A DNA stretch of 64,000 bases from positions 231,919 through 295,918 of the forward strand of contig JBBDRJ010000013.1 of assembly GCA_040905525.1 (NCBI GenBank). The letters are read 5' to 3'. Of this stretch, positions 1 through 64,000 are shown in pieces. The number at the start of each line of letters is the position of its first letter. Position 1 is the stretch's first letter. The position numbers and the translations under genes are program-made. This stretch comes from Actinomycetota bacterium (GTDB lineage: Bacteria > Actinomycetota > JAICYB01). Under the pieces are notes generated by a model. That model made no database searches. It was not told where the DNA came from and was given only the letters and a program-made list of their open reading frames with translations.

Positions 1-1380
1 ATCACACCCGACCCGGACGACGTCGTGCGTTCGTTGCCCCTCCTGGTCGACGACGGAACGAACTTCGTCCCCTCGCTCTCGCTGGCCACATACGCCGAGG
101 TCGAGAACCTCACAAACGAAAGCGTCACGTTGCGGCCGAACGGCGTTCAGCTCGGCGACGAGCTGATCCCGACGGGGAAGCGCGCGCTCATGGAAGTCGC
201 TTTCGCACCCGAGCTGCGCATCGACGCGGAGGAGCCACCGATCATCTCGGCGGCCGACGTGCTCGACGGTCAAGTGCCAACCGATCGATTGGAAGGAAAG
301 ATCGTATTCGTCGGAGCAACCGACCCGACCCTCGGCGACAACAGCACGACGCCCGCCGCCAAGGGCGTCAAGATGCCGGGCGTTCTCATTCACGCCAACG
401 CCGTCAACACGATGATCACCGGCCAGTTCCTTCGTCCGGCGGGTGATGTTCGCGTTGCTCTGGCCGCCGGGGCACTGGCTCTGGTGGTCGGGCTCGCTAC
501 GCTCGTCTTTCCCGTTTCCGTCGCGCCGCTCGCCGCGATCCTCGCGCTGGCCGGCTATGCGTTCTGGTCGGTGGTGCAGTTCGACTCGGGCACGGTTCTC
601 GACCTCATCTATCCGCCGCTGGCGATCGTGCTCGCGTTCGTGACGGCCCTCGGCTTCCGGTACTTCACCGAGCTGCGCGGCCGTAGACGCGTGTCCGCGC
701 TGTTCTCGCAATACGTCCCCCGCGGTGTAGCCGACGAGCTGATAGCGTCCGGCCGTGTCGAGGACACCATCCGCGGTGAGCGTCTCGACGTCACCGCGCT
801 GTTCTGCGACCTTCGCGGATTCACGGCGACATCGGCCCAGCTCGAGCCGACACAGGTGCGCGATCTGCTGAACATCTACTACGACGAGTGCTCTCAGCTC
901 GTTCATAAGTACGGCGGGACCCTGCTCACGTACATCGGGGACGAGGTCTTCGCGGCCTGGGGCGCACCGATGCCCGATGCCGCAAACGCATCCAAGGCTG
1001 TCGCGTGCGCCCGCGCCATGCAGGAAGCGAACGTCGCCCTGGACGCGCGCCTGGCCGCCGAAGGACTTCCGTCGGTGACCTACGGGATCGGTCTGCACAC
1101 CGGCGAGGTCATAGCCGCCCACGTGGGAACCGAGCTGCACCGGCAGTACACGCTCCTCGGCGACACCGTTAACTGCGCGTCGCGTCTGTGCACGATCGCC
1201 GGCCGTCACGAGATCGCGGTCTCCGATGAGACGTATCAAGCCTTGGACGAGAAGCCGCCGGCCGAAACGCTTCCCGGTGTCAAGCTGAAGGGCGTCGGGC
1301 GCGATCTCATCCCGCACAAGCTCTGGCCGGACGAGCTGAAAGATCCAACGGGGCAGCAGCGCGGCAAACTAGAGGGGTGA
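1..1380 (+). CDS. Class III adenylate/guanylate cyclase with N-terminal sensor/membrane region (5' partial, runs off window start)
   Basis: Frame 1 is open from nt 1. The translation contains the class III cyclase catalytic core (LFCDLRGFTATSAQLEP...TLLTYIGDEVFAAWGAP...GIGLHTGEVIAAHVGTE...YTLLGDTVNCASRL), preceded by hydrophobic helices. The stop overlaps the next gene's start (GTGA). Confidence 0.85.
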   Translation: MTPDPDDVVRSLPLLVDDGTNFVPSLSLATYAEVENLTNESVTLRPNGVQLGDELIPTGKRALMEVAFAPELRIDAEEPPIISAADVLDGQVPTDRLEGKIVFVGATDPTLGDNSTTPAAKGVKMPGVLIHANAVNTMITGQFLRPAGDVRVALAAGALALVVGLATLVFPVSVAPLAAILALAGYAFWSVVQFDSGTVLDLIYPPLAIVLAFVTALGFRYFTELRGRRRVSALFSQYVPRGVADELIASGRVEDTIRGERLDVTALFCDLRGFTATSAQLEPTQVRDLLNIYYDECSQLVHKYGGTLLTYIGDEVFAAWGAPMPDAANASKAVACARAMQEANVALDARLAAEGLPSVTYGIGLHTGEVIAAHVGTELHRQYTLLGDTVNCASRLCTIAGRHEIAVSDETYQALDEKPPAETLPGVKLKGVGRDLIPHKLWPDELKDPTGQQRGKLEG

Positions 1381-3275
1381 ATCCCCGCCGCACCGCGCTC
1401 CTGGGAGCCCTGGCCTTCGTCTTCGTCGCTCCCGGTGCCGGGGCCCAGGTCCAGGACCTCGCCCCCGACCTGCTGAAGGTGACGCGCCGAGCCGAGCCGG
1501 TCGTGCTGACCGGACTGAACATCCCGTCGTGGTCGCGCCTGCCGGCCGTGGGTGCGCCGTCGACCTGGCCCCAGGGCGCCACCGACGATGTCCGCGACGC
1601 TCACCTGGGCACGCTCGTCGTTCCGCCGGACGTGCGGGCGGGCGTGGTGCCCTCCGACATCGTCGCGTTCCGCTGGGACGGCTCGGACTTCGTGGAGATC
1701 CGGGTGCAGGTCGACGAGCGCTTCCCGTACTTCTTCGCCAACGCCAAGTCCGACTTCGGGATCTATTCGGCCGTTGACGAGGAGCTCACGTACGCGTGGG
1801 ACGTCGAGAGCTGGAAGAAGACGGCGGGCGAGTGCCGGGCTTCCTACCCCCCGGGGATGAGTGCGATGCCCGATCCCGTCCCGGGACTGGACAACGACGA
1901 CGAGATCGTCTTCATGGCCTCCGACGCCGGAGCGCAGGCGCCGCAAGACGCGAGCGACCCACTGCTCGCTTCCGACCGCCGGGAGGTCAACCTCGTCGAC
2001 CCGCTCGCTCCCACCGTCCGGCGTTACGTGTACCTGTTCCTGCGAAACGGGGGATCGTCCTTCGACTCGAGCAACGGCTACGTCCGCTACCAGCGCGACT
2101 CCGACGCCGACGAGTGGATCGACCGCTACAGCTTCCCGCGCTCGAGCCCCGAGGCGTTGGGGACGAGCAACACCGGCTACGGACCGAACCTGACGGGCGC
2201 GGTGTGCCGCACCGCCGAAGGCGACGGCTACCCGAAGGTGGAAGACGGGATTCCTCGTGCCTCCGAAGATCGGTTCCCGCGCGACGGCGTCACCGTCCGC
2301 ACGTCGAAGTACGAATGGCGCGCCTCGGGCCGGTGGATGGTCCGCGGCATGCGCGTGGTGCGCGCCGGTCATCCCGGATCCTTCGGCCCGGACCTCGTCG
2401 ATCGGTGGAAGGGCCGCGGCTACCAGCAGAGCCCGGACTCGGGCATATCCCTGATCGGGTTCGAGGACGAGCAGGTCAACTGGGAGGCCAACTCGGCCCT
2501 GGTCGGCGAGCGCGCGGGACCGGTGCGCGCCATAAGAGAGATCTGGGGCGCCGACTCGGGAACCAACGTCACGAAGACCGAGACCTTCTACCGGAACGCC
2601 GTGGCCTACCGCTACCACCTGCGAGTGCATCCCATACCACCCGACGGGATCTACGAGGAATGGGATCACAATGCCGGGGTCGTGACGAAGTACTTCAACA
2701 CGTTCAAGACCGAAGGCGTCGATGTGGACGGGAAACCGGACGACATCGGAGAGATAAACGAGATCGCCGGCGTGCCGGCCTTCTTCGACATACAAGATCC
2801 AACCTTCGCGCCGGTACCCCTCTTCACCTGGCAGCAGGTGTCGGGACGTGGCGACGCGGGCTCCCTCGTCTACATCGTGCATCCCAAGAGTGCGACGTCG
2901 TTCCTCAACCCACTCGTCGGTTCCTACTACCGCGACGACAAGTGCTTCGACGACGGTACGGGCGACGACCCCGTCCCGCGGCCCTGGCCCGGTGAGGCGT
3001 CGACGGATGAACGCGTCCGCGCCGGCTACGAGCAGTCGGCCGGCAAGCCCTACGAGGAGATCGCCTGTGAGTCGAAGCAGGGAGCCTGGGGGGCGGTCGG
3101 CGTCCATTTCCTGCTGACCGGCGACACCGACAACGCGTTCCAATCCAAACCCCTTACCGAGCTCGACGCGCTCGAGTGGCAGTTCGCCGTTCCGACGAGC
3201 CATCCACGTCCTGCCGGCGAGCCGTTCGCGAACTCGATCCGGCTCCCGCTGATCCCACTAGTGACGGAGAACTGA
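1377..3275 (+). CDS. Secreted hypothetical protein (632 aa) with signal peptide
   Basis: The N-terminus MNPRRTALLGALAFVFVAPGAGAQV is a signal peptide. The ORF is long and uninterrupted, translationally coupled to the cyclase upstream and to the PCD gene downstream (ATGA overlap). I recognise no family. Confidence 0.6.
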   Translation: MNPRRTALLGALAFVFVAPGAGAQVQDLAPDLLKVTRRAEPVVLTGLNIPSWSRLPAVGAPSTWPQGATDDVRDAHLGTLVVPPDVRAGVVPSDIVAFRWDGSDFVEIRVQVDERFPYFFANAKSDFGIYSAVDEELTYAWDVESWKKTAGECRASYPPGMSAMPDPVPGLDNDDEIVFMASDAGAQAPQDASDPLLASDRREVNLVDPLAPTVRRYVYLFLRNGGSSFDSSNGYVRYQRDSDADEWIDRYSFPRSSPEALGTSNTGYGPNLTGAVCRTAEGDGYPKVEDGIPRASEDRFPRDGVTVRTSKYEWRASGRWMVRGMRVVRAGHPGSFGPDLVDRWKGRGYQQSPDSGISLIGFEDEQVNWEANSALVGERAGPVRAIREIWGADSGTNVTKTETFYRNAVAYRYHLRVHPIPPDGIYEEWDHNAGVVTKYFNTFKTEGVDVDGKPDDIGEINEIAGVPAFFDIQDPTFAPVPLFTWQQVSGRGDAGSLVYIVHPKSATSFLNPLVGSYYRDDKCFDDGTGDDPVPRPWPGEASTDERVRAGYEQSAGKPYEEIACESKQGAWGAVGVHFLLTGDTDNAFQSKPLTELDALEWQFAVPTSHPRPAGEPFANSIRLPLIPLVTEN

Positions 3276-3610
3276 TGAGTCTGGCCGATCAGCGCTGCGA
3301 GGTGTGCCGGCCCGGGATGCCGCACCTGTCGGATGACGAAGCCGCACAAATGCTCTGTGAGCTCGACGAGTCCTGGGAGATCGTTGACGGTCATGCGAAG
3401 CTTCGACGGCGCATCAAGACCGCGGACTTCGGGGAGTCGATGGCATGCGCCGTGCGGATCGGATTCGTAGCGGAGGCCGAAGGTCACCACCCGGACCTTC
3501 ACGTGCACTGGGGTCGGCTGGTGGTCGACCTGACGACCCACGCGGCCAAAGGACTGACGCGCAACGACTTCGTGCTGGCGGCCAAGATCGACCGGCTCCT
3601 CGCCTCTTGA
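3275..3610 (+). CDS. Pterin-4-alpha-carbinolamine dehydratase (PCD/DCoH family)
   Basis: Internal ATG at 3275 of ORF 3176..3610. The motif EAEGHHPDLHVHWGRLVVDLTTHAAKGLTRND matches the PCD signature (HHP...W...H...D). About 111 aa. Confidence 0.8.
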   Translation: MSLADQRCEVCRPGMPHLSDDEAAQMLCELDESWEIVDGHAKLRRRIKTADFGESMACAVRIGFVAEAEGHHPDLHVHWGRLVVDLTTHAAKGLTRNDFVLAAKIDRLLAS

Positions 3611-4824
3611 GTCAGAAGCACAAGGCCGGCTTCCCGAACACGCCGTTCGCGACCCTGGCGCGGGCGTACGCCGCGAGCCTGGGCGGCGATGCGTTCGTCG
3701 CCGTGGCGCTGGCCGGCTCCCTGTTCTTCACCGTCCCCGCCGAGTCCGCGCGAACCGACGTCGCCCTGTACCTGCTCGTGACGATGACGCCGTTCGCGTT
3801 GGTGGCACCCGTGCTCGGCCCGGTGCTCGATCGGGCCCGCTCGCGACGAGTGACGCTGGCTGCGGTGGCGTGCGTCGGCCGCGCCGTGCTCTGCGTGTTG
3901 ATGGCGCGGCACCTCGACAGCCCGCTGCTGTACCCCGAGGCCTTCGGGATGCTCGTGCTGATGAAGAGCTTCCAGGTAGCGAAATCGGCCATGGTGCCGG
4001 CCGTGGTCACGGGACCGGACGAGCTCGTGCGGGCAAACTCCCGTTTGACGCTGGCCGGAGTGTTCGGCGGCGTCGTCGCAGGAGGCTTCGCCGTCGGTGT
4101 CATGAGGCTCGGCGGCGGCAGTTGGGTGCTCGCTTTCGGGGCGATCGCGTACCTGGTCTCGGCCCGGCTCACAACGCTCGTGCCGACGTCCGGTCCGCTC
4201 ATCAACGTCGAACCGGAGAGCTCGGCCGCGGCAGCAGCGATCAGGCCGGCGCACCTACACGGCATCCGGCTGGCCGTCATCGCGATGGCCGTGCTGCGCA
4301 GCGGTGTCGGATTCGTCGTGTTCCTGCTCGCCTTCGCTCTCAAGCGCGAAGGCGAGCCGGCGTGGTTCTACGGCCTGGTGATCGGCGTCAGCTCGCTCGG
4401 AGGACTGGTCGGCGCGATAGCTGCGCCCAGGTTGCGCAAGCTCCTGCGCGAGGAGGCTGTACTGGTCTTCTCCCTCGCCCTGCCGGCCGTCGCGGCCGTG
4501 TTGGGTGCGCGTTCGGAGGCGCGACCGGCCGCACTTATGGTGGCGTTCGCGCTCGGTGTCGGCGGATCGTGCGGACGCGCCGGGTTCGACAGCCTGGTGC
4601 AGCGCGACGCCCCGCACTCGTTGTGGGGCCGGTCGTTCGCGCGTTTCGAGGCCTACTTCCAGCTGGCCTGGGTCCTCGGAGCCTTCGTTCCCGTGCTGGT
4701 GACGATCTCACCCGGCATCGGGATGCTGGTGCTGGCGTTGATCTGCGGCGGGGGAGGCTTCGCTTACCTGGCCGGACTGGCCGCCGACAGCCTGCTACAC
4801 GCGAACAGGCCGCCCGGGCGCTAG
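3607..4824 (+). CDS. MFS-type membrane transporter
   Basis: Roughly 12 hydrophobic helices. The ORF frame is open from 3445, but the likely start is TTG 3607, overlapping the PCD stop. The start is uncertain. Confidence 0.65.
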
Positions 4825-5135
4825 GAGAGCTTCTCCTCTATCGACGCGACCTTTGCGTCGAGAACATCGGTGAACCCCGGACGCACGTCGGCCTTGATGA
4901 CGACGCTCACCCGATCGCACCGCTTCAGCACGGCGTCTACCGCGGCCTTGATGACGGCGAACACCTCGTCCCATTCGCCCTCGATCGTCGTGAACATCGC
5001 ATCTGTGCGGTTGGGCAGACCGGACTCACGCACGACGCGTACGGCTTCGGCGACCTCGTCGCCTACGGAATCTTCGGATGTCCCGATCGGGGTGACGCTG
5101 AAGGCGACGATCATCTCCTTACCTGTATATCGCAA
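4821..5135 (-). CDS. MTH1187/YkoF (DUF77) family thiamine-binding-like protein
   Basis: [25 protein letters not shown]...[24 protein letters not shown] is a close match to MTH1187-family proteins. The start is either TTG 5135 or ATG 5114. Confidence 0.8.
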
Positions 5136-5193
5136 GGATCGCTCCGCGCTAAGCGTGGACTAGGCTCTGGTCCGTGACCGAGGGAGCAAAGCG

Positions 5194-6228
5194 CTGAGAG
5201 TCGGTCTGGTCGGTTGTGGGTTCATCGGCCGCGTGCACAGCTGGGCCTACTGGGCCCTTCGTAAAGCCAACCTGTTCGACGCCGCGATAACCGCGGTTTG
5301 CGATCGCGATCCCCGGCGCGCGGCCGATCTCGCCAAGCCCCACGACGCCGAGGTCCTTAGTCTCGACGCACTGATCGGATCCGTAGACGTCGTCTATGTG
5401 TGCACGCCGACCGTCGAGCACGTGGCCGTGTGCGAGGCCGCTGCCGATCGTGGTTTGGCGGTGTTCTGCGAGAAACCTCTGGCGCGCGACCTCGCGGGGG
5501 CCGAGCGTGTCGCCCGAGCGCTGAAGCGAGTTCCGCACCGCGTCGGGCTCGTCCTGCGGGCGGCTCCAGTCTTCTCCGCGCTCCGCGAGATCATCTCGTC
5601 CGGGCGCTACGGACGCCCGATGGCGTTGACGCTGCACGACGACCAATACTTCCCGATCCAAGGCCAGTACGCATCGACGTGGCGATCCGACCATGCCATC
5701 GCCGGTGGAGGAACGCTGATCGAGCATTCGATTCACGACGTCGATCTTTTCCGGTGGCTGCTGGGGGAGCCGGCATCGGTTTCGTGCCGCACCGCGTCGT
5801 TCTTCGGCCATCCGGGCATCGAGGACCTGGCCGTCGCGACCTTTGATTTCGACGGCGGGAGTGTGGCGAGCCTCACGTCGGTCTGGCACCAGGTCACGAC
5901 ACGCGGGTCCACGCGACGCGTCGAGGTCTTCTTCGAGCAGGCGCACTTATGGACCCAGGACGACAACACGGGCCCCTTGCATGTCGAGAACTCGTCCGGG
6001 ACCGAGGTGATCGAGTGTCCGCCGCCGGCGTGGGTGGACGATCTTGAAGTGCCCGAACAATTCCGGCGGACGCTCGGCCTGTACACCGAGGCGAACCGGC
6101 GTTTCCTCGAGGCCGTGGCCTCGGGAAGCACCGGTTCGCCCGACGCCACAGACGCGGTCGCCGCCCATCTGCTGGTCGACGCCGCGTACCGCTCGGCCAC
6201 CGAGGGGGGTCGGCTGACGGTCGTGTGA
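5194..6228 (+). CDS. Gfo/Idh/MocA family NAD(P)-dependent oxidoreductase
   Basis: The Rossmann N-terminus LRVGLVGCGFIGRVHSWAY lies upstream of the first GTG (5233), and no ATG/GTG/TTG lies between the stop at 5176 and 5233. Putative CTG start at 5194. The C-terminal Gfo/Idh/MocA fold is conserved. Confidence 0.7.
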   Translation: MRVGLVGCGFIGRVHSWAYWALRKANLFDAAITAVCDRDPRRAADLAKPHDAEVLSLDALIGSVDVVYVCTPTVEHVAVCEAAADRGLAVFCEKPLARDLAGAERVARALKRVPHRVGLVLRAAPVFSALREIISSGRYGRPMALTLHDDQYFPIQGQYASTWRSDHAIAGGGTLIEHSIHDVDLFRWLLGEPASVSCRTASFFGHPGIEDLAVATFDFDGGSVASLTSVWHQVTTRGSTRRVEVFFEQAHLWTQDDNTGPLHVENSSGTEVIECPPPAWVDDLEVPEQFRRTLGLYTEANRRFLEAVASGSTGSPDATDAVAAHLLVDAAYRSATEGGRLTVV

Positions 6229-6231
6229 GGT

Positions 6232-7668
6232 TTACCCGATCGTCACCAACTCACCCATGGCGCCCGGGATGGGCTCGGGGATCATCACTGTCTCGTGTCC
6301 GACCGTCCACAGGATCTCGTCCATCGCGTCCTGAACACCGCCGGCGAGCATGCCGAGATCCGGGAGCAGGTCGAGGTCTCCGAGAAGACCGAACCCGAGC
6401 TTGCCGTCGTAGGACATGGCGCCGATGGACAGGCCCTGATTGCGAACGAGCGGTGCCTGCGGATAGAGCTCGACGAGCTTGCGTCCGAGCAGGTAGAGCG
6501 GGAACTGGGGCCCGGGCACGTTCGTGACGAGCAGGTTGAACGAGCGGTACCGCGACTGGAGCTGCGAGAGCCCGGCGACCGCGAACGGAGGCAGGGCACT
6601 CGACATCTTCAAGATCGCGTCACCCGCGCGGGCCTGGTGCGAGGCCTTCGCTTTCGTCATCACCTCGTGGATGCGGTCCAGCCGCACCAATGGATCGCGG
6701 ATACCTACCGGCAGAGGCACGACGAGCATCACGACGCGGTTGCCGAGGGTGTCGTGCTCGTCCGCCCCGCGGACCGACACCGGAACCATCACCTTCACGT
6801 CGTGCGGATCAACGCCGCGCGAGACCTGCCAGCGCCGCAGACCGCCGGCCACCGCCGCGAGGATGGCGTCGTTGACGGAGGCACCGACGATGGACTTCAG
6901 CCCCTTGACGTCGTCGAGCGAGCTCCGCGCGACGGCGAAGCGCCGGCCCGAGCCGATGCGGCCGTTGATCTCCATGCGCGGTGCTTGGCGAAGGAGCGAA
7001 GAAGCCAGGTCGACGGCTCCGGTGGCTACGTCGGCGATCTGACGGATCGTCCGGCGAGGCTTGCGCAGCGCGCCGAGGACCCCGCGCACGCTGCCGATGC
7101 CCTCGGTGATGCGATCGCGCGCGGCCGCGGCGATCATCTCGACACCGCCCGGCGCCCGGCGCTGCTCGAACGAAACGCCGGGCTCGTCGGGCGCATCGGG
7201 GGTTGCGTCGAGGAGAACGGAATGGATGTCGGCTCCCGAGATGCCGTCCCACAGGCTGTGGTGAGTCTTGGAAAGAACCGCGAACCTGTCGTCGGACAGA
7301 CCCTCGATCAGACACATCTCCCACAGAGGCCGCGACTTGGTCAGAGGCTGAGAAAGCATATAGCCGACAACGTGCATGAGCTCGTCGTCACTTCCGGTAT
7401 CGGGCAAGCGCACGCGCTGCACGTGCGAGGAGATGTCGAAGCGTGGGTCGGGGACCCAGGCCGGCCGGTGCCCGTTGAAGGGAACCGAGGCCAGGCGCTG
7501 CCGGAATCGCGGCACGAGGTGCAGGCGCCCGACGAGCACGTCCATCAGCTCTTTGGTCTGCGGCGGCGGACCTTCGTAGACGGCGAGCGAGGAGATATGC
7601 ATCGGTGTGCACGGTCCGTCCAAGTACAGGAAGCTTGCGTCCAATGCGGATAAGCGGTCGATCGACAT
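6232..7668 (-). CDS. Wax ester synthase/diacylglycerol acyltransferase (WS/DGAT)
   Basis: The HHSLWDGISG active-site motif (HHxxxDG) is present. Length ~478 aa from the internal Met MSIDRLSALDASFLYLD. Confidence 0.85.
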   Translation of the reverse strand: MSIDRLSALDASFLYLDGPCTPMHISSLAVYEGPPPQTKELMDVLVGRLHLVPRFRQRLASVPFNGHRPAWVPDPRFDISSHVQRVRLPDTGSDDELMHVVGYMLSQPLTKSRPLWEMCLIEGLSDDRFAVLSKTHHSLWDGISGADIHSVLLDATPDAPDEPGVSFEQRRAPGGVEMIAAAARDRITEGIGSVRGVLGALRKPRRTIRQIADVATGAVDLASSLLRQAPRMEINGRIGSGRRFAVARSSLDDVKGLKSIVGASVNDAILAAVAGGLRRWQVSRGVDPHDVKVMVPVSVRGADEHDTLGNRVVMLVVPLPVGIRDPLVRLDRIHEVMTKAKASHQARAGDAILKMSSALPPFAVAGLSQLQSRYRSFNLLVTNVPGPQFPLYLLGRKLVELYPQAPLVRNQGLSIGAMSYDGKLGFGLLGDLDLLPDLGMLAGGVQDAMDEILWTVGHETVMIPEPIPGAMGELVTIG

Positions 7669-8141
7669 AGGGACCGTTCCTCTTGTCTGGGGCGGGCTTC
7701 TTAGAAGCTGTTGCAGCGAGCGGACAGCGCTTCGTCCAGGGTCGGGTTGTCTACCGACCCATCGGCGCACCCGATGAGCTCGGGCTGCGCCGGACATCCG
7801 CCGAACCTGAGCGGGTGCACGGACGCGATCAGGACCATGACCTCCTGCCAGTCATCGACCTGCTCTCGCGATCGTTCGAGCAATCGAACGCTAGCCATAC
7901 CGACCTCCCCGATTGGTCGTTCGTCCTCGGGATTCAAAGCGACGAAGGTCTGAGTAATACCCACCATCACGCGTTATCACAAGGGCCTAAGACCAGCACA
8001 AACGTGTTGCGCTACCACGTACCTGCGAAAACGTGATGTGAAGCTTTAGTTACAGATTGTCTCTTTGACGTAGATCCGCGGGGCAAGGACCATTCATGTT
8101 GGGCGTTTGCAAGATCCAGCTAACCCATATGGGGGGTAGGG

Positions 8142-9326
8142 ATGGACCTGACGTGGAGTCCGGAAGAGGAAGCATTCCGGGCCGAGGTGCGCGACTGGCT
8201 CGAAACCAGTGTTCCGAAAGAGAACAGGGCATTAGGTGAGGACGAGTTCGACGACGACCCCGGCTCCTTCGAGTTCCGTCGCGAATGGCAGAGGAAGCTC
8301 GGCGAGGCCGGTTACCTAGCGATGCACTGGCCGAAGGAGTACGGCGGAGGCGGTCGTACGCTCGTCGAGCAGGTCATCTTCAACGAGGAGTATGCGAAGG
8401 CGAACGCGCCGCAACCGGTCAACAGCCTCGGGTTGAACCTTGTCGGGCCCACCCTGATGACCCACGGCACCGAGGAGCAGCGCAAACGCTTTCTGCGCAA
8501 CATCCTCACCGCGGACGAGATCTGGTGCCAGGGCTATTCCGAGCCGAACGCCGGCTCCGACCTCGCGGGTCTCCAGACGAAAGCGGAGCTCGTGGGCGAC
8601 GAGTTCGTCATCAACGGGCAGAAGATCTGGACGACGCTGGCTCCGTTCGGCGACTGGATCTTCGTCCTGTGCCGCACGGATCCGGAAGCGCCCAAGCACC
8701 AGGGGATCAGCTACATCCTGTGCGATATGCACCAGCCGGGAGTGGAGATGCGACCGATCAAGCAGATGACGGGGACGTCCGGCTTCGGCGAGGTGTTCTT
8801 CACCAACGCGAGGACGCCGAAGGACATGCTCGTCGGCAACCTCAACGACGGCTGGCGCGTGGCCATGACCACGCTGATGTTCGAGCGCGGCGGGAACATT
8901 CTCGGAAGCGCCGTCCGGTTCCGCCGGATGATGTCCGCTCTTCGGGAGCTGGCCGAGGAGACGAAGCGCAACGGCGGAGCGGCGATCGATGACCCCGTCC
9001 TGCGTCAAGAACTGGGTAAACGCCTGGTCGAGGTGGAGATCCTCCGCCGGAACTCCGAGCGGGCGATGTCGCCGCTCCTGCACGGCGAGGCCCCGGGCCC
9101 GGAGTCGTCGATGGGCAAGCTCTACTGGTCGGAGTGGTACGTGAAGGCGACCGAGCTCGCGATGGAGATCCTCGGACACGACGGCCTGGTGAACAAGCAA
9201 TCCAACCAGTGGCTGATGGAATACATGGCCGCGCGGGCGTCCACGATCTACACGGGCACATCGGAGATCCAGCGCAACATCCTCGCGGAGCGCGTGCTCG
9301 GGCTTCCGAGGGGAGGGCGAAACTGA
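8142..9326 (+). CDS. Acyl-CoA dehydrogenase (catalytic alpha-type subunit)
   Basis: ACAD fold. The C-terminal TGTSEIQRNILAERV carries the catalytic Glu in the YxGTSEIQ context. Confidence 0.85.
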   Translation: MDLTWSPEEEAFRAEVRDWLETSVPKENRALGEDEFDDDPGSFEFRREWQRKLGEAGYLAMHWPKEYGGGGRTLVEQVIFNEEYAKANAPQPVNSLGLNLVGPTLMTHGTEEQRKRFLRNILTADEIWCQGYSEPNAGSDLAGLQTKAELVGDEFVINGQKIWTTLAPFGDWIFVLCRTDPEAPKHQGISYILCDMHQPGVEMRPIKQMTGTSGFGEVFFTNARTPKDMLVGNLNDGWRVAMTTLMFERGGNILGSAVRFRRMMSALRELAEETKRNGGAAIDDPVLRQELGKRLVEVEILRRNSERAMSPLLHGEAPGPESSMGKLYWSEWYVKATELAMEILGHDGLVNKQSNQWLMEYMAARASTIYTGTSEIQRNILAERVLGLPRGGRN

Positions 9327-9351
9327 TGATCGCGAAGCGGGGTGACTCCTA

Positions 9352-10437
9352 ATGGACTTCCGACTCAACGAAGACCAGCAGGCGCTGCAGGCGGCAGCCA
9401 AGGACTTCCTGCGCAAGGAAGTCACGTCCACTGTGGTCCGCGCCGCCTTCGACAGTCCGGACGGCGACGCGCCCGAGCTCTACAAGAAGATGGCCGAGCT
9501 CGGCTGGCTCTGCATCTCGGTGCCCGAGGACCTCGGGGGCCTGGGCATGTCGATCATCGAGCAGGCCGTCGTGTGCGAGCAGCTCGGCTACGTGAACGCG
9601 CCCGGTCCCTACATGGTGACGGCGTGCGCCGCGATGCCGGCCTTGGTTGCTCTCGGCGCGTCCGACTTGTTGCCGCCGCTCCTCGACGGTTCCAAGCGCG
9701 CGACGGTCGCGTCGGGAACCGATCACATCATCGATGCGCAGATGGCCGATGCCGTGCTGATCGTTCAGGACGGAAAAGCGACGTGGTACGAGACCGACGA
9801 GTTCGAAGTTACGCCGTCTCCGTCGGTGGACGGCACGCGGCGCCAGGCGTCGGTTCGTCTGACGGGCAAAGGGCGCGAGCTCGGCCCATCGACCGAGCTC
9901 GAGTTCGCGAAGGAGCCGGGCCCCGCCCGCGCCATCGACGCGATAACCGCGTTGCTGTGCGCCGAGATGGTCGGCTGCATGCAGTGGGCGCTGGACACGA
10001 CGGTGCAGTACCTCAAGGACCGCGAGGCTTTCGGCCGTCCGATCGGAGTGTTCCAAGCCGTGCAACACAAGGCGGCCGACATGCTGGTGCACACCGAGTC
10101 TTCGCGCTCGGCGGCGTACTACGCGGCCTACGCGTCGGCGAAGGGACTGCCCGACGGACGGTTCGCCGCCTCCGTCGCCAAGGCCTACTGCTCGGATGCC
10201 GTCCATTCGGTGACCGGTGAGTGCATCCAGCTGCACGGCGGGATCGGGTTCACGTGGGAGCACGACGCGCATCTTTATTTCAAGCGCGCCACGACGAACC
10301 GGATCCTTCTCGGCGACGCCGGCTTCCACCGGGACCGGGCTCTAGCGCTCGACCCCGCGCGCAAGCGAGCCGAAGCGGGCACGGGGTTCGTGGCACCCTC
10401 GATGGTGAGCCACCGGGTTCGGCTAGAGGAAAGGTAG
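9352..10437 (+). CDS. Acyl-CoA dehydrogenase-like protein lacking catalytic Glu (beta-type subunit)
   Basis: ACAD fold (FGRPIGVFQAVQHKAADM), but the C-terminal region GIGFTWEHDAHLYFKRA...LLGDAGFHRDR has no EGTSEI motif. It lies adjacent to the upstream ACAD. Confidence 0.75.
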   Translation: MDFRLNEDQQALQAAAKDFLRKEVTSTVVRAAFDSPDGDAPELYKKMAELGWLCISVPEDLGGLGMSIIEQAVVCEQLGYVNAPGPYMVTACAAMPALVALGASDLLPPLLDGSKRATVASGTDHIIDAQMADAVLIVQDGKATWYETDEFEVTPSPSVDGTRRQASVRLTGKGRELGPSTELEFAKEPGPARAIDAITALLCAEMVGCMQWALDTTVQYLKDREAFGRPIGVFQAVQHKAADMLVHTESSRSAAYYAAYASAKGLPDGRFAASVAKAYCSDAVHSVTGECIQLHGGIGFTWEHDAHLYFKRATTNRILLGDAGFHRDRALALDPARKRAEAGTGFVAPSMVSHRVRLEER

Positions 10438-10443
10438 GGACAC

Positions 10444-10854
10444 GTGAAGCGACTTCTGGTGTTGCTCGCCGCGGGCGCGCTTGTCTTCGGCGGCGTTGCG
10501 TGCAGCGACGATGATCCAGAGAATGCCGGACAGACGACCGAGGATCAGAACGAGGGCATCTACGCCGACGACAGCCCCGCGGCGACGAGCCAAGCCGGTG
10601 GCGACTTCGACGTGAACATCGTGGACTTCGGCTACGAGCCGAAGGAGCTCACTGTGGCCGCCGGCGAGGAAGTCGTATGGGAGAACACGGGTGAGGCGCC
10701 GCACACCGTGACCTTCAAGGAAGGCGGTATCGACTCGGGCAACCTCGAGTCCGGCGAAGGCTTCAGCCAGCAGTTCGATGCGGCCGGGACTACCGAGTAC
10801 TTCTGCAGCGTGCACGGCGAAGAACGGATGTCTGGAATGGTCGTCGTCCAGTAG
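10444..10854 (+). CDS. Plastocyanin/azurin-like type 1 copper lipoprotein (cupredoxin)
   Basis: Signal peptide with lipobox LVFGGVAC. Type 1 Cu ligands H (HTVTF), then C-x-x-H-x-x-x-x-M (FCSVHGEERM). Confidence 0.75.
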   Translation: MKRLLVLLAAGALVFGGVACSDDDPENAGQTTEDQNEGIYADDSPAATSQAGGDFDVNIVDFGYEPKELTVAAGEEVVWENTGEAPHTVTFKEGGIDSGNLESGEGFSQQFDAAGTTEYFCSVHGEERMSGMVVVQ

Positions 10855-10914
10855 GTTTCACGCCCAGCGACCTGGGGAATCAACTTCCGGACGAGCAGTT
10901 CTTGGGGAAAGGTC

Positions 10915-10941
10915 GAGAGGGGGGCTCCAGGCCCCCCTCTC
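10915..10941. terminator. Bidirectional intrinsic terminator hairpin between convergent genes
   Basis: Perfect 11-bp GC-rich stem gagaggggggc/gcccccctctc with loop tccag. It lies between the cupredoxin (+) 3' end and the ABC permease (-) 3' end. Confidence 0.5.
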
Positions 10942-10947
10942 ACCACA

Positions 10948-11802
10948 TCAGGTCATGTACCGCGTGACCCAGCCCCGCCTCCGCAACAGGTTGAACATCG
11001 ACCGCGCGAAAGCCAGGCCGAGCACGATGTACACCACGTCCAGACCGAGAGCCAGCACCAAGCGGTCCCACGGCGGTGCTCCGCCCGCGATGACCGCCCT
11101 CATCGCTTCGAACACGTGCGATGTCGGCAGGCCCGAGCTGATCGCCTGCGCCCAGACGGGCAGCGCGCTCACCGGATAGAACACCGCTGAGATCGGCATG
11201 AGCAACACGGCCAGACCCCAGGCGAGGATGTCCGCACCCGGACCGAAGCGCAGGATGATGCCGAGCACGATCAATCCGACGGCGACGCCGAACAGCATCA
11301 GCGCCACCATGAACAGCGCGAGCACCGGTCCCATACCGAACGCTCCGAAGCCGAACAGAGCCCAGGCGATAGTCAGCATGATCGTCCATCCGCACAACAC
11401 CTTCGTGAGCGACCAGGCCACCGCACCCGCCAGGTACTCCATGGGACGCAACGGCGACACCATCAGGTTCAGGATGTTGTGCGTCCACGACGTGTCGTCG
11501 AGGAACGTCACCCCGATCCCGAGGTTCGACCGGAAAACCAGGTCCCACAGCAGCACGCCGCCGATCAGGAAGCCGAAGGCCTGCGGGATCTGGGTGTTGG
11601 TCTGGACCATGTAGTGCGTGAGCATGCCCCAGAGCAACAGATCCATAGCCGGCCAGAACAGCATGTCGACCAGCCCCGGCGGTGAGTGCCGCAGCTCGTA
11701 CGCGTGGCGCTTGTACAGCGCCCAGATGCGCCGTCCCGAGCGCGCAGCGCCCGAGTCCGGCGCGTCGCTATATCGTTCATCTCGTACCGCTACCTGAGTC
11801 AT
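10948..11802 (-). CDS. ABC-2 type transporter permease
   Basis: Six TM helices and the ABC-2 signature region. The start at the internal Met MTQVAV (11802) overlaps the stop of the upstream ATPase gene (ATGA). Confidence 0.75.
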   Translation of the reverse strand: MTQVAVRDERYSDAPDSGAARSGRRIWALYKRHAYELRHSPPGLVDMLFWPAMDLLLWGMLTHYMVQTNTQIPQAFGFLIGGVLLWDLVFRSNLGIGVTFLDDTSWTHNILNLMVSPLRPMEYLAGAVAWSLTKVLCGWTIMLTIAWALFGFGAFGMGPVLALFMVALMLFGVAVGLIVLGIILRFGPGADILAWGLAVLLMPISAVFYPVSALPVWAQAISSGLPTSHVFEAMRAVIAGGAPPWDRLVLALGLDVVYIVLGLAFARSMFNLLRRRGWVTRYMT

Positions 11803-12551
11803 CTTCGGGCCTCCTCTGCAATCGATAGGAACGTCTTCTCCATGTCTTCCGCGCCGTATTTGGCCGCGATCTCCGTCGGCGAGCCGTCGGCCACAACACC
11901 ACCGGCGACCACGAAGACGACCCGCCGGCACAGCCGCTCGATGTCGGCCATGTTGTGCGACGTCACCAGCAACGTGAACGTGCCCTTGGCGTGCTCCTCT
12001 CGGATCACCGCGCGCACGCGCTCGGAGACCTCCGGGTCGAGCGAGGCTGTCGGCTCGTCCAGCACGAGCAGCCGCGGCTCACTCATAAGCGACTTCGCCA
12101 AGCCGACGAGCGTCCTCTGCCCGCTGGAGAGCTGCGAGGCGTAACGCTCTCCGAACTCGTCGATCTGCAGCCGCTGAACCAGGTCGTCGACCTGGGCCTG
12201 GCTGGAGCCGTACAGCGTGCGGAAAACGTCCAGGATCTCCCGGACGCGCACCTTGTACGGCAGCCCGACGTACGCCGCCGTGAAGTTCGTCTGCTCCAGG
12301 GCCCGGGTCCGCTCCTCTGGGAGCGGGTGTCCGAGCAGCGTGACCTTGCCCTCGTCGGGCTCCGTCACGCCGAGCAGCATCATCAGCGTCGTCGTCTTGC
12401 CGGCACCGTTGGGACCCAGGAGGGCGACGACGTCGCCTTCCTCGATCTTCAGATCTATGCCGTTAACCGCGTATGTGTATTCCTCTGTCTGCTTCTTCGT
12501 CTTGTTCTTGAAGCGTTTGCGCAGGCCAACTGCATCTATGGCTAGCGTCAT
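11799..12551 (-). CDS. ABC transporter ATP-binding protein
   Basis: Walker A GPNGAGKTT, ABC signature LSSGQR, Walker B LLVLDEPT. Confidence 0.9.
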   Translation of the reverse strand: MTLAIDAVGLRKRFKNKTKKQTEEYTYAVNGIDLKIEEGDVVALLGPNGAGKTTTLMMLLGVTEPDEGKVTLLGHPLPEERTRALEQTNFTAAYVGLPYKVRVREILDVFRTLYGSSQAQVDDLVQRLQIDEFGERYASQLSSGQRTLVGLAKSLMSEPRLLVLDEPTASLDPEVSERVRAVIREEHAKGTFTLLVTSHNMADIERLCRRVVFVVAGGVVADGSPTEIAAKYGAEDMEKTFLSIAEEARR

Positions 12552-12823
12552 CTCACCCTCCTTGTGTAGTTCTGCCTCTCATCGCCTCCGCCTTCCTCGC
12601 TTCGGCACAAAGCGCCTCAGCGATGGCTAGGGACGGCGGATCCCGCTGGCGGGGAAAAGGAAAACCGCGCAGGCAACTTCGCGGTCCCCAGGCGGGGTCC
12701 GTCGGCCGGCGCGGTGGCGTTACCTATAACAAGACGTTGGTGAGCTTAACATCATCTGCCGCGGTTTTGTCTATTCGAACGCTCATGTGGCGCGAAACGT
12801 CCGGCTCCGCTTAGCTTTCGAGC

Positions 12824-13261
12824 GTGACATTTGAGCACTACAACCAGAAGGTCGCCGATGCGTTCGTGAAGATGGCGTCCCACACGGCGCTCCCGGACTT
12901 CCTGGGCGTGAGCTTCACCGATGCCGGTCCGGGCCGGCTGGTCGCCGAGATGGAGGTCCGGCCCGAGATGCTCACCCCGTTCGGGAACCTCCACGGCGGC
13001 GTGGTCGCGGTTCTCGTCGACCACGTCCTGGGCTCGGTGATGTACCCGGTCATGCCGCCGGGCTGGTGGGCGGCCACTACGGAGTACAAGGTCAACAACC
13101 TGGCCCCCGTGCGCGAGGGAGGCCTGCGGGCCGAAGCGACCATCGTGGCGATGACCCGGCGGACCTCTGTGGTACGCGTCGACGTGACGAATGGAGAGCG
13201 ACTGGTCTGCGTGGCGCAGGGTACCTGTCTATTACAGGCGCCCCGGGCTGTAACCCCTTAG
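12824..13261 (+). CDS. PaaI/hotdog-fold thioesterase
   Basis: The NLHGGVVAVLVDHVLG motif is typical of PaaI-family 4HBT-like thioesterases. Confidence 0.75.
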   Translation: MTFEHYNQKVADAFVKMASHTALPDFLGVSFTDAGPGRLVAEMEVRPEMLTPFGNLHGGVVAVLVDHVLGSVMYPVMPPGWWAATTEYKVNNLAPVREGGLRAEATIVAMTRRTSVVRVDVTNGERLVCVAQGTCLLQAPRAVTP

Positions 13262-13271
13262 GCTTTCCGCC

Positions 13272-14099
13272 ATGATGGGACGGGGGAAGGCTCTCTTGAT
13301 CGCGGCCGTGGTCGGTGCGTCGGTCCTCGTGCCCGCGACGACCGAAGCCGCGCCCGAGTGGGCTCCGGCGGCGACGGCTCCCATCCACCCGGGAGTCCAG
13401 ACCTTTTCCCCGAGCGGCCAGTGCACGGCGAACTTCATCTTCGCCAACGTGCGCGACGTGTTCATCGGGCAGGCGGCGCACTGCACCACGATGGGCGGCC
13501 CGCGTGACGTGAACGGGTGCACGACGCCGAGCCATCCATACGGCACAAAGGTGACGGTGGGCGGCGCGACCAGGCGCGGCACGATGATCTACAACTCCTG
13601 GAACACCATGAAGGCCAAGGGCGAGACGGACTCGACCATCTGTTCTTTCAACGACTTCGCGCTCGTGCGACTGGACCGGACCGACCACAAGCGGGTCAAT
13701 CCGTCGCTGCCGTATTGGGGAGGACCGACAGGACTGACCTCGAACGGCGCCGGACTCGGGGCTCTCGTGTACAGCTACGGACGATCTGGGCTTCGCGACG
13801 GTCTGGAGATCCTGAGCCCACGGACCGGCATCAGCCTCGGGTTGGGTTCGGAGCTTCGAAATTGGGTGCATCTGATCGAGTTCATAACGCCGGGGCTTCC
13901 CGGCGACTCGGGCAGCGCCGTGCTCGACGCTTCGGGCAAGGCCCTCGGCATCCTGGCCACGCTCGGCGCCGGGTTCAACGGTGTAGGCGACATAAGCCGC
14001 GAGCTCCAGTACATGTGGTCGAAGACCAATCTCGACGCGATCAAGCTCGTGCCGGGGACCGTTGCATTCAACCCGAGCCAGTTGCCGCTCGAGCTCTAG
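13272..14099 (+). CDS. Secreted S1 (chymotrypsin/streptogrisin-like) serine protease
   Basis: Signal peptide. Catalytic triad in context: AAHC (His), NDFALVRL (Asp), GDSGSAV (Ser). Confidence 0.8.
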   Translation: MMGRGKALLIAAVVGASVLVPATTEAAPEWAPAATAPIHPGVQTFSPSGQCTANFIFANVRDVFIGQAAHCTTMGGPRDVNGCTTPSHPYGTKVTVGGATRRGTMIYNSWNTMKAKGETDSTICSFNDFALVRLDRTDHKRVNPSLPYWGGPTGLTSNGAGLGALVYSYGRSGLRDGLEILSPRTGISLGLGSELRNWVHLIEFITPGLPGDSGSAVLDASGKALGILATLGAGFNGVGDISRELQYMWSKTNLDAIKLVPGTVAFNPSQLPLEL

Positions 14100-15365
14100 A
14101 TGCGCGGCGTCATCGAGGGGTACTACGGTCCGCCGTTCTCGCACGAGGCACGCATCGATTTCATGCAATGGATGGCAGGCGAAGGCCTGACCGTCTACGC
14201 CTACGCCCCCAAGGACGACCCCTTCCATCGCGACCGCTGGCGCGAGCCCTATCCCGACGACGAGATGCAGCGCTTCGAAGAGCTCGTCCGAAAAGGGAAG
14301 GAATGCGGCGTCGACTTCTGCTACACGATCTCGCCCGGGCTCGATATCTCCGATGGGGAGGAGGGCGTCCTCGTAGACAAGCTGCGAACGCTCGCCGACG
14401 TCGGGTTCGAGACGTTCGGCGTTTTGTGGGACGACGTGCCCGCCGGCGGAACCGAGCTCGGCGAGCGCCACGGCCGCGCCACGGCGGCAGCCGTCGATGC
14501 CATCGGCGGTGCGACGTGGTGGACGGTCGGAACCGACTACGCGATCTCCCGTCCGACGCCGTATCTCGAAGGGCTGTGCCGAACCGTTCCGGACGAGGTG
14601 CTGGTTTCGTGGACCGGGTCCGGAGTTACGCCGGCCTCGGTCACGGGGGCCGAGGCCGCGGGCCTGGGTGACGCGCTCGGACGCAAACTGCTGCTGTGGG
14701 AGAACTTCCCGGTCAACGACTCGGTGATGCGCGACGTGCTGCACATGGGTCCGTATCCGAATCGCTCACCGGATCTGGTCGACGCATCGTCCGGCGTTTT
14801 GCTGAACCTGATGCAGCATCCGTACGCGAGCCGCATCGGCGTCGCGTGCGGCGCGCGCTTCTGGAGGGATCCGAAAGCGGACCGGCAACGGGTGTGGCGC
14901 GACGTGATCGGCGGCTTCGGTGACCTGGCTCCGCTCGCGCGTGCGTGCCGCTCGTGGGCCGACGATCCCGGACCCGATCCCGATCTCCTGGAGTGGGCGG
15001 CCGCTGCGCCGCAGGACAAGCGGCTGCGCTCCTTCCTCGAAGCCGGTTGCCGCGGAGGTTTGAGCGCCGAGGTGCAAGCGGACCTGGAGCCGTGGCTCGC
15101 GGCCTGGGAACGCGAAGCGCAGCTGATGCTGATGTGCCTCGACATCCTCGAACGCGGCTATCGCTCGACCAACCGCGGCGTCGGCGCCGCTGTGCTCTGG
15201 TTCAACGCCCGTACGCAGCGCACCCAGACCTTCGGACTGCGCGCCGCCGCGTATCCGGTCACTTTGCAGTCGGGGGAGTTCGCGACCACGGGGGCTGAGG
15301 CCGCGATCATCGGCGAGAACCTCACCGACCGGTTGTGCCGGCGGGCGCTGCACGCGCCCCTCTAA
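14100..15365 (+). CDS. GH84 family beta-N-acetylglucosaminidase (O-GlcNAcase-like)
   Basis: RGVIEGYYGPPFSHEAR...YAYAPKDDPFHRDRWREPY...YTISPGLDI is the GH84 catalytic-domain signature. Confidence 0.85.
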   Translation: MRGVIEGYYGPPFSHEARIDFMQWMAGEGLTVYAYAPKDDPFHRDRWREPYPDDEMQRFEELVRKGKECGVDFCYTISPGLDISDGEEGVLVDKLRTLADVGFETFGVLWDDVPAGGTELGERHGRATAAAVDAIGGATWWTVGTDYAISRPTPYLEGLCRTVPDEVLVSWTGSGVTPASVTGAEAAGLGDALGRKLLLWENFPVNDSVMRDVLHMGPYPNRSPDLVDASSGVLLNLMQHPYASRIGVACGARFWRDPKADRQRVWRDVIGGFGDLAPLARACRSWADDPGPDPDLLEWAAAAPQDKRLRSFLEAGCRGGLSAEVQADLEPWLAAWEREAQLMLMCLDILERGYRSTNRGVGAAVLWFNARTQRTQTFGLRAAAYPVTLQSGEFATTGAEAAIIGENLTDRLCRRALHAPL

Positions 15366-16486
15366 GGAGCTTTGCCCAACGCATCGCGGACGGAGCCCGC
15401 GAATGCCTCCCCGTAGCTGACACCCTCTTCGTATCCCTCGCCCCACGGGTGCGGGAGATAGCCGTGCCAGGGAGCGATGCCGGCCAGGAGCACGCGGTCG
15501 TTGCGCGCGGCCGAGATCTCCTTGCCGAGCGCGTGGAACGCTTCACCCGGTATCGAGACGAGGCGTACATCGCCGATCGACCACTCAGTGAGGTCGACGT
15601 CCATCGCCGGCTCGCCCCACAGGACGGCGAGCCCGGTTCCGCCGACGGGCGCTTGGATCGTCTCGTGCTTCAGGAGGCGCAACACACCTTCGAACGGCTC
15701 GGCGCCCGCCAGGGTGCCGGCGACGACCGCAGCCAGCCTCTTTCCGTATCCGACCGTCTGTTCCCAACTCGCCCACGGCGCGTAGGTGTCATGGACGGCG
15801 CCGTCGAAGGGGACAGGGTTGATGTCACCGAGCGCACCGGTGAGCTCGATGGTCGTCCCACCGGCGAGCTCTTCCATCGATGTTCGAAACGTTCCCACCC
15901 AGTCAGTTGCAACCGACAGCCACTCCGGACCGAGCAGGACGGGGTGTATGGACAGATTCGCGACCGTACCGATGCGAGCTCGGTCTTCGTCGCGAAAGTC
16001 GAGCACGGCGAACCACGGGTCTGTGAAGGGGAGCGCGCGGCGGTTGAAGGCGAAGCCCTCGGGCAGCGGCGCGCGAGCGTAATGCAAGATTGCGTCTCGG
16101 CTCCCGTTCCTCGCAGCGGCGGCGGCGGCAACGCAACCCGTTCGCAACGTCTCGGTGAATCCCTCGGGCATGGGCCAGCCGATACGTTCGCTTCCGGCGA
16201 TACCACTCGGCCCGTGATGGGTGTGGGTGCTCGCGACGATCACCGCGGCGGACTCCACGCCGAGCTCGGAGGCGATCGCCTCGCGAACGGGTTGGTTCAC
16301 GTCGCGCGAGAGCGCGAGCAGGTCGCACACCACCAGGCACAGCTCGTTGTCGCCGTCGTTCAGGTACAGGGCGCGCGCTTCGAGGTCCTCTTTGATCTCT
16401 TGGGCCGGCTCGCTCCTGTCGCCGAAACCGGCCAGCCACACCGGCGGCTCCGGCGTGATCGACGCGACGCCGAAACCGGCTTTCAC
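15362..16486 (-). CDS. Neutral/alkaline ceramidase-like hydrolase (N-terminal catalytic domain type)
   Basis: GFGVASITPEPPVWLAGFG...ARALYL...LCLVVCDLL...VIVASTHTHHGPS matches the neutral ceramidase N-domain. The GTG start at 16486 forms a GTGA overlap with the upstream oxidoreductase stop. Confidence 0.6.
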   Translation of the reverse strand: MKAGFGVASITPEPPVWLAGFGDRSEPAQEIKEDLEARALYLNDGDNELCLVVCDLLALSRDVNQPVREAIASELGVESAAVIVASTHTHHGPSGIAGSERIGWPMPEGFTETLRTGCVAAAAAARNGSRDAILHYARAPLPEGFAFNRRALPFTDPWFAVLDFRDEDRARIGTVANLSIHPVLLGPEWLSVATDWVGTFRTSMEELAGGTTIELTGALGDINPVPFDGAVHDTYAPWASWEQTVGYGKRLAAVVAGTLAGAEPFEGVLRLLKHETIQAPVGGTGLAVLWGEPAMDVDLTEWSIGDVRLVSIPGEAFHALGKEISAARNDRVLLAGIAPWHGYLPHPWGEGYEEGVSYGEAFAGSVRDALGKAP

Positions 16487-17460
16487 AGCGAAACCGTCTT
16501 CCGAGTGCGTGCCGACTCGTAGGCCGCGCACACGATGGCCAGCGCGGCCCGGCCGTCGTCCGCCGTGGCCGGTTGCGCCGAAGGCTCACCGCGGATGGCC
16601 CGCACGAAATCGTCGAACGGGCTCGAGACGTCGCCGGGCAGCTCGACCTTCTCGCTGTCGCCTTCGGCCGGACGGAACGTCAGCGGCGAACGCGCGTCGA
16701 CGTGCATGGTGCCCTGGTGGCCGAAGACGGTCAGACCGAAATCGGGAGCCGGGCGCGCGACCCAGCTCGCGTGCACCGACCCGATCGCGCCGTCGGAGAA
16801 ACGGATCGCGACCTGCGCGGCGTCTTCGGCCGGTTCTTCACCCAGCGTTACGGCCGTCACCTCGGTCGCATCGAGTCCGGTAACGAAGCGCAGCAGGTCG
16901 ATCGCGTGGATACCGAGATCGATGAGCGCGCCACCTCCGGACAGCTTGGTGTCGAAGAACCACGTTGCGTCGGGAGCCCAGCCGCGGGGCCCGGCGTGTC
17001 CGAAAGCCGCCCGCACACCCACGATCTTGCCGACACGCGCGATCGATCGGTGCGCCGCGACGGCGACGGGAAGATAGCGGACGTTGTGCGCGACGTGCAG
17101 TACGACTCCACCGTCGCCGGCCGCGGCGATCATCGCGTCGGCTTCCTTAACCGTGCACGCGATCGGCTTCTCGACGAGCACGTGCTTGCCGGCCTGCGCC
17201 GCGGCGACCGTCTGCTCGTGGTGCAGCGAGTTCGGCGAGCAGATGTCGACGGCATCGATGTCGTCGCGCGCCACGACCTTGCGCCAGTCGTCGGATACGA
17301 CAGCGTCGGTGGTTCCCCATTCACCGGCCGCGGCCTCGGCCGAGGCCAGGGAACGGGAAGCGAAGGCGACGACGTCGACGTCGGAGATGTTCTTGAGCGC
17401 CGGAACATGCGACCGGCGCGCGATCGCGCCGCAACCGACCAGCGCGACCCGGATGGTCAC
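16483..17460 (-). CDS. Gfo/Idh/MocA family oxidoreductase
   Basis: The GTG start gives IRVALVGCGAIARRSHVPAL (Rossmann). It overlaps the stop of DegT upstream (GTGA). Confidence 0.8.
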   Translation of the reverse strand: MTIRVALVGCGAIARRSHVPALKNISDVDVVAFASRSLASAEAAAGEWGTTDAVVSDDWRKVVARDDIDAVDICSPNSLHHEQTVAAAQAGKHVLVEKPIACTVKEADAMIAAAGDGGVVLHVAHNVRYLPVAVAAHRSIARVGKIVGVRAAFGHAGPRGWAPDATWFFDTKLSGGGALIDLGIHAIDLLRFVTGLDATEVTAVTLGEEPAEDAAQVAIRFSDGAIGSVHASWVARPAPDFGLTVFGHQGTMHVDARSPLTFRPAEGDSEKVELPGDVSSPFDDFVRAIRGEPSAQPATADDGRAALAIVCAAYESARTRKTVSL

Positions 17461-18716
17461 AACAGCACGTTTGCAACCTTGGCGATCGCCGTGGCGACGT
17501 CCTCGCAGTCCGAGGCCTCGTAAGCCACGCCGACGCCGATCGTGAACGAGCGAGCCACGAGCTCCTCGGTCCGCGGACACATCCCCATCTCGTAGGCCGC
17601 CTGCGTGGGGTGCTCCGCGCAGTGCCACGGGCCGCCCTTGTTGGTTGCCGTCCGCTTGGCCAGGATCGCGGGGTTCGAGTAAACGGGCGTGCCGTTGTAG
17701 ACCTGTGCGCACGGAACGCCCTCGGCGAACAGCGCCTTGATGAAGGGCCGGCACGCATCCGGGCTCGGCAGGAACCACGTGATGGACGAGCCGCCGTCGC
17801 CGTCGGGGTCATGCGAGCCGCGGAGCTCGAGGACCGGCACGTCCCCGAGAATGCCGAGGATCTTGCGCCGGTTGGCTCGAAAGCGCTCGATGATCGACGG
17901 AAGCTTGCGCAGCTGTTCAAGGGCTATGGCTCCGGCGATCTCGGTCATGCGGAGGTTCTCGCCGCAGAACGGTTCGGACAGCTCCTCTCCCCGTTCGGAG
18001 CCGTAGCTCGTGACGAACTGGCCGCCCTGATCGGAGAACCGTGAAGCACGAACGTGGAGCTGCTCGTCGTTGGTTGCGAGGGCACCACCCTCGCCGGAGG
18101 TGACGTTCTTCTCGAGCTGAAGCGAGTACGCGCCACAATCACCGATCGTGCCGAGGGCCTTTCCCTTGTACGACGATCCGATGGCCTGGCACGCGTCCTC
18201 GATGATCGCGACACCGCGCCGCTGGGCGATCTCGAGCAGCGAGTCCAGGTCGCAGCCCTGGTTCTCAAGGTGCACGGGCATGATCGCCGCCGTGCGATCG
18301 GTGATCTTCGACTCGACGTCGGCCGGATCGGCTCCCAACGAGCTGTCCACCTCGCAGAAGACGGGAACCGCACCGGCGGCCACGACGGCGTTGACCGTGG
18401 CGATGAACGTGAAAGACGGAACGATCACCTCGTCTCCGCAGCCAACGCCGAGTGCTGCCAGTCCGGCGCGCAGAGCGGCCGTGCCGCTGGAAACACCGAC
18501 GGCGTATCCAACATCGAGCTGTTCGCGCAACAGGTTCTCGAAGCCTTCGACCTTCTTGAGCAGATTGGGACCGTAGTAGCGGAATAGCGACTTCGAATCG
18601 AGCACCTCGGTCGCGGCGGCGCGCTCTTCGGAGCCGAACACGGCCAGCCCCCTGCCCATGGGGAGCCGCTTGCTGCGGACCGGAGTGCCGCCGTCGATCG
18701 CCAGCTTGTCGGTCAT
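17457..18716 (-). CDS. DegT/DnrJ/EryC1/StrS family PLP-dependent sugar aminotransferase
   Basis: MTDKLAIDGG...VGVSSGTAAL...VIVPSFTFIATVNAV...AYSLQLEKN (the PLP lysine context) is the DegT signature. Confidence 0.85.
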   Translation of the reverse strand: MTDKLAIDGGTPVRSKRLPMGRGLAVFGSEERAAATEVLDSKSLFRYYGPNLLKKVEGFENLLREQLDVGYAVGVSSGTAALRAGLAALGVGCGDEVIVPSFTFIATVNAVVAAGAVPVFCEVDSSLGADPADVESKITDRTAAIMPVHLENQGCDLDSLLEIAQRRGVAIIEDACQAIGSSYKGKALGTIGDCGAYSLQLEKNVTSGEGGALATNDEQLHVRASRFSDQGGQFVTSYGSERGEELSEPFCGENLRMTEIAGAIALEQLRKLPSIIERFRANRRKILGILGDVPVLELRGSHDPDGDGGSSITWFLPSPDACRPFIKALFAEGVPCAQVYNGTPVYSNPAILAKRTATNKGGPWHCAEHPTQAAYEMGMCPRTEELVARSFTIGVGVAYEASDCEDVATAIAKVANVLL

Positions 18717-18732
18717 CACATGCAGTTTGCTA

Positions 18733-19833
18733 CTAACGCACCCACACGCGCTCCCCGGCCACATAGGTCGCCAGCGCGCGCAGGTCCTCGCCGACCACGA
18801 TGAAGTCGGCCGGCGCGCCCGGCTCGAGACGGCCGACCGGCACACGCAGCAGATCGGCCGGAGTCAGTGTCGCCGCCTGCAAGACGTCGCCGACATCCAC
18901 GCCGGCGGCAACGGCTTCGCGAACGCCGTCGCCCAGGCTCGCGAACGCACCGGCCAGCGTGCCGTCCTTCAACCGCGCCGCACCGCCGGACGATCCGTCC
19001 GACCGGGATACGACGTCGGACACGAGCGCGACGCGGCCCGGCCCTTTCGTCCGGAAGATCATCGCGACGGTCGCGGGGTGAAGGTGGATCCCGTCGGCGA
19101 TCACGCCGGCCACGACGCGTTGATCGTTGAGGACGGCGGCGACCACGCCCGGCTCCCGATGGTGCAACGGTCGCATGGCGTTGAAGAGATGCGTGGCCAT
19201 GCGGGCACCGGCGTCGATCGCCACCGACGCCTCCTCGAAGGAGGCGTCGGTGTGGCCGATCGACGCGACCGCACCGGTGCCGACTACGTAACGGATAGCG
19301 TCGATCCCGCCGGTTAGCTCGGGAGCCAACGTCACGATGCGCACCAAACCTTTGTGGCGTTCGAGGCTGCGCGTCAGCGCAGTCTCGGTCGGCGCTTCAA
19401 GAGCGGCCTCATCGTGCGCGCCCTTTCGGAACTTCGAGATCCACGGACCCTCAAGGTGCACGCCGATGATGCGCGCGCCGTCCAGGCCCTTTCGTCCCGC
19501 TTCGACCACCGCCTCGAGCGCCGCGAAGCGGTCGGGCTCGCTCGAGGAGACGATGGTCGGACACCACGCCGTCACGCCGTGGGACACCAGGGCGCGCGAG
19601 ATGGCGCGGATCGCGTCCGGGGATCCGGCACCCACGTCGTGCTTGCCCCAGCCGTTGACCTGGAGGTCGACGAGCCCCGGAAGGACGGTTCCGTTCAGCT
19701 CGACCGCGGCCCCGGTCGACCGGCCCGGCCGGCCCACCGCGACGATGCGGCCGTCGTCCACCCGAACCTCGGCCGGGCCCAGGGTGTTTCTGGGTGTGAC
19801 GATCCGGGTGCAAACGAAGATCCGTTCGGGCAT
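18733..19833 (-). CDS. nagA: N-acetylglucosamine-6-phosphate deacetylase
   Basis: Amidohydrolase metal motif LPGLVDLQVNGWG, and overall NagA-like sequence including HLEGPW. Confidence 0.8.
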   Translation of the reverse strand: MPERIFVCTRIVTPRNTLGPAEVRVDDGRIVAVGRPGRSTGAAVELNGTVLPGLVDLQVNGWGKHDVGAGSPDAIRAISRALVSHGVTAWCPTIVSSSEPDRFAALEAVVEAGRKGLDGARIIGVHLEGPWISKFRKGAHDEAALEAPTETALTRSLERHKGLVRIVTLAPELTGGIDAIRYVVGTGAVASIGHTDASFEEASVAIDAGARMATHLFNAMRPLHHREPGVVAAVLNDQRVVAGVIADGIHLHPATVAMIFRTKGPGRVALVSDVVSRSDGSSGGAARLKDGTLAGAFASLGDGVREAVAAGVDVGDVLQAATLTPADLLRVPVGRLEPGAPADFIVVGEDLRALATYVAGERVWVR

Positions 19834-19909
19834 GGATTAGAGAGTCAACCATGCAGATAGGTACAGTTGTCACAAGAGGAGTCACTAGGGCACAGATGGG
19901 CGCACTGCT

Positions 19910-21007
19910 ATGGTCATAAGTCTTCGTCGGCCGCCGGGTACCGAGCCGGTCCCCGACGGTGCCGCCATGGCCGCCGAGCTCCTGGCGCAACCGCGCCGGC
20001 GCCTTCGTAACGCCCTCATAGCCATCGGCTCCCTGATCGTCCTTGTGCTCATTGCCGCCTACCTTTACGACCGCGCCAGCGCCTCCCACCTGATGCCCGG
20101 AACACGGATCGGCGGCGTCCTGATCGGAAGCCGGACTATCGACGACGCCGAAGCGCTACTGCACGAACGGTTCGTGCTGCCACTGCGCGATCCGGTCGTG
20201 GTGAGCGCGCCCGACTTCCGCGAAACCGTGAGCGCGTGGGACCTGGGTTTGCGTCTGGACGTCCAGGAGTTCGTCCGCGACGAGCACGAACGCCAGCAGG
20301 GCCTTCCCGTCCCGACTCGCATCTGGCAACGCATCTTCGGCAACGACGGGAACGCATCGCTCGCGCCGCAGATGAACGAGAAGATGCTCGCGTCTTTCGT
20401 CGCGCGGATCGATCCGATCGTCGACCGTCCGCCGGCCGACGCGCGGCTCGAGATCGTTGGCGGCAAGATGAACGTCATCCCGCATGAGCTTGGCCGCGAC
20501 ATGCATAAGGATGCCGCCGCGGCTGCGATCATGACCGGGCTGAGCTCTGGACACACGAAGATCGATCTGCCCGTCGAGGTCACCGAGCCCGCGCTAAAAG
20601 CCGACGCGTTCACGAAGGTCATCGTCGTCAGCACGAGCGCCAACCATCTGACGTTCTACAAGGACGGCAAGGTGTCGAAGTCCTACCGCGTGGCAACTGG
20701 TACCGGGGGTTTCCCGACGCCGCACGGACAGTTCCGCATCACTGCGAAACGCATGAACCCGACGTGGGTTAACCCCGGCGGGGAGTGGGCCAAGGACATG
20801 CCACCGTCCATCGGTCCGGGGCCGAACAATCCGCTCGGGACGCGCGCGCTGAACATATCGGCGAGCGGGATCCGCATCCACGGGACGCCGAACGACGCCT
20901 CGATCGGAACCAACGCGTCGCATGGCTGCATCCGCATGCACATGCACGAGGTCGAAGAGCTCTTCGACCAGGTCGACGTCGGCACTCCGGTGCTGATCGT
21001 CGGTTAG
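19910..21007 (+). CDS. L,D-transpeptidase (YkuD domain) with N-terminal TM anchor
   Basis: C-terminal YkuD catalytic motif GIRIHGTPNDASIGTNASHGCIRM. Confidence 0.8.
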   Translation: MVISLRRPPGTEPVPDGAAMAAELLAQPRRRLRNALIAIGSLIVLVLIAAYLYDRASASHLMPGTRIGGVLIGSRTIDDAEALLHERFVLPLRDPVVVSAPDFRETVSAWDLGLRLDVQEFVRDEHERQQGLPVPTRIWQRIFGNDGNASLAPQMNEKMLASFVARIDPIVDRPPADARLEIVGGKMNVIPHELGRDMHKDAAAAAIMTGLSSGHTKIDLPVEVTEPALKADAFTKVIVVSTSANHLTFYKDGKVSKSYRVATGTGGFPTPHGQFRITAKRMNPTWVNPGGEWAKDMPPSIGPGPNNPLGTRALNISASGIRIHGTPNDASIGTNASHGCIRMHMHEVEELFDQVDVGTPVLIVG

Positions 21008-21041
21008 CACCGCGGAGCGGTTTTTGCGGAGCGGGAGTTTT

Positions 21042-21902
21042 CTAAAGAACGGCGTCAGCTAATCTTTCAACCTGGCCCGGGTCGGCCGCCGCCGCCGAGA
21101 AGTTGAATTCGTCGTAGCCGGCGTCGCGGAAGTACTCGAGGATCCGCTTGGCCGCCTTCGGCGTTCGCGGCATGGCCCCGATGGCCGCGTTGCCCAGCGC
21201 GGGGAAGAAGTCGTCGTAGTAGGCATGGATGTTGCGCTCGGCCTCCTCTTCGTCGCCGAGCGCGAAGTAGGACGCCCCGATGATGCGCGGACTCCCGCCG
21301 CGGCTTTCGGCATCCCACGCCTCGCGTAGCGACGCGATGATCGGATCGACCATCTCGCGCGAGCCGACCGCCATGAATCCGTCACCCCAGCGCGCGATGC
21401 GCCTCACGGTGCGCACCGAGTTGGTGAGGGTGCCGAAGTAGATGGGGACCCGGCCGCGCACCGGTGGTGGACAGACGTCGCGTCCACCCTCCGGGGGCGG
21501 CTCGCCGCGCCACAGGGCGTGCATCGTGGCGAGCATGGTGTCGAGGCGGTCGCCCCGGTTGTCGAAGCGCGACCCCGTCGCCGCGAAATCGTCGGCCCGC
21601 ATCCCGGCTCCCATGCCGAGGATCAACCGTCCGCCGGAGACGCGGTCGAGCGTGGCCGCCTGCTTGGCCAGGAGTACCGTCTCGCGCGCCGGCGCGATCA
21701 GCACCGAGGACAGGAGCCGGACGCTTTGAGTGACCCCGGCCATGGCTCCGAGCGTGATGAGCTCTTCGTAGGACGGATAAACGGTTCGTCCGATGACACC
21801 GACAGTGGCGAAGCCGCACTCCTCGGCTCGCCGGCCCCAGTCCAGCAAGACGTCGCCGGCGATGCCCGGCGCTGCGTTGGGGACGATGATCCCGACGTCC
21901 AT
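21042..21902 (-). CDS. LLM-class (luciferase-like) F420-dependent oxidoreductase
   Basis: MDVGIIVPN... TIM-barrel LLM family pattern. 286 aa. Confidence 0.75.
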   Translation of the reverse strand: MDVGIIVPNAAPGIAGDVLLDWGRRAEECGFATVGVIGRTVYPSYEELITLGAMAGVTQSVRLLSSVLIAPARETVLLAKQAATLDRVSGGRLILGMGAGMRADDFAATGSRFDNRGDRLDTMLATMHALWRGEPPPEGGRDVCPPPVRGRVPIYFGTLTNSVRTVRRIARWGDGFMAVGSREMVDPIIASLREAWDAESRGGSPRIIGASYFALGDEEEAERNIHAYYDDFFPALGNAAIGAMPRTPKAAKRILEYFRDAGYDEFNFSAAAADPGQVERLADAVL

Positions 21903-21906
21903 CTAT

Positions 21907-22776
21907 CTAGGCCTTCAGAAACGAAACGATCTTCGCGTTGACCTCGTCGGGTTGCTCGAGGTGGAGGAAGTGCCCGGCGTTGGCCACCAGGACGTACTCG
22001 CCGTCCGGGGACAGCACCTTGCGGACCAGGTCGTCGTCGATCAACTCGGCCCCCAAGCAGCCGTCGTCCGCGCCGTGGAAGTACAGGTGGGGGATGGTGA
22101 TCGCGCCGCCCGTTACGGCGGCGGCCTCTTCGCTCGGGGCGGAGCGTGCGTGCATCGAGTCGCGGTAGTAGCCGATGGCCGCCTGGGCCCCGTCAACGGC
22201 GTAGGAGTCCTTGAGAGCGCGCATGAAGGACTCCGGCACCGCGTAGCCGGGCGACCAGTCGGCCCAGATCTTGTCGATGAAGGCGTAGTCGTTCATGGGG
22301 ACCGCGATGTCGGCCAGCGGTGTGCCGAAGAACCAGATGTACCAGGAGCGCTTTAGCTGCTCGGGACTGCCGAGGAACTTGCCGTCTATCACACCGGGCG
22401 GCGGCACGGCCATGGTCACGAGCTTGCGGAAGCGCTCCGGACGATGGGCCACGGCCAGCGTGGCCGCGCCGGCGCCCCAATCGGATCCGACGAGGTAGGC
22501 ATCGCCTGAGGGGGCCAATGCATCGGTCAATTCCAGCGCGTCTAGCGCGAGTGATTGCGTGTGGTACTTGCCGTCGGGGGCGGGCCCGGTCGGTGAGTAG
22601 CCCCGAAGCCAGGGCGCGACCGCGTGAAAGCCGGCGTCCCCAAGGGCGTCGAGCAGCGGCTCGAAGGTCGGTGCGTGATCGGGGAATCCGTGCAGGCATA
22701 GGACGAGTGGCCCGTCGGACGGACCCTTCTCGAGATATGCGAAATCGACCCCATTGGCCGTGACCCGCTTGACCAC
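21907..22776 (-). CDS. Alpha/beta hydrolase (epoxide hydrolase-like)
   Basis: NGVDFAYLEKGPSDGPLVLCLHGFPD motif. Nucleophile elbow region. Putative GTG start at 22776 (the ORF track TTG is at 22812). Confidence 0.7.
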   Translation of the reverse strand: MVKRVTANGVDFAYLEKGPSDGPLVLCLHGFPDHAPTFEPLLDALGDAGFHAVAPWLRGYSPTGPAPDGKYHTQSLALDALELTDALAPSGDAYLVGSDWGAGAATLAVAHRPERFRKLVTMAVPPPGVIDGKFLGSPEQLKRSWYIWFFGTPLADIAVPMNDYAFIDKIWADWSPGYAVPESFMRALKDSYAVDGAQAAIGYYRDSMHARSAPSEEAAAVTGGAITIPHLYFHGADDGCLGAELIDDDLVRKVLSPDGEYVLVANAGHFLHLEQPDEVNAKIVSFLKA

Positions 22777-22957
22777 GGCGCAAGTCTGGCACTTGCCAGG
22801 ATGTGGCTCCAACTGGCAATCGGGAGGACTTCAGCATGCAGTTCGGCAGCCGTTAAACGCGGGCCAGCGCTTCTTTGTAGCGCTTGTGATGTTTCTTCCA
22901 GACGTCCATATCCCAATCGATCGGACGTCCGTCCAGCGCAAGCGGCAGGCGGTGGTG

Positions 22958-25378
22958 CTAGTCGAGGTCGAGCTTGGATGTCGCGCGGATGTCGCGCGAC
23001 GAAGAGCCGCAGCGGAGCTCGAAGGAGCCGGGCTCCACGACCCATCCGTTACGCCAGTACGCGAAGGCCCGCTCGTCGAGGTTGAAGCGCACGGCCTTGG
23101 TCTCACCGGGGTCGAGCGAGATCTTCTCGAAGGCCTTCAGCTCCTGTGGGGGCCGGGGCACGGATGCCTCGGGATCGCTCACGTAGAGCTGCACGACCTC
23201 CTTGCCCGCGACGCCGCCGGTGTTCGTCACCTCGATGGCCGCGCGCACCTCGTTGCCCGCGCGCTCGATGTTCAGCGGGCCGTAGTCGAAGGTCGTGTAC
23301 GACAGGCCGTGTCCGAACGGGAAGCGCGGCTTCACCGCATTGGCGTCGTAGTGGCGGTAGCCGACGAAGACGCCCTCCTCGTAGCGGACCTCTCCGCCGT
23401 CGCCCGGATAGCTCGGCAGCGCCGGGTTGTCCTCGTAGCGCAGCGGGATCGTGGTCGGCAGCTTGCCGCAGGGATTCACCTTCCCGAACAACACGTCGGC
23501 CAGCGCGTTGCCGCATTCCTGGCCCGGGTACCACGCGTGGACGATCGCCGCCACGTTGTCGGCCCACGGCATCGACACGATCGAACCCGCGTTGACGACG
23601 ACGACGGTGTTCGGCTGCGCGGCGGCGACGGCGCTTATCAGCTCGTTCTGATCGCCGGTGAGGTCCATGGACGCCCGGTCGTGTCCCTCCGTCTCCGATT
23701 CGGTGTCGAGCCCGACCACGACGACGGCGACATCGGCCGATCGTGCCGCCTCTACGGCTTCGGCGATGCGGTCGGTGCCGATCGGCGGGATGACCCCGAC
23801 GTGCACTCCGGCCGCGAAGGTCGTGGCCGCGCGGTACTCGACGACGAGCTTGCGCGCCTGGCCGGCTTTCATCTCGACGGCGCCAGTCTTCTCCTTGCTG
23901 CCCATCCCGAAGAAAACGGGGCTCGGCTCGAACTCGGTCCAGTTGTCGATGACGAGCTCGTCGTCGACGAGCAACCGCGCACGGCCCGCGGCGACCAGGC
24001 CGAAGGTCCAGTCGCCGTCTTCGTCGGGAGTGAAGGTTGTCGTCAGCCGGGCCGAGAACCGTTCGCTTTTCACTGGGACGTTGCCGATCCACCGGTGGCT
24101 CGCGCGGTCGATCGCGGCCTGGTGCACAGCCTCGCCCTCGAGGTCGGTGTTGGGGAAGAAGTCGACGTCGAAGCCGGGCGCGCCGGCCGAGGTCGTGATG
24201 AACTCCTGCCGGATGGCCGGGAGCATCGTGTAGGGAACCGAGCCGCGCGCGAAGACGATTTCGGCGCCGGTAGCGTCGCGGATCCCGTCAAGAGGCGTGA
24301 CCGTGTAGTGGGGGAGGACCTCGGAGCTCCCGCCGCCGCCGAAGCGCGCGACGTCGGCGTTGGGGCCGATGACGGCGATCTTCTTGACGTCCCGCACGGG
24401 CAGGACGCCATTATTCGACAGGAGCACCATGGCCTCGGCCGCCGCGCGCCGCATGAGCTCGCGATCTTCGGGACGGTCCAGCGCTTCCTCGACCGTGTTT
24501 TCCGGCGACGCGAAGCGACCGCCGGCCTTCATCGTCAGCAACAGCCGGCGCACCTTCCAGTCGATGGTTTCCTCGCTCACCTCGGCCTTCTCCACAGCTT
24601 CGAGAAGTGCGTCGCCGAAGTAGAAGCCGGGCCCGGGCATCTCGAGGTCGAGTCCGGCATTGGCCGATGCGACGGTGCTCTTCGTCCCCCACCAGTCGCT
24701 GATGACGTAGCCCTGGAATCCCCATTCCTCGCGGAGGATGTCCTTGAGGAGCCAGGGGTGCTCGGCGCAGTACGTGCCGTTGAGCTTGTTGTAGGCGGTC
24801 ATGATCGACCACGCGTGCGCGTCCTTCACGCAGTGCTCGAAGGGCAGCAGGTAGATCTCGCGCAGCGTGCGCTCGTCGACCTGCGAGCTGATGGTCATGC
24901 GCTCGAACTCGGAGTCGTTGGCGACGAAATGCTTGATGCAGGCGCCGATCCCATCGACCGATTGCAGGCCTTTGACGAACGAGCTCGCTAAGCGCGCCGA
25001 CAGGTAGGGGTCCTCGGAATAGCACTCGAAGTTGCGACCGGCCAGGGGGGAGCGGTGGATGTTCATCGTGGGACCGAGCAGGATGTTCGCGCCCTTGGAG
25101 CGGACCTGCTCGCCGACGGCTGCGCCGATCTCACGCAGGAGTTCGGTGTCCCACAAGGCCCCCATGGCCGTGCCGCACGGGATGGCGAGAGATGTGGTGT
25201 TGCCCCAGCCGCGCCCGCGGGCGCCGTGCGGACCGTCGGTGACCCACATGCGCGGGATGCCGAGGCGGTCGATGCCGACGGTGGACATGAAGTCCGATCC
25301 GTGACAGAGCGAGACCTTCTCTTCGAGCGTGAGCTCGGCGATGAGCTGGTCGATCGTCCGACTGCCGGTTTCGGTCAC
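22958..25378 (-). CDS. Glycoside hydrolase family 3 beta-glucosidase/beta-hexosaminidase (806 aa)
   Basis: GH3 N-domain (LGIPRMWVTDGPHGAR, KHFVANDSE) and a C-terminal GH3 alpha/beta sandwich plus fibronectin-like domain. Confidence 0.85.
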   Translation of the reverse strand: MTETGSRTIDQLIAELTLEEKVSLCHGSDFMSTVGIDRLGIPRMWVTDGPHGARGRGWGNTTSLAIPCGTAMGALWDTELLREIGAAVGEQVRSKGANILLGPTMNIHRSPLAGRNFECYSEDPYLSARLASSFVKGLQSVDGIGACIKHFVANDSEFERMTISSQVDERTLREIYLLPFEHCVKDAHAWSIMTAYNKLNGTYCAEHPWLLKDILREEWGFQGYVISDWWGTKSTVASANAGLDLEMPGPGFYFGDALLEAVEKAEVSEETIDWKVRRLLLTMKAGGRFASPENTVEEALDRPEDRELMRRAAAEAMVLLSNNGVLPVRDVKKIAVIGPNADVARFGGGGSSEVLPHYTVTPLDGIRDATGAEIVFARGSVPYTMLPAIRQEFITTSAGAPGFDVDFFPNTDLEGEAVHQAAIDRASHRWIGNVPVKSERFSARLTTTFTPDEDGDWTFGLVAAGRARLLVDDELVIDNWTEFEPSPVFFGMGSKEKTGAVEMKAGQARKLVVEYRAATTFAAGVHVGVIPPIGTDRIAEAVEAARSADVAVVVVGLDTESETEGHDRASMDLTGDQNELISAVAAAQPNTVVVVNAGSIVSMPWADNVAAIVHAWYPGQECGNALADVLFGKVNPCGKLPTTIPLRYEDNPALPSYPGDGGEVRYEEGVFVGYRHYDANAVKPRFPFGHGLSYTTFDYGPLNIERAGNEVRAAIEVTNTGGVAGKEVVQLYVSDPEASVPRPPQELKAFEKISLDPGETKAVRFNLDERAFAYWRNGWVVEPGSFELRCGSSSRDIRATSKLDLD

Positions 25379-25426
25379 GGGGCCCGAACCTAGAAGGCCA
25401 CGGCGCCCGTCGGCAAACCGCTGCCC

Positions 25427-25912
25427 TCAGAAAGCGAGCCCGTGTTTCTCCACGATCGGGAACGTCTTCTCGAAGTCGACCTTCGCTCCGAAGCGGCCGG
25501 CCAATTCCGCCATCGCTTCGGGATCGGGCTCGGCCCCCATCTCGCCCAGCTCGCGGAAGAGCTTCTCCAAGCCGCCGGGAGAGATGAGCTCGAGGATCCG
25601 CGTCGGCTCGTCGCTTGCGTTCCAGAACGTGTGCCACTGTCCGCGCGGCTTGAAGACGAGGTCTCCCACTTCACCGAAGACCTCTTCGTCCCCGAGAAGC
25701 GCCCCGAGCCGGCCCTCGAGCACGAAGCTGTATTCGTCCTCGTCGGTATGGATGTGCAACGGCGCGGCCAGTGCGCGCGGCGGCAGGTAGTGCTCGACCA
25801 CCGAGAATCGGCCGCCTGTCTCTTCGGTGGTGATCATGATGCGGTCGGTGGGTTCGCCCGGTGTTCCGATGATCTCCCCGTCGTTGGGGCCGAGCACTCG
25901 TGGCTTCGTCAT
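25427..25912 (-). CDS. Cupin domain protein
   Basis: HIHTDEDEYSFVLEGRL cupin motif 1 and a GQWHTF motif. Start at the internal Met MTKPRVLG. Confidence 0.7.
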   Translation of the reverse strand: MTKPRVLGPNDGEIIGTPGEPTDRIMITTEETGGRFSVVEHYLPPRALAAPLHIHTDEDEYSFVLEGRLGALLGDEEVFGEVGDLVFKPRGQWHTFWNASDEPTRILELISPGGLEKLFRELGEMGAEPDPEAMAELAGRFGAKVDFEKTFPIVEKHGLAF

Positions 25913-25991
25913 CGCTCCTCCTTGTTGGACAAAGGATGCCACCGAGGCCCGCCAAGAGCCTCCGGGAACTCCCCTATTTGGAGACTGATCT

Positions 25992-26693
25992 TTGCCTCGC
26001 GATACGCTCGGGACCGTGACCGAGACCAAGACGCAGGTCGGCATCGAGGTCACCGCCGACGGTCCGTACCACGTCACGGGCGGCATCAAGCTCGTGCGCG
26101 TCGACAAGATCACCAACGAGAAGAAGGAACACGTCGGCTGGCAGGTCTACGAGGAGATCGGTACCGAAGACGAGTACTGGCTGTGCCGGTGCGGACAATC
26201 GACAACGAAGCCCTTCTGCTCGGACATGCACCTGCAGGTCGGATTCGACGGGACCGAGACCGCACAAACCAACAGCTACGCCGACCGGGCCGAGATCCTG
26301 GGCGGTACCAAGGTCACGGTTCGCGACGACCGCGGGATCTGCGCGCACGCGGCGTTCTGCTCGAACCGCATGACCAACGTATGGAAGGCGGCTCCGAAAG
26401 GCGACGACGACGAGAACCTGCGCGAGATGCTCGTCGAGATGATCTCGCATTGCCCGTCCGGCGCTTTGACCGTGGAGTCGGACGGCGCCGCCATCGAACC
26501 CGATCTGCCCGTGCAGATCGCGGTGCAGAAGGACGCGTCCTACCTCGTCACCAGCGGACAGATCCCGATCACGCGACCCGACGGTCAGCACCTGGAGATC
26601 CGGAACCGCATGGCGCTCTGCCGGTGCGGACAGTCGAAGAACAAGCCGTTGTGCGACGGCTCCCACTTCGACGCCGAGTTCAAGGACGGCTGA
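25992..26693 (+). CDS. Tandem CDGSH iron-sulfur domain protein
   Basis: Two CDGSH-type motifs: CRCGQSTTKPFCSDMH and CRCGQSKNKPLCDGSHF. Confidence 0.8.
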   Translation: MPRDTLGTVTETKTQVGIEVTADGPYHVTGGIKLVRVDKITNEKKEHVGWQVYEEIGTEDEYWLCRCGQSTTKPFCSDMHLQVGFDGTETAQTNSYADRAEILGGTKVTVRDDRGICAHAAFCSNRMTNVWKAAPKGDDDENLREMLVEMISHCPSGALTVESDGAAIEPDLPVQIAVQKDASYLVTSGQIPITRPDGQHLEIRNRMALCRCGQSKNKPLCDGSHFDAEFKDG

Positions 26694-28569
26694 GATCGGC
26701 TACGACGAGGTCTACCGGCGGAGCATCAGCGACCCGGAAGGCTTCTGGGGCGAAGCGGCGCAACTCATCGACTGGTACGTCGAGCCGAAGCAGATCCTCG
26801 ACGACTCGCGGCCCCCGTTCTACCGGTGGTTCGTCGGCGGCGAGCTGAACACCTGTCACAACGCGCTGGACCGGCACGTCGAAGGCGGACGCGCGGACCA
26901 GGTCGCGCTGATCTACGACTCTCCCGTCACGCTGACGGTGGAGAAGTTCACGTACCGCGAGCTACTCGACGACGTCGCGCGGTTCGCCGGGGTGCTCAAA
27001 GGGCTCGGTGTGGGCAAGGGCGACCGCGTCGTCATCTACATGCCGATGGTTCCGCAGTCCGTTGTGGCGATGCTCGCGTGCGCGCGCCTGGGCGCCATCC
27101 ACTCCGTTGTATTCGGAGGGTTTGCTTCCAACGAGCTGGCCGTGCGCATCGACGACGCGAAGCCGAAAGTGATCGTATCCGGCTCGTGCGGGATCGAAGT
27201 GACCCGCGTGATCGGCTACATGCCGCTGCTCGAGAACGCGCTGGAGCTCGCGTCGCACGCACCGGACGCAGTGGTGATGCTGCAGCGTCCGATGGAGGAG
27301 GCGGCGTTGAAGCCCGGCCGCGATCACGATTGGAACGAGGCGATGTCGGCTGCGTCGGCCGCCGATTGCGTGGCCGTCGAGGCCACCGACCCGCTCTACG
27401 TCTTGTATACGTCGGGAACCACGGCCATGCCCAAGGGCGTGGTGCGCGACAACGGCGGACACGCCGTTGCCCTGCGCTGGAGCATGCCGAATGTCTACGA
27501 CACGCACCCGGGCGAGGTGTTCTGGGCGGCGTCCGACGTGGGATGGGCCGTGGGGCACAGCTACATCACGTATGCGCCTCTGCTGACCGGATGCACGGCG
27601 ATCCTGTACGAGGGCAAGCCCGTGGGAACGCCCGATCCCGGCGCGTTCTGGCGCGTGGCCAGCGAGCACGGTGTGAAGGCTCTGTTCTGCGCGCCGACGG
27701 CGTTCCGCGCGATCAAGAAGGAAGACCCGTCCGGCGAGCATCTGAAGAGCTACGAGCTTTCGTCCTTCGAGTACCTGTACCTGGCCGGCGAGCGCACCGA
27801 TCCGGACACGTTGCATTGGGCCGAGGACCTGCTCGGCGTCCCCGTGATCGACCACTGGTGGCAGACGGAGACGGGCTGGCCGATGTGCGCGAACCTCATG
27901 GGGATCGAGGCGATGAGTGTGAAGCCGGGTTCGCCGACGAAGGCGGTGCCGGGATACGACGTGCGAATCCTGGACGAGTCGGGGGCCGAGTGTCCGCCGA
28001 ACACCGACGGCGCGGTGGTCGTTCGTTCGCCGCTGCCGCCCGGGACGCTGCTCACTTTGTGGAACGACGACGATCGCTTCGAGCGCTCGTACTTCTCTAC
28101 CTATCCCGGCTTCTATCTGACGGGCGACGGCGGGCGCATCGACGACGACGGCTACCTGTTTGTCATGGGACGCATCGACGACGTGATCAACGTGGCCGGA
28201 CACCGCCTGTCGACGGGCGCCATGGAGGAGATCATCGCGACGCACACGAGCGTCGCGGAGTGCGCGGTGATCGGAGTGGCCGACGACCTAAAGGGACAGG
28301 TGCCGGTGGGATTCGTCGTGCTGAAGGCCGGTGTCGAGTGCGACGACGCCGAGCTGGAGGCCGAGCTGGTTGCGATGGTGCGGGAGAAGATCGGCCCGGT
28401 GGCGGTGTTCAAGCGCGCGATGGTGGTGCAGCGCCTGCCGAAGACGAGGTCGGGAAAGATCCTTCGCGCCACGATGCGCGCAATAGCGGACGGGCGCGAG
28501 TACAAGGTGCCGTCGACGATCGACGACCCCGTGATCCTGGAAGAGATCGGTAACGCACTGGCGGGCTGA
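26692..28569 (+). CDS. Acyl-CoA synthetase (propionate--CoA ligase PrpE / Acs-like); start codon unresolved
   Basis: AMP-binding motifs YTSGTTAMPKGV and YLTGDGGRIDDDGYLFVMGRIDDVINVAGHR. An 82-aa conserved N-terminal region (YDEVYRRSISDPEGFWGEAA...) is in frame upstream of the first GTG (26938), with no canonical start after the stop at 26467. Confidence 0.75.
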   Translation, partial: EIGYDEVYRRSISDPEGFWGEAAQLIDWYVEPKQILDDSRPPFYRWFVGGELNTCHNALDRHVEGGRADQVALIYDSPVTLTVEKFTYRELLDDVARFAGVLKGLGVGKGDRVVIYMPMVPQSVVAMLACARLGAIHSVVFGGFASNELAVRIDDAKPKVIVSGSCGIEVTRVIGYMPLLENALELASHAPDAVVMLQRPMEEAALKPGRDHDWNEAMSAASAADCVAVEATDPLYVLYTSGTTAMPKGVVRDNGGHAVALRWSMPNVYDTHPGEVFWAASDVGWAVGHSYITYAPLLTGCTAILYEGKPVGTPDPGAFWRVASEHGVKALFCAPTAFRAIKKEDPSGEHLKSYELSSFEYLYLAGERTDPDTLHWAEDLLGVPVIDHWWQTETGWPMCANLMGIEAMSVKPGSPTKAVPGYDVRILDESGAECPPNTDGAVVVRSPLPPGTLLTLWNDDDRFERSYFSTYPGFYLTGDGGRIDDDGYLFVMGRIDDVINVAGHRLSTGAMEEIIATHTSVAECAVIGVADDLKGQVPVGFVVLKAGVECDDAELEAELVAMVREKIGPVAVFKRAMVVQRLPKTRSGKILRATMRAIADGREYKVPSTIDDPVILEEIGNALAG

Positions 28570-28608
28570 TATATCATTCGCGGCGTTCCTAACCCCCGGG
28601 AGGCCCCT

Positions 28609-29607
28609 GTGAAGAGGATCATCATCGTTGCACTTTGTCTCGTCGCTGCTTCGTGCAGCCAGGGCGTGAGTGGAGCTCAGACCTACAACGTCGGCGTCGA
28701 CCAGGCGTCGCCCGAGGGGGAGAAGTTCCAGTACTCGGCCTACTACCCGGCGTCGGTCGCCGCTGCGCCCGGCGATGAGATCGTCTTCACCAACGACTCG
28801 ACCGAGGCTCCCCACACGATCTCGTTCGGCGTGGAGGCCGACCGCTCCAACTCGCCGCCCGTCGTCACCCCCCAGGGCGAGAATCCCGTCGTCTTCAGCC
28901 CCTGCTACACGCCCGAGGCTCCGACGGCCGAGCTCCTGGAGTGTCCCGACACCGACCTGCCCGAGTACAACGGCGAGGGCTTCTGGAACTCCGGGGTCCT
29001 GCAGCCGGCACCGGTGCCAGATGAGGCGGGGGCGAAAGAAGTCACCGTCCAGCTGTCCAACGACATCCCCGAGGGGAGCTACATCTACGTCTGCATCCTG
29101 CACTCGTTGATGGCCGGCACGATCGAAGTCGCCGAGGAAGATCGCATCTCACCCGACGAAGTGGACGAGGCCGGCGACGAAGCCGCGCGGGAAGGACGCG
29201 AAAGCTCCGAGGAGATCACCGAGCCGGAGGCCGAGCGCGAAGGGGACACCGTGACCGTGAGCGCCGGGTTCGGCGACCGCGTGGTGTCGGTCAACCGGTT
29301 CGCTCCCGCGGAGCTCGAGGTGGAAACCGGAACCACCGTGCAGTGGGTCGCGCGCAGCCCGTACGAGCCGCACACGGTGACCTTCGAGTCGACCTTCGAG
29401 ACGCCGAACGACGAGGGAGCCTTGGCGCCGGGCGGCGTCGCGTCCGGTGGCGAGTACACCGGCGGCTTCTCGAGCTCCGGGATCCTCGGTCCCGAGGGTG
29501 GGCCGTTCCCGTCCGGGCCTTTCGCGCTGAGGTTCACGGAGGCCGGTGCCTTCGAGTATTCGTGCGTCTTGCATCCCGGGCAGGTTGGGAAGGTCACGGT
29601 TACCTAA
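28609..29607 (+). CDS. Lipoprotein with two cupredoxin (type 1 copper) domains
   Basis: GTG start with RBS gggagg. Lipobox LVAASC. Domain 1: HTISF...YVCILHSLM. Domain 2: HTVTF...YSCVLHPGQ (Gln at the axial position). Confidence 0.7.
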   Translation: MKRIIIVALCLVAASCSQGVSGAQTYNVGVDQASPEGEKFQYSAYYPASVAAAPGDEIVFTNDSTEAPHTISFGVEADRSNSPPVVTPQGENPVVFSPCYTPEAPTAELLECPDTDLPEYNGEGFWNSGVLQPAPVPDEAGAKEVTVQLSNDIPEGSYIYVCILHSLMAGTIEVAEEDRISPDEVDEAGDEAAREGRESSEEITEPEAEREGDTVTVSAGFGDRVVSVNRFAPAELEVETGTTVQWVARSPYEPHTVTFESTFETPNDEGALAPGGVASGGEYTGGFSSSGILGPEGGPFPSGPFALRFTEAGAFEYSCVLHPGQVGKVTVT

Positions 29608-29625
29608 AGGCGTTTGCCGGTTCGA

Positions 29626-29641
29626 ACGCGATATATCGCGT
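29626..29641. promoter_or_regulatory. 16-bp perfect palindrome ACGCGATATATCGCGT upstream of the UbiB-like kinase gene
   Basis: Perfect dyad with an AT core, in the 53-bp intergenic region 20 bp upstream of ATG 29661. Confidence 0.3.
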
Positions 29642-29660
29642 CTGGTATATTTTCGGCCCT

Positions 29661-31277
29661 ATGGAAACGCCCGATGCCGCGGCCGACGTAGAGCACTTCT
29701 CGTTCACCGATCGGGGGCCGTGGGTCGTCGAGCCCGACAAGATGTCGTGGCGGCGGGGGATAGACGAGCTCCGGGCCCGGACGAAGGCCGAAGGCAACAA
29801 GCTCGCCCGGCCCCCACTGGCGCCACCGGTTCTGCGATTGCTCCGCACCGGCGCGTCGCTCGGCGCCGCGATCGGCGGCTGGCAGCTGTTCGAGCGACGT
29901 AAGGGCGGTTCGATCTCCCGGACCGGTGTGTCGCGCCGGCTCCGCAAGTCCTTCGAGAGCCTCGGCCCGACCTACATCAAGCTCGGACAGATCCTGTCGG
30001 CGGGCGAAGGGATCTTTCCCGAGGAATTGGTCGCCGAGTTCAGGCTGTGTCGCGACGAGGTTCCGGCGGAATCGTTCGAAGACGTCCGTCGCGTCGTCGA
30101 GGAAGACCTAGGTAAGCCGCTCGGCGAGGTGTTCGCAGAGTTCAGGACGACGCCGGTTGCCGCAGCGTCCATCGCACAGGTGCACGTCGCGAAGCTGGTC
30201 ACCGGCGAAGAGGTGGTGGTGAAGGTGCAGCGTCCGGCCATCGACGCGATGGTTCGACTCGACCTCAAGGCCATGAGCTGGATCTCACCGAAGATGATCG
30301 GGCGCATCCCGATCGCCGCGCTCGCCAATCCTCCGGCCATCGTCGAGCTGTTCGCGGACACGATCGTCGAGGAGCTCGACTTCCGTCTCGAAGCCCAGAA
30401 CATGCTCGACATCGCCCACGTTCTCGCCGAGACCGGGCAGCGCTCGATGGTTTGTCCGAGACCGCATCCCGAGCTCGTGACCAAACGCGTTCTGGTCATG
30501 GAGCGGCTCAAGGGACACAAGTTCGACGACGTCGAATCCATCAAGGCCGCCGGCGTCGACATGAAGGCCGTCATCCGCGCCGGCATGGTGACCACCCTCG
30601 AGGGCTCCATGCTCTACGGCGTCTTCCACGGAGACCTCCATGCCGGCAACCTCCTGGTGGACGACGACGGTCGCGTTGCCCTCCTCGACCACGGCATCAC
30701 CGGACGTCTCGACGAAGGCCGCCGGCTCGCCTTCATCCGCATGCTCATGGGCGCCGTGACCAACGACATCCAGGCGCAGCTCGCGGCTTTCCGCGACCTC
30801 GGCGCCCTGCCCATGGACACCGATCTCGTCGCATTGGCCAAGGACCTCGGCGTCGACCAGCCGGTGAAGGATCCGACGCAGATGTCCGCGCACGAGCTCG
30901 TCGAGGAGATCCGCGACATAGTGAAGAAGCTCGTGAGCTACGGCGCGAGAGCGCCGAAGGAGCTCATGCTCTTCGTCAAGAACCTGCTCTTCTTGGACGG
31001 TTCGATCGCCATGCACGCACCCGACCTGGATCTCATTTCCGAGACGTTCCAAGTCGCTTCGTACATGGCCACACGCCACGGCGAGCGACTGGCGGCGGAA
31101 GCGGGAACCGACCCGCAGAAGGAGATCGATCTCGACGGCTTCAAGGCCTCGTTCGGTTTGGAATCGGACGTCGAGACGTTGACCTACGCCGACCTCCAAG
31201 AGCGGCGCAAGATCATCCGCCAGCGGCTGGAAGCCAACCGCAAGGAAACGCGTCGCAGTCTGTTCCGCCGCAAGTAG
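29661..31277 (+). CDS. ABC1/UbiB family atypical protein kinase
   Basis: LGPTYIKLGQILSAGEGIFPEE...AAASIAQVH...HGDLHAGNLLVDDDGRVALLDHGITG is the ABC1/AarF signature. Confidence 0.8.
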   Translation: METPDAAADVEHFSFTDRGPWVVEPDKMSWRRGIDELRARTKAEGNKLARPPLAPPVLRLLRTGASLGAAIGGWQLFERRKGGSISRTGVSRRLRKSFESLGPTYIKLGQILSAGEGIFPEELVAEFRLCRDEVPAESFEDVRRVVEEDLGKPLGEVFAEFRTTPVAAASIAQVHVAKLVTGEEVVVKVQRPAIDAMVRLDLKAMSWISPKMIGRIPIAALANPPAIVELFADTIVEELDFRLEAQNMLDIAHVLAETGQRSMVCPRPHPELVTKRVLVMERLKGHKFDDVESIKAAGVDMKAVIRAGMVTTLEGSMLYGVFHGDLHAGNLLVDDDGRVALLDHGITGRLDEGRRLAFIRMLMGAVTNDIQAQLAAFRDLGALPMDTDLVALAKDLGVDQPVKDPTQMSAHELVEEIRDIVKKLVSYGARAPKELMLFVKNLLFLDGSIAMHAPDLDLISETFQVASYMATRHGERLAAEAGTDPQKEIDLDGFKASFGLESDVETLTYADLQERRKIIRQRLEANRKETRRSLFRRK

Positions 31278-31286
31278 CCGCGCTCG

Positions 31287-32492
31287 TTACGGAGCCGGGC
31301 CCGGGCTGAGTCGCTCGGCGTCGCCTCTCGCGTCTTCCTCTTCGCCGTTGCCGAAGAAGCGCGTGCGGATCTCGGCCCGCAGTGCGAGCGGGCCCGGGTC
31401 CAGTGCGCGGCCGTCGGGCCGGATGAACTCGAGCGTTCGGTCGTCGTGGGCTTTCATCACCCAGCCGCCGTCGTGGACAAGGCGGTGGTGGTAGCCGCAG
31501 AGCATCACGAGGTTCTCGCTGTCCGTCGGGCCACCGCTTGCCCAATGACGGATGTGGTGAGCGTGCAGCCAGCGGTCGTACGTGCAGCCGGGGAAGCGGC
31601 AGCCACCGTCGCGGTCTTTTACGTGACGGAGCAGCCATACCGGGAGCTTGCGGCTCGCTCGTCCGACCCCGAAGGGACGCCGGCCGCCGTTCTCGACGAG
31701 CGGTTGTAGGCGTCCGTCGCATGCCAGCCTGCGAACCTGCTCGGCGTGCAGCGGGATCCCGTTCTCCAGGTGTCCGATGCCTTCGCCCGATTCCAGCGCT
31801 TTCGCGTCGACGTGCGCGACGATCGTCGCCCGGTCGACGTCGGGATCGGCTCCCAGGCGAATCGACGCCAGCTGCACCAGCGCGTCTGCGCACGAGCGCT
31901 CGAAGTTGTACGTGTCGCTGTTCGCTTCGGGAGGTGCCTGCTGCGCGATGCGCGTCAGAGCCTTCTCGACCACGGCGCCGTCGGAGTCCGAAACCTGTCC
32001 CCAGATGCGCAGCGTCCGCGCTGCTTCGTCCCAGCGCAACCGGAGGTAGCGTTCGCGGTACGTCTGGTTGGCTTCGTCTTTCGATAGAGAGCGTTCGGTC
32101 ACTGCGCGGCGCTTCAGATCGGCCGCCGACCAGCCGGGCGCTTCGCGCGCGAGCTCTTCGTCCTTATCGGGCGTCGCGAATCGCGTGAGCTCGCGCGTCT
32201 GGTCCCATGAGAGTCGGCCTTCGCCGAATGCTTCGGCGGTCTGCGGCAGCGTATGCAATGCGCGCGCGGAGTCGACCCAATCTTTGGCGGTGCGATAGGA
32301 GACCGACAGGCGCATGATCAGCCAGTGCTCCATCGTCGTCGCTCCGTCACCGCGCCACAGCTCCATGCGGTCGAACTCTTCGACGAACTTGAGCAGGTGG
32401 CGAAGCGAAGCGGACATCATGCCGTGCAGTTGGGTGATGGCGTCCTCGATCTCGAGAGCGCGTCGCGGATCGGCGGAAGGTCGCATCCGCAC
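31287..32492 (-). CDS. DUF222-HNH endonuclease (REP13E12-like family)
   Basis: N-terminal DUF222-like region. C-terminal HNH motif GGCRFPGCTYDRWLHAHHIRHWASGGPTDSENLVMLCGYHHRLVH. Confidence 0.8.
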   Translation of the reverse strand: MRMRPSADPRRALEIEDAITQLHGMMSASLRHLLKFVEEFDRMELWRGDGATTMEHWLIMRLSVSYRTAKDWVDSARALHTLPQTAEAFGEGRLSWDQTRELTRFATPDKDEELAREAPGWSAADLKRRAVTERSLSKDEANQTYRERYLRLRWDEAARTLRIWGQVSDSDGAVVEKALTRIAQQAPPEANSDTYNFERSCADALVQLASIRLGADPDVDRATIVAHVDAKALESGEGIGHLENGIPLHAEQVRRLACDGRLQPLVENGGRRPFGVGRASRKLPVWLLRHVKDRDGGCRFPGCTYDRWLHAHHIRHWASGGPTDSENLVMLCGYHHRLVHDGGWVMKAHDDRTLEFIRPDGRALDPGPLALRAEIRTRFFGNGEEEDARGDAERLSPGPAP

Positions 32493-32607
32493 TCCTTCGT
32501 CGAAACGACCCAGGAGCCCGAGGCCCTCCGCCTCTGGGAACTACGAAACGATCATACGTTCCGGTAGTGACAAAACCGTCCATGGGGCGCGGCTAACGTA
32601 GCCACTG

Positions 32608-34107
32608 ATGACGCTCCTGGCCGACGTGGTCGAAGCATCCAAGGACGTAACCGCTACGTCCTCGCGATCCAAAAAGGTCGCGCGGCTTGCCGAGCTCCTC
32701 CAAGCCCTCGGCCCCCACGAAGTCCCCGTCGCCGTGGGCATGCTGTCCGGCTCCCCGCGACAGGGACGAATCGGCGTCGGCTGGTCGACGATCTACGGGA
32801 TCGAAACCGAGCACGCACCAAAACCGTCGGTGACCATCGACGAGCTCGACCGCGCGATCACCGAAGTCCAAAAGACCACCGGCGCCGGCTCGGCCGGACA
32901 AAGAAAGAAGATCCTCACCGAACTTCTGCAACGCGCGACCCAACAAGAAGCAGACTTCATACGACGTCTCTTCACCGGCGAGCTCCGCCAGGGCGCCCTG
33001 GCCGGACTCATGATCGACGCCGTGGCCAAAGCCGCCGACGTCCCCGGAACCCTCGCAAGAAGAGCGCTCATGCTGTCCGGCGACCTGACGAAGACGGCCG
33101 AGATCGCGATGACGCAAGGACCGAAAGGACTAAGAGAGGTCGGCTTCCAGATCTTCCGTCCCGTCCTTCCCATGCTGGCCTCCACCGCCGACCGAGTAGC
33201 AACCGCCATCGAAGGCTTCGAGCTCGCCTCGGTCGAGTGGAAGCTCGACGGCATCCGCATCCAGGTCCACTCCGACGACGGGGAGGTCCGCATCTACACG
33301 CGCAACCTCAACGACATAACGGGATCCCTGCCCGGGATCGTCGAAACGGTGCTCGCTCTACCCGTCCGGCAAGCGGTGTTCGACGGCGAGGCCATCTGGA
33401 TGGACACCGACGGGCCCGCGTCCTTCCAGGAGACGATGCAGAAGATCGACCACACCTCGACGCCCGAGGGGATCAAGACGCACTTCTTCGACGTCCTCCA
33501 CGTCGACGGCGACGACCTCCTCGACACTGCGTTGCGCGACCGCATCGCGCGGCTCGAAGCCGTGGCGCCCGCGCTCAAGATCCCGGGAACGTTTACCAAC
33601 GATCCGGACGAAGCGCAAAACGTTCTGGACGAATCACTCGCTGCCGGACACGAAGGCGTCGTCGTGAAGGACGCCGACTCCCTCTACGTGGCCGGGCGGC
33701 GCGGCAAGGCGTGGCGGAAGGTGAAGCCGGTGAAGACCTACGACCTCGTCGTGCTCGGCGCGGAGTGGGGGCACGGACGACGGCAGGGCCGGCTCTCCAA
33801 CCTCTACCTCGGCGCCCGCGACCCGAACACGGGCGAGTTCGTGATGGTCGGCAAGTGCTTCAAGGGTCTTACCGACGAGCTCCTGGAGTGGCAGACCAAG
33901 GAGCTCCTGCAAAGAGAGAAGGGTCGCGAAGGCATAACGGTCCACGTCCAGCCCGAGATGGTCGTCGAGATCGCACTGGACGGTGTGCAGAAGTCGACGC
34001 GCTACCCGGGCGGCGTTGCGCTGCGCTTCGCGCGCGTGAAGAGGTACCGGCCGGACAAGAACCCCGAGGAGGCCGACACGATCGGCGACCTCCGCGCGCT
34101 GCTCTAA
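32608..34107 (+). CDS. ATP-dependent DNA ligase
   Basis: Adenylation motif I EWKLDGIRIQVH (KxDG), OB-fold C-terminus. Length ~499 aa. Confidence 0.85.
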   Translation: MTLLADVVEASKDVTATSSRSKKVARLAELLQALGPHEVPVAVGMLSGSPRQGRIGVGWSTIYGIETEHAPKPSVTIDELDRAITEVQKTTGAGSAGQRKKILTELLQRATQQEADFIRRLFTGELRQGALAGLMIDAVAKAADVPGTLARRALMLSGDLTKTAEIAMTQGPKGLREVGFQIFRPVLPMLASTADRVATAIEGFELASVEWKLDGIRIQVHSDDGEVRIYTRNLNDITGSLPGIVETVLALPVRQAVFDGEAIWMDTDGPASFQETMQKIDHTSTPEGIKTHFFDVLHVDGDDLLDTALRDRIARLEAVAPALKIPGTFTNDPDEAQNVLDESLAAGHEGVVVKDADSLYVAGRRGKAWRKVKPVKTYDLVVLGAEWGHGRRQGRLSNLYLGARDPNTGEFVMVGKCFKGLTDELLEWQTKELLQREKGREGITVHVQPEMVVEIALDGVQKSTRYPGGVALRFARVKRYRPDKNPEEADTIGDLRALL

Positions 34108-34119
34108 GCTGGCTCCGCC

Positions 34120-34932
34120 ATGCCGGCCGTGATCGTCGAGACCTCGGGTGCCGTTCGCCGGATCCGCCTCAACCGGCCGGACAAGCTCAACGCGCTGAAC
34201 GACGACGTGCGCCGCGAGCTGACCGAGGCGTTCGAAGCGCTGCGAGATGACATAAGCGTTCGCGTCGCCGTGATCGACGGCGCCGGACGATGCTTCTCTG
34301 CTGGAGCGGATCTGGTCGGCGGCGCGATCGCCGCCACGCCGGAGCGAAGCGGAGGCACAAAGAGCAGCACGTGGTCGCAGCGCCGGCACACCTTCGGTGG
34401 TTGGCAGCGCCTGCTCGAGCTAATCGAGTCGGTTCCCCAAGTGACGGTGGCCAGCATCCGCAGTCACTGCATCGGCGGGGCGGCGCTTCTGGCCGCGTCG
34501 TGCGATCTGCGCATCGCGGCCGACGACGTGGCCGTGCGCATCCCGGAGCTCGCGATCGGGATCCCGCTGACGTGGTCTGGCGTCCCGCGTCTGGTCCGAG
34601 AGGTCGGACTGCCGGTGGCCCGCGATCTCGTGATGACCGGACGAACCCTCGACGCGCGCGAGGCATTGCATTGCGGCTTCGTGCAGCGAGTCTGCCGTCC
34701 CGACGAGCTCGAAAAGGCCACCGACGGGCTCGTCCAAGAGCTGCTCGACATGCCGCCCGGGCCGCTGGCCATCACGCGCAGCATGTTCGCGGCCATAAGC
34801 CGGGACGCCATGGGCGCGGCGGGCTGGGCCGACGCCGACCTGCTGTCGTGGTCGGGGCGGGAGCCCGAGTCGCGCGAGGCCGCTGCCGACTACGCGAAGC
34901 GCCTGGGAGCCAAGCGCCCGAAGGACTCTTAG
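34120..34932 (+). CDS. Enoyl-CoA hydratase/isomerase (crotonase family)
   Basis: AVIDGAGRCFSAGADL oxyanion-hole motif. Confidence 0.8.
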   Translation: MPAVIVETSGAVRRIRLNRPDKLNALNDDVRRELTEAFEALRDDISVRVAVIDGAGRCFSAGADLVGGAIAATPERSGGTKSSTWSQRRHTFGGWQRLLELIESVPQVTVASIRSHCIGGAALLAASCDLRIAADDVAVRIPELAIGIPLTWSGVPRLVREVGLPVARDLVMTGRTLDAREALHCGFVQRVCRPDELEKATDGLVQELLDMPPGPLAITRSMFAAISRDAMGAAGWADADLLSWSGREPESREAAADYAKRLGAKRPKDS

Positions 34933-34975
34933 GTTCGACCGGTTCCGACCCCTCGGCTCTTACGCTCGTTATCAG

Positions 34976-35584
34976 ATGCGACTTCTGATGGCGGCCGTCC
35001 TGCTGCTCGCTGCGGCCGGAGCATGCTCAACGGAAACGGCCGGTGAGGTCGTTCCCGTCGACATCATGTATGACCCGCCGCCGCTTGCTGCCGAGCCGTC
35101 ACCCTCGCCCACTCCGAGCCCCACGCCGTCACCGTCCACCGGGTCGGGCGGTAGATCGGGCGGCTCGCAAGCGGCCGCCGGACAGGGGTCGGGGCAGAGC
35201 ACCGTCCCGCGGATTTCGGCGCCGAAGGTGCAGTGCCCGACCGGATCGGTTACCGCGACCGCCAACACGATGCAGGTGCACGAGAACAAGATCGCGGGCT
35301 CGGAGCAAAGCCGGTGGGATGTCCTCGTCGGCGGCAATGCCACCAACGGGACGACGCGTCAGGTCGGCAACGTGCAAGTGCGCGTGGACATACGCGTCCC
35401 GAACGCCGCCGTCACGTCGGGCTCGGCGACCGTGTCCTCGGCCGGCCCGGGCAAATCGGTCAGATGGACGGATAACTTGAGCGTGGTGAGCGACGAGAAT
35501 CCGCAGTTCGAGCACGTCCACGTGAGCGTCAGCGGTTGGTCGTGGGGCGACCCCGCCATGGACGCCGCCTGCCCGCACGGCTGA
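34976..35584 (+). CDS. Hypothetical lipoprotein
   Basis: Signal peptide with lipobox LAAAGAC, followed by a P/S-rich linker. Confidence 0.5.
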   Translation: MRLLMAAVLLLAAAGACSTETAGEVVPVDIMYDPPPLAAEPSPSPTPSPTPSPSTGSGGRSGGSQAAAGQGSGQSTVPRISAPKVQCPTGSVTATANTMQVHENKIAGSEQSRWDVLVGGNATNGTTRQVGNVQVRVDIRVPNAAVTSGSATVSSAGPGKSVRWTDNLSVVSDENPQFEHVHVSVSGWSWGDPAMDAACPHG

Positions 35585-35622
35585 CTCGCGCCACTAGCGC
35601 GGGCGCGTACCATGGCCGACGA

Positions 35623-35994
35623 ATGCCCGACATATCCGAATCAGTCGCGTCCTACCAGGCCGCTTGGGGTGAATCCGACGAAGGCGCGCGCCGCTCTTTG
35701 CTCGATACGGCCTGGGCCGGCGACGGTCTCTACCTCGACCCGTCCGGCCGTGCCGACGGACGCGACGCGCTGATCGAGCACATCGGCGGATTCCAGAAGA
35801 CCTTCGCCGGGCACACGATGGAGCCGACCAGCGCGGTCGACGCTCACGACGGCTACCTGCGCTTCGGATGGCGGCTGCTGGATCCCGACGGCAAGCAGAT
35901 CCTCGAGGGCGTCGACTTCGGCGCCTACGACGACGCCGGCCGCATCACGCTGATCGTCGGCTTCTTTGGACCGTGGCCGGAGCTCGCGGTATGA
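35623..35994 (+). CDS. SnoaL-like/NTF2-like small protein
   Basis: About 123 aa of NTF2-like pattern. ATGA overlap with the downstream FAD oxidoreductase. Confidence 0.5.
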   Translation: MPDISESVASYQAAWGESDEGARRSLLDTAWAGDGLYLDPSGRADGRDALIEHIGGFQKTFAGHTMEPTSAVDAHDGYLRFGWRLLDPDGKQILEGVDFGAYDDAGRITLIVGFFGPWPELAV

Positions 35995-37409
35995 GTCACG
36001 TCCTCGTCCTCGGAGCCGGACCGTGCGGGCTCATGACCGCCATGCTGCTGGCCCGCGACGGGCACCGGGTGACCCTGCTCGAGCGCGATTCCGCCCCGCC
36101 GCCCGACGACGCCGCGTCCGCTGCCGGCGCCTGGGAGCGCAAAGGTGTCGCGCAGTTCGAGCAGGCGCATTTCATGCACGCCCGCTTCAGGCAACTCCTC
36201 GATGCCGAGCTCCCGAACGTGCGCGATGTGCTGAAGGAGTCCGGTGCCACCACGTGGAACCAGCTGGGTTCGCTCCCGCCGTTCATCGAGGACCAGCAGC
36301 CGCGACCCGACGACGACCGGTTCTGGACGATCACGGCGCGGCGACCGGTGCTGGAGGCGGCGATCGCTCACGCGGCGTTCCGCGAGCCGAGCGTGACGAT
36401 CCGGCGCGGGACCAAGGTTGCCTCGCTGCTGACGGGGGCCGAGGTGGTCTCCGGCGCTCCTCATGTGACCGGGGTGAGGACGCAGGGCGGCGAGGACATC
36501 GAGGCGGAGCTCGTCGTCGATGCGATGGGACGGCGGACGCCGATGCCCGATCTATTGAAGGCTACCGGCGGACGCCCGCCGGAAGCCGAGGCCTTCGACT
36601 GCGGCTTCACCTACTACACGCGGTACTTCAGATCCAGGGACGGCAAATACCCGGACATGATCGGCCCGCCTCTGGCCCCGCTCGGGACCATCAGCTGCCT
36701 GACGCTGCCCGCGGACAACCAGACGTGGTTCATCGTCCTGTTCACCAACTCGCGCGACGCTCCGCTCAAAGCCCTTAGGCACGCCGACAAGTGGGAGGCT
36801 GTAGTCCGCGCGGTCCCCTTCCAGGCGCACTGGCTGGAAGGGGAGCCGGTCAGCGGCGTGCTTCCGATGAGCGGCATCGTCGATGGTTTGCGCCGCTACG
36901 TGGTGGACGGTGCGCCCGTGGTGACGGGGATGGTTCCGGTAGCGGATGCATGGGCGTGCACGAATCCGTCCCTCGGACGGGGCGTGACGATGGGCCTGAC
37001 GCACGCGGTGCAGCTGCGCGACGCTGTGCGCAAAGATCTCGACGATCCGAAGAGGCTGGCCGAGTCCTTCGACGCGGTCACGACCACCGAGCTCGAGCCG
37101 TGGTTCCGAGCGCAGGTGCAGATGGACCGCGCGCGGTTCGCGGAGATGGACGCGCTGCGCGAGGGACGTGAGCCGCCACCGCCGCCCGACACCGAGGACG
37201 GCAGGCTGATGCGGGCGTTCCTTACCGCCGCTCCCTACGACGGAGATCTGTTCCGGGCATTCATGGAGTACGTGTCGAGCCAGTCACTGCCGTCCGAGAT
37301 CCTGAGTCGTCCTGGCATGGCCGAGCGGGCTCTCGAGGTGGCCGAGGGGAAGGAAGCCTTCGCGCCTCCGGCACCGGACCGCAGCGAGCTGCTCGCGCTC
37401 TTGTCCTGA
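35991..37409 (+). CDS. FAD-dependent oxidoreductase/monooxygenase-like (paralog A)
   Basis: N-terminal dinucleotide fold VLVLGAGPCGLMTAMLLARDGHRVTLLERD. GDAAH-like ADAWACTNPSLGRG motif. Confidence 0.75.
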   Translation: MSHVLVLGAGPCGLMTAMLLARDGHRVTLLERDSAPPPDDAASAAGAWERKGVAQFEQAHFMHARFRQLLDAELPNVRDVLKESGATTWNQLGSLPPFIEDQQPRPDDDRFWTITARRPVLEAAIAHAAFREPSVTIRRGTKVASLLTGAEVVSGAPHVTGVRTQGGEDIEAELVVDAMGRRTPMPDLLKATGGRPPEAEAFDCGFTYYTRYFRSRDGKYPDMIGPPLAPLGTISCLTLPADNQTWFIVLFTNSRDAPLKALRHADKWEAVVRAVPFQAHWLEGEPVSGVLPMSGIVDGLRRYVVDGAPVVTGMVPVADAWACTNPSLGRGVTMGLTHAVQLRDAVRKDLDDPKRLAESFDAVTTTELEPWFRAQVQMDRARFAEMDALREGREPPPPPDTEDGRLMRAFLTAAPYDGDLFRAFMEYVSSQSLPSEILSRPGMAERALEVAEGKEAFAPPAPDRSELLALLS

Positions 37410-37470
37410 GCCCCCGAAGGTGCAGTGACCAATCCGTTTAGGCATCCTGGTAGCTCGTCGAGCTCAGGAG

Positions 37471-38190
37471 ATGAGGATGCGGAAGGTCGTTCACGGGCTG
37501 CTGGTGCTGGGCATCGCCGGCGGAGCCCTGGTCTTCGGTGCCGGACAAGCGTCAGCTGAGGCTTGTCCCACCTTCACGGTGTCCGTGAGCCCGCCCATCG
37601 TCCAGGAGGGCGGCGAGGCAAGTGTCACCGTTAGCCGCCGCGGAGTCGGATTCAACTCCGTCGACCTGAACACGGTGAGCGTGTCGGCCACCGCCGGCAT
37701 CGACTTCGAATCCCTTGATCTGACGGTGCACTTCGGAAGTGAAACCTCGCGCGCTTTCGGCGTGGAGATCTTCGACGACGACGACAAAGAGGGAGAAGAG
37801 AGATTCAAGTTGCACCTGTCCAATCCGCAGGGATGCGAACCCGGCGACAATGATCTGGGCGGGGACAAGTCGGTGAAGATCGTAGCCTCAGACCAGTCGT
37901 CGGGGGGGACGCCCTCACCGACGTCGAGCCCCTCGCCGACGCCCGCACCGACCGCGACGGCGACGGCCAGCGCCTCACCATCCCCATCGCCGAGCCCGTC
38001 GGTCAGCCCGTCGCCTTCGCCGACTCCGACGCTTTCACCGACCCCACTGGCCACGTCGATCGCCGCCAGCGTTGACCAAGACGACGATGACGGGCTGGGG
38101 GGCCTGGCCATAGCCGGGATCGTGGTGGCGGCTCTGGCGCTGCTGGCGGGCACGGGCTTGCTCCTGCGGATCCGGCAGGATCGCCTATGA
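37471..38190 (+). CDS. Secreted Calx-beta domain protein with PT-rich linker and C-terminal membrane-anchor motif (paralog 1)
   Basis: Signal peptide ...ASAEAC. Calx-beta-like motifs VQEGGEASVTVSRRG, FGSETSRAFGVEIFDDDDKEGEERFKLHLSNPQGC. SP/TP linker. C-terminus DDDDGLGGLAIAGIVVAALALLAGTGLLLRIRQDRL. Confidence 0.7.
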   Translation: MRMRKVVHGLLVLGIAGGALVFGAGQASAEACPTFTVSVSPPIVQEGGEASVTVSRRGVGFNSVDLNTVSVSATAGIDFESLDLTVHFGSETSRAFGVEIFDDDDKEGEERFKLHLSNPQGCEPGDNDLGGDKSVKIVASDQSSGGTPSPTSSPSPTPAPTATATASASPSPSPSPSVSPSPSPTPTLSPTPLATSIAASVDQDDDDGLGGLAIAGIVVAALALLAGTGLLLRIRQDRL

Positions 38191-38885
38191 GCATGCGAAA
38201 GCTAGCCCGGGCGTCGCTGGTGGTCGGTGTGGTAGGGATGGCGGTGATCTTCGGCTCCCATAGCGCTTCCGCGGCCTGTCACTCGTTCACGATCGGCACG
38301 GTGTCGCCCAGCCCGGTGCAGGAGGGCGGGAAGGTGACGGTGACGGTCACCAGGGACGCCGGTGTCGCCGACTCGCATGTGGATATCGAAACTGTCGACG
38401 GAACCGCGAAGGCTGGGAGCGATTTCACGAAGCTGGACACCACGGTGAGCTTCACGGGCGGGACGACGTCCAAGAACGTGTCGGTGCAGACGACCAACGA
38501 TGCGACGATGGAGGGGTCCGAGACGTTCAAGCTGCACCTCTCGAACCCCGGTGGGTGCGCGCCGAACCCGAACTTCCAGCTCGGCCCGGACAAGACGGTG
38601 ACGATCGCGGCGAATGATCAGCAGGTGGTGCAGCCCACGCCTGAGCCGACGGCCGCTCCGACCGCGGCGCCGCCGGCAACGGCCTCGCCGAGCCCGTCGC
38701 CGTCGCCGTCGCCATCACCTTCGGCTTCGCCCTCGCCGTCGCCGACATTCACTCCGTTCCCGACGGCGACGCCGGGCGACGACGGGGGACTGTCCGGTCT
38801 GGGTATAGCGGGGATCATCGTCGGTGCGGGAGCGGTGGGGAGCTTGGCGGCGGTGGGCTTCTTCCGCTGGAGAGCCGGGCGCTAG
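38187..38885 (+). CDS. Secreted Calx-beta domain protein with C-terminal anchor motif (paralog 2)
   Basis: ATGA overlap with paralog 1. VQEGGKVTVTVTRDAG, VDGTAKAGSDF, FTGGTTSKNVSVQTTNDATMEGSETFKLHLSNPGGC. C-terminus GDDGGLSGLGIAGIIVGAGAVGSLAAVGFFRWRAGR. Confidence 0.7.
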   Translation: MSMRKLARASLVVGVVGMAVIFGSHSASAACHSFTIGTVSPSPVQEGGKVTVTVTRDAGVADSHVDIETVDGTAKAGSDFTKLDTTVSFTGGTTSKNVSVQTTNDATMEGSETFKLHLSNPGGCAPNPNFQLGPDKTVTIAANDQQVVQPTPEPTAAPTAAPPATASPSPSPSPSPSPSASPSPSPTFTPFPTATPGDDGGLSGLGIAGIIVGAGAVGSLAAVGFFRWRAGR

Positions 38886-38895
38886 GGGGACGAGG

Positions 38896-39612
38896 ATGCG
38901 AAAGCTCTTTTCTGCGGTGATGGTTGTCGGTCTGGCCGGGATGGTGCTGGTGCTCGGTGCCGGCTACGCGGCGGCCGACTGTCACCAGATCACGATCACC
39001 CGGACCCCGGCGACAGTGCAGGAAGGCAACAAGGTCGAAGTCCGGGTCGAGCGTGACGGGATCAACGGCAGGTCGGCATTTCGCGTTCGTTCCGTCGACG
39101 GATCGGCTAAAGGCGGTACGGACTATCCGAAGCTCGACGAGATCGTCGACTGGCCGAGCGGCGGCGACAAAGCGCACACGTACGTGTTGACGATCACCAA
39201 CGACACGGCGTCTGAAGGGGCCGAGACATTCTTCGTGCGGCTCTCGGAGGTGCATAACGTCCCGAACAACTGCGTGACGACGTTCGTCCCGGCGGACCGT
39301 CAGCGGACGATCACCATAGCGGCGAGCGATCAGAACATCGCGCAGCCGACACCGGCGCCCACGCCGACAACCACTGCGACGGCAACGCCGTCGGCTTCGC
39401 CGAGTGTTTCCCCGTCGGTCTCACCCTCGGTGTCGCCGAGCGTCTCGCCGTCGCCGTTCGAGACGTTCACGCCGTTCCCGACGTCGACGCCCGACGGTGA
39501 CGACGACGGTCTGTCGGGTCTGGCCATAGCTGGGATCGTCGTGGGAGCCGGAGTGCTCGGCGGCGGGGCCGTTGGGGCGCTCTGGTACTTCCGGAGACGC
39601 GCCGCCGGTTGA
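38896..39612 (+). CDS. Secreted Calx-beta domain protein with C-terminal anchor motif (paralog 3)
   Basis: RBS ggggga, then the internal ATG. VQEGNKVEVRVERDG, VDGSAKGGTDY, ITNDTASEGAETFFVRLSEVHNVPNNC. C-terminus DGDDDGLSGLAIAGIVVGAGVLGGGAVGALWYFRRRAAG. Confidence 0.7.
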   Translation: MRKLFSAVMVVGLAGMVLVLGAGYAAADCHQITITRTPATVQEGNKVEVRVERDGINGRSAFRVRSVDGSAKGGTDYPKLDEIVDWPSGGDKAHTYVLTITNDTASEGAETFFVRLSEVHNVPNNCVTTFVPADRQRTITIAASDQNIAQPTPAPTPTTTATATPSASPSVSPSVSPSVSPSVSPSPFETFTPFPTSTPDGDDDGLSGLAIAGIVVGAGVLGGGAVGALWYFRRRAAG

Positions 39613-39615
39613 CGG

Positions 39616-41043
39616 ATGGCTGAAGTCCTGGTCCTCGGCGGCGCCGTGTGCGGTTTGGCGACCGCGATGATGCTGGCGCGCGACGGTCACGACGTTACGG
39701 TGCTCGAGCGCGACGCTGCCGACGTGCCGGACACCGTCGACGCTGCGTGGTCCAGCTGGGAGCGCAAGGGCGTCCCGCAGTTCCGTCAGGCGCACGTGCT
39801 GTTCCCGCGCTTTCGCAAGCACCTCGAGGAGGAATTGCCCGACGTCAACGAGGCCTTCCTGGCCAACGGGGTGAACCAGCTGAGCTTCCTGGGCATCATG
39901 CCGCCGATGATCACCGACCGGTCGCCGCGCCCAGGGGACGACAAGCTGGTGTCGTTATGCGCGCGGCGTCCGTTCATGGACTGGGCGGTGACGCACGCGG
40001 CGCGAGACGTGCCGCGGCTGACGATCCGTCGGGGGGTTCAGGTGACGGAGCTGGTCACCGGAACCTCAGCGGTCGACTCGGTACCGCACGTGGTCGGCGT
40101 CCGCACGGCCGGCGGCGAGGAGCTGGGGGCCGACCTGGTGGTCGATGCCATGGGCCGCCGGTCGAAGACGGTGGAGTGGATCGGGGGTCTTGGCGGACCG
40201 CCGCCGTACGAGGAGGCGGAGGAGCCGGGGTTCACGTATTACTCGCGCTACTTCCGCGGGGATGCGCTGCCGCAGTACATGGGCCCGGTGGGGATGGAGC
40301 TGGGGACGATAACGGTCCTGACCTTCTGGTGCGACAACGGCACGTGGGGGATGGTGCTGAACACGTCGTCGGGCGATCAGCCGCTCAAGCAGCTGCGAAA
40401 GAACGACGTTTGGATGTCGGTAATGCGGTCGTGTCCGCTGCAGGCGCACTGGGCGGACGGGGAGCCGATCACCGACGTCATGCCGATGAGCGGACAGATG
40501 GACAAGTACCGGCGATTCGTTGTGGACGGCAAGCCTGTGGTGACGGGTCTGCTGGCCGTGGCAGACGCGTGGGCGTGCACGAACCCGTCCGCGGGACGTG
40601 GGCTGTCGGTTGGTCTGGGTCACGCGGTGGCGCTGAGGGATACGGTGCGGAAGCATCTGGGCTCGCCGGTGGAGTTGGCGCATGCGTTCGACGCGGTGAC
40701 CGAAGAGGAGTTCAAGCCCTTCTACTACGACCAGGTGCAGGCGGACCGGGCCCGGGTGGCGGCGATGGACGCCAACCGTGAGGGCCGGGAGCCGCCGCCG
40801 CCGAAAGGTGAGTACGCGCAGCGGAGGGTGGACCTGTTCGCGGGTGTGCCGTTGGATCCGGACATCTTCCGCTCCGCGATGTCGTGGCTGTCGTGCCTGG
40901 TGCGTCCGGACAAGATCTTGTGGGACGAGGAGCTGCTGGAGCGTTCACGCAAGGTTGCCGAAGACGCGGGAGTGGGGGCCGGGCCGCCGATGCAGATGCC
41001 GGGCCCGACGCGGGAGCAGCTGCTGGAGATCGTCGGCGGCTAA
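39616..41043 (+). CDS. FAD-dependent oxidoreductase/monooxygenase-like (paralog B)
   Basis: VLVLGGAVCGLATAMMLARDGHDVTVLERD, and ADAWACTNPSAGRG. Colinear with paralog A. Confidence 0.75.
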   Translation: MAEVLVLGGAVCGLATAMMLARDGHDVTVLERDAADVPDTVDAAWSSWERKGVPQFRQAHVLFPRFRKHLEEELPDVNEAFLANGVNQLSFLGIMPPMITDRSPRPGDDKLVSLCARRPFMDWAVTHAARDVPRLTIRRGVQVTELVTGTSAVDSVPHVVGVRTAGGEELGADLVVDAMGRRSKTVEWIGGLGGPPPYEEAEEPGFTYYSRYFRGDALPQYMGPVGMELGTITVLTFWCDNGTWGMVLNTSSGDQPLKQLRKNDVWMSVMRSCPLQAHWADGEPITDVMPMSGQMDKYRRFVVDGKPVVTGLLAVADAWACTNPSAGRGLSVGLGHAVALRDTVRKHLGSPVELAHAFDAVTEEEFKPFYYDQVQADRARVAAMDANREGREPPPPKGEYAQRRVDLFAGVPLDPDIFRSAMSWLSCLVRPDKILWDEELLERSRKVAEDAGVGAGPPMQMPGPTREQLLEIVGG

Positions 41044-41047
41044 GGTT

Positions 41048-41088
41048 TCTTCCGGGATTCCTCGAGCACTGCTTCGACGGTGCTCGCG
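41048..41088. repeat. 41-bp direct repeat copy 1 (relic of response-regulator 3' end)
   Basis: tcttccgggattcctcgagcactgcttcgacggtgctcgcg is identical to 42072..42112 except one base. Its reverse complement encodes ASTVEAVLEESRKKP*. Confidence 0.7.
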
Positions 41089-41124
41089 GTCACCATGTCG
41101 AGCAAACGGACCTTCCCCACAGCA

Positions 41125-41523
41125 TCATGCGGGAATGAAGGAGAGCAGGACGCGTCGTTGCATGCCGTAGAAGCGGTCGACCAGCAGGATCGACTGAGAA
41201 CCGCTCAGCATGATTCGGCCCTGGATCACCGGAAATGTCAGCGACGGACTGAGCAGGACGGGCATCAGATGATCGGAGCCCTCGTCGCCTCGGCCGCAAG
41301 AATTTTCATAAGCAGCTGCTTGGGGCGCGAGTTTCTCGACCAACGGGATGATGTCGTTCTCGGTGCCATTGCCAAGCTCGATCGCGACCAATCCCGCTGT
41401 TGCGTGACGCACGAGGACGTTGACAAGCCCGTCCCCGAGCTCCTGGCAAAAGCTGATGACGTCGGTGGTGATGTCGGCGGTCTCCCTCGAGGTCATGTCG
41501 ACCTCTAGCTCGACTGCCCGCAT
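41125..41523 (-). CDS. YjbQ/UPF0047 family protein
   Basis: HATAGLVAIELGNGTEND...HLMPVLLSPSLTFPVIQGRIMLSGSQSILLVD is colinear with E. coli YjbQ. The ORF frame is open further upstream, to 41772. Confidence 0.7.
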   Translation of the reverse strand: MRAVELEVDMTSRETADITTDVISFCQELGDGLVNVLVRHATAGLVAIELGNGTENDIIPLVEKLAPQAAAYENSCGRGDEGSDHLMPVLLSPSLTFPVIQGRIMLSGSQSILLVDRFYGMQRRVLLSFIPA

Positions 41524-42048
41524 GCGCTCGCCCTCGTACGAGGTGCTTACAGTTGTCGGGGCGGGCGCAAGGTCGACCTGCGTGGGCTGGGGCATCATCA
41601 CGCCTTCTCTGTCGATCAGCCAGGGCCGCCCGTCCTCCTTCTCGAAGGTCGGACGAGAGCAGTAAGAGCACGTCGGCGACCCGTGCTGGTCGCAGCGCCA
41701 GGCCATTAGTGATCTGTCGAACCTCCACCCGGGCGCGTTGCGCTGCCCGCCCTTGCGATGCGTCGTGTCCAATCCCGCGCCTTTCTTCTCGTCCCACAGA
41801 GAGTCGGCCGCTAGCGGCCTGGTCGTTAGCCGATACCTCGGAGGTCTTCGTCTGCAGGGGCCCCATCCCCGCTCTTCGCCGGCGATCGAGGAGATCGTCA
41901 GCTAGAGCTGCGCTGAGGCGCGCGGAGCTGCCAGTCGTGACCGCAGGAATTGCAGTGCCTGTCGGGGTCGAGGTCGACGGTCATGCAGCATCCACCGAGG
42001 AGCGGTGACTTCGCGGTCATAGTCGCGAGTCAAGCTTCGAGAAGCGAC

Positions 42049-42450
42049 TTAGTCGGAGTCGTCCCGCGGAGTCTTCCGCGATTCCTCGAGCACTGCTTCG
42101 ACGGTGCTCGCGAGCACTTCGCGGTGCGAGGGCTTGATGATGTAACGGACGGCGCCGCCGGCCATGGCCGTGAGCTCGTTGTCGATGTCGTCCTTGGCCG
42201 TGAGCATGACCACGGGGATGCGGCTGAGGCGCTCCGACATCTTGAGGCCGCGCAGGAAGGTGAGCCCGTCGGTCCCGGGCATGACGATGTCGAGGACGAT
42301 GGTGTCGAAGCTGTAGGTCTTGAGGAGCTCGAGGGCGTCGTTGACGTTTCCGGCCTCGAAGACGCGGAAACCGGCCTCTTCGAGGTCCAGGACGTTGAGC
42401 TTCCGATCGAGCTCGTGATCGTCAATGATGAGAACGCGGCCCTTGCCCAT
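42049..42450 (-). CDS. Stand-alone response regulator receiver (CheY-like)
   Basis: RVLIIDDHE...DTIVLDIVMPGTDGL...VVMLTAKDD receiver motifs with the phospho-acceptor Asp. No output domain. Confidence 0.8.
   Translation of the reverse strand: MGKGRVLIIDDHELDRKLNVLDLEEAGFRVFEAGNVNDALELLKTYSFDTIVLDIVMPGTDGLTFLRGLKMSERLSRIPVVMLTAKDDIDNELTAMAGGAVRYIIKPSHREVLASTVEAVLEESRKTPRDDSD
42072..42112. repeat. 41-bp direct repeat copy 2 (inside the 3' end of the response-regulator gene)
   Basis: Matches 41048..41088 at 40/41 positions. Confidence 0.7.
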
Positions 42451-42563
42451 GCAACCCCCTCTCCCTGTCTCTAGAGTCTCGCATCGAGCACGACTCGGCA
42501 ACGCTTAACGTCGCCCGCACGTTTGGGTGATCGAGGGCGGGGCTATGACTCCTGACGACCTGG

Positions 42564-43292
42564 ATGGGCGAGAACTGGGACCTGTTCAGGCACTCACGCG
42601 AGCGAGGGGGATCCATGACGCTCGACACGCATGTAGCGGATCGCGAGGACGAGCCCGCGATCTCGCTGTTTACGAAGGTCGTTGCCATCTTCGCCGTGGT
42701 CGGGGCGGGCCTCGGAGCGGCAACGCTCATCTTCCTGTGGGCGACAGGATTCTTCGATGCGACCGAGGCCGAGGGGCTCGACGCTCTCGGGGAGCAGTTC
42801 CTCGGCGGGATAGCCATCGCGACGGTGCTCGTCTTCGCTCTGCTCGTCGGGGTTGTATTGGCGGCGCTCGGCGGGATGCACGTAGCGAACTACGGGACGA
42901 GCCGTGGTGCGGCGGCGCTTGCCGGTGCCCTCGCCGGCGCCGTCGGGCACGTGGCGCTGGTAGCGGTTCTCGGGGCCATCCTCGTGTTCGGGATCGATGC
43001 GCTCACTTCCTCCACGGCGGACGAAGCGGTCCCGACGCCGACGCCGGTGGAGACGCAAAGTCCGGAAGAGCTCGCTTCGTGTCGAGAGTTGTTCGGACAA
43101 GACTCGCCGCTGTGCGTCGACCAAGCGGCGGAGGAGGCCGATACCGACGACGGGGACGACGATGCCGTGAGCTTCGAGGACGTCTCGAGGATCGGTCTCG
43201 GTCTGATTCCGGCCGCGCTCGTGGGCGGACTAACGGCAGCGATCCTTTTCCGTCGTCGGTACGGGCCGGAGGCTCACAGACGGATCGACTAA
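42564..43292 (+). CDS. Hypothetical membrane protein
   Basis: Four Gly/Ala-rich hydrophobic helices. The start is ambiguous (42564 or ATG 42615). Confidence 0.4.
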   Translation: MGENWDLFRHSRERGGSMTLDTHVADREDEPAISLFTKVVAIFAVVGAGLGAATLIFLWATGFFDATEAEGLDALGEQFLGGIAIATVLVFALLVGVVLAALGGMHVANYGTSRGAAALAGALAGAVGHVALVAVLGAILVFGIDALTSSTADEAVPTPTPVETQSPEELASCRELFGQDSPLCVDQAAEEADTDDGDDDAVSFEDVSRIGLGLIPAALVGGLTAAILFRRRYGPEAHRRID

Positions 43293-43553
43293 GCAATGGC
43301 ACCATCGGAGGGAACGACGGACTGGAATCGTCGTCGAACCGCTCGAACATGTCGCCCTCCTCGTCCCGGCGCGAACGAGTGGCTCGACGAGCCCGGAGGA
43401 AAAACAAAGACCCCTCCCGAGAGGGGTCGGGACTTGCAGCATCGTCCCCGTCGCCGGCTAACGGGCTGCTGGAGACGATCGAGCTAGATATCGACGCCAA
43501 CCGTGCGGTCGTCCGCCTTCGCACGTCGTAGTGCAATATGTTATACAAGTTGC

Positions 43554-43802
43554 ATGACACAGCTCGTGGCCAGGATCCCCGATGAGGTGGCCAGGGCCCT
43601 GGACGATCTCGTCGCGTCGGGTGCCTTCGCTACGCGATCGGACGCGGTCCGCGAGGCCTTGCTGGAATTGCTCGATCGACATCGGCGGGGCGAAACCGCC
43701 CGGCGCATCGTCGAGGGGTATCGGCGACGTCCGCAGAGTGAGGACGAGATCGAGTGGGCCGAGGCAGCCACGGTCGCGATGATCGCCGACGAGCCGTGGT
43801 GA
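43554..43802 (+). CDS. Ribbon-helix-helix type II antitoxin
   Basis: The N-terminal IPDEVARALDDLVASGAFATRSDAVREAL is an RHH fold. GTGA overlap with the downstream toxin. Confidence 0.7.
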   Translation: MTQLVARIPDEVARALDDLVASGAFATRSDAVREALLELLDRHRRGETARRIVEGYRRRPQSEDEIEWAEAATVAMIADEPW

Positions 43803-44107
43803 TTCCGCGCCAGGGGGATGTCTGGTGGGCGGAGGCCGAGAACAAACGTCGTCCGGTCCTCGTCGTCACCCGGAGCGAAGCGATAGGGGTGCTGCGCTGG
43901 ATCGTCGTCGCTCCAGTCACGCGTACGATCCGCGACATCCCGACCGAGGTCAAGCTCGGGCCTGAGGACGGTCTCCGCGATGACTGCGCGGCGACGTTCG
44001 ACAACCTGCAACCCATCGGCCGGGCGTTTCTGACTGAGCGGATCGGCGCTCTTGGGCCGCGACGGGGCGAGATCTGCCGGGCCCTCGTGGCTCTCGCGGA
44101 CTGCTAG
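43799..44107 (+). CDS. MazF/PemK family toxin
   Basis: GTG start. The GDVWWAE...RPVLVVTRS motif is characteristic of PemK/MazF. Confidence 0.75.
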   Translation: MIPRQGDVWWAEAENKRRPVLVVTRSEAIGVLRWIVVAPVTRTIRDIPTEVKLGPEDGLRDDCAATFDNLQPIGRAFLTERIGALGPRRGEICRALVALADC

Positions 44108-44313
44108 GCAACTACCTGGGCGGCAAGTCCGCGTCCACGAAGCACAGAACGGCTGTGATCGGCGTCGGAGGGTTAGGCATCAATGTTCTGCGACATCAAG
44201 GGATGACGCGAAGGCGAGCGGTATTCATCGCGTCGATCGGCGGCGTCATTGGTCTAGCGGTTGCGCCGTGGGTTGGAGACGCCTGGCGAAGCTGAAATCG
44301 CCAGCTTAGTTGG

Positions 44314-44994
44314 CTAAGGGCATTGCTCTTCGTCCTTGACCGCGCCCAGGTCGATCTCTTGAGACTCTGGGACTTTCGTTCCCGCCGCCGGTTCTTGATC
44401 GCAAACCTTCCAGTTGTTATCGATGATTTGATTTCGGCCCTCTCTCTTCGCGTCATGTGACGTTAGGACGTACAGGCCTTCGGCCTGAAGTAGATCCTGC
44501 GCTTCCTGCAAGTCCATTCCGACGACGTTAGGCACTACGATCAACAGAGACTCGGTTGGTGTGGGCGTGGCAATGGGCGAAGAATCCACCGGGGCTTCAG
44601 TCGAAGGGGTAGCGTCGAACTTATCTTCGGCTCCGCAGCTCCGGTCAATCAGCAATCGGACGGCGTCGAGGGCTGCTCCCTCAGCTGGATCCTGATCACA
44701 CACGGTCCAGGCAGACTCATCGATCGTTCCTTGGGCGCCACCTCCGACGATTTCGATAGCGTCGCGATCGTTGAGCCCAACCTTGTTCAGGTTGCTCCTC
44801 GCAACGTCGAGCCGCTGCCCGGCGACGTTGGGCATCAGCTTGTCGATAGATCCTTCGTTGCTCGAACAAGAGGCAAGCAATGCGGCGATTGCCAAAGAGA
44901 GTGCGATGGCCCGCGCAATAGCTCCCCATGCAGAGTTCGTCTTCGCGCACTCGACGCCGCTAACCAAGCGAATTCGGCGTGATGTTCTTGACAT
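44314..44994 (-). CDS. Lipoprotein with two PASTA domains
   Basis: Lipobox LLASCSS. Two repeats, MPNVAGQRLDVARSNLNKVGL...VCDQDPAEG and VPNVVGMDLQEAQDLLQAEGL...VCDQEPAAG. Confidence 0.65.
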   Translation of the reverse strand: MSRTSRRIRLVSGVECAKTNSAWGAIARAIALSLAIAALLASCSSNEGSIDKLMPNVAGQRLDVARSNLNKVGLNDRDAIEIVGGGAQGTIDESAWTVCDQDPAEGAALDAVRLLIDRSCGAEDKFDATPSTEAPVDSSPIATPTPTESLLIVVPNVVGMDLQEAQDLLQAEGLYVLTSHDAKREGRNQIIDNNWKVCDQEPAAGTKVPESQEIDLGAVKDEEQCP

Positions 44995-45818
44995 CAACCG
45001 TCCGTGACGTCGATTGTCCATTTTCCGTCTGCGTCGATATCCAACCAATAAATCCCAGGTGTAACGCCCGTCGGCTTCGTTGCCGAGTGCGGAGCTAGAT
45101 CATTCGCGAGCAATTCCACCCGGTCTCCGCTTGCATCGTAAAGCCAGACGGAGCAGGTCCCTTCTGTCCCCACGCAATTGATCTTGAACGTCACCAAGCC
45201 GCCAGGCAGCTCAAAGGGCCCCTTCGAGCGTTGATCTGTGTCTTCAAAGCGCAAGGGGACACTGGGGCCCGCTCTGTCCCTTGGCTGTTCGATTACGACC
45301 TCCCAAGCACCGTCCGTGTCGACATCTAGTAGATAGGCGCCCGACTCATGGCCCCGGATAGTGCTCGCAACCAGTGGTGAGAAATCGTTCGCGATCAGTT
45401 CGATTCTTTCTCCCGAGGCGGCCGATAACACCCAGATCGAGCACGTGCCTTCGGCTCGGCAAGTCGTCTTGTACTGGACCAGTCCTGTCGAAAGCTCGAA
45501 CTTCGTCGACGCACTCTGGCCCGTGCCGCTCAGCGTTATCGGTGGAGGAGCTTGGATCGGATTGGGCGTATCGGAAAAGTCATCGTTGACCGCTACGGGA
45601 GCAGACGCCGTTGATGGAGGGGTGTAGAAATCGCCTCCGTATTCATAGCCTGGTCGCGGTGTCGGGCCAACCGTTGCCAATGGTCGCTGTTCACCAACCC
45701 GATTAGAATCGCCGGAGTTGCACGCGGCTATGGTCGCTGTCAGTAGAAGCAGACCAACGCGGTATGCGAGAACGACGTGCAAAGCGCCCTCCGCCGCCCC
45801 TAGTGGCTGGGGGACCAA
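44994..45818 (-). CDS. Secreted/lipoprotein with two internal ~90-aa repeats, unknown function
   Basis: Hydrophobic N-terminus ending IAAC. Repeats TCSIWVLSAASGERIELIANDFSP... and TCSVWLYDASGDRVELLANDLAP.... Confidence 0.5.
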   Translation of the reverse strand: MVPQPLGAAEGALHVVLAYRVGLLLLTATIAACNSGDSNRVGEQRPLATVGPTPRPGYEYGGDFYTPPSTASAPVAVNDDFSDTPNPIQAPPPITLSGTGQSASTKFELSTGLVQYKTTCRAEGTCSIWVLSAASGERIELIANDFSPLVASTIRGHESGAYLLDVDTDGAWEVVIEQPRDRAGPSVPLRFEDTDQRSKGPFELPGGLVTFKINCVGTEGTCSVWLYDASGDRVELLANDLAPHSATKPTGVTPGIYWLDIDADGKWTIDVTDG

Positions 45819-46012
45819 TCTAACAACTCAGTGTGCCTCTGGGCGGGCAGTGGACTAAGGCGCGATGCGACTGATGCTTTCACCGGTTGTTGATGATTTT
45901 CACCCTCATCGCCTTCGGACTTATGCCGTCTTGCGGCATCAAGGAATCATCCGTTGATGCGCCGTCATTAGCGCAACTCTGGGCGGGATACTCGGTGATG
46001 CTGACTTCGTCG

Positions 46013-46312
46013 CTACGAGCTCTTCCCGGTCCCTTCTGAGGAGCTATCAGCGCTTGAGCTGTCGCTCGACGCCGAGGTGGACCCATCGGAGGTAGACCCT
46101 CCAGTTGAACCGGCTCCCGGTGCGCCGGGTGCTTTCGGGTTGAATCCGGCGGCGTGTCCCTGTGGTCGACGCGGCGGTGCACCCCGTAACGGCGACCCCC
46201 GATAACCTCCACGCTTCTCGAAGTGCCTAGCGGCTTGTGTCGACTGTGGAGTTGCCGATGGTGGATCGCTCTTTGCAGGTTCAGCCATCTGTCTCTTCCT
46301 CTTCGTCTTCAT
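46013..46312 (-). CDS. Small basic/Ser-rich hypothetical protein
   Basis: An ORF in the low-GC stretch. Lys/Arg-rich N-terminus and Ser-rich tail. Weak support. Confidence 0.25.
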   Translation of the reverse strand: MKTKRKRQMAEPAKSDPPSATPQSTQAARHFEKRGGYRGSPLRGAPPRRPQGHAAGFNPKAPGAPGAGSTGGSTSDGSTSASSDSSSADSSSEGTGKSS

Positions 46313-46968
46313 CGTGAATGAACTCCAACACCTTCACTTCTTCCCAGCGTACCAACGCCGCTGATCCGATCTCGTCATAGCCGCCCTCGGTGTCTCCTTC
46401 GGCGAACGACCCATCCTCCAAGACGCGATACATCCGCTCGAGGTAGAAGTCCTGCGGTTCCTCCGGATATCCGGCCGCGTACGAGCTATCGGCGAAAAGC
46501 CCTCCTGCATATCGACCGTCTTTGAACTGGATCCGCACGACGCCTGTTGGTCTAGGTGAAAACAGGAAGTCCCAGGCTCTCGGCGCCGGGTCGCGCCCGA
46601 CGAGTACCCGCGAAAGTCCTGGCCATCGATGAATCGACAGGCCGGATACCGTCCCGAGTGCGATGGGAGCCACGACGTACGCGATCGGGACGAGCCACAG
46701 CCACCAAGGGACGTCGTGACCTTCCAATAGAGGGTTTCTGACTCTTCCCGGGCGTAATTAGAGGGTTGTGAATGTACGCAATCCACAAACGGTACGCGGG
46801 GTACGCCGCTGCTGAGAGGAAGATCGCGGACACGCCGACGAACCGCAAGACACGATCGGCAAGACCGATGCCCCACTGTCCGGCCTCACGTTCGAGAGAC
46901 CACGTGTAAAGGGCTCCGGGTAACACCGCCACCACGAACACGAACAAGGCAGTGAATGACTGTGGCAT
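46281..46968 (-). pseudogene. Membrane protein gene apparently split by a frameshift near 46735-46760
   Basis: A hydrophobic N-terminal segment (MPQSFTALFVFVVAVLPGALY... from the ORF ending 47151) is followed, one frame over, by LEGHDVPWWLWLVPIAYVVAPIALG... (ORF 46281..46727). The first frame decays into an Arg-rich out-of-frame-looking tail. Confidence 0.3.
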
Positions 46969-47064
46969 TTCGATCCTTCCCCAACACGAACGAGTGTACG
47001 AGTCGGTGCCGACAGCCTTGAAGGGATTGCGTGAGATCTGCGGCGGTCGCGGATAATCCGAGCG

Positions 47065-48984
47065 ATGCGTTCTCAGTGGGGGTGGGCCGGAACCGCTCGA
47101 GAGTTCCTCCAGTTCTCGCGCGACCTCTGGCTTCGCTCCCTCGAGGAGCACTGCGAAGCATTAGCCGCGCAGAGGCCCTCGCAGTCACAGCGCCGCGTCT
47201 GGATCAACGAGCACGAAGCCATGGCCAACGCTCTGCGCACGTGTTGCACGGCCGAGCCCGGCGCCCAGGACTGGGGCGTCGTCTTCGAGTACGAGCTACC
47301 GCTCGAGGGCGGCCGCCGTCCCGACGTCGTCGTTCTCGCCGGCGCAACGATCATCGTCTGCGAGTTCAAGGAGAACCCCCAGCACTTCGCCGCCCACTTC
47401 GATCAGGTCGAGGCCTACGCGCGCGACCTGTCCGAGTACCACGAGGCCAGCCACGGCCGTCGCGTCGTGCCGATCTTGGTGTTCGTCGGCACGGAGCCGG
47501 TGGCGGGCACCCGCGACGGCACGATCCTCACCGACGCTGCGGGGCTCGATCAGTACCTCATGGCCAACGCTTCAACGGGGACGATCGATCTCGACGCTTG
47601 GCTCGACTCCCCCTATGTTCCGTTGCCGACGTTGGTCGAGGCGGCCCGGAGCATCTTCCGGGAGGAGCCGCTGCCGCACGTGAAGCGCGCCGTCGACGCC
47701 GACATCCCCGGGACGCTCGAGCTCATCGATCGGCTCATCTCCGACACCGAGGGAGAGGACGGACGCGCGCTGGTCTTCGTGGCCGGCGTTCCCGGATCGG
47801 GGAAGACGCTCCTCGGCCTGCGCGTGGTGTACGAGCGTCCGGTCGCGCACGGCCGGGCCATCTTCTTGTCCGGCAACGGTCCGCTGGTGAAGGTGCTGCA
47901 GGACGCGCTGTCCGGTTCGCGCGGCCGCGGCAACGGACGATCAGCCGGACGGGCCTTCGTGAGGGATCTCCATCAGTTCATCAAGACCTACGGGATGGGG
48001 ACGAAGGTGCCGCGGGAGCACGTGATCGTGTTCGACGAGGCGCAGCGCGCGTGGGACCGCGGGTACATGGCGGCCAAGCGCGGCGTGACGAAGTCGGAGC
48101 CGGATCTCCTCGTTGAAGCGGGCGAACGAGTGGAGCGCTGGGCGGTGCTCCTCGGCCTGGTCGGCGAGGGTCAGGAGATCCACTCGGGCGAGGAAGGCGG
48201 GATCGGACAGTGGCGGGAGGCGGCGAAGTCCTCGCCCGCGGCGACGTGGCGGGTGTTCTGTCCTCCGCGGCTGGCCGATGAGTTCCACGGGCTCGAGGTG
48301 CAGACGCACGAGCGACTCGATCTGGATGTATCGCTGCGCAGCCGGCGTTTGGAGCAGCATCACAACTGGGTGAGTTTGCTGCTACAGGGGAGCCTTTCGC
48401 TGGCCGCACGGCAGGCCGCGCGAGTGTCGGCGACCGACGGGTGGGCGATGTATCTGACGCGCGACCTGGAGGAGGCGAAGGCGTACGTCCGGGCGCGTTA
48501 CGCCGAAGAGCCGGAGAAGCGGTTCGGGCTGATGGCGTCGTCCCACGCGCGCAACCTGCCGAAGTACGGCGTGCTGAATTCGTTCCTGGACACGAGGAAG
48601 GTGCGCGAGGCGCGCTGGTTCAACGCTCCGGCTGAAGATCCGATGTCGTCGAACGCGCTCGAGGTGCCGATGACGGAGTTCGGGTGCCAGGGTCTCGAGG
48701 TGGACATGCCGGTGGTGTGCTGGGGAAGCGACTACACCTGGGACGGCCGGGAGTGGTCGGCGAAGGCGGTCCGGCGGAAGTACCCGCTGACCGATCCGAT
48801 GCAGATCGTGAGGAACGCGTATCGCGTGTTGCTTACACGCGGCCGGGACGGATTCGTGGTCTTCATGCCGCCGGAGTCGGAGCTCGACACCACCGAACAC
48901 GCACTTCTGGCGGCGGGCGTGCGTCCACTGCCGGAGCCGATGGAGTTGGGGGCCGAAGTCGTGCTGGCGACAAATGGGGGCTGA
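47065..48984 (+). CDS. DUF2075-type ATPase (Schlafen group III / Nhi-like) with N-terminal PD-(D/E)xK/NERD-like nuclease module
   Basis: N-terminal VVFEYELPLEGGRRPDVVVL...IIVCEFK (D...ExK). Walker A VFVAGVPGSGKT, Walker B VIVFDEAQRAWD, and C-terminal YRVLLTRGRDGFVVFMP, typical of DUF2075. Confidence 0.75.
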   Translation: MRSQWGWAGTAREFLQFSRDLWLRSLEEHCEALAAQRPSQSQRRVWINEHEAMANALRTCCTAEPGAQDWGVVFEYELPLEGGRRPDVVVLAGATIIVCEFKENPQHFAAHFDQVEAYARDLSEYHEASHGRRVVPILVFVGTEPVAGTRDGTILTDAAGLDQYLMANASTGTIDLDAWLDSPYVPLPTLVEAARSIFREEPLPHVKRAVDADIPGTLELIDRLISDTEGEDGRALVFVAGVPGSGKTLLGLRVVYERPVAHGRAIFLSGNGPLVKVLQDALSGSRGRGNGRSAGRAFVRDLHQFIKTYGMGTKVPREHVIVFDEAQRAWDRGYMAAKRGVTKSEPDLLVEAGERVERWAVLLGLVGEGQEIHSGEEGGIGQWREAAKSSPAATWRVFCPPRLADEFHGLEVQTHERLDLDVSLRSRRLEQHHNWVSLLLQGSLSLAARQAARVSATDGWAMYLTRDLEEAKAYVRARYAEEPEKRFGLMASSHARNLPKYGVLNSFLDTRKVREARWFNAPAEDPMSSNALEVPMTEFGCQGLEVDMPVVCWGSDYTWDGREWSAKAVRRKYPLTDPMQIVRNAYRVLLTRGRDGFVVFMPPESELDTTEHALLAAGVRPLPEPMELGAEVVLATNGG

Positions 48985-49903
48985 TTGGTTGAAGGCGTAT
49001 GTAGCCGTCACGGACGGCGATTGGTATCGGTACTTGAGCCGGTTACCTGATCTCGACGAGGTCAACTTCTGGCAACCGAGTCCGAGCGGCGCGTTTCGAG
49101 CGGTCCAACCCGGAGAGTTGTTCCTGTTCAAGCTGCACCATCCCGAGAATTACATCGTTGGCGGTGGCTTCTTCGCCGACTACAGTGTGCTTCCGGCGAG
49201 TCTGACTTGGGAGTCGTTTGGCGAGAAGAACGGGGCAAGCAGCCTTGAAGATATGAAGTTACGGATCCGGAAGTATCGTCGATCCTCTGACCTAACAGAG
49301 GACCCTGATGTAGGTTGCATCGTCTTAGTACAGCCCTTCTTCTTCGATCGCAGAGATTGGATCAGTGCTCCGCTAAGTTTTGCGAAGAACATTGTTCGGG
49401 GGAAGACGTACGATTTCGAATCGCTCGAAGGACGCGCGCTGTGGCGAGACCTCGAGGCTCGACTCTTAGCCGTTCGTCAAGACGAATGGCAGGAGGTCGC
49501 GGCGCTCGGTGCTTTCGCTATGGTCCGTCGCAGGCTGGGCCAGGGCGCCTTCCGCGTCCTCGTAACGGACACCTATCGCCGCCAGTGTGCAATCTCCGGC
49601 GAGAAGGTGTTGCCGGTTCTTCAAGCCGCGCACATCCAACCGGTTGCCAGCGGTGGTTTGCACCGCATCGAGAACGGCCTTCTGCTTCGCTCCGATATCC
49701 ACACGCTCTTCGATCGTGGGTACGTGACGGTGACTCCGCGTTACGAAGTCAGGGTGAGCAATCGACTCAAGAAGGACTTTGCTGACGGCGAGTACTACGG
49801 CCAGTTCGATGGCCAAGGGATTTGGCTGCCAACCGCTGAGCAGGAACGGCCAGACGCGCAGCTTCTCGAGTGGCACTCCGACACAGTTTTCCGTGCGTCA
49901 TAG
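48974..49903 (+). CDS. HNH endonuclease (HNH_2-like) with ~190-aa N-terminal recognition-like domain
   Basis: C-terminal CAISGEKVLPVLQAAHIQPVASGGLHRIENGLLLRSDIHTLFDRGY (HNH). Overlaps the DUF2075 gene by 11 bp. Confidence 0.75.
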   Translation: MGADWLKAYVAVTDGDWYRYLSRLPDLDEVNFWQPSPSGAFRAVQPGELFLFKLHHPENYIVGGGFFADYSVLPASLTWESFGEKNGASSLEDMKLRIRKYRRSSDLTEDPDVGCIVLVQPFFFDRRDWISAPLSFAKNIVRGKTYDFESLEGRALWRDLEARLLAVRQDEWQEVAALGAFAMVRRRLGQGAFRVLVTDTYRRQCAISGEKVLPVLQAAHIQPVASGGLHRIENGLLLRSDIHTLFDRGYVTVTPRYEVRVSNRLKKDFADGEYYGQFDGQGIWLPTAEQERPDAQLLEWHSDTVFRAS

Positions 49904-49914
49904 GGTCGGGTAGG

Positions 49915-50625
49915 TCAGCCGTTCGCTTGGACCGCAAGCCGCTCGTCTAATTTGGTGCGAACGAGGTTTCGCTTGTCGTCGTCGAGTGCTTTTGGTAATT
50001 GAAGAAGCCAGTTCACGAGATCTGGACCTTGGACAATCGGAACGCCATTGTGAATCTGGTCACTGGTTGCGATCGCACTTGACCCTTGTCCCCAAACCAC
50101 AACGATCGGACGAACCTTGACGTCCACACCTGAGTGCTTGAGTAGCAGCCCGACGCTGCGTGCATTGGCGGCCGCTTGACCCGCATAGGCCGTCTGGATC
50201 CTCAGAACCTGGCCGTTCGTTCGCGGTCGATCGTTGATCCACTTGACCTCCAGAGCGAGAACGCCTCCCGGCCCCACAACGATTGCGTCTACGTCTCCAC
50301 GCGTGAGCAAGATGCCTTGGACGAGATTCCACCCGTGTTTGCGCAGCTTCTTGAGCTCGTCGTGGGTGGCCTCCTCGCCCCAAGCGCCGAATCTGTGATT
50401 GATGGAGCCCGATCCGAACATGATCGCGTTGAAGACGGCCCATGCAGCGCCGACGGTCAAGGCGCCAAGCGCGAACATTCGGACGGAAGCATTTGAGTTG
50501 AGCCAGAGCAAGCTTCCGGGCACTGCCAGTACCGCGAGGATCATGCTAAGCCTTGGGAGCTCACGCCTAACGAAGGCTCGTTCGCGCTTTTGCAGCTCGG
50601 CTCGTGGATACGTCTTGACTTTCAT
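49915..50625 (-). CDS. NERD domain nuclease-related membrane protein
   Basis: N-terminal TM. GDVDAIVVGPGGVLALEVKW is the NERD core. Confidence 0.7.
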   Translation of the reverse strand: MKVKTYPRAELQKRERAFVRRELPRLSMILAVLAVPGSLLWLNSNASVRMFALGALTVGAAWAVFNAIMFGSGSINHRFGAWGEEATHDELKKLRKHGWNLVQGILLTRGDVDAIVVGPGGVLALEVKWINDRPRTNGQVLRIQTAYAGQAAANARSVGLLLKHSGVDVKVRPIVVVWGQGSSAIATSDQIHNGVPIVQGPDLVNWLLQLPKALDDDKRNLVRTKLDERLAVQANG

Positions 50626-50760
50626 ACCTTCGTCATCGGCGAAGGTGCAGTGGAACTAAACGGTCCGGCTGATGCCCAGCTCCACCACTTGCCGAACAAA
50701 GGAACGAGCTCGATCTCCATGGAAAGCCGGGCGTCCGGCTCCGGAGACGTAAGCCAATTA

Positions 50761-51177
50761 CTACTTGAGAGCTAGCTCTCGGAAGCTAGTCCTCGTGGCG
50801 ATGAATATCCGAGGGCCGGTTAGCGCCGTAACCCGCTCGATGTCAGACCATCGAGCGACGGCGATGCCAAGCTCCCCCCAAGTAGTTGGATCGCGACGAA
50901 CGTCGAGTACCACCAGACGAAGAGCGTTCTCTTTAACTGCGTTTATCTCCACCGACTTCTTCGTGATCTGCCGGTCGCGCGAGATAACGATCCAATGTCG
51001 AGCGGCGACCTCTGGGATCCATTCCGGATCCTTGGCTTGCCGGCGTATCGGACACTTCGGACGGCCGCGGCTTGGATCTCCGGGATCTCCCGCGTATGTG
51101 GTGTCGTAACGCGCCTGAACTAGACTCTTACCGAGAGCTATTAGATCCGCGTCGATGTAATAGCGGATGTCTGCCAT
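50761..51177 (-). CDS. DUF5615-like PIN-fold putative toxin
   Basis: MADIRYYIDADL...WIVISRDRQI pattern, adjacent to the DUF433 protein. Confidence 0.5.
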   Translation of the reverse strand: MADIRYYIDADLIALGKSLVQARYDTTYAGDPGDPSRGRPKCPIRRQAKDPEWIPEVAARHWIVISRDRQITKKSVEINAVKENALRLVVLDVRRDPTTWGELGIAVARWSDIERVTALTGPRIFIATRTSFRELALK

Positions 51178-51186
51178 CGACCGACA

Positions 51187-51897
51187 TCACGCCGCAGTGA
51201 GAATGTGGGGCCAGTCGGTTGCTTCGTAGGCGAGAGCGGCGATCACATCGTCTTTCGTCAAACCGTATGCATCGGCCAACGCCTCAACGGGCTCTCCCGC
51301 ATCGGCCTTCTCCTTAAGGACGGAAGTCGAAACGCCCCCGACGGCTGGAACTCCAAAACGGATCTCGGGATCAATCACGACCGGTGAGGATTTGCCAAGA
51401 GGACGAATCCGAGCGGCGATCGCCGCGGGGCCTCGTCCGTCAAATTCCACGCGCGCCAAGAAGTGCTCAGCGATCGGCAGGAAGACTTCTTGGCCGGTCG
51501 TCGGCTCGAGAAGGATGGGCATAAGCCCGGGCTCGCCGCGGATGTGCTCACTTGCTTCGAGCAAGAGCCTCCGCCCCGGCCCAACCCAAGGCCGAGCTGT
51601 TGCAAGAGGGTAGGGGACCTTGAGCTCGGTTCTGAGCTTTGTCATGAACTCTCTTAGGCGCCACAGCTTCACCTGTAGCGCCTTTCGGTATCCGGCGAGA
51701 TAGCCGGCTTCGACCACCTCACCCCAGGTCAATACAGCCGAGCCGGTTGGTTCCGCCCGCAAGACCGGGGGATAGGTCTTCCCTCTGCGCTCGCCTCCTT
51801 CGAGCCACCAGCGCAGGGTGGACGGAGGCACGCGGAGAACGCCGGCGGCGACGCTCACCTCGTACAGCTCTCGATCCAGGGCGGATGGCGCGGCCAT
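51187..51897 (-). CDS. DUF433 domain protein with N-terminal HTH-like extension (putative antitoxin/regulator)
   Basis: The C-terminal VIDPEIRFGVPAVGGVSTSVLKEKADAGEPVEALADAYGLTKDDVIAALAYE matches DUF433. The N-terminus has the HTH-like segment LRVPPSTLRWW. Confidence 0.6.
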   Translation of the reverse strand: MAAPSALDRELYEVSVAAGVLRVPPSTLRWWLEGGERRGKTYPPVLRAEPTGSAVLTWGEVVEAGYLAGYRKALQVKLWRLREFMTKLRTELKVPYPLATARPWVGPGRRLLLEASEHIRGEPGLMPILLEPTTGQEVFLPIAEHFLARVEFDGRGPAAIAARIRPLGKSSPVVIDPEIRFGVPAVGGVSTSVLKEKADAGEPVEALADAYGLTKDDVIAALAYEATDWPHILTAA

Positions 51898-51935
51898 GTT
51901 TGGACTCTAGCGTGCCCTACCGGCAGACAGAACTA

Positions 51936-52763
51936 TCAGCTCTGTCTCCTCTTCTTGTTCGCGACGATGTTCGTCAGGAACCGGGCCGAAGAAGCGGCCG
52001 ACTCCACATCGCCGGCGCTGAGGTCGTCCATGTCGACGTCGGTCACAGCGACCCCCTTCGCGCACGCGTAGTCCATGGCCGACTCCTTGTGCCGCTGGTC
52101 GCGGAGCTCGGTTCGCTGCAAGTAGTAGTGGCTGATCATGTGGAAGACCTCGCCGTGGCCGTACGAGAAGAGAACCGCCACTGGCGCTTCGCCGTACTTG
52201 CCCTCGAGCTCCTTCGAGCGCACGAGCACCTTCACGCGCTCGGCGTTCAGGACGCGGATCGGGTAGGACGAACCCTCGAGCCACCACAGCGGCTCCTCGC
52301 CAGGGTCGATCACGCCCTGGAGGAACGGGTTGTCCGGCTCGGCGATCTCGATGCGCACGACGTCGTCCGAGGTCGGACGGTCATTATACGCGACCGTGTT
52401 CTGGAAGGCCGGCTCGATCACGTTGCGCAGAGCCCAGTCGGTGGTGAACAGGCTCCCGCCGTCGGCGACGAAGTCGCGGATCTGAACGATCGCGCCGGGG
52501 GAGACGTTGCCCGGGCAGTTGATGACGACTAGCTGCTCGAGACGCAGGACGATCGATTCGACCTGCGATGCCTGGACGCGCGTGTGCGGCATCTCGAGGG
52601 CGTCGAGGACGAGGTGGATGTGGTCGTAGGTGCCGTCCACGACGACGATGTCCGAGGCCTGGACGGTCCGGACGGCCTCGGCGTCCAAGGGGGCCTCGTT
52701 GGCCAGCCGTTCCCGGGCAATCTGGGCGCCGGCCCGGTAGGCGCGTGTTCGCTTCTCATCCAT
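51936..52763 (-). CDS. Hypothetical protein, possibly ThuA/class I glutamine amidotransferase-like fold
   Basis: IVVVDGTYDHIHL...LVVINCPGN...FVADGGSLFTTDWA pattern. Strong RBS gaggaggga before ATG 52763. Confidence 0.35.
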   Translation of the reverse strand: MDEKRTRAYRAGAQIARERLANEAPLDAEAVRTVQASDIVVVDGTYDHIHLVLDALEMPHTRVQASQVESIVLRLEQLVVINCPGNVSPGAIVQIRDFVADGGSLFTTDWALRNVIEPAFQNTVAYNDRPTSDDVVRIEIAEPDNPFLQGVIDPGEEPLWWLEGSSYPIRVLNAERVKVLVRSKELEGKYGEAPVAVLFSYGHGEVFHMISHYYLQRTELRDQRHKESAMDYACAKGVAVTDVDMDDLSAGDVESAASSARFLTNIVANKKRRQS

Positions 52764-52788
52764 GACTCCCTCCTCGCATCGTACGTAT

Positions 52789-52817
52789 GCTAATAGCATA
52801 ATACTAACGCTAATAGC
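52789..52817. promoter_or_regulatory. Two copies of GCTAATAGC (near-palindromic) 20 bp apart in the divergent promoter region
   Basis: AT-rich 100-bp intergenic region between the ThuA-like gene (-) and the XRE regulator (+). Repeats at 52789-52797 and 52809-52817. Confidence 0.3.
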
Positions 52818-52864
52818 GACAAAATGCGTATTGAGAGCGTAGGACGCGGGATATAGTCGAGGCC

Positions 52865-53362
52865 ATGGTTGAGCGAAGCCGCAGGTCAGAGCGTCCGCCG
52901 GGCCCCGACGCGCACGCCGCCGCGCTGGGTCACGCGATCAAGGTTCTCCGGACCGATCAGGGGATGGACCGGGCCGAGCTGGCCGAGGCGAGCGGGCTGT
53001 CGTACCCCTACCTGTCCGAGATCGAGAACGGGAAGAAGCGTCCGTCGTCGCGAGCTCTCGAGTCGCTGGCCGAGGCGCTGGGCCTGCGGGCGCACGAGCT
53101 CCTGGCGGCCGCGGACTCCCGTGTCGAGATGGTCGAGGGGGCCGAGGTGGATGCCGCCTACCTTATGGCCGAAGCTCCGGCCCCGGGCTCACCTCGCCGG
53201 CGGAGCTGGTTCAGGGACGAACCGATGAGGGTTGCTTCATTGCGGGCTTCGGCTCCGGGCCACACCGCGGATCTTGCGCGGGAGCTGGGAGAACTGCTGA
53301 CGAGGCTGACGGCCGAGGACGCCGATAGAGTGCTCGATCTCGCACGGCGACTGGCGCGCTGA
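52865..53362 (+). CDS. XRE-family helix-turn-helix transcriptional regulator
   Basis: LGHAIKVLRTDQGMDRAELAEASGLSYPYLSEIENGKKRPSSRALESLAEALGL is an HTH_XRE domain. Confidence 0.8.
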   Translation: MVERSRRSERPPGPDAHAAALGHAIKVLRTDQGMDRAELAEASGLSYPYLSEIENGKKRPSSRALESLAEALGLRAHELLAAADSRVEMVEGAEVDAAYLMAEAPAPGSPRRRSWFRDEPMRVASLRASAPGHTADLARELGELLTRLTAEDADRVLDLARRLAR

Positions 53363-53452
53363 AGCTTGCAGAGGCAGGAATGTCACACTTGATCATCACG
53401 CTCGATTGAGGGGGTTCTGACTCGAGCAGCGAATGCGGGAGACAATTGATCA

Positions 53453-54355
53453 ATGGGAACTAGGGTTCGAGCGGGACTTCGTGGGGCTTCGGCTCGCTTG
53501 GGAGTAGTAGAAGCGGCGGACGTCGCGCGGCTCATCCTGGATTTGGAGCGGGCAATGCAACAGTCCGCGCTCGCAGTCCTCGGGCGGCCGGACGCCCGAG
53601 GCCGACGTGGCCGAACGATCGAACAGTCCGCGAGGTGGCGCCTCCGGGCGATCTCCGAGGGCAGTGTTGTGGTGGAAATGGAGCTTCCGGAGAGGGTCGC
53701 AGAAGCGGACGCGCTCGAACTTGACGTACAGAACCTCGCGGAGGAAGCAATCCACAAAGCGTTGCGAGTCGTGACCAACGAGGACGCCACTCCTGAAGTG
53801 GCTGCCTCCCTTGCCGAATTGTCTAACGACCTCGATATCGGCGAGCGCTACGAAGGGCTCTGGATTGAGGTCGATGGTCCGAAGCCACGCCGTGCCGAGA
53901 TTGATTCGGGCGTGCGTGAACGCCTGCGGGAGTTAGCGACGACGCGTGCTGATCGCAATGCCAAGCGTGACAAGGTGACCGGAACTTTGTATGAGGCCGA
54001 CTTCGAGAAGAACACCGCTCATCTCCGTATTCCTGAGGGCAAGTCCGTAAGGGTGTCTTTTCGAGATGCGATGGCGGACGACATCCAGATGGCGCTTCGT
54101 CATCCAGCAGAACTCGAGGGCGAGATCGAATATGACCCTCGGACGTCGATGGCGGTCGCTGTCGAGCTTCGCTCAGTTCGGCGAGCCGATCAGCTCATGA
54201 TTGGGCTTGACACAGGTGAGTTCTGGCGCAACCCGACGATTGAAGAACTCAGGCAGGCGCACGGTGTGGCGCCGATTGAAGATCTCGACTCCTTGCGCAT
54301 TTCAGACGCCTCGGATGAGGAGCTGGAGGCCTTCCTCGAAGCGCTGAGCGGGTGA
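53453..54355 (+). CDS. Hypothetical 300-aa protein translationally coupled to the PIN protein
   Basis: Clean ORF with no recognisable family. GTGA overlap with the PIN gene. Confidence 0.5.
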   Translation: MGTRVRAGLRGASARLGVVEAADVARLILDLERAMQQSALAVLGRPDARGRRGRTIEQSARWRLRAISEGSVVVEMELPERVAEADALELDVQNLAEEAIHKALRVVTNEDATPEVAASLAELSNDLDIGERYEGLWIEVDGPKPRRAEIDSGVRERLRELATTRADRNAKRDKVTGTLYEADFEKNTAHLRIPEGKSVRVSFRDAMADDIQMALRHPAELEGEIEYDPRTSMAVAVELRSVRRADQLMIGLDTGEFWRNPTIEELRQAHGVAPIEDLDSLRISDASDEELEAFLEALSG

Positions 54356-54780
54356 ACGCATCTGAAGTTCGCCCAGGTCCCCTTCTATTGGACACCGACG
54401 TCGTCTCATTTCTCATCTCTGGTAAAGGTGAGCACGCACGGTTCGGAGAGCTCATCCGCGGGCATCTTCTGGTGGTGTCGTTCGCGACGGTGGCCGAATT
54501 GCTTGTCGGTGCGGCCATCGCGGGGTGGGGCGAGCGGAAGATCAGCCAACTCGAAGACAGTCTGAAAGCGTATGTGGTCGTTCCCGGAACTGAGGCAGTG
54601 GCGCGAGCGTGGGCGAGGCTCTCTGCCAGATTCAGGGATCAGGTGAGCGAGAACGACCTCTGGATCGCTGCCTCGTCGCTGGCTCAAGTCGATCCGCCGC
54701 CAATCGTGACGAACAATCTCCGGCACTTCCGACCGATCGCCGACGAGTTTGCCTTGGAGCTCGTCCACCCCGATTTGTAG
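54352..54780 (+). CDS. PIN domain (VapC-like) nuclease
   Basis: LLLDTDVVSFLI...ENDLWIAASSLA... acidic residues in PIN topology. 142 aa. Confidence 0.75.
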   Translation: MNASEVRPGPLLLDTDVVSFLISGKGEHARFGELIRGHLLVVSFATVAELLVGAAIAGWGERKISQLEDSLKAYVVVPGTEAVARAWARLSARFRDQVSENDLWIAASSLAQVDPPPIVTNNLRHFRPIADEFALELVHPDL

Positions 54781-54844
54781 GCCCCAGAAGTGGGGCCGTT
54801 GACGGTGTAGGTGGCCCGGTCATACGGTGCTCGCGGAGGGCTTA

Positions 54845-57800
54845 ATGAACGTCTTTGAGTTGCGGAAGCGTCTCATCAATGACTATTCGTCGTACGTCCG
54901 CAGCTTCATCAATATCCGCGATGAGCGAATCCGCCAGACGGTCGACCGCGACCTCGATGCGGGACTACTCTGGCCCGAGCCTCGTATCGGTCTGAACCCC
55001 TCGTTCGAAACGGGTGGCTGGATCGACGAACTCGTCGATTCCGGGCTCCTGCTCGAGGAGTGTCGCCGCATCTTCCGCATCCGCAAGACCGCCGAAGGTG
55101 CTGAAGGCGAACCAATGCGACTGCACCGCCATCAGGTCGATGCGATCAACGCCGCGAAGACGGGCAAGAACTACGTCCTCACGACGGGGACCGGTTCGGG
55201 CAAGAGCCTCGCGTACATCGTCCCGATCGTGGACCACGTCCTTCGCGCGGGTAGCGGTCGCGGCATAAAAGCGATCGTCGTGTATCCGATGAACGCACTG
55301 GCCAACAGCCAGGCCGGCGAGCTCACGAAGTTCCTCAGCTTCGGCTACCCGGATGGGAGGGGTCCGGTCACCTTCCGGAAGTACACGGGCCAGGAGTCCG
55401 ACGAGGAGCGCAACGAGATCATCGCGTCACCGCCAGACATCCTCTTGACGAACTACGTGATGCTCGAGCTGATCCTCACGCGCGTGAAGGAGAAGGGACT
55501 CATCCTCGCGGCTCGTGGCTTGCGGTTCCTTGTTCTGGATGAGCTCCACACGTACCGAGGCAGGCAGGGCGCGGATGTAGCACTGCTTGTCCGCCGGACG
55601 CGCGAAGCGTGCGAGGCACGAGAGCTCCAATGCGTCGGGACGTCCGCGACGCTCGCAACGCAGGGCTCCTTCCCGGAGCAGCGCGAAGAGATCGCGCGCG
55701 TCGCTTCGTTGCTCTTCGGTTCCGTAGTCCCCGACGAGAACGTGATCGGTGAGACCCTCAGGCGAGAGACGGGCGGCATCCCGAACGCAGAGCAACTGAC
55801 GACGCGGCTCGGCTCCCAAGCCGATCCGCCAGCTGACTACGACGGGTTCGTCGCCGATCCGCTGTCGTCGTGGATCGAGACGACGTTCGGCATCGAAGAG
55901 CGTGAAGGGCGCTTGGTCCGAACTCCTCCACGCGCGGTCGGCGGTCCCGGAGGCGCCGCCGAGCAGCTCAGCACGTTAACTGAAGTCGGCGCGGAGACGT
56001 GCCAGACCGCGATCGAGCGCCAGCTCCTCGCCGGGTACGGCGCGGAGAACCCCGACACCCGGTTCCCGGTGTTCGCCTTCCGGCTCCACCAGTTCATCAG
56101 CCGTGGCGACACCGCGTACGCGACGATCGAGCCAGAGGACGAGCGCTACATCACGACGCAACCACAACAGTTCGTTCCCGGCGATCGCAGCAAGCGCCTC
56201 TTCCCACTGGTCTTCTGTCGCGAGTGCGGTCAGGAGTACTACTCGGGACAACTCGCACAGCGCGAGGGCGCACCGGTTCTGGAGCAGCGCGATCCCGAGG
56301 AACGGATCGCGACCGAGGAGGAGGTCCCAGGCTACCTGTACTTCAACACCGCTTCGCCGTGGTCCGAGACCGACGAATCACGCGTCCCTGAGGACTGGAT
56401 CGAGGAGCGTCCGGACGGCAAGCGCATCCGTCTCGACCGACGCAAGTGGCTCCCCAAGCCTCTTGAGGTCGATCCGCTCGGGCACATCGACCGAGGCGGG
56501 CTACAAGGCCACTTCATCGAAGCGCCGTTCAGGTTCTGCTTGACGTGTGGTGTCACGTACGGTGGGAGGCTCAGACAGGACTTCACCAAGGTCGGGATGC
56601 TCGGCTCGGAAGGTCGAAGTACGGCGACGACGATCCTCAGCCAATCGGTCGTCCGGACGCTCCGGGAGATGGTCGAGGGCGCTCCCGAGAACGAGATCCA
56701 GAACGTCACACCGAAACTGCTTTCTTTCACCGACAACCGACAGGACGCGGCTCTTCAGGCCGGACACTTCAACGACTTTGTCGATGTGGGGCTTCTCCGG
56801 TCCGCGCTGTACAGAGCGGTACTCGCTGCCGGAACCCCGGGCCTCACACACGACGTGCTCACGCAGCGCGTCTTCGACGAGCTCGCACTTCCGTTCGAGA
56901 ACTATGCGGCCAATCCCGCGGCCGAGTTCAAAGCCCGGACCGACACCGAGCGCGCGCTGCGCGACGTCCTCGGCTACCGCTTGTACCTCGACCTTCGGCG
57001 GGGATGGCGCATCAGCTCGCCGAACCTGGAGCAGTGCGGGCTGCTCGAGGTCGCCTACGAATCGCTCGACGAGGTCTGCGAGGCGGAACGCGTCTGGAAC
57101 GACTGCCACGACGCGCTAGTGGGTGCGACCGCAGAGAGGCGGAAGCAAGTGTCGCGCACCCTTCTGGACCACATGCGCCGCGAGCTCGCGATCAAGGTCG
57201 ACTACCTGGGTGCCGACTTCCAGGAGCGCTTGCGTCAGACGTCGAGCCAACGGCTCATCTCCCCATGGGCGCTCGACGATCAAGAGGAGCCGGAGCACGC
57301 CGCGGTCATGCTGCCGCGCGCGCGGCGGCCCGACGACTACCGCGGCTGGAGCTACCTCTCGCCTCGCAGCGGGTTCGGCATCTACCTACGCCGCGAGCTC
57401 GGGTTCAAAGGTCTGGCGGACACCGAGGTCGTCACGAAGCAGCTCCTCGCCGCGCTGGAGCGTGGAGGGCTCGTCGAGAAGGTTCTCGAGACGAAGGACG
57501 ACGGTCCTGATGGCTACCAGATCCCGGCCTCAGCGTTCGTCTGGACGGCAGGCGACGGCACGCGAGCCTTCCATGACCCGATCCGTGTTCCGCATCCTTC
57601 GAAGGAAGGCGTTCGACCGAACCCGTTCTTCGTGGCCTTCTACAAGACGATCGCCGCGCAGGGTCGAGGCTTGCGAGCAGGTGAGCACACCGCCGCCGTG
57701 CCCTACGACAAGCGCATCGAGCGCGAGGAAGCGTTCAGGCAAGCACGCCTCCCCGTTCTGTTCTGCTCGCCGACGATGGAGCTCGGCGTCGACATCGCCG

Positions 57801-60010
57801 ACCTGAACATCGTCAACATGCGGAACGTCCCGCCGACTCCGGCCAACTACGCTCAGCGGTCAGGCCGCGCGGGACGGAGCGGCCAACCGGCGCTCGTGTT
57901 CACCTACTGCTCGGCCGGGAGTCCCCACGACCAGTACTTCTTCCGCCACCAGCAGGAGATGGTCTCCGGACAGGTAGCGCCGCCGCGGATCGACCTCACG
58001 AACGAGGACCTGATCCGTTCCCACGTTCATGCGATCTGGCTCACCGCAGCTGGGATGAGCCTCGGTGGATCGCTCAAGGACGTACTCGAGCTGTCGGGCG
58101 AGCCGCCGACGCTCCGCTTGCTCGACTACATCCAGGCAGATCTCTCGAAGCCGGAAGCCCGCGCGGCCGGCAGGGACAGATCCGCTCGCGTGCTCGCCGA
58201 CGTCGAGTCGCTGTTAGCGGGGTCAGACTGGTGGACCCCCGAGTGGTTGGACGACGTACTGAATGCGATGCCGCAATCGTTCGAGGCGGCGTGCGATCGG
58301 TGGCGCAGCCTATACAGCGCGGCCCGGAATCAAGCCGAGCTCCAGCACAAGATCATCATCGACCACTCTCGACAACCCGCCGACAAGCGCCAGGCGGAAC
58401 GGCTTCGCCGAGAGGCGGTCGCGCAGATGGATCTCCTCACCGCTGACACGGGCGACGCGCTCTTCCAATCCGACTTCTACAGCTACCGGTACTTCGCGAG
58501 CGAGGGCTTCCTGCCCGGCTACAGCTTCCCGCGGCTCCCGCTATCAGCGTTCGTGCCCGGCCGGCGTGGCACCCGTGGCACAGACGAGTTCCTCAACCGC
58601 CCTCGTTTCCTCGCCATCAGTGAGTTCGGCCCGCGCAACATCATCTATTACGAAGGTTCGAGGTTCGTAATCAACAAGGTGATCCTCCCGGTCGGAACGG
58701 AGGTCGAGGGGAGTGATCAACCCGTCCTCACGCGTTCGGTGAAGCAGTGCGACTCCTGCGGATACCTCCATCCTTTGGAGGGAGACGTCGGCCCGGATCT
58801 CTGTGAGGGATGCGGCGAGCCCCTCAACGCCGCGATGGACCACCTCTTCCGTCTGCAGAATGTCGCCACGAAACGCCGAGATCGCATCAACAGCGACGAG
58901 GAAGAGCGCACACGCCACGGTTACGACCTGCGTACGGGCCTCCGCTTCGCCCGCAAAGACGGGAGGACGCTGAAGCGGACGGCCTCGGTGCAGGCCGGCG
59001 ACACGGAGATCGGTCGCCTCGAGTACGGCCACACAGCAACGCTCTGGCGGATCAACCTGGGCTGGCGTCGCCGGGCCAACAAGCACGAGCACGGGTTCGT
59101 GCTCGACATGGAGCGCGGTTTCTGGGCGAGACGACAGGACGACCCTGTCAACGACGATCCCGACGACCCAATGAGCGCGAGGACGATGCGCGTGATCCCG
59201 TTCGTCGAGGATCGGAAGAACTGTCTCACCCTGGAGCTCGGCGATCGCGCCTCGGCCGAGCTTCTTTCATCGCTCCAGGCCGCGTTGAAGAACGCGATCA
59301 CGGTGACCTATCAACTGGAGGACCACGAGTTGGCCGCCGAGCCTTTGCCGTCGCCGCAGGATCGGCGTCGACTGCTCATCTACGAGGCATCGGAGGGCGG
59401 GGCCGGCGTTCTCCGCAGACTCGTCGAAGACCCGGGCGCACTCGGCGTCGTCGCGAAGCGAGCTCTGGAGCTCTGCCACTACGACCCAGAAACCTTCGAA
59501 GACCGAGGACGCGCGCCGGGCGCAACGGAGGCTTGCGAAGCGGCTTGCTACGACTGCCTGATGAGCTATATGAACCAACCGGAGCACCGGCTCCTCGACC
59601 GCAAGCTCGTGAAGGACCTGCTCGTGAATCTCGCGGGCGCACGCATCATGACGTCGCCTGTACAGATCGGTCGTGGCGAGCACCTCGACCGACTCAAGCG
59701 CGTCGCAGCATCGGAGCTTGAGCGGCGCTGGCTCGACTTCATCGACGGAGCCGGGCACACCCTTCCCGATCGGGCGGGCACGCTCCTCGAAGCGGCCGGG
59801 ACGAGGCCCGACTTCCTGTACGACAGCGACTTCGCGGCGATCTACATCGACGGCCCGCCGCACGACTTCCCCGATCGGCAGGTACGCGACCGTGAGAAAC
59901 ACGCACGACTCGAGGACCTCGGCTACACCGTGATCCGTTTCGCCGCGGATGCGCAGTGGGCCGAGCTCATCGGCCGCTATCCGTGGGTGTTTGGCAAGAG
60001 GAACGGATGA
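54845..60010 (+). CDS. Giant DExH-box helicase fused to DUF1998-like module and C-terminal DUF559/Vsr-like nuclease domain (DrmA+DrmB-like or DruE-like)
   Basis: Helicase motifs I TGTGSGKSLAYIVPIV, II FLVLDELHTYRG, VI ANYAQRSGRAGRSG. DUF1998-like region YSYRYFASEGFLPGYSFPRLP plus a zinc ribbon CDSCGYLHP...CEGCGEP. C-terminal AIYIDGPPHDF...HARLEDLGYTVIRF. RBS ggaggg before ATG 54845 (alternative GTG at 54827). Confidence 0.8.
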   Translation: MNVFELRKRLINDYSSYVRSFINIRDERIRQTVDRDLDAGLLWPEPRIGLNPSFETGGWIDELVDSGLLLEECRRIFRIRKTAEGAEGEPMRLHRHQVDAINAAKTGKNYVLTTGTGSGKSLAYIVPIVDHVLRAGSGRGIKAIVVYPMNALANSQAGELTKFLSFGYPDGRGPVTFRKYTGQESDEERNEIIASPPDILLTNYVMLELILTRVKEKGLILAARGLRFLVLDELHTYRGRQGADVALLVRRTREACEARELQCVGTSATLATQGSFPEQREEIARVASLLFGSVVPDENVIGETLRRETGGIPNAEQLTTRLGSQADPPADYDGFVADPLSSWIETTFGIEEREGRLVRTPPRAVGGPGGAAEQLSTLTEVGAETCQTAIERQLLAGYGAENPDTRFPVFAFRLHQFISRGDTAYATIEPEDERYITTQPQQFVPGDRSKRLFPLVFCRECGQEYYSGQLAQREGAPVLEQRDPEERIATEEEVPGYLYFNTASPWSETDESRVPEDWIEERPDGKRIRLDRRKWLPKPLEVDPLGHIDRGGLQGHFIEAPFRFCLTCGVTYGGRLRQDFTKVGMLGSEGRSTATTILSQSVVRTLREMVEGAPENEIQNVTPKLLSFTDNRQDAALQAGHFNDFVDVGLLRSALYRAVLAAGTPGLTHDVLTQRVFDELALPFENYAANPAAEFKARTDTERALRDVLGYRLYLDLRRGWRISSPNLEQCGLLEVAYESLDEVCEAERVWNDCHDALVGATAERRKQVSRTLLDHMRRELAIKVDYLGADFQERLRQTSSQRLISPWALDDQEEPEHAAVMLPRARRPDDYRGWSYLSPRSGFGIYLRRELGFKGLADTEVVTKQLLAALERGGLVEKVLETKDDGPDGYQIPASAFVWTAGDGTRAFHDPIRVPHPSKEGVRPNPFFVAFYKTIAAQGRGLRAGEHTAAVPYDKRIEREEAFRQARLPVLFCSPTMELGVDIADLNIVNMRNVPPTPANYAQRSGRAGRSGQPALVFTYCSAGSPHDQYFFRHQQEMVSGQVAPPRIDLTNEDLIRSHVHAIWLTAAGMSLGGSLKDVLELSGEPPTLRLLDYIQADLSKPEARAAGRDRSARVLADVESLLAGSDWWTPEWLDDVLNAMPQSFEAACDRWRSLYSAARNQAELQHKIIIDHSRQPADKRQAERLRREAVAQMDLLTADTGDALFQSDFYSYRYFASEGFLPGYSFPRLPLSAFVPGRRGTRGTDEFLNRPRFLAISEFGPRNIIYYEGSRFVINKVILPVGTEVEGSDQPVLTRSVKQCDSCGYLHPLEGDVGPDLCEGCGEPLNAAMDHLFRLQNVATKRRDRINSDEEERTRHGYDLRTGLRFARKDGRTLKRTASVQAGDTEIGRLEYGHTATLWRINLGWRRRANKHEHGFVLDMERGFWARRQDDPVNDDPDDPMSARTMRVIPFVEDRKNCLTLELGDRASAELLSSLQAALKNAITVTYQLEDHELAAEPLPSPQDRRRLLIYEASEGGAGVLRRLVEDPGALGVVAKRALELCHYDPETFEDRGRAPGATEACEAACYDCLMSYMNQPEHRLLDRKLVKDLLVNLAGARIMTSPVQIGRGEHLDRLKRVAASELERRWLDFIDGAGHTLPDRAGTLLEAAGTRPDFLYDSDFAAIYIDGPPHDFPDRQVRDREKHARLEDLGYTVIRFAADAQWAELIGRYPWVFGKRNG

Positions 60011-62811
60011 GCTTCGCTGTCGGAACGCTCGTCAGAGCCCGCGGACGCGAATGGGTCGTTCTCCCTGAGTCGGAGGGGGATCTACTCGTCTTGCGACCGC
60101 TCGGCGGGACGGACGAAGAGGTCGCCGGTGTTCTGACATCGATCGAGGACGTCGAGCCGGCGACATTCGCGCTGCCCGATCCGGAGCGCGTCGGCGACTT
60201 CGTCTCGGCCCGTCTGCTGCGTGATGCGCTCCGGCTCGGTTTCCGGTCGTCAGCAGGCCCGTTCCGCTCGTTCGGACGGATTGCGGTCGACCCTCGTCCG
60301 TATCAGCTCGTTCCGTTACTCATGGCTCTGCGGATGGACCCCGTTCGGCTTCTCATTGCCGACGACGTCGGCATCGGGAAGACCGTGGAAGCCGGGTTGA
60401 TCGCTCGTGAGCTGCTGGACCGGGGCCTCGCGAAGCGGATGGCGGTGCTGTGCCCGCCGCACCTCGCGGAGCAGTGGCAGAACGAGCTCGCGTCGAAGTT
60501 CCATCTGGACGCCGAACTCGTGCTCGCATCGACCGCATCACGGCTCGAGCGAGGCCTTCCGCGCGACCTCACGATCTTCGACGTGAATCCGTGGGTCATC
60601 GTGTCGACCGACTTCATCAAGGCGGAGCGACGACGGCACGAGTTCCAGCGGACGTGCCCGGAGCTCGTGATCGTCGACGAGGCGCACACGTGCGCGTTCG
60701 ATCCAGCGACGCGGAGCGCCCGTCACCAGCGCCACGAGCTCATCAAGGGACTCACGTCGGACGAGAGCAGACACCTCATCCTCGTCACGGCGACACCGCA
60801 CAGTGGCAACGAGGGAGCGTTCCGTTCGCTCCTCGAGCTGCTGGACCCGAAGCTCGGCGCGCTGCCCGAAGATCTCAGCGGGCCGGAGAACCAGCGACAC
60901 CGCCGCGAGCTCGCGCGTTACCTCGTCCAGCGGCAGCGCGGCGACATCAAGCACTTCCTCGGTGACACCCCGTTCCCAGATCGAGAAGAAGGGGAAGCTG
61001 ACTACCGCTTGAGTCCCGAGTACCGGAAGCTCTTCGACCGGGTCGTCGACTACGCCCGCGAGACCGTGCGGGACCCGGCCGGCGGCGCCCATCGCCAGCG
61101 TGTCCGTTGGTGGTCGGCGCTCGCTCTGCTGCGGTCGATGGCATCGAGCCCAGCGGCGGCGGCCGCGACACTCCGCGAACGATCGAAGACCGCGGACACC
61201 GACAGCGTCGACCGGGCGGACGAGATCGGTCGGCGCGAGATCCTCGATGAGGGCGACACCGAAGAGGACGAGGTCTCCGATGTCACGCCCGGCGGGGACT
61301 TCAGTGAGAACGGTGACGCCAAAGGTCCTCGCAAGCGGCTGCTCGGGTTCGCTCGCGAGGCGGACAAGCTGTGCGGCGACAAGGACGCCAAGCTCATCAA
61401 GGCCGTCGCGCTCATCAAGGGTCTCTTGAAAGACGGCTATAGCCCGATCGTGTTCTGCAGGTACATCCCGACCGCGGACTACCTCGCGGCCGAACTGCGT
61501 AAGCGGCTCGCTAAGACGGTCACGGTCGAGGCGGTGACGGGTCGGCTGCCCGCGCCGGAGCGCGAAGCGCGGGTCGATGCGCTCGGAGAGAGCGAACCCC
61601 GTGTGCTCGTCGCCACGGACTGCCTCTCGGAAGGGATCAACCTCCAGGACCATTTCGACGCCGTGCTGCACTACGACCTCTCGTGGAACCCAACCCGTCA
61701 CGAGCAACGCGCGGGCCGCGTCGACCGGTTCGGCCAGAGTCGCGACTTCGTCCGTGTGCTGACGTACTACGGGACGGACAACAGGATCGACGGCATCGTG
61801 CTGGACGTCCTACTGCGCAAGCACGAAGCCATTCGGAAGCGCTTGGGCGTGTCGGTGCCGGTGCCGGCCAATTCGCAGAGCGTCGTCGAGGCGATCCTCG
61901 AGGGGTTGCTCCTCCGGAGGGAGGAACAGGCCGGCCTGGAGCAGCTCGTCCTGTCCGAGGAGATGTTCCAGCCGGAACGTCACGGCCTGCACGACGACTG
62001 GGAGCAGGCGGCCGAACGCGAGAGGCGCTCGCGCTCGATCTTCGCTCAGGAGTCAATCAAGGTCGAAGAGGTCGCCGCCGAGTTGGACGAGGCACGAGCC
62101 GCCGTGGGCGGTGGCGCAGACCTGGCCGACTTCGTCCGTTCGGCACTGAAGGTCCATCGTGCCGTCGTGTCGGGAACCGATCCGGTGAGGATCGATCTGA
62201 AGGACGTCCCGCGCGCGCTCAAGGATCTCCTCGGCGAGTCGGGGAGTCTCACCGCGACATTCGAGCCCGCGGGCAACGCAGACATGTACCTCCAGCGGAC
62301 CCATCCGTTCGTCGAAGGCCTCGCCTCCTACGTCATCGACTCCGCACTCGATCCGGTCGGTGATGGCGTCGCTCGGAGATGCGGCGCCATCCGCACGAAA
62401 GCCGTTACGTCACGCACCACGCTGTTGCTGTGCCGCCTCCGCATGCACCTCATCACGGTGCGAGAAGGCACGGAACACGCGCTGCTCGCCGAAGATGCGG
62501 CGTTGATGGCCTTCGAGGGATCACCGGAGTCACCCAATTGGCTCGATCCGAACGCCGCCGAAGCTCTCCTCGACACGAAGCCGGACGCCAACGTCCCGGC
62601 CGGTCAGGCCACGGAGTTCGTCCGCAAAGTGATCGATGCCTACGACCGATGGGCAACGGCACTCGACGCGCACGCGAAGTCCCGAGCCGAGGAGCTCCTC
62701 GACGCGCACAAGCGGGTTCGCGCGGCGACGCGGTCAACCGGCGTTCGGTACACCGTTGAACCCCAGCTCCCACCGGACATCCTTGGCATCTACGTCTTCT
62801 TGCCGGCCTGA
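60007..62811 (+). CDS. SNF2-family helicase (DrmD-like)
   Basis: LIADDVGIGKTVEAG (Walker A), ELVIVDEAHTCA (DEAH box), LILVTATPHSGNEG, C-terminal helicase motifs LVATDCLSEGINLQDHFDAVLHYDLSWNPTRHEQRAGRVDRFGQ. ATGA overlap with the upstream gene. Confidence 0.85.
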   Translation: MSFAVGTLVRARGREWVVLPESEGDLLVLRPLGGTDEEVAGVLTSIEDVEPATFALPDPERVGDFVSARLLRDALRLGFRSSAGPFRSFGRIAVDPRPYQLVPLLMALRMDPVRLLIADDVGIGKTVEAGLIARELLDRGLAKRMAVLCPPHLAEQWQNELASKFHLDAELVLASTASRLERGLPRDLTIFDVNPWVIVSTDFIKAERRRHEFQRTCPELVIVDEAHTCAFDPATRSARHQRHELIKGLTSDESRHLILVTATPHSGNEGAFRSLLELLDPKLGALPEDLSGPENQRHRRELARYLVQRQRGDIKHFLGDTPFPDREEGEADYRLSPEYRKLFDRVVDYARETVRDPAGGAHRQRVRWWSALALLRSMASSPAAAAATLRERSKTADTDSVDRADEIGRREILDEGDTEEDEVSDVTPGGDFSENGDAKGPRKRLLGFAREADKLCGDKDAKLIKAVALIKGLLKDGYSPIVFCRYIPTADYLAAELRKRLAKTVTVEAVTGRLPAPEREARVDALGESEPRVLVATDCLSEGINLQDHFDAVLHYDLSWNPTRHEQRAGRVDRFGQSRDFVRVLTYYGTDNRIDGIVLDVLLRKHEAIRKRLGVSVPVPANSQSVVEAILEGLLLRREEQAGLEQLVLSEEMFQPERHGLHDDWEQAAERERRSRSIFAQESIKVEEVAAELDEARAAVGGGADLADFVRSALKVHRAVVSGTDPVRIDLKDVPRALKDLLGESGSLTATFEPAGNADMYLQRTHPFVEGLASYVIDSALDPVGDGVARRCGAIRTKAVTSRTTLLLCRLRMHLITVREGTEHALLAEDAALMAFEGSPESPNWLDPNAAEALLDTKPDANVPAGQATEFVRKVIDAYDRWATALDAHAKSRAEELLDAHKRVRAATRSTGVRYTVEPQLPPDILGIYVFLPA

Positions 62812-62815
62812 CCTG

Positions 62816-64000
62816 ATGGCACGTAAGCCGCTCTTTGCGACGATCCGCACCGAAGGCGGGTTGCTGCCATCGGACCTCCTCGCGCGAGTAGCGAGCGATG
62901 ACCGCGACCTGCCGGGACTGGGTCCTGAGGACTACCACCTGGCGAAGGGCGAGCGGATCGGCGAGGCCATCACGAGGTCATGGAACCGGCTGATCGGCGC
63001 CTGGGCATCCTTGCGGACCCACCTTGGCGAGACGAAGTCGGACGACGCCGCGACCGGACTTACCCGAGACCGTTTCCTGCTCCCGTTGTTCGCCGAGCTC
63101 GGCTTCGGGCGCCTGGCCCCATCGAAGGGGATCGCGGTCGGCGACGCGAGCTTCCCCGTCTCTCACGCGTGGGGCGCGGTCCCGATCCATCTCGTCGGGG
63201 CTCGCGTCGACCTCGACCGTCGCACCGCCGGCGTCGCGGGCGCCGCGCGGAGCTCGCCGCACTCGCTCGTGCAGGACCTACTCAACCGGTCCGACGAGTA
63301 CCTGTGGGGCATCGTCGCGAACGGTGAGCGGCTGCGGTTGCTGCGGGACAACTCGTCGATGACTAGGCAAGCGTTCGTCGAGTTCGATCTGGTCGCCATG
63401 TTCGAGGGCGAGGTCTACGCCGACTTCGTCGTGCTGTGGCTGACTTGCCACCAGTCACGTTTCGAGGCCGAGCGTCCGGAAGCGTGCCTTCTTGAGCGAT
63501 GGACGCAAGCTGCTGTTGAGCAGGGAACGCGCGCCCTCGAACAGCTCAGGGACGGCGTCGAGCGAGCCATCCAAGATCTGGGCCAGGGGCTCCTCTCGAA
63601 TGCCTCGAATGGCGCGCTGCGAGATCGCCTGCGCTCTGGCGAACTGTCGACGCAGGACTACTACCGGCAACTCCTGCGTGTGGTGTACCGGTTGCTGTTC
63701 CTCTTCGCCGCCGAGGACCGCAACCTCCTTCTCACGAGGGAGCACGACGCTGACGCCTCGCGGGAGCGATACGTGCGCTACTATTCAACAACCCGGTTGC
63801 GTTCTCTCGCGCGAACACGACGAGGTTCGACGCATCCGGACCTGTGGCGAGCGCTGCGGGTCGTGATGGACGCCCTGGGTAGCGAAGGTCGACCCGAGCT
63901 CGGCCTTCCCGTGCTAGGCAGCTTCCTTTGGTCGAAGGAAGCCGTCGGCGCTCTCGAAGGCTGTGAGATCGCGAACAAGGATCTTCTCGCTGCCGTTGCG
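62816..64000 (+). CDS. N-terminal part of a large DNA methyltransferase/type IIG-like protein (PglX/DrmMI family candidate), 3' partial
   Basis: Frame 2 is open from ATG 62816 to the window end (395 codons). The N-terminal helical region with LRLLRDNSSMTRQAFVEFDL is reminiscent of the N-domain of PglX/MmeI-like enzymes. The catalytic motifs would lie beyond the window. Confidence 0.45.
   Translation, partial: MARKPLFATIRTEGGLLPSDLLARVASDDRDLPGLGPEDYHLAKGERIGEAITRSWNRLIGAWASLRTHLGETKSDDAATGLTRDRFLLPLFAELGFGRLAPSKGIAVGDASFPVSHAWGAVPIHLVGARVDLDRRTAGVAGAARSSPHSLVQDLLNRSDEYLWGIVANGERLRLLRDNSSMTRQAFVEFDLVAMFEGEVYADFVVLWLTCHQSRFEAERPEACLLERWTQAAVEQGTRALEQLRDGVERAIQDLGQGLLSNASNGALRDRLRSGELSTQDYYRQLLRVVYRLLFLFAAEDRNLLLTREHDADASRERYVRYYSTTRLRSLARTRRGSTHPDLWRALRVVMDALGSEGRPELGLPVLGSFLWSKEAVGALEGCEIANKDLLAAVA

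Follow-up and report, generated by a model that had tools for sequence, protein, structure and literature searches.

Among the closest described counterparts of the protein tails considered here are the GlyGly-CTERM/rhombosortase and PGF-CTERM/archaeosortase A systems of Proteobacteria and Archaea, in which a C-terminal transmembrane (TM) segment of secreted proteins opens with a motif of small residues and is followed by a basic cluster, and in which the motif is kept across very diverse passengers within one genome. LPXTG/LAXTG signals likewise combine a hydrophobic stretch with a basic tail, and the use of LAXTG is common in Actinobacteria. Rhomboids, which Actinobacteria also encode, prefer small residues and helix-destabilising TM tops. 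Regarding the extracellular domain, the nearest knowns are the Calx-beta domains of NCX1 (CBD1), Drosophila CALX (CBD1) and integrin beta4. Among single-pass membrane anchors, rat CEACAM1 has a tandem-GxxxG dimerisation TM (GLSEGAIAGIVIG; PMC3250453).

Three tandem genes, designated g1, g2 and g3, were analysed in the window, that is, the whole 64 kb stretch of DNA under study, whose source is an uncultured Acidimicrobiia-like actinobacterium. The genes, their predicted parts and their neighbours are given below.

34976..35584, + strand: conserved lipoprotein, lipobox LAAAGAC, no Pfam match
35868..37409, + strand: a paralogue of the FAD-dependent oxidoreductase at 39616..41043 (match at E 1.5e-148), lying ahead of g1
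37471..38190, + strand: g1, 239 aa, predicted Calx-beta type I membrane protein (Calx-beta E 2.4e-10; alternative start ATG 37477)
Parts of g1, + strand: signal peptide 37471-37557, domain 37558-37896, Pro/Ser/Thr-rich (PST) stalk 37897-38091, TM 38092-38166, basic tail 38167-38187
38187..38885, + strand: g2, 232 aa, predicted Calx-beta type I membrane protein (Calx-beta E 6.1e-17; alternative start ATG 38193)
Parts of g2, + strand: signal peptide 38187-38273, domain 38274-38621, stalk 38622-38783, TM 38784-38864, tail 38865-38882
38274..38282, + strand: predicted mature N-terminus A-C-H of g2, from family conservation
38784..38864, + strand: 'motif' region of g2, GGLSGLGIAGIIVGAGAVGSLAAVGFF, a single Gly-rich TM helix with GxxxG / small-xxx-small repeats
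38896..39612, + strand: g3, 238 aa from ATG, predicted Calx-beta type I membrane protein (Calx-beta E 3.7e-13)
Parts of g3, + strand: signal peptide 38896-38976, domain 38977-39333, stalk 39334-39507, TM 39508-39591, tail 39592-39609
38977-38985, + strand: predicted mature N-terminus D-C-H of g3
39616..41043, + strand: FAD-dependent oxidoreductase, 3 bp downstream of g3

The preliminary description of these genes as secreted tandem Calx-beta paralogues is correct. With phmmer, g2 matched g3 at E 2e-56 and g1 at E 1.9e-52 (identity 40-54%), and g2 is the paralogue nearest to the wider family. The Calx-beta domain scored 40.9, 62.2 and 50.0 bits in g1, g2 and g3 against a gathering cut-off of 27 for Pfam PF03160, while the consensus first drawn for it stands only in part: g1 lacks DGTAKAGSD and has VSVSATAGIDF instead, and in g3 'GC' is missing and the second Cys is displaced (NNC). 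The linker is indeed rich in Pro, Ser and Thr (54-65 aa, 72-81% P+S+T+A), and all three proteins end in Arg-rich sequence (RIRQDRL in g1, RWRAGR in g2, RRRAAG in g3). The ATGA overlap said to couple the genes is present between g1 and g2, but in both a further in-frame ATG follows two codons later (37477 and 38193); because this later start yields MRK..., matching the homologues, the overlap may not be the true junction. The gap before g3, put at 11 bp at first, measures 10 bp. The listed open reading frame of g3 begins further upstream, at GTG 38824.

The AlphaFold model of g2 is a 7-strand beta sandwich with pLDDT >90 over residues 31-130, and its top Foldseek matches in the PDB were 2dpk, 3e9t, 3gin and 3fq4 (E 6e-8 to 3e-6), the best being NCX1 CBD1 (2dpk; E 6.4e-8, 34% identity), with CALX CBD1 and the integrin beta4 Calx-beta domain also matched. 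The fold is thus shared with these domains at a TM-score, normalised to the target, of 0.72-0.84 and an identity of <=34%. Five acidic residues that are invariant or nearly so in the family, namely E46 (with a one-residue offset), D79, D105, E109 and E112, align with NCX1 E385, D421, D447, E451 and E454 when the structural-match alignment is mapped by hand onto NCX1 numbering, and the corresponding positions are kept acidic in the g1-g3 family. In NCX1, E385, D421, D447 and E451 are named Ca2+ ligands, and E454 lies at the Ca1 site and is replaced in the E454K mutant (PMC3386913). The D498-D500 cluster of NCX1 is only partly retained, the family having a single invariant Asp (D144). From this residue pattern the single Calx-beta domain probably binds Ca2+. 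It differs from that of the NCX exchanger, which sits in a cytoplasmic regulatory loop, in being a single domain, predicted to be extracellular, of a bacterial type I membrane protein, and the family adds to the known Calx-beta domains a Cys pair and an N-terminal x-C-H.

As first described, each of the three proteins begins with an AxA signal peptide followed by a Cys, comprising MRK, a 19-residue hydrophobic core (Kyte-Doolittle 19-residue mean, KD19, 1.9-2.4) and AxA. In an alignment of 60 family sequences A27 is nearly invariant and A29 invariant, the Cys after AxA is invariant and the following His nearly so; AxA-x-Cys-His occurs in 46 of the 60 members, which makes this N-terminal element the strongest signature of the family. 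The conserved positions before the Cys are the AxA of signal peptidase I, and cleavage is predicted after it, which would leave A-C-H and D-C-H on g2 and g3 and E-A-C-P, without His, on g1. A lipoprotein (Lgt/LspA) reading of the conserved Cys was considered and rejected: the lipobox [LVI][ASTVI][GAS]C is not matched, position -2 is E in g1, position -1 is D in g3, and across the family the Cys can be preceded by A, S, V, G or D. The N-terminal Cys (Cys31) is probably paired in a disulfide with the Cys that follows 'NPGG' (Cys124). With x-Cys-His almost invariant, the predicted mature N-terminus is ATCUN-like.

At the other end of the proteins, the conserved tail residues (GLSGLAIAGIVV) form the N-terminal half of the sole C-terminal hydrophobic segment, which spans 25-28 uncharged residues, reaches KD19 values of 2.0-2.5 in g1-g3 and is followed directly by the R-rich end. 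The tail had been described as a motif and then a hydrophobic helix, and this division into two elements does not survive: the Kyte-Doolittle 19-residue maxima start within the motif (IAGIVV..., LGIAGII...), and in the g2 AlphaFold model, whose tail is of low confidence (pLDDT 44-67), helix 208-231 begins at A208, inside 'IAGI'. The spacing of small residues is that of packing motifs, with GxxxG at GGLSG and GIIVG in g2 and at GIVVG, GVLGG and GGAVG in g3, small-xxx-small only in g1, and 3-6 small-xxx-small pairs per TM overall. Nine Gly fall within 27-28 residues in g2 and g3, the g1 TM being more ordinary and Leu/Ala-rich. The finding is an ordinary one, because the shared tail 'motif' opens a membrane-spanning helix of a common, glycine-rich type.

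The behaviour of the tail within the family points the same way. Relatives were sought by a genome scan with an alignment of 7 close sequences. The motif G[LIT][SG][GA][LG]x[IV]AG[IV] is kept in 15 of the 60 family members and absent in 45, while the TM and basic tail are kept in essentially all 60. Tail identity (36-72%) is about that of the domain (23-74%), and when the window is set against the related locus L001 the tails cluster by orthologue and not by genome; gene conversion as the source of tail similarity was therefore rejected. One observation counts against a plain anchor: in the sub-clade of the window the first ~14 residues of the tail resemble one another more closely than those that follow, also across paralogues that split before the divergence of the window and L001, which argues for some constraint on this stretch; TM packing is proposed as its explanation. 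The preliminary fallback of a plain conserved tail anchor is the description that fits, with a TM and basic tail family-wide and the motif as the start of the TM helix.

The same segment is found in unrelated proteins. A word-indexed search with the tail profile returned mostly short fragments, among them ...DDGGLSGGAIAGIVIG...K/R segments from a fish, a cestode, Anaeroplasmataceae and others, and an exhaustive profile search was hence added, which gave 1354 cluster representatives at E<=1e-3. Among the best 136 of these 1354, more than 10 residues follow the match in 109 and more than 30 in 86, and the Pfam families comprise podoplanin (37), Giardia VSP (29) and ErbB1 TM (16), further eukaryotic Asp protease, Ig and WSC, and Calx-beta in just 4. 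The three commonest (PF05808, PF03302 and PF21314, respectively) match via a ...GAIAGI... TM segment, the Giardia VSP TM beginning GAIAGISVAV...; they differ from g1-g3 in being eukaryotic, many having a longer cytoplasmic part or ending differently (VSPs in CRGKA). The tail motif is therefore neither lineage-specific nor specific to the C-terminus, occurring in eukaryotic and bacterial single-pass proteins, mostly with cytoplasmic sequence after it.

A close parallel is rat CEACAM1-4S, whose TM (GLSEGAIAGIVIGSVAGVALIAALAYFLY; PMC3250453) has a start near-identical to that of g1-g3. Over the first 13 positions (GLSEGAIAGIVIGSVAG...), g3 is identical at 10/13, g1-g3 range from 8 to 10, and the family member P0007 reaches 12/13. 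Pfam family PF27998 is listed for P0007. CEACAM1-4S and g1-g3 also agree in their GxxxG / small-xxx-small spacing and in having, towards the cytoplasmic end, an aromatic residue with basic residues beyond it. CEACAM1-4S is, however, a eukaryotic type I protein whose ectodomain and kingdom are unrelated to those of g1-g3, so the resemblance is read as convergent and not homologous, and the dimerisation is one described for CEACAM1.

Taken together, g1-g3 are best read, with a probability of roughly 0.8, as type I single-pass membrane proteins with an ordinary GxxxG-type anchor and no dedicated sorting enzyme. The Sec signal peptide would be removed by signal peptidase I after AxA, and the single Calx-beta sandwich, probably pinned by the N-terminal Cys disulfide and probably Ca2+-binding, would stand outside the cell on its stalk of 54-65 Pro/Ser/Thr/Ala-rich residues. 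Attachment would be through one Gly/Ala-rich TM helix, stopped on the cytoplasmic side by Arg in keeping with the positive-inside rule (N-out, C-in), and the anchor would be retained uncleaved. D-D-G-L-S-G-L-A-I-A-G-I-V-V would then be an acidic/Gly cap and the first turns of the TM helix, with GxxxG / small-xxx-small packing motifs, a widespread and convergent way to begin a type I TM helix and not something that a dedicated sorting enzyme recognises. This helix start may promote helix-helix association, possibly among g1, g2 and g3.

Four other explanations were weighed against the ordinary anchor. The one that survives best, though it is unlikely, is that the very Gly-rich, helix-destabilised TM is cut by a general rhomboid-type protease and the Calx-beta ectodomain is shed. 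The high Gly/Ala/Ser content of the TM speaks for it, as do the substrate preference of rhomboids and their occurrence in Actinobacteria. Equally Gly-rich GxxxG TMs such as that of CEACAM1 nevertheless work as stable anchors, the more ordinary, Leu/Ala-rich TM of g1 fits such shedding poorly, and no rhomboid gene was found in the window or the inspected neighbourhoods.

A related and quite improbable reading is that in this Acidimicrobiia-like lineage the acidic-GLSG-x-AIAGI helix start is recognised by an intramembrane or juxtamembrane enzyme (rhomboid-like or another protease, encoded elsewhere) that releases or re-attaches Calx-beta and cupredoxin ectodomains. Bacterial proteins with passenger domains other than Calx-beta do end in this tail, the cupredoxin-domain proteins P0054 and P0217 being examples. 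If the reading were true, sorting or shedding would depend on a signal that passes for an ordinary GxxxG transmembrane helix.

More doubtful still is the candidate raised at the outset, a new lineage-specific tripartite sorting signal at which an exosortase-, archaeosortase- or rhombosortase-like enzyme cleaves the protein and transfers it to the envelope. The tail superficially has such a layout, the motif is kept in the three paralogues and in the L001 orthologues, and the cupredoxin-domain proteins share the tail as such a signal would predict. The GlyGly-CTERM and PGF-CTERM motifs also lie at the TM start, which is consistent with this idea and, by the same token, makes the tripartite layout alone non-discriminating. 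Against it, the motif is missing in the 45 of 60 members that keep the TM and RRR, and eukaryotic proteins commonly have the segment, as do TM helices in the middle of a protein, places out of reach for an enzyme of this kind.

Searches for the signal and its enzyme gave the same answer. A scan of NCBIfam sorting-domain models over whole proteins and isolated tails at E<=10 returned nothing relevant, only noise: MYXO-CTERM reached 8.4 bits on the tails against a cut-off of 20 (E 2.7); there was no PEP in the last 60 residues and no match to the PEP-CTERM model TIGR02595 at E<=10; GlyGly-CTERM had no model match at E<=10 in whole proteins or tails, GG standing directly before LSG in g2 only; and no PGF occurs in the g1-g3 tails. 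Other bacterial carriers have tails that reach the LPXTG, GPS-CTERM and Loki-CTERM models, below cut-off and only via the generic TM and basic part. A search for further carriers with the tail profile in the window and 15 related loci gave significant matches to family members with one exception, found in L010 (E 5e-5), where the tail is a generic TM plus RRR; all other matches were noise. The open reading frame at 42549-43292, with a C-terminal TM and RRR, was set aside as a carrier because it encodes a multi-pass membrane protein. No sortase, rhomboid or exosortase was found in the 64 kb window, among the open reading frames on either side of the L001 genes or in L016-L019, whose neighbourhoods were annotated with Pfam, a scope of 64 kb of the source genome and about 20 kb around five relatives. 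Unlike the GlyGly-CTERM and PGF-CTERM systems, g1-g3 thus lack a model match, conservation of the signature residues in the family and a cognate enzyme in the regions searched. The proposal of a lineage-specific processed signal with other carriers and a co-occurring processing enzyme is not upheld.

The weakest explanation, a degenerate class E sortase signal in which L-A-I-A-G of g1 and g3 replaces LAXTG ahead of ~19 hydrophobic residues and RRR and the protein becomes linked to peptidoglycan, draws on the fit of LAIAG to L[PA]x[TSA]G (3/5 LAXTG positions), on the hydrophobic stretch and basic tail that follow and on the common use of LAXTG by Actinobacteria, and is barely credible given that the scissile Thr is missing, the pentapeptide varies (LGIAG in g2, LDIAG in the L001/L016 g3 orthologues, GAIAG or GAVAG in other members), the window tails match none of the NCBIfam LPXTG_anchor, LAETG and LAVTG models (related tails doing so below cut-off via the TM and basic part) and the 64 kb window holds no sortase gene.

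The neighbouring genes add a syntenic context. The oxidoreductase at 39616..41043 is probably co-transcribed with g3, judging from its position, and a relative of it follows the three Calx genes directly in L001 and after an extra 295-aa gene in L016. L001 comes from the MAG CAWBKS01 and L016 from ERZ25039516. The upstream oxidoreductase copy is absent at that position in both L001 and L016; in L001 the Calx genes are immediately preceded by a counterpart of the lipoprotein, and a 209-aa gene takes that position in L016. The oxidoreductase gene was not seen around L002-L008, nor did the neighbourhoods of P0010, P0012 and P0028 contain it. A functional link between the Calx genes and the oxidoreductases was considered and left as synteny, since only L001 and L016, which are closely syntenic, have the oxidoreductase after the Calx genes.

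Overall, g1-g3 represent a lineage-restricted and so far uncharacterised family of small surface proteins with a Calx-beta domain in uncultured Actinomycetes/Acidimicrobiales, which joins many bacterial Calx-beta proteins and as an addition matters little in itself. The tail carries a caution: an acidic/Gly cap followed by GLSG-x-AIAGIV-xG and a basic tail is a convergent, kingdom-wide type I anchor and is not to be read as a sorting signal. The more interesting point lies at the other end of the proteins, where the near-invariant x-Cys-His, if real, could make members of the family surface metal-binding proteins.

Three tandem Calx-beta paralogues had been proposed for this part of the window, and the open reading frames, all on one strand, bear this out:

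37471–38190, + strand, ORF of g1, the first Calx-beta gene
38187–38885, + strand, ORF of g2, the second
38896–39612, + strand, ORF of g3, the third

Pairwise identities of 40–54% and phmmer matches of g2 to g3 (E 2e-56) and g1 (E 1.9e-52) mark the three, on their sequences, as clear paralogues, and all three score above the gathering threshold of Pfam Calx-beta. Their products share an MRK-hydrophobic-AxA N-terminus, a Cys, a domain of ~115 aa, a linker (54–65 aa, 72–81% Pro/Ser/Thr/Ala), an acidic/Gly patch, an uncharged stretch of 25–28 residues and an Arg-rich end; the layout of the preliminary description (AxA signal peptide with Cys, Calx-beta domain, Pro/Ser/Thr linker, hydrophobic segment, Arg-rich end) is seen in all three proteins. 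The gap ahead of g3 measures 10 bp and not the 11 bp first given. Between g1 and g2 an ATGA stop/start overlap, described earlier as coupling, is indeed present but maybe incidental: a second in-frame ATG two codons into g1 (37471/37477) and g2 (38187/38193) yields the MRK... start of g3 and database homologues, so the actual junction may be a different one. In g1, an AGGAG box abuts the first ATG.

By both HMM and fold tests, g1–g3 are Calx-beta domain proteins. An AlphaFold model of g2, built from 25 family sequences, consists of a seven-strand beta sandwich (pLDDT >90 over residues 31–130), a disordered linker and a C-terminal helix (208–231), and its Foldseek matches in the PDB include NCX1 CBD1 (2dpk; E 6.4e-8, 34% identity), Drosophila CALX CBD1 and the integrin beta4 Calx-beta domain. 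In our own mapping to NCX1 numbering, the conserved D79, D105, E109 and E112 (g2 numbering) align with D421, D447, E451 and E454, and the conserved E46 with E385 at a one-residue offset. Since E385, D421, D447 and E451 are Ca2+ ligands of NCX1 CBD1 and E454 is located at its Ca1 site (PMC3386913), Ca2+ binding by the domain is likely.

Judged from the family alignments, conservation peaks not in the tail but where the signal peptide ends, in AxA-x-Cys-His:

38262–38282, + strand, AxA-x-Cys-His site of g2 (A27-S-A-A-C-H32), alignments A2 and A8
38968–38985, + strand, AxA-x-Cys-His site of g3, same alignments

The exact signature occurs in 46 of the 60 family members; the Cys is invariant and the His is present in 50, having been lost in g1 and its orthologues. 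A lipobox reading of this Cys was ruled out, because the conserved Ala at −3/−1 are those expected for signal peptidase I cleavage and the residue preceding the Cys varies among members (Asp in g3). A second Cys, after 'NPGG', is nearly invariant across the family, isolated beta-bridges occur at positions 30 and 125 of the g2 model, and a C31–C124 disulfide can reasonably be inferred.

The tail of g1–g3 (a motif ending IAGI(V/I)V, a hydrophobic helix and an Arg-rich end) had been put forward as a candidate lineage-specific processed sorting signal, or else as a conserved tail anchor. The latter is favoured, a C-terminal TM with basic residues being kept by essentially all of the 60 members, and our core reading is an uncleaved type I anchor without a dedicated sorting enzyme (probability about 0.8); a novel dedicated signal is disfavoured by anatomy, conservation, specificity and comparison with known systems and enzymes. 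The residues, TM and Arg end of the proposed tripartite tail are present, but motif and TM form one element: the 25–28-residue uncharged stretch includes the motif, the 19-residue windows of top hydrophobicity start at 'IAGIVV...' or 'LGIAGII...', and the modelled g2 helix starts at A208, within 'IAGI', so that the motif is the first half of a single TM helix. The motifs of GlyGly-CTERM and PGF-CTERM also abut the TM, hence anatomy alone does not exclude such signals.

The pattern G[LIT][SG][GA][LG]x[IV]AG[IV] is kept in only 15/60 members (TM starts elsewhere include SAPAIAGVV, NNNVALLAG, GFPWLPVAAV and LSPWLIGIAL), which argues against an enzyme recognition site, as this would drift last. 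Between the orthologues of the window and L001, the closest related locus, tail and domain have diverged at about equal rates (72% and 74% identity, respectively, for g2); the tails of these loci cluster by orthologue, which rules out recent gene conversion. The helix start is better conserved within the window's sub-clade, and GxxxG occurs in g2 and g3 and small-xxx-small pairs in all three; tentatively, this conservation might most simply reflect TM packing through GxxxG, possibly among the three co-expressed paralogues.

Lineage specificity was not upheld. A word-indexed tail-profile search returned ...DDGGLSGGAIAGIVIG...(K/R)n in many metagenomic fragments as well as in a fish, a cestode and Anaeroplasmataceae, with precomputed Pfam matches to Giardia VSP and podoplanin, and an exhaustive HMMER tail search of 1.84 billion representatives (E<=1e-3) returned 1354 proteins. 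Among the best 136 of these 1354, more than 10 residues lie beyond the match in 109 and more than 30 in 86; those with long downstream sequence are internal TM helices, in bitopic proteins with cytoplasmic domains. Pfam content of the same best 136 comprised podoplanin (37), VSP (29), ErbB1 TM-juxtamembrane (16), eukaryotic aspartyl protease (7), Ig domains, WSC and BIM1-like, with Calx-beta in only 4. The rat CEACAM1-4S TM GLSEGAIAGIVIGSVAGVALIAALAYFLY matches g3 at 10/13 first positions and the family member P0007 at 12/13; it is described as tandem-GxxxG, and its double Gly-to-Leu mutants lose dimer-sized complexes (PMC3250453). Giardia VSP TMs, starting GAIAGISVAV..., are likewise predicted to oligomerise. 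The anchor of g1–g3 is probably a generic type I GxxxG anchor. The ends ...GLSGGAIAGIV(I/V)G...KKKK of low-G+C, Firmicutes-like secreted proteins (P0238, P0245, P0056, P0061, P0312), some extended by repeated ...SFADL(I/V)A(I/V)FKKK, look like the same anchor by sequence, and none scored above cut-off with curated NCBIfam sorting models.

Readings in which the tail is cleaved or sorted are, taken together, improbable. Other bacterial ectodomains do end in the same tail, as a sorting signal would predict: the metagenomic cupredoxin/plastocyanin-domain proteins P0054 and P0217 carry a Pro/Ser/Thr stalk, Gly-rich TM and basic tail like the Calx family. In g2 and g3 the TM is so rich in Gly that it could moreover be a rhomboid substrate, and the coverage here is a small part of each genome. 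Besides the sparse retention of the motif and its frequency in internal TM helices, the scans for known systems oppose a dedicated sorting signal. NCBIfam at E<=10, run on whole proteins and isolated tails and including curated CTERM and sortase sorting domains, gave none in g1–g3 beyond MYXO-CTERM, which scored 8.4 bits where the cut-off is 20; in other bacterial carriers, the tail aligns to sorting models through the TM and basic part only, below cut-off. The defining motifs of LPXTG, PEP-CTERM, GlyGly-CTERM, PGF-CTERM, MYXO-CTERM and lipoprotein classes were tested and are absent, so g1–g3 do not belong to them. 'LAIAG' in g1 and g3 resembles the LAXTG sortase signal but has no Thr, and LGIAG, LDIAG or GAIAG stands in paralogues and orthologues. 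As to a co-occurring processing enzyme, no sortase, rhomboid, exosortase or archaeosortase was found by Pfam among the window's main ORFs (about 45), and none was seen in five related neighbourhoods.

Other carriers of the tail were sought by tail HMM in the window and 15 related loci; the significant matches all belong to the family except for a single generic TM + RRR tail in locus L010 (E 5e-5). The window's two cupredoxin-domain proteins match neither the tail HMM nor a C-terminal-anchor pattern scan, whose sole other plausible ORF has no Pfam match and is unrelated to the Calx family:

10444–10854 and 28609–29607, cupredoxin-domain proteins
42549–43292, + strand, multi-pass membrane protein with acidic stretch EEADTDDGDDD, then last TM and RRR

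Separately, an ORF of locus L002, from an actinobacterial MAG (19824–20414, − strand), ends ...AEPPSTLALITGMIAFPIVAGATAVLAVRRRRQALVA, reaching the locus end, and looks PEP-CTERM-like (P-P-S-T-L-A-L, TM, RRRR), an ending unusual in Actinomycetes.

About 53 homologues of the same architecture (200–270 aa) were found, all unnamed; the genome hits are in MAGs that carry the labels uncultured Actinomycetes, Acidimicrobiales, Acidimicrobiaceae and Microthrixaceae. Neighbouring features are as follows:

34976–35584, + strand, conserved lipoprotein, lipobox LAAAGAC (L001 counterpart 8535–9182; L016 gene at that position 7733–8362)
35868–37409, + strand, FAD-dependent oxidoreductase, upstream copy, paralogue of the downstream one
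39616–41043, + strand, FAD-dependent oxidoreductase, downstream copy, 3 bp after g3
L001 11497–12909 and L016 11788–13320, FAD oxidoreductase relatives, each located after the Calx triplet of a syntenic MAG

L001, on a 2.67 Mb contig, is syntenic with the window (DNA ligase, enoyl-CoA hydratase, lipoprotein, three tandem Calx genes, FAD oxidoreductase), and L016 has the same block with an extra 295-aa gene ahead of the oxidoreductase; the shared three genes indicate that triplication predates these lineages. The lipoprotein has a PS-rich linker, a C-terminal ...HVHVSVSGWSWG...CPH and no Pfam match; in L001 its counterpart, and in L016 a 209-aa gene, directly precedes the Calx genes, and in the window the additional oxidoreductase copy separates it from g1. 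The flanking oxidoreductases are cytoplasmic and paralogous (E 1.5e-148 to each other), with a best NCBIfam match, QhpG-like, far under cut-off. Given the 3-bp spacing, the Calx genes look co-transcribed with the downstream copy. More distant family members occur singly, in unrelated neighbourhoods where no FAD oxidoreductase was found; the association is synteny in close relatives only, and any functional link may be no more than putative.

Further along the window lies a probable defence island (43754–62811), in and beside a lower-G+C stretch (0.59–0.64 at 44–52 kb):

43754–44107, MazF/PemK toxin
47065–48984, Schlafen-like helicase (PADLOC PDC-S41, E 3e-139)
52865–53362, HTH regulator
54827–60010, DEAD/MZB helicase, 1727 aa (DruE, E 3e-91)
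59956–62811, SNF2 protein, 951 aa (DpdE, E 1e-257)

Overall, on the uncleaved-anchor reading, Sec would export the chain, with cleavage after AxA, and the Calx-beta sandwich would fold extracellularly, probably with Ca2+ and a disulfide. Between domain and membrane, the Pro/Ser/Thr/Ala stalk would act as a spacer that, from its length and composition, would extend into the wall or across it and may carry glycans, while the Gly/Ala-rich, Arg-stopped helix would keep the protein membrane-bound. Though uncharacterised and restricted to its lineage, the family is a known sort of protein. Signal peptidase cleavage would leave a predicted mature N-terminus X-Cys-His, which matches an ATCUN Cu(II)/Ni(II) site in spacing and may serve as a lead.

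Follow-up and report, generated by a model that had tools for sequence, protein, structure and literature searches.

Several described systems lie close to the locus examined here. On the helicase side, Nhi (S. epidermidis SERP2475; bioRxiv 776245 / Bari 2022) and Nhi-like proteins (Millman 2022; 10.1101/2022.05.11.491447) defend as single genes. PDC-S41 is one of 145 phage-defence candidates (Payne et al. 2024; 10.1101/2024.01.29.577857); a literature search found no paper mentioning it by that name. On the nuclease side, VcaM4I and TspA15I are EVE-HNH Type IV endonucleases (PMC7897488, PMC6765204), and PUA-HNH enzymes restrict alone (PMC6765204). ScoA3V (Sco5330) is a distant-PUA-HNH nicking enzyme stimulated by 6mA, with homologs reported only in Actinomycetales (PMC6765204).

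Here we consider a defence-island locus from an uncultured actinobacterium, contained in a 64,000-nucleotide stretch of DNA that we call the window (Table 1). Its nuclease-helicase and HNH protein are both of catalogued kinds, from families that are often, though not always, adjacent. At a probability of about 0.5, we read the pair as two autonomous nuclease-based anti-phage genes that are co-transcribed and belong to recurrently linked families. What the analysis itself shows is how the domains are arranged, that the catalytic residues are intact, to which families the proteins belong, how the two genes meet, and that their linkage recurs.

Table 1. Features of the nuclease-helicase and HNH genes and their convergent neighbor, in window coordinates
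Feature	Position	Strand	Basis
639-aa nuclease-helicase, PADLOC candidate family PDC-S41, Nhi-type architecture	47065..48984	+	PADLOC, Pfam, AF2
Predicted PD-(D/E)xK (NERD/HsdR-N-like) nuclease domain, N-terminal	47065..47760	+	Invariant motifs, AF2 secondary structure
Nuclease motifs	E75 47287-47289; D87 47323-47325; E100-F-K102 47362-47370; Q114xxxY118 47404-47418		
DUF2075/SLFN-group-3 SF1 helicase core	47764..48870	+	Pfam residues 234-602
Helicase motifs	Walker A GVPGSGKT within 47779-47811; Walker B VFDEAQR within 48022-48051; C-terminal YRVLLTRGRDG within 48814-48864		
PUA-like reader fused to HNH_2 endonuclease, predicted Type IV / modification-dependent	48974..49903	+	Pfam, Foldseek
Probable PUA-superfamily (ASCH/EVE-like) beta-barrel, N-terminal	48989..49510	+	Foldseek domain matches
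HNH_2 beta-beta-alpha-metal nuclease domain	49520..49903	+	Pfam
HNH_2 catalytic residues	H220 within 49619-49639; N234 within 49667-49690; H243 within 49688-49723		
Membrane-anchored NERD protein, 236 aa, convergent neighbor	49915..50625	-	Pfam NERD

PADLOC, which the initial annotation had proposed running on the module, recognizes the 639-aa protein as a PDC-S41 candidate through a full-length match to model PDLC05014 (E 3.1e-139, 463 bits, residues 7-612 against model positions 6-634 of 657). The protein is thus a family member, but PDC-S41 was defined as a single-gene candidate by its embedding in BREX, DISARM or Type I RM loci, whereas the window gene adjoins an HNH gene in an island of toxin-antitoxin and Dpd-type content. 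That a PD-(D/E)xK/NERD-like N-terminal domain and a DUF2075 P-loop ATPase share this one chain, as had been claimed from the letters alone, is supported. The motifs originally quoted (RRPDVVVLA, VCEFK, GVPGSGKT, VIVFDEAQR, and YRVLLTRGRDGFVVF) all lie in its open reading frame, Pfam PF09848 (SLFN-g3_helicase/DUF2075) matches at E 3.9e-62, and D87, E100-x-K102 and Q114-xxx-Y118, as well as E75, are invariant in alignments of 39 and 29 sequences. The helicase motif residues listed in Table 1 are likewise all invariant in the homolog alignment, and their coordinates were confirmed.

The AF2 model of this protein (pLDDT 82.6) gives the nuclease domain an alpha-beta-beta-beta-alpha-beta secondary structure. 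Over the region of residues 1-232, Pfam HSDR_N (E 0.0037) and Tox-REase-9 both fall below threshold, while hhalign of the domain against the window's NERD protein aligns the catalytic motifs at E 4.4e-4 and a probability of 34%. Because the domain has no significant sequence match in the PDB, its PD-(D/E)xK fold is one that we infer. The closest PDB folds to the model in Foldseek are SLFN11 (7zel, E 8.6e-11) and SLFN14, followed by RecD, nsp13, Dna2, and Upf1. The earlier description of the protein as Schlafen-group-III/Nhi-like needs dividing. Its helicase domain is homologous to that of SLFN11 and SLFN14 (PF09848; best PDB folds 7zel and 9uie), but no AlbA_2/Slfn RNase core was found by Pfam in the whole protein or in residues 1-232; with a DNA-nuclease-type PD-(D/E)xK N-terminus instead, the protein falls outside the bacterial Schlafens as PMC13056530 uses the term. 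The Nhi-type architecture also stands, with an N-terminal PD-(D/E)xK nuclease and a DUF2075 SF1B-type helicase in one polypeptide, and by analogy suggests the same working logic; the sequence family, however, is a different one, with no match to PADLOC Nhi (PDLC02372) or AbiO at E ≤ 0.01. Full-length homologs number in the thousands (52-80% identity). The family is scattered patchily over bacterial phyla and archaea (38-57% identity), a spread across which no conserved operon was found.

The second gene encodes an HNH_2-type endonuclease, as initially called: Pfam HNH_2 matches residues 205-253 at E 2e-11, H220, N234, D241, H243, and D247 do not vary across an alignment of 41 sequences, and the catalytic His/Asn/His residues are intact and align to those of VcaM4I. 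The NCBIfam model PT-DNA_restrict covers the HNH part only, with a score under its cut-off. In whole-chain Foldseek searches with the AF2 model (pLDDT 87.2), VcaM4I is the best match (6yex, E 1e-8), ahead of TagI (6ghs, E 2e-4); a phmmer match to 6yex (E 6.7e-7) is confined to the HNH part. At 309 aa the protein is as long as these EVE-HNH enzymes (VcaM4I, TspA15I), and like them it would place a predicted PUA-superfamily reader before the HNH domain, with no methyltransferase adjacent.

The suggestion that the region upstream of HNH_2 (about 185 aa of the 309-aa frame) reads modified DNA finds possible support in structure, although not in sequence profiles. Neither Pfam nor PDB sequence-profile searches matched this domain, and no sequence link to EVE, ASCH, SRA or YTH emerged. 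Only by fold, at a TM of about 0.6, is it recognizable as a probable PUA-superfamily member, with Foldseek matches to AF2351 (2kku, TMt 0.64), ZmASCH (5y6b, 0.62-0.65), and SmaMcrB-N (6n0s). Superposed alone, it fits ASCH-type proteins best, a difference from VcaM4I and TspA15I. An EVNFWQP motif (within 49055-49081) is invariant, and W17, F32, W33, W79, F82, and Y101 form an aromatic cluster. Reader-domain sequences fall into 2637 representative clusters among 1.84 billion proteins; the domain also occurs fused to a KAP NTPase. ScoA3V, by description, offers a parallel: it too is an HNH enzyme from actinobacteria, and only structure prediction reveals its PUA-like domain. The family seen here, however, with 7982 homologs of the HNH protein (the closest being 57-65% identical across 97-98% of the length), spans many phyla. 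No methyltransferase Pfam was found among called genes within ±10 kb of the HNH gene, and a crude test for the (D/N/S)PP(Y/F/W) motif found none in ORFs above 200 aa at 37001-60000. Because no cognate methyltransferase is present, the enzyme would be Type IV-like.

The junction between the two genes is tight. The ATG at 48974 (309 aa) overlaps the upstream TGA (48982-48984) by 11 nt, which is the overlap initially described; homologs instead begin at MKAYVAVTD, corresponding to the TTG at 48989 (304 aa), 4 nt past that stop. The TTG is the likely true start, judged from these homologs, and a GGGGG run lies between it and the upstream stop; the NCBI annotation, a 216-aa call, is too short. Since either start sits at the stop of the nuclease-helicase gene, the two are tightly coupled, and with a 4-nt spacing they are therefore almost certainly co-transcribed. 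Base composition, by contrast, changes abruptly. GC is 0.61 over 44-52 kb versus 0.656 across the whole window, yet the low-GC island of the initial annotation takes in the HNH (GC3 0.67), NERD (0.66), and PIN_10 (0.61) genes and not the DUF2075 gene, which is host-like (GC 0.68, GC3 0.86). The fall in GC3 from 0.86 to 0.67 across the junction suggests separate acquisition of the two genes.

Linkage of the two families extends beyond the window. Of 80 metagenome loci centered on PUA-HNH homologs, 17 contain DUF2075 nuclease-helicases (13 of the 41 that reach 5 kb or more), nearly always within one or two genes. They are the second commonest neighbor family after MazG-like proteins (20 loci). 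Among the four closest DUF2075 relatives, window included, three (the window, L084, and L086) have a PUA-HNH gene after DUF2075. The adjoining DUF2075 proteins form two sequence groups with the same nuclease motifs. The adjoining protein in L101, a homolog, scores E 1e-269 against PDC-S41, while more distant ones give partial Nhi/AbiO matches only. Other reader-HNH_2 genes also abut DUF2075 (L036, L056 with DUF3427-HNH, and L075), and Lutz et al. 2019 noted independently that DUF3427-DUF3883 enzymes adjoin DUF2075 NTPases (PMC6765204). The linkage could amount to no more than the sharing of islands given over to the restriction of modified DNA.

From the DUF2075 side the pairing is rare, and a two-gene operon conserved across that family is contradicted by the survey, in which an HNH_2 gene of any sort appears in only about 6 of 80 DUF2075 loci. 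In 80 species genomes, the nearest neighbors of DUF2075 homologs are mostly ordinary genes, with each PADLOC family accounting for at most 3 of 136 neighbors. This heterogeneity, the mosaic of compositions in the region, and the presence of each family by itself on plasmids and in regions rich in integrases or IS elements would fit a coincidence, in which two unrelated defence genes, a NERD gene, and toxin-antitoxin modules share only a hotspot in a variable island. We regard coincidence as possible but on the unlikely side: DUF2075 ranks far above HsdM (5), McrC-like (3), and other clusters as a PUA-HNH neighbor, more than one DUF2075 subfamily and more than one reader take part in the recurring pairing, and the 4-nt spacing implies co-transcription.

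The same recurrence and tight junction might be taken further, to an obligate two-component ATP-dependent Type IV system resembling a split SauUSI or McrBC, in which the PUA-HNH subunit recognizes modified DNA and recruits or activates the DUF2075 protein, neither working well alone. SauUSI, a Type IV enzyme, does unite nuclease, NTP-driven motor, and modified-base reader functions, and SauUSI-like genes (PADLOC mREase_IV, E 1e-259) share neighborhoods with the PUA-HNH family; moreover, coupling of DUF2075 to modification-dependent enzymes was proposed by Lutz et al. 2019 (PMC6765204). SauUSI, however, is one PLD nuclease-SF2 helicase-DUF3427 chain, whereas in the window the PD-(D/E)xK nuclease and SF1 motor are on one protein and the PUA-like reader and HNH nuclease on another. 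Such obligate dependence is improbable in our assessment. HNH_2 is absent from about 74 of 80 DUF2075 loci and DUF2075 from 28 of the 41 longer loci centered on PUA-HNH; the genes come in several orders (HNH before DUF2075, DUF2075 before HNH, HNH-MazG-DUF2075), with convergent and divergent arrangements among them; and the top 150 representatives include no protein that joins the PUA-like domain to DUF2075. L084 has a frameshifted helicase gene and an intact HNH gene, and L086 shows the opposite. The sharp GC3 difference and the solitary action of characterized relatives of each protein weigh on the same side.

Nor does the comparison extend to a third gene. The convergent gene, 11 nt from the HNH stop, does encode a membrane NERD protein as first described (PF08378, E 7.9e-10, 39.7 bits against a 22.1 gathering cut-off; hydrophobic N-terminal segments at residues 23-44 and 50-71; a GDVD...LEVK motif). 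Its membership of the module is not supported by comparison across genomes, and we treat it as an unrelated island neighbor: homologs are rare (four found), DUF2075 and HNH are absent from the contexts of those four, and tblastn found no NERD in 160 surveyed loci. The NERD-domain gene adjoining DUF2075 in L084 is not similar in sequence to that of the window. A three-gene DUF2075, HNH, and NERD module accordingly finds no counterpart among NERD homologs or surveyed loci.

The wider island contains the toxin-antitoxin modules RHH-PemK, PIN_10-DUF433, and PIN, a 1727-aa DruE/DpdJ-like helicase, and DpdE (E 1e-257). This setting bears on whether the genes serve defence at all, rather than encoding a RecB/AddB-like repair or recombination nuclease-helicase beside an orphan Type II-like or homing endonuclease. 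For such a role one could cite the resemblance to RecD, Dna2, and Upf1, the many ordinary genes next to DUF2075, and the Type II enzymes AlwI and HphI that HNH_2 also covers (PMC5714182). We nonetheless consider it very improbable in view of the island content, the patchy distribution without a conserved operon, the PDC-S41 match, the presence of PF09848 on published defence-Pfam lists (PMC10121019), and an HNH gene that has a Type IV architecture and no methyltransferase nearby.

We therefore favor two autonomous, co-transcribed anti-phage genes, their autonomy judged from the ability of Nhi, Nhi-like, and PUA-HNH relatives to work alone. What we infer is that the genes act against phage, that they depend on DNA modification, and that one protein may hand over to the other. 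By analogy with Nhi, the nuclease-helicase would load onto phage DNA that is invading or replicating, move along it with ATP, and degrade it. The PUA-like-HNH enzyme, if it resembles VcaM4I, TspA15I, and TagI, would bring a modified base into its aromatic pocket by base flipping and nick or cut the DNA close to that site, and the resulting nicks or ends would be natural entry points for the nuclease-helicase. The two may thus provide complementary layers against phage DNA with modified bases, possibly acting in sequence. A broader proposal, which we hold to be doubtful, is that DUF2075 proteins and stand-alone reader-nucleases (PUA-like-HNH, DUF3427-HNH, DUF3427-DUF3883) constitute modular ATP-dependent restriction of modified DNA, with destruction of hypermodified phage DNA by the SF1 nuclease-helicase being licensed by the reader-nuclease. 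On this view the pair would belong to a wider, previously undescribed neighborhood of SauUSI-like, PUA-HNH, MazG-like NTP pyrophosphatase, DUF2075, and HIT proteins attacking both modified DNA and the modified dNTP pool.

The finding itself is an expected kind of defence-island content. If our reading is correct, the locus offers a testable example of candidate PDC-S41 and adds a PUA-like-HNH family that spans phyla, is very large (its homologs run into the thousands), and has a reader invisible to current Pfam models. The recurrent linkage leads to the hypothesis, an idea raised by Lutz et al. 2019, that SLFN-type helicase-nucleases may cooperate with modification-dependent endonucleases, which would bear on the immune role of a helicase domain common to human SLFN11.

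The 639-residue protein of the DUF2075 gene is a new member of PDC-S41, a PADLOC candidate defence family, with an Nhi-type nuclease-helicase architecture, a kind already catalogued. The initial annotation had proposed a defence module of DUF2075, HNH and NERD genes in a low-GC island; all three open reading frames are present at the coordinates given, as are the motifs quoted for the 639-residue protein. The window was assigned to contig JBBDKJ010000005.1, part of the Actinomycetota MAG GCA_040879475.1. PADLOC returned one match for this protein, full-length and to PDC-S41 (E 3.1e-139), and none to its Nhi and AbiO models. Across 39 homologs (52-80% identity) the helicase residues of Walker A (G-PG-GKT), Walker B (FDEAQRAWD) and the C-terminal Y-RVL-TRGR are invariant. 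So, within the N-terminal 230 residues, are E75, D87, E100-x-K102 and Q114-xxx-Y118, a set that stays invariant in 29 more divergent sequences. RecB/HsdR-type PD-(D/E)xK nucleases are marked by the motif set D...ExK...QxxxY, and in the AF2 model (pLDDT 82.6) the residues concerned lie on an alpha-beta-beta-beta-alpha-beta core. Pfam HSDR_N matches the N-domain below threshold (E 0.0037), and in an hhalign comparison with the window's NERD protein the catalytic motifs line up (E 4.4e-4, probability 34%). Because the PDB gave no significant match by sequence, and N-domain profile searches only noise, we infer a probable PD-(D/E)xK nuclease fold from motifs and model. The best structural matches of the whole model are human SLFN11 (E 8.6e-11) and SLFN14, followed by the SF1B helicases RecD, coronavirus nsp13, Dna2, Upf1, RecD2 and Pif1, with HsdR lower down. 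The protein lacks the Slfn RNase core, and its Schlafen resemblance is therefore one of the helicase part only; the proposed Schlafen-group-III/Nhi-like label stands for helicase type and architecture, but not for the RNase core or an Nhi model match.

Features of the island in window coordinates, and of a recurrent gene layout in homolog loci (L-numbers)
Feature	Position	Strand	Evidence
DUF2075 nuclease-helicase, 639 aa	47065-48984	+	Pfam SLFN-g3_helicase (formerly DUF2075), E 3.9e-62, residues 234-602
PUA-HNH protein	48974-49903	+	Pfam HNH_2, E 2e-11, residues 205-253
NERD protein	49915-50625	-	Pfam NERD, E 7.9e-10; two hydrophobic N-terminal segments
RHH-PemK, flanking pair	43503-44107		
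PIN_10-DUF433, flanking pair	50761-51897		
HTH + 300-aa protein + PIN, flanking unit	52865-54780		
DEAD/Helicase_C/MZB helicase, 1727 aa, + 951-aa protein	54827-62811		PADLOC
SauUSI-like (Type IV), PUA-HNH, MazG-like (NTP pyrophosphatase, PF12643), DUF2075, sometimes HIT	L122 1885-8131; L126 3-4947; L131 5649-9692; L140 966-7907; L142 2551-9086		

The downstream gene is predicted to encode a Type IV-like enzyme of the PUA-HNH kind, likewise already catalogued. A homology search collected 7982 proteins, the best 120 of which, from many phyla, are about 305 residues long and share 57-65% identity with the query over 97-98% of its length. In an alignment of 41 sequences the HNH-motif residues H220, N234, D241, H243 and D247 are invariant, as are, in the N-domain, the motif EVNFWQP and several clustered aromatic residues. 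The NCBI model of 216 residues loses half of the reader domain and was judged truncated because the whole N-terminal domain is conserved in homologs. The sole PDB sequence match is the HNH part of VcaM4I, an EVE-HNH Type IV enzyme (E 6.7e-7). With the AF2 model (pLDDT 87.2), Foldseek recovers VcaM4I as a full-chain match (E 1e-8) and the SRA-HNH enzyme TagI (E 2e-4); the N-domain alone retrieves ASCH-type AF2351 and ZmASCH (TMt 0.60-0.65), then the S. marinus McrB N-domain and PUA proteins. The same N-domain has no Pfam match and yields only noise in PDB sequence-profile searches; missed by profiles and found by fold, it is therefore a predicted PUA-superfamily domain without existing annotation, and a set of 1.84 billion proteins contains 2637 representative clusters of it. 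With no methyltransferase within ±10 kb, the proposed Type IV-like candidacy, in which this N-domain may read modified DNA, is supported as far as architecture and fold go. At least one protein, P0298 (934 aa), lacks HNH and instead joins the same PUA-like domain, at 53% identity to the window's copy, to a P-loop NTPase of the KAP family that has predicted membrane segments, as would suit a portable sensor.

How might the two enzymes work together? The reported overlap of the two genes holds for an ATG at 48974, with 11 nt of overlap through the upstream TGA, but 40 homologs begin (MKAYVAVTD) at the position of a TTG at 48989, 4 nt past that stop and directly 3' of a GGGGG run. Co-transcription is implied whichever start holds, overlap or 4-nt gap; promoter and terminator scans gave signals at or below shuffle expectation. 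Nhi and Nhi-like proteins are single-protein defences (bioRxiv 776245; 10.1101/2022.05.11.491447), and PUA-HNH enzymes alone restrict T4gt (PMC6765204). Since relatives of each gene act alone, we favour, at a probability of about 0.5, a co-transcribed pair of nucleases that complement each other yet function autonomously. In this view the reader-HNH protein would nick or cut DNA bearing a modified base; degradation of phage DNA would fall to the ATP-driven nuclease-helicase, for which the HNH-made breaks are a possible point of entry. An obligate split Type IV system would also suit co-transcribed genes, and we consider it distinctly unlikely: the top 150 of the 2637 clusters contain no Rosetta-stone fusion of the PUA-like domain to DUF2075, only the PUA-KAP NTPase fusion.

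Seen from the DUF2075 side, the partnership is loose. Among 80 species genomes of bacteria and archaea (38-57% identity), some HNH_2 gene occurs at about 6 DUF2075 loci and directly adjoins DUF2075 at three of these, L036, L056 (a DUF3427-HNH fusion) and L075. A census of 56 downstream genes was heterogeneous and revealed no conserved partner (HNH_2 3, window included; NUDIX 2; MazG 1). Apparent DUF2075-HNH fusions in L036 and L056 proved on inspection to be separate adjacent genes. Among the closest DUF2075 relatives (77-79% identity), PUA-HNH is the next gene downstream in L084 and L086, with frameshifts in the DUF2075 gene of the former and the HNH gene of the latter; L087 carries other genes in its place. 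Individual loci vary further. At L056 (6724-10723), from Salinimicrobium catena, the 3' end of the DUF2075 gene appears frameshifted or truncated; genes for a PLD-like protein and a NUDIX hydrolase directly precede it, and the DUF3427-HNH_2 fusion directly follows. NUDIX comes after DUF2075 in two other loci. At L012 (5703-9863), the intact DUF2075 gene has immediately upstream, on the other strand, a MazG-like gene and a second DUF2075 paralog that is frameshifted.

From the PUA-HNH side, neighbours found by HMM search in 80 metagenome loci reveal a closer association. DUF2075 lies beside PUA-HNH in 17 loci (13/41 among those of at least 5 kb), MazG-like genes being the commonest neighbours (20/80); SauUSI-like PLD-helicase-DUF3427 genes occur in nine loci (PADLOC mREase_IV, E 1e-259) and HIT genes in seven. 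One recurrent layout places PUA-HNH before a PDC-S41-type DUF2075 (L095, L101, L111, L165; E 1e-269 against PDC-S41 at L101). DUF2075 proteins of a second, longer layout (see table) share its EYELP...D...ELK...QxxxY nuclease motifs, and the neighbourhood suggests a theme of modified DNA and a modified dNTP pool. A second X-HNH_2 paralog occurs in 11/80 loci; in L098, L100, L105, L112, L115, L123, L130, L144 and L162 an HNH_2 protein of about 305-330 residues with another unannotated N-domain stands in tandem with PUA-HNH, a pattern like a row of Type IV enzymes that differ in their readers. The linkage of the two families is thus real and well above that of other island genes. It is not obligate, orientation varies, and in the window composition differs sharply between the genes. 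That the two are coincidental neighbours lacking any functional link is a reading we regard as unlikely though deserving some weight.

The pair sits in a defence and toxin-antitoxin island. Three toxin-antitoxin-like units flank it, one containing a 300-residue protein between HTH and PIN genes with a weak PDC-M32A match (E 7e-8). Beyond them, the 1727-residue helicase best matches DruE (E 3e-91), and more weakly DpdJ, DrmA and BrxH; the 951-residue protein, its gene overlapping the helicase gene by 55 nt, is a full-length DpdE match (E 1e-257), and the two may belong to a system resembling Dpd (7-deazaguanine) or Druantia. Past the DpdE region, some 2 kb after the window's end, the contig stops. 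Within the window no tRNA marks an island border. Low GC characterizes the HNH, NERD and PIN_10 genes (GC3 0.67, 0.66 and 0.61), but not the DUF2075 gene, which is like host genes (GC 0.68, GC3 0.86). A 287-residue ORF (51936-52799, minus strand), with the PIN_10-DUF433 pair on one side and the HTH gene on the other, is also host-like (GC3 0.89), with no Pfam, NCBIfam or PADLOC match.

The convergent NERD gene does encode a NERD domain and hydrophobic segments; its membership of the module was rejected after homolog search and context checks. Only four homologs were detected, and neither DUF2075 nor HNH was found in the contexts checked. Of these, one contains a toxin-antitoxin pair of RHH-PIN type alongside Uma2, and a second contains Mrr and a serine recombinase. 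The NERD-domain gene upstream of DUF2075 in L084 is without sequence similarity to the window's, which we treat as an unrelated island gene. The NCBI model of the window gene, at 209 residues, lacks the greater part of its first hydrophobic segment. Both the NERD gene and the low-GC argument should be dropped from a case whose observations are otherwise largely confirmed and whose interpretation is partly supported.

Around another family member, a DUF2075 homolog of 60% identity (L085, 1-17020), there is a clear defence island, with a Type III RM pair, a 1640-residue SACS/NOV_C protein, MazG, and ARPP-1 and REase-ARP genes. Nearest neighbours of DUF2075 in the 80 genomes are mostly ordinary genes, as non-defence roles would predict; we nevertheless judge such roles very improbable for this pair. 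Viral contigs yield few loci of either family (3 and 5) and none with both, and on plasmids each occurs alone, in regions rich in integrases or IS elements.

Independently, Lutz et al. 2019 (PMC6765204) described DUF3427-DUF3883 enzymes encoded next to DUF2075 NTPases and proposed that they are coupled. With linkage now quantified at the family level, that hypothesis becomes directly testable.

Follow-up and report, generated by a model that had tools for sequence, protein, structure and literature searches.

A probable ARMADA Type I anti-phage defense operon in an Actinomycetota metagenome-assembled genome

Identity and layout of the locus

At positions 54845-64000 (plus strand) of the window, which is the whole 64-kb stretch of DNA that was analyzed, three same-strand, closely packed genes encode a helicase/nuclease, an SNF2 helicase, and a DNA methyltransferase, and this locus is assigned, with a probability of about 0.88, to an ARMADA Type I anti-phage defense operon in an Actinomycetota metagenome-assembled genome. 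ARMADA Type I has been described by Bell et al. (bioRxiv 10.1101/2025.09.15.676423). The cassette is a further example of this known, widespread system, named in 2025, and not a new DISARM variant. The first-pass annotation had regarded the locus as an uncharacterized variant of a helicase/methylase-based anti-phage system; the anti-phage role is supported, in the form of ARMADA Type I, and the description as uncharacterized falls away, the architecture having already been published (bioRxiv 10.1101/2025.09.15.676423).

The gene order is YprA-like helicase (ArmC), BrxHII/RapA-like SNF2 helicase (ArmA), and PglX-like methyltransferase (ArmB), and the catalytic motifs of all three products are intact, including GTGSGKS and DELH in ArmC, GIGKT and DEAH in ArmA, and DPACGSG and NPPW in ArmB. 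The start codon of armA overlaps the stop codon of armC as ATGA, and armB begins 4 nt past the armA stop, which, together with the Pfam matches given below, bears out the earlier description of three co-directional, coupled genes with these domains. The three genes are as follows.

54845..60010, plus strand: armC-like gene, YprA-family DExH helicase-nuclease, 1721 aa (Pfam, PADLOC, identity to listed Type I helicases)
60007..62811, plus strand: armA-like gene, BrxHII/RapA-like SNF2 helicase, 934 aa (Pfam, motifs, PADLOC)
62816..64000 (window end), plus strand: armB-like gene, PglX-like N6-adenine methyltransferase, first 395 codons (PADLOC, Pfam, motifs)

In gene order as in domain content, the locus agrees with the published definition of Type I. 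The three genes, their order, and the C-terminal Vsr domain on ArmC are shared with the described system, with no architectural difference, although the copy studied here is interrupted inside armB by the contig end. ArmC is 58-62% identical, at 100% coverage, to MCL4821584.1, HZS33450.1, and MBW2032151.1, which are named "ARMADA Type I helicase" among the entries listed from Table S1 of Bell et al. (bioRxiv 10.1101/2025.09.15.676423); the helicase of this locus, MEX0874890.1, is absent from those listed entries. With identity serving as a proxy for a phylogeny, ArmC would fall among the Type I members of the YprA tree. Type I is most abundant in two phyla, Actinomycetota being one of them, and an active Vsr domain has been predicted for this type (Bell et al., bioRxiv 10.1101/2025.09.15.676423). 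As for ArmD, the RelE-GajB-like helicase that marks Type II, the region downstream of armB lies off the contig, and 44 relatives show no conserved next gene.

The helicase-nuclease ArmC

The armC-like product is the predicted effector of the system. Its ATG is preceded at about 6 nt by GGAGG, and homologues share the MNVFELR start; an alternative GTG start at 54827 would give a product of 1727 aa. Matches to Pfam comprise DEAD (93 bits), Helicase_C (45.8 bits), and MZB/DUF1998 (PF09369, 40.2 bits against a cut-off of 24.2), the last of which confirms the DUF1998-like module recognized at first. Among 120 homologues, 572 of the 1721 positions are at least 95% identical, and the invariance of the residues listed below was judged on 25 homologues.

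55127..55657, plus strand: RecA1/DEAD domain (Pfam DEAD), with Walker A GTGSGKS at aa 115-121 and motif II DELH at aa 232-235; G115-S121, D232, E233, and H235 show no variation
56216..56548, plus strand: zinc-binding module preceding RecA2, with invariant CxxC pairs C458/C461 and C565/C568
57665..57883, plus strand: RecA2/Helicase_C core (Pfam Helicase_C), with motif VI QRSGRAGR at aa 1004-1011, its residues invariant
58508..58813, plus strand: OB/connector region, with GFLPGYSFP at aa 1221-1229 and a Cys4 insert (C1302, C1305, C1320, C1323), all invariant
59273..59560, plus strand: MZB/DUF1998 zinc-binding domain (PF09369), aa ~1477-1572, with C1544, C1564, C1568, and C1571 invariant
59630..60007, plus strand: C-terminal Vsr-type (DUF559-like) PD-(D/E)xK nuclease domain, aa 1596-1721

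The zinc module preceding RecA2 appears to match the ZBM of ARMADA/Druantia helicases, which has been described as a beta-barrel carrying two or more CxxC motifs. The OB/connector block aligns with the EGLLPNYAFP block of E. coli Type II ArmC. The FLPGYSFP motif and the CxxC...CxxC pairs, which had been assigned to the DUF1998-like module, are indeed present and conserved, but they lie in this OB/connector region, upstream of the segment matched by the Pfam MZB model. BrxA-like and MarR-like domains may be expected between RecA1 and RecA2, given that ArmC and the Type I helicases listed by Bell et al. are 60% identical over their full length. The C-terminus adopts a Vsr-like fold with D1656, D1669, and H1673 invariant, which agrees with the Type I definition of a nuclease with predicted activity. 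This C-terminal nuclease had been missed in the first-pass annotation.

The SNF2 helicase ArmA

Pfam recognizes SNF2-rel_dom (38.8 bits) and Helicase_C (66.4 bits) in the second gene product, whose motifs are located at aa 122 (GIGKT), aa 224 (DEAH), and aa 567 (QRAGRVDR). Among solved structures, RapA comes closest (84 bits), and identity to the E. coli ArmA reaches 27% over 637 aa. In PADLOC, a model labeled "DpdE" (PDLC02853) gives 855 bits, DrmD 294 bits, and BrxHII 196 bits.

The methyltransferase ArmB and the contig end

The armB reading frame runs beyond the window, with 1047 codons to the contig end, while its homologues are mostly ~1240-1610 aa in length (excluding three shorter ORFs that are probably cut). 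N6_Mtase, Eco57I, and MmeI_Mtase are matched in Pfam, and beyond the window, on the same contig, the motifs DPACGSGHF (aa 497-505) and NPPW (aa 771-774) are found, establishing the methyltransferase that had been proposed from the N-terminal part. The PADLOC DrmMI model matches the window fragment and scores 231 bits on the 1047-aa product, covering part of the 1347-position model; the window fragment has no match in NCBIfam. Identity to E. coli ArmB is 26-27%, and the PADLOC model REase_MTase_IIG gives up to 114 bits. At the N-terminus, a further fold has been located by structure comparison.

63113..63400, plus strand: restriction-endonuclease-like fold of the ArmB N-terminus, aa ~100-195

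This fold resembles DrdV, BpuSI, MmeI, and HsdR, and residues H117, H125, D134, E189, and D191 of the domain are invariant; searches by sequence against the PDB returned no matches to ArmB, with either a single sequence or an N-terminal profile.

The contig stops inside armB, at residue 1047, in a run of 16-17 G. The NCBI contig of the metagenome-assembled genome and two Logan assemblies all stop at this same poly-G run of at least 16-17 G, and therefore related loci were used for the remainder of the methyltransferase and for the check on a PLD gene. Two features of ArmB invite speculation, and it is rather unlikely that either holds: that the poly-G tract is a length-variable on/off switch, or that the N-terminal domain is a working, non-canonical nuclease. 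If the G run is a real length-variable homopolymer, slipped-strand mispairing could toggle ArmB and with it the whole system. In the Pgl system of Streptomyces coelicolor, an 8-G tract in pglX gives such slipped-strand switching. Were the N-terminal domain a working nuclease, Type I would be a two-nuclease machine. The idea that G/C homopolymers are general to ARMADA methyltransferase genes was rejected, as runs of at least 7 occur there at 2.4 per 100 kb, compared with 3.2 and 2.1 in the helicase genes, and where armB genes are split in other loci, the break points do not lie at homopolymers.

Distribution and genomic neighborhood

Homologues of the cassette give more than 599 matches in species-representative genomes, extend across many phyla at 44-70% identity with a patchy spread, and are present on 111 plasmid records. 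The order of the first, second, and third genes is kept in all 80 of the 80 fetched loci with enough downstream DNA, and because it recurs in every one of them, the three-gene pattern is not due to chance. A conserved fourth gene was sought among 44 relatives and rejected, since a different defense gene stands 3' of armB in each group of loci; the genes in this position include McrB plus McrC, KAP NTPase, UvrD-like helicase (1 of 10 downstream products scanned), Schlafen-type helicase, NERD-helicase, and DUF4062.

The upstream setting is a defense island containing PDC-S41 helicase, HNH, NERD, and PIN genes. Three upstream genes were considered as members of the system and rejected, namely an HTH gene (52865-53362), a 300-aa gene (53453-54355), and a PIN gene (54352-54780). 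The latter two have no homologue in 84 related loci, and the HTH gene has a single partial match among them, located about 4 kb upstream and on the opposite strand in one locus (L012). Concerning the island borders, no tRNA was found in the window and no integrase among the ORFs at 38.8-47.1 kb, and a scan of 52.7-55.1 kb for promoters and terminators found none.

Comparison with other defense systems

The sister system, for which phage tests exist, is ARMADA Type II of E. coli NCTC 12900 / EDL933 O-island 172 (armABCD; EDL933 sequences were taken from NZ_CP008957.1), which guards E. coli against many phages in a non-abortive manner and needs all its genes, the helicase Walker motifs, and the NPPW motif for defense (PMC13463889). 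Its proteins are homologous to those of the present locus (ArmA 27%, ArmB 26-27%, ArmC 23-36% in blocks that include the Vsr domain). The Type II gene order, however, is armA-armB-armC-armD, with an additional essential RelE-GajB-like ArmD, and its ArmC is longer (2113 aa), carrying extra EEP-like and second Vsr-like domains.

The first-pass annotation had placed the locus in DISARM class 1, as a variant with DrmA and DrmB joined in one polypeptide; this reading, with a loss of DrmC added, is now considered very improbable. The resemblance is real in part: as in DISARM class 1 (Serratia sp. SCBI; DrmD, DrmMI, DrmA, DrmB, DrmC), an SNF2 protein and an N6-adenine methyltransferase partner a DUF1998-associated helicase in a restriction-modification-like logic, and the PADLOC scores given above show the SNF2 gene to be related to DrmD and the methyltransferase gene to DrmMI. 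NCBIfam DISARM_DrmD even spans nearly the whole of ArmA, but at 325.5 bits against a cut-off of 610, and ArmA is related, not equivalent, to DrmD. It is the model scores that refute DISARM membership, with DISARM_DrmAS reaching 18.1 bits (cut-off 950) and DISARM_DrmAL 14.5 bits (cut-off 999), and with PADLOC placing DruE (305 bits) far above DrmA (59.5 bits). The DISARM helicase consists of two proteins, DrmA and DrmB, has an N-terminal EVE-like domain and a trigger loop, and is accompanied by a separate PLD protein as the nuclease, whereas the present helicase is a single polypeptide that houses the MZB domain, with no separate DrmB, and bears its own Vsr nuclease, which takes the place of the PLD nuclease DrmC. 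The absence of a PLD gene, already remarked upon, holds as far downstream as the contig reaches: none was matched among the genes scanned or seen beside relatives, and the HxKxxxxD (HKD) motif is missing from all six frames of the 64-kb window. According to Bell et al. (2025, bioRxiv 10.1101/2025.09.15.676423), proteins of the YprA family are usually fused, DISARM being the branch that is consistently split, so that the framing as a "DrmA + DrmB fusion" is unfit for what is the ordinary state of the family; their YprA tree also groups ARMADA with Druantia and not with DISARM/Dpd.

A second reading, in which a Druantia-type DruE helicase is combined with an SNF2 and a methyltransferase gene, is hardly probable, although a DruE-like helicase, suggested from the outset as the alternative, does agree with the best PADLOC matches of ArmC, which are the DruE models (DruE3 at 305 bits, then DruE1 and DruE2). 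Outside ARMADA, DruE is the helicase most closely related to ArmC, and both possess the zinc module insert and a fused OB-connector-MZB canopy; two helicases of ~2000 aa, followed by MrfA (YprA), lead the PDB sequence matches of ArmC; and Druantia and ARMADA helicases share one clade (bioRxiv 10.1101/2025.09.15.676423). The DruE matches are nevertheless partial, covering three stretches of a 2055-position profile, with 23-25% identity to E. coli DruE. Druantia partners are DruH, DruA-D, or DruM/F/G, without an SNF2 plus PglX-like pair, and no relatives of DruA-D, DruH, DruM, DruF, or DruG were detected in the neighborhood. The C-terminal domain of Druantia helicases is either an inactivated Vsr (Types I/II) or a PLD (Type III, of which DruH-DruE is the best studied), whereas the Vsr motif is intact here (Bell et al., bioRxiv 10.1101/2025.09.15.676423).

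Equally slight is the probability of a type IIG/BREX-like or Dpd-like restriction-modification module, in which the methyltransferase itself would both recognize and cleave DNA, with the helicases as accessories. Such a module would be consistent with the N-terminal fold of ArmB, its REase_MTase_IIG score, and the "DpdE" score of ArmA. PglX of BREX/Pgl resembles the methyltransferase layout and BrxHII the SNF2 helicase, but the locus is without PglZ, BrxC, BrxA, BrxB, and BrxL and has a nuclease-carrying helicase, which BREX lacks. With respect to Dpd, NCBIfam DpdE scores 185 against a cut-off of 500 and DpdJ 74 against 800, and the ten upstream genes match no PADLOC model of another Dpd protein and no Pfam family that would point to 7-deazaguanine synthesis.

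A housekeeping MrfA/Lhr-type DNA-repair helicase operon, an outcome the earlier annotation had allowed for, is effectively refuted by context and model scores and has a negligible probability: despite MrfA among the PDB matches and partial matches to NCBIfam Lhr-type models, these matches are confined to the RecA core and lie far below the cut-offs, and the helicase gene is invariably accompanied by genes for an SNF2 helicase and a large methyltransferase, is patchily spread across phyla and plasmids at about 45-60% identity, and sits among defense genes.

Proposed mechanism of ARMADA Type I

In the literature searched, no phage-challenge experiment, methylation motif, or biochemistry was found for ARMADA Type I, and because phage tests exist only for Type II, we infer every functional step of the following working model from the domains and motifs observed. 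ArmB, which has a type-IIG-like layout and belongs to the PglX-like gamma-class N6-adenine methyltransferases, would mark a specific motif in host DNA and probably acts also as the subunit through which the restricting complex reads DNA. ArmA, as a RapA/BrxHII-like SNF2 ATPase, may travel on or remodel duplex DNA. ArmC, a YprA/MrfA-like DNA helicase of 3'-to-5' polarity whose OB-connector-MZB canopy is rich in zinc sites, would load on unmarked invader DNA or on its single-stranded intermediates and cut by means of its C-terminal Vsr-type nuclease; DruE, the closest studied helicase, works on DNA in the 3'-to-5' direction and binds single-stranded DNA. The expected outcome would be the direct, non-abortive clearance of phage DNA.

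Significance

The label of the locus changes from "novel DISARM variant" to a precise published name. Classifiers predating late 2025 will scatter these genes under "DruE", "DpdE/DrmD", and "DrmMI" labels. ARMADA Type I is very common, yet the phage experiments in the literature searched concern Type II, which is ~25% identical and also requires armD as a fourth gene. A minimal system of three genes, in which helicase and nuclease are fused in a single effector, would offer a cleaner model than Type II with its four genes, and Type I could be used to address how these components (PglX-like methyltransferase, SNF2 motor, and YprA helicase) jointly discriminate self from invader.

Organization of the Three-Gene Locus

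Three co-directional genes occupy the right end of the window, with the following coordinates.

54845-60010, + strand: gene 1, armC-like (YprA-family helicase-nuclease), 1721 aa counted from the ATG
60007-62811, + strand: gene 2, armA-like (SNF2 helicase), 934 aa, its ATG overlapping the gene 1 stop as ATGA
from 62816, + strand: gene 3, armB-like (PglX-like methyltransferase), starting four bases past the gene 2 stop and running off the window end

The ATG of gene 1 is preceded by GGAGG, and homologues share the same first residues (MNVFELR), while with a start at the GTG further upstream (54827) the product would be 1727 aa long. The window sequence is also contained in contig JBBDKJ010000005.1 of an Actinomycetota MAG (GCA_040879475.1), which ends 1.95 kb beyond the window, within gene 3. 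The first-pass annotation had described this arrangement correctly, as the gene layout, the Pfam matches, and the methyltransferase motifs past the window end were all confirmed; it had also seen no PLD gene, and the HxKxxxxD motif is indeed absent from every frame of the window.

Components of the Locus

Gene 1 contains the Pfam domains DEAD, Helicase_C, and MZB/DUF1998, the last of which had been anticipated and, at 40.2 bits, exceeds its cut-off of 24.2. Thousands of full-length relatives came up in a database search, several of them carrying the annotation "YprA (DUF1998 family)/very-short-patch-repair endonuclease"; the best 120 share 57-70% identity with gene 1, are about 1725 aa long, and come from many phyla, and across them 572 of the 1721 positions show 95% identity or above. 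The key residues are listed below.

Residues of gene 1 invariant across 25 homologues
aa 115-121: Walker A, GTGSGKS
aa 232-235: DELH
C458/C461 and C565/C568: two CxxC pairs between the RecA lobes
aa 1004-1011: QRSGRAGR
GFLPGYSFP block, with C1302, C1305, C1320, C1323 forming a Cys4 insert
C1544, C1564, C1568, C1571: MZB cysteines
P1655-D1656...D1669-G1670..H1673...D1682...R1698: C-terminal pattern

The Vsr-type motif and fold of gene 1 are intact, as are the ATPase motifs of both helicases. Longer forms also occur among the homologues (the set P0021, P0079, P0083, P0090, P0096, P0104, P0110, and P0102). Some measure about 1835 aa, and in P0021, the one inspected, the C-terminus continues for about 110 aa past the Vsr domain; one homologue of 2078 aa contains Pfam PF08852.

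Gene 2 combines the Pfam domains SNF2-rel_dom and Helicase_C with the motifs GIGKT, DEAH, and QRAGRVDR, K125 being its Walker A lysine, and its closest solved structure is RapA. The PADLOC v2 model PDLC02853, labeled DpdE, matches it end to end with 855 bits, followed by DrmD (294) and BrxHII (196), whereas the NCBIfam DpdE model, at 185 bits, stays below its cut-off of 500. PDLC02853 probably represents ARMADA SNF2 helicases, and older annotation runs are therefore likely to mislabel such helicases.

Probable Assignment to ARMADA Type I

The defense branch of YprA helicases has been divided into named systems, among which ARMADA is defined by a YprA-like helicase, a BrxHII/RapA-like helicase, and a PglX-like methyltransferase, usually encoded in this order in Type I (Bell et al., bioRxiv 10.1101/2025.09.15.676423). 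According to the same study, ARMADA helicases feature a BrxA-like insert, a CxxC-rich beta-barrel, a MarR-like domain, and a C-terminal Vsr nuclease predicted to be active, while members of the DISARM branch consistently encode helicase and DUF1998 apart and have a PLD protein of its own as nuclease (bioRxiv 10.1101/2025.09.15.676423).

Every testable feature of the Type I definition is present in the stretch of the locus covered by the contig, up to its end inside gene 3; this follows from the gene order, the domains, and the identity to listed Type I helicases as against the low identity to Type II and DruE. Three close homologues, 58-62% identical to gene 1 over the full length, are entered as "ARMADA Type I helicase" in Table S1 of Bell et al. 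By comparison, identities to the Type II locus of E. coli EDL933, which has been studied experimentally, are 23-36% between ArmC and gene 1 (two blocks that extend as far as the Vsr domain), 27% between ArmA and gene 2, and 26-27% between ArmB and gene 3. The alternative of a Druantia-like helicase, which the first-pass annotation had considered, draws on the DruE models being the top PADLOC matches of gene 1 (305 bits), a match of partial coverage, and E. coli DruE is 23-25% identical to gene 1. The preferred filing of that annotation, a DISARM class-1 variant with fused DrmA/DrmB, is contradicted by the model scores, as DrmA reaches 59 bits in PADLOC, far below DruE, and 18 and 14.5 bits in NCBIfam against cut-offs of 950 and 999, and NCBIfam DrmD gives gene 2 325 bits against 610.

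On these sequence comparisons, the locus is very probably (roughly 0.88) an anti-phage locus of ARMADA Type I and would thus belong to a kind already published in 2025, rather than being an uncharacterized variant as had been proposed.

The Methyltransferase and the Poly-G Contig End

The gene 3 product can be followed for 1047 aa up to the contig end and matches Pfam N6_Mtase, Eco57I, and MmeI_Mtase. The methyltransferase motifs expected on the extended contig were found, the SAM-binding DPACGSGHF at aa 497-505 and NPPW at aa 771-774, both intact. The N-terminal region contains a further domain.

63113-63400, + strand: restriction-endonuclease-like N-terminal domain of gene 3, aa ~100-195

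This domain has invariant H117, H125, D134, E189, and D191 without a canonical D...(D/E)xK; it may bind DNA, form an unusual active site, or be a nuclease that has lost its activity.

Three assemblies, that of the NCBI contig and two independent ones from Logan made from different sequencing runs, break off at one and the same stretch of 16-17 G, located inside gene 3.

L001 (NCBI contig extended past the window), 15934-15950: terminal G run
L002 (Logan assembly), 15934-15949: terminal G run
L003 (Logan assembly), 10491-10506: terminal G run

The run falls at about residue 1041, in a variable linker immediately before the conserved LPLYEAKM block of the homologues. Poly-G tails are a common artefact of two-colour Illumina chemistry, and the run could have this origin; such homopolymer runs are not enriched in homologous methyltransferase genes, and the 64-kb window contains no homopolymer of 8 or more. 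A real phase-variation switch is possible by analogy, because the G tract of pglX drives Pgl phase variation in Streptomyces coelicolor (PMC4365076).

Conservation of the Cassette in Related Loci

Four long contigs with close homologues carry the same helicase, SNF2, and methyltransferase cassette between unrelated flanks, and no PLD gene was found on them. More than 599 related loci were counted with one genome per species, and among the 80 fetched, the order of genes 1, 2, and 3 is kept in every locus with enough downstream DNA, the methyltransferase mostly measuring about 1240-1610 aa. Homologues also turn up on 111 plasmid records, roughly half of which are mobilizable or conjugative. Candidate complete Type I cassettes are those of the Nocardioides sp. 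JS614 plasmid NC_008697.1, of Mycolicibacter acidiphilus, and of a Streptomyces locus. L074, a related locus, has two methyltransferase genes of one family, the second lying upstream of the helicase (4237-8298). The megaplasmid MP1 of the model organism Deinococcus radiodurans R1 (L089; NC_000958.1, 157173-169643) bears this cassette too, its helicase sharing 46% identity with gene 1. There the annotation divides the methyltransferase into two ORFs, an ISDra3 transposase comes after it, and another IS element lies just upstream; this copy looks decayed.

The gene 3' of the methyltransferase is not conserved among related loci. In seven actinobacterial loci (L056, L059, L065, L067, L076, L077, and L082) it is an McrB-like gene (Mrr_N and AAA_5), starting between a 7-nt overlap and about 45 nt past the methyltransferase in the five with a visible junction and followed by McrC in four of the seven. 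A Type IV restriction pair (McrB/McrC) is thus tightly joined to ARMADA Type I in these relatives. Other locus groups have a KAP NTPase, a UvrD-like helicase, a Schlafen-type helicase, a NERD-helicase, or DUF4062 in this position.

Defense-Gene Surroundings

Genes 1-3 sit in a defense-island setting, which includes the following upstream genes.

47065-49903, + strand: Schlafen-group-3/DUF2075-type helicase (PADLOC PDC-S41, 463 bits) overlapping an HNH_2 endonuclease gene (70 bits)
49915-51897, - strand: NERD nuclease-domain gene, then a PIN_10 gene paired with a DUF433 gene
52865-54780, + strand: XRE-type HTH, then a 300-aa protein, then PIN (VapC-like)

Homologues of the HNH gene lie directly upstream of the ARMADA helicase in two related loci (L054 and L057), and a homologue of the Schlafen-type helicase follows the methyltransferase in a third (L019); both genes appear to be recurrent neighbors of ARMADA Type I. 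The genes at 49915-51897 are further small defense or toxin-antitoxin-like genes. The 300-aa protein, with weak PDC-M32A matches, overlaps the PIN gene by 4 nt; together they resemble a toxin-antitoxin-type module, and 64 nt separate the end of the PIN gene from the beginning of the helicase. The HTH, 300-aa, and PIN genes show no association with other ARMADA copies. The G+C content of the window, about 66%, dips to 0.59-0.65 over 44001-56000 versus 0.65-0.69 elsewhere, spanning the small defense genes and the helicase start, and this drop suggests acquired DNA. A search of the whole window for tRNAs and of the ORFs at 38.8-47.1 kb for an integrase found neither.

Proposed Mechanism and Significance

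ARMADA Type II protects E. coli from many phages without cell killing or arrest, and protection depends on every gene of the system as well as on the Walker and NPPW motifs (PMC13463889). ARMADA II is already among the systems that current DefenseFinder models recognize (PMC13463889). The DNA helicase DruE works 3'-to-5' and binds single-stranded DNA, and DrmAB binds single-stranded overhangs. The three-gene linkage is strict among related loci. In the mechanism proposed here, ArmB would mark self DNA and help to read DNA, ArmA would travel along duplex DNA, and ArmC would load onto invader DNA that lacks the mark, or onto single-stranded intermediates of that DNA, and cut via its Vsr domain. 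In the literature searched, no experimental test of any Type I system was found, yet Type I is abundant, and it is this that gives the locus its worth.
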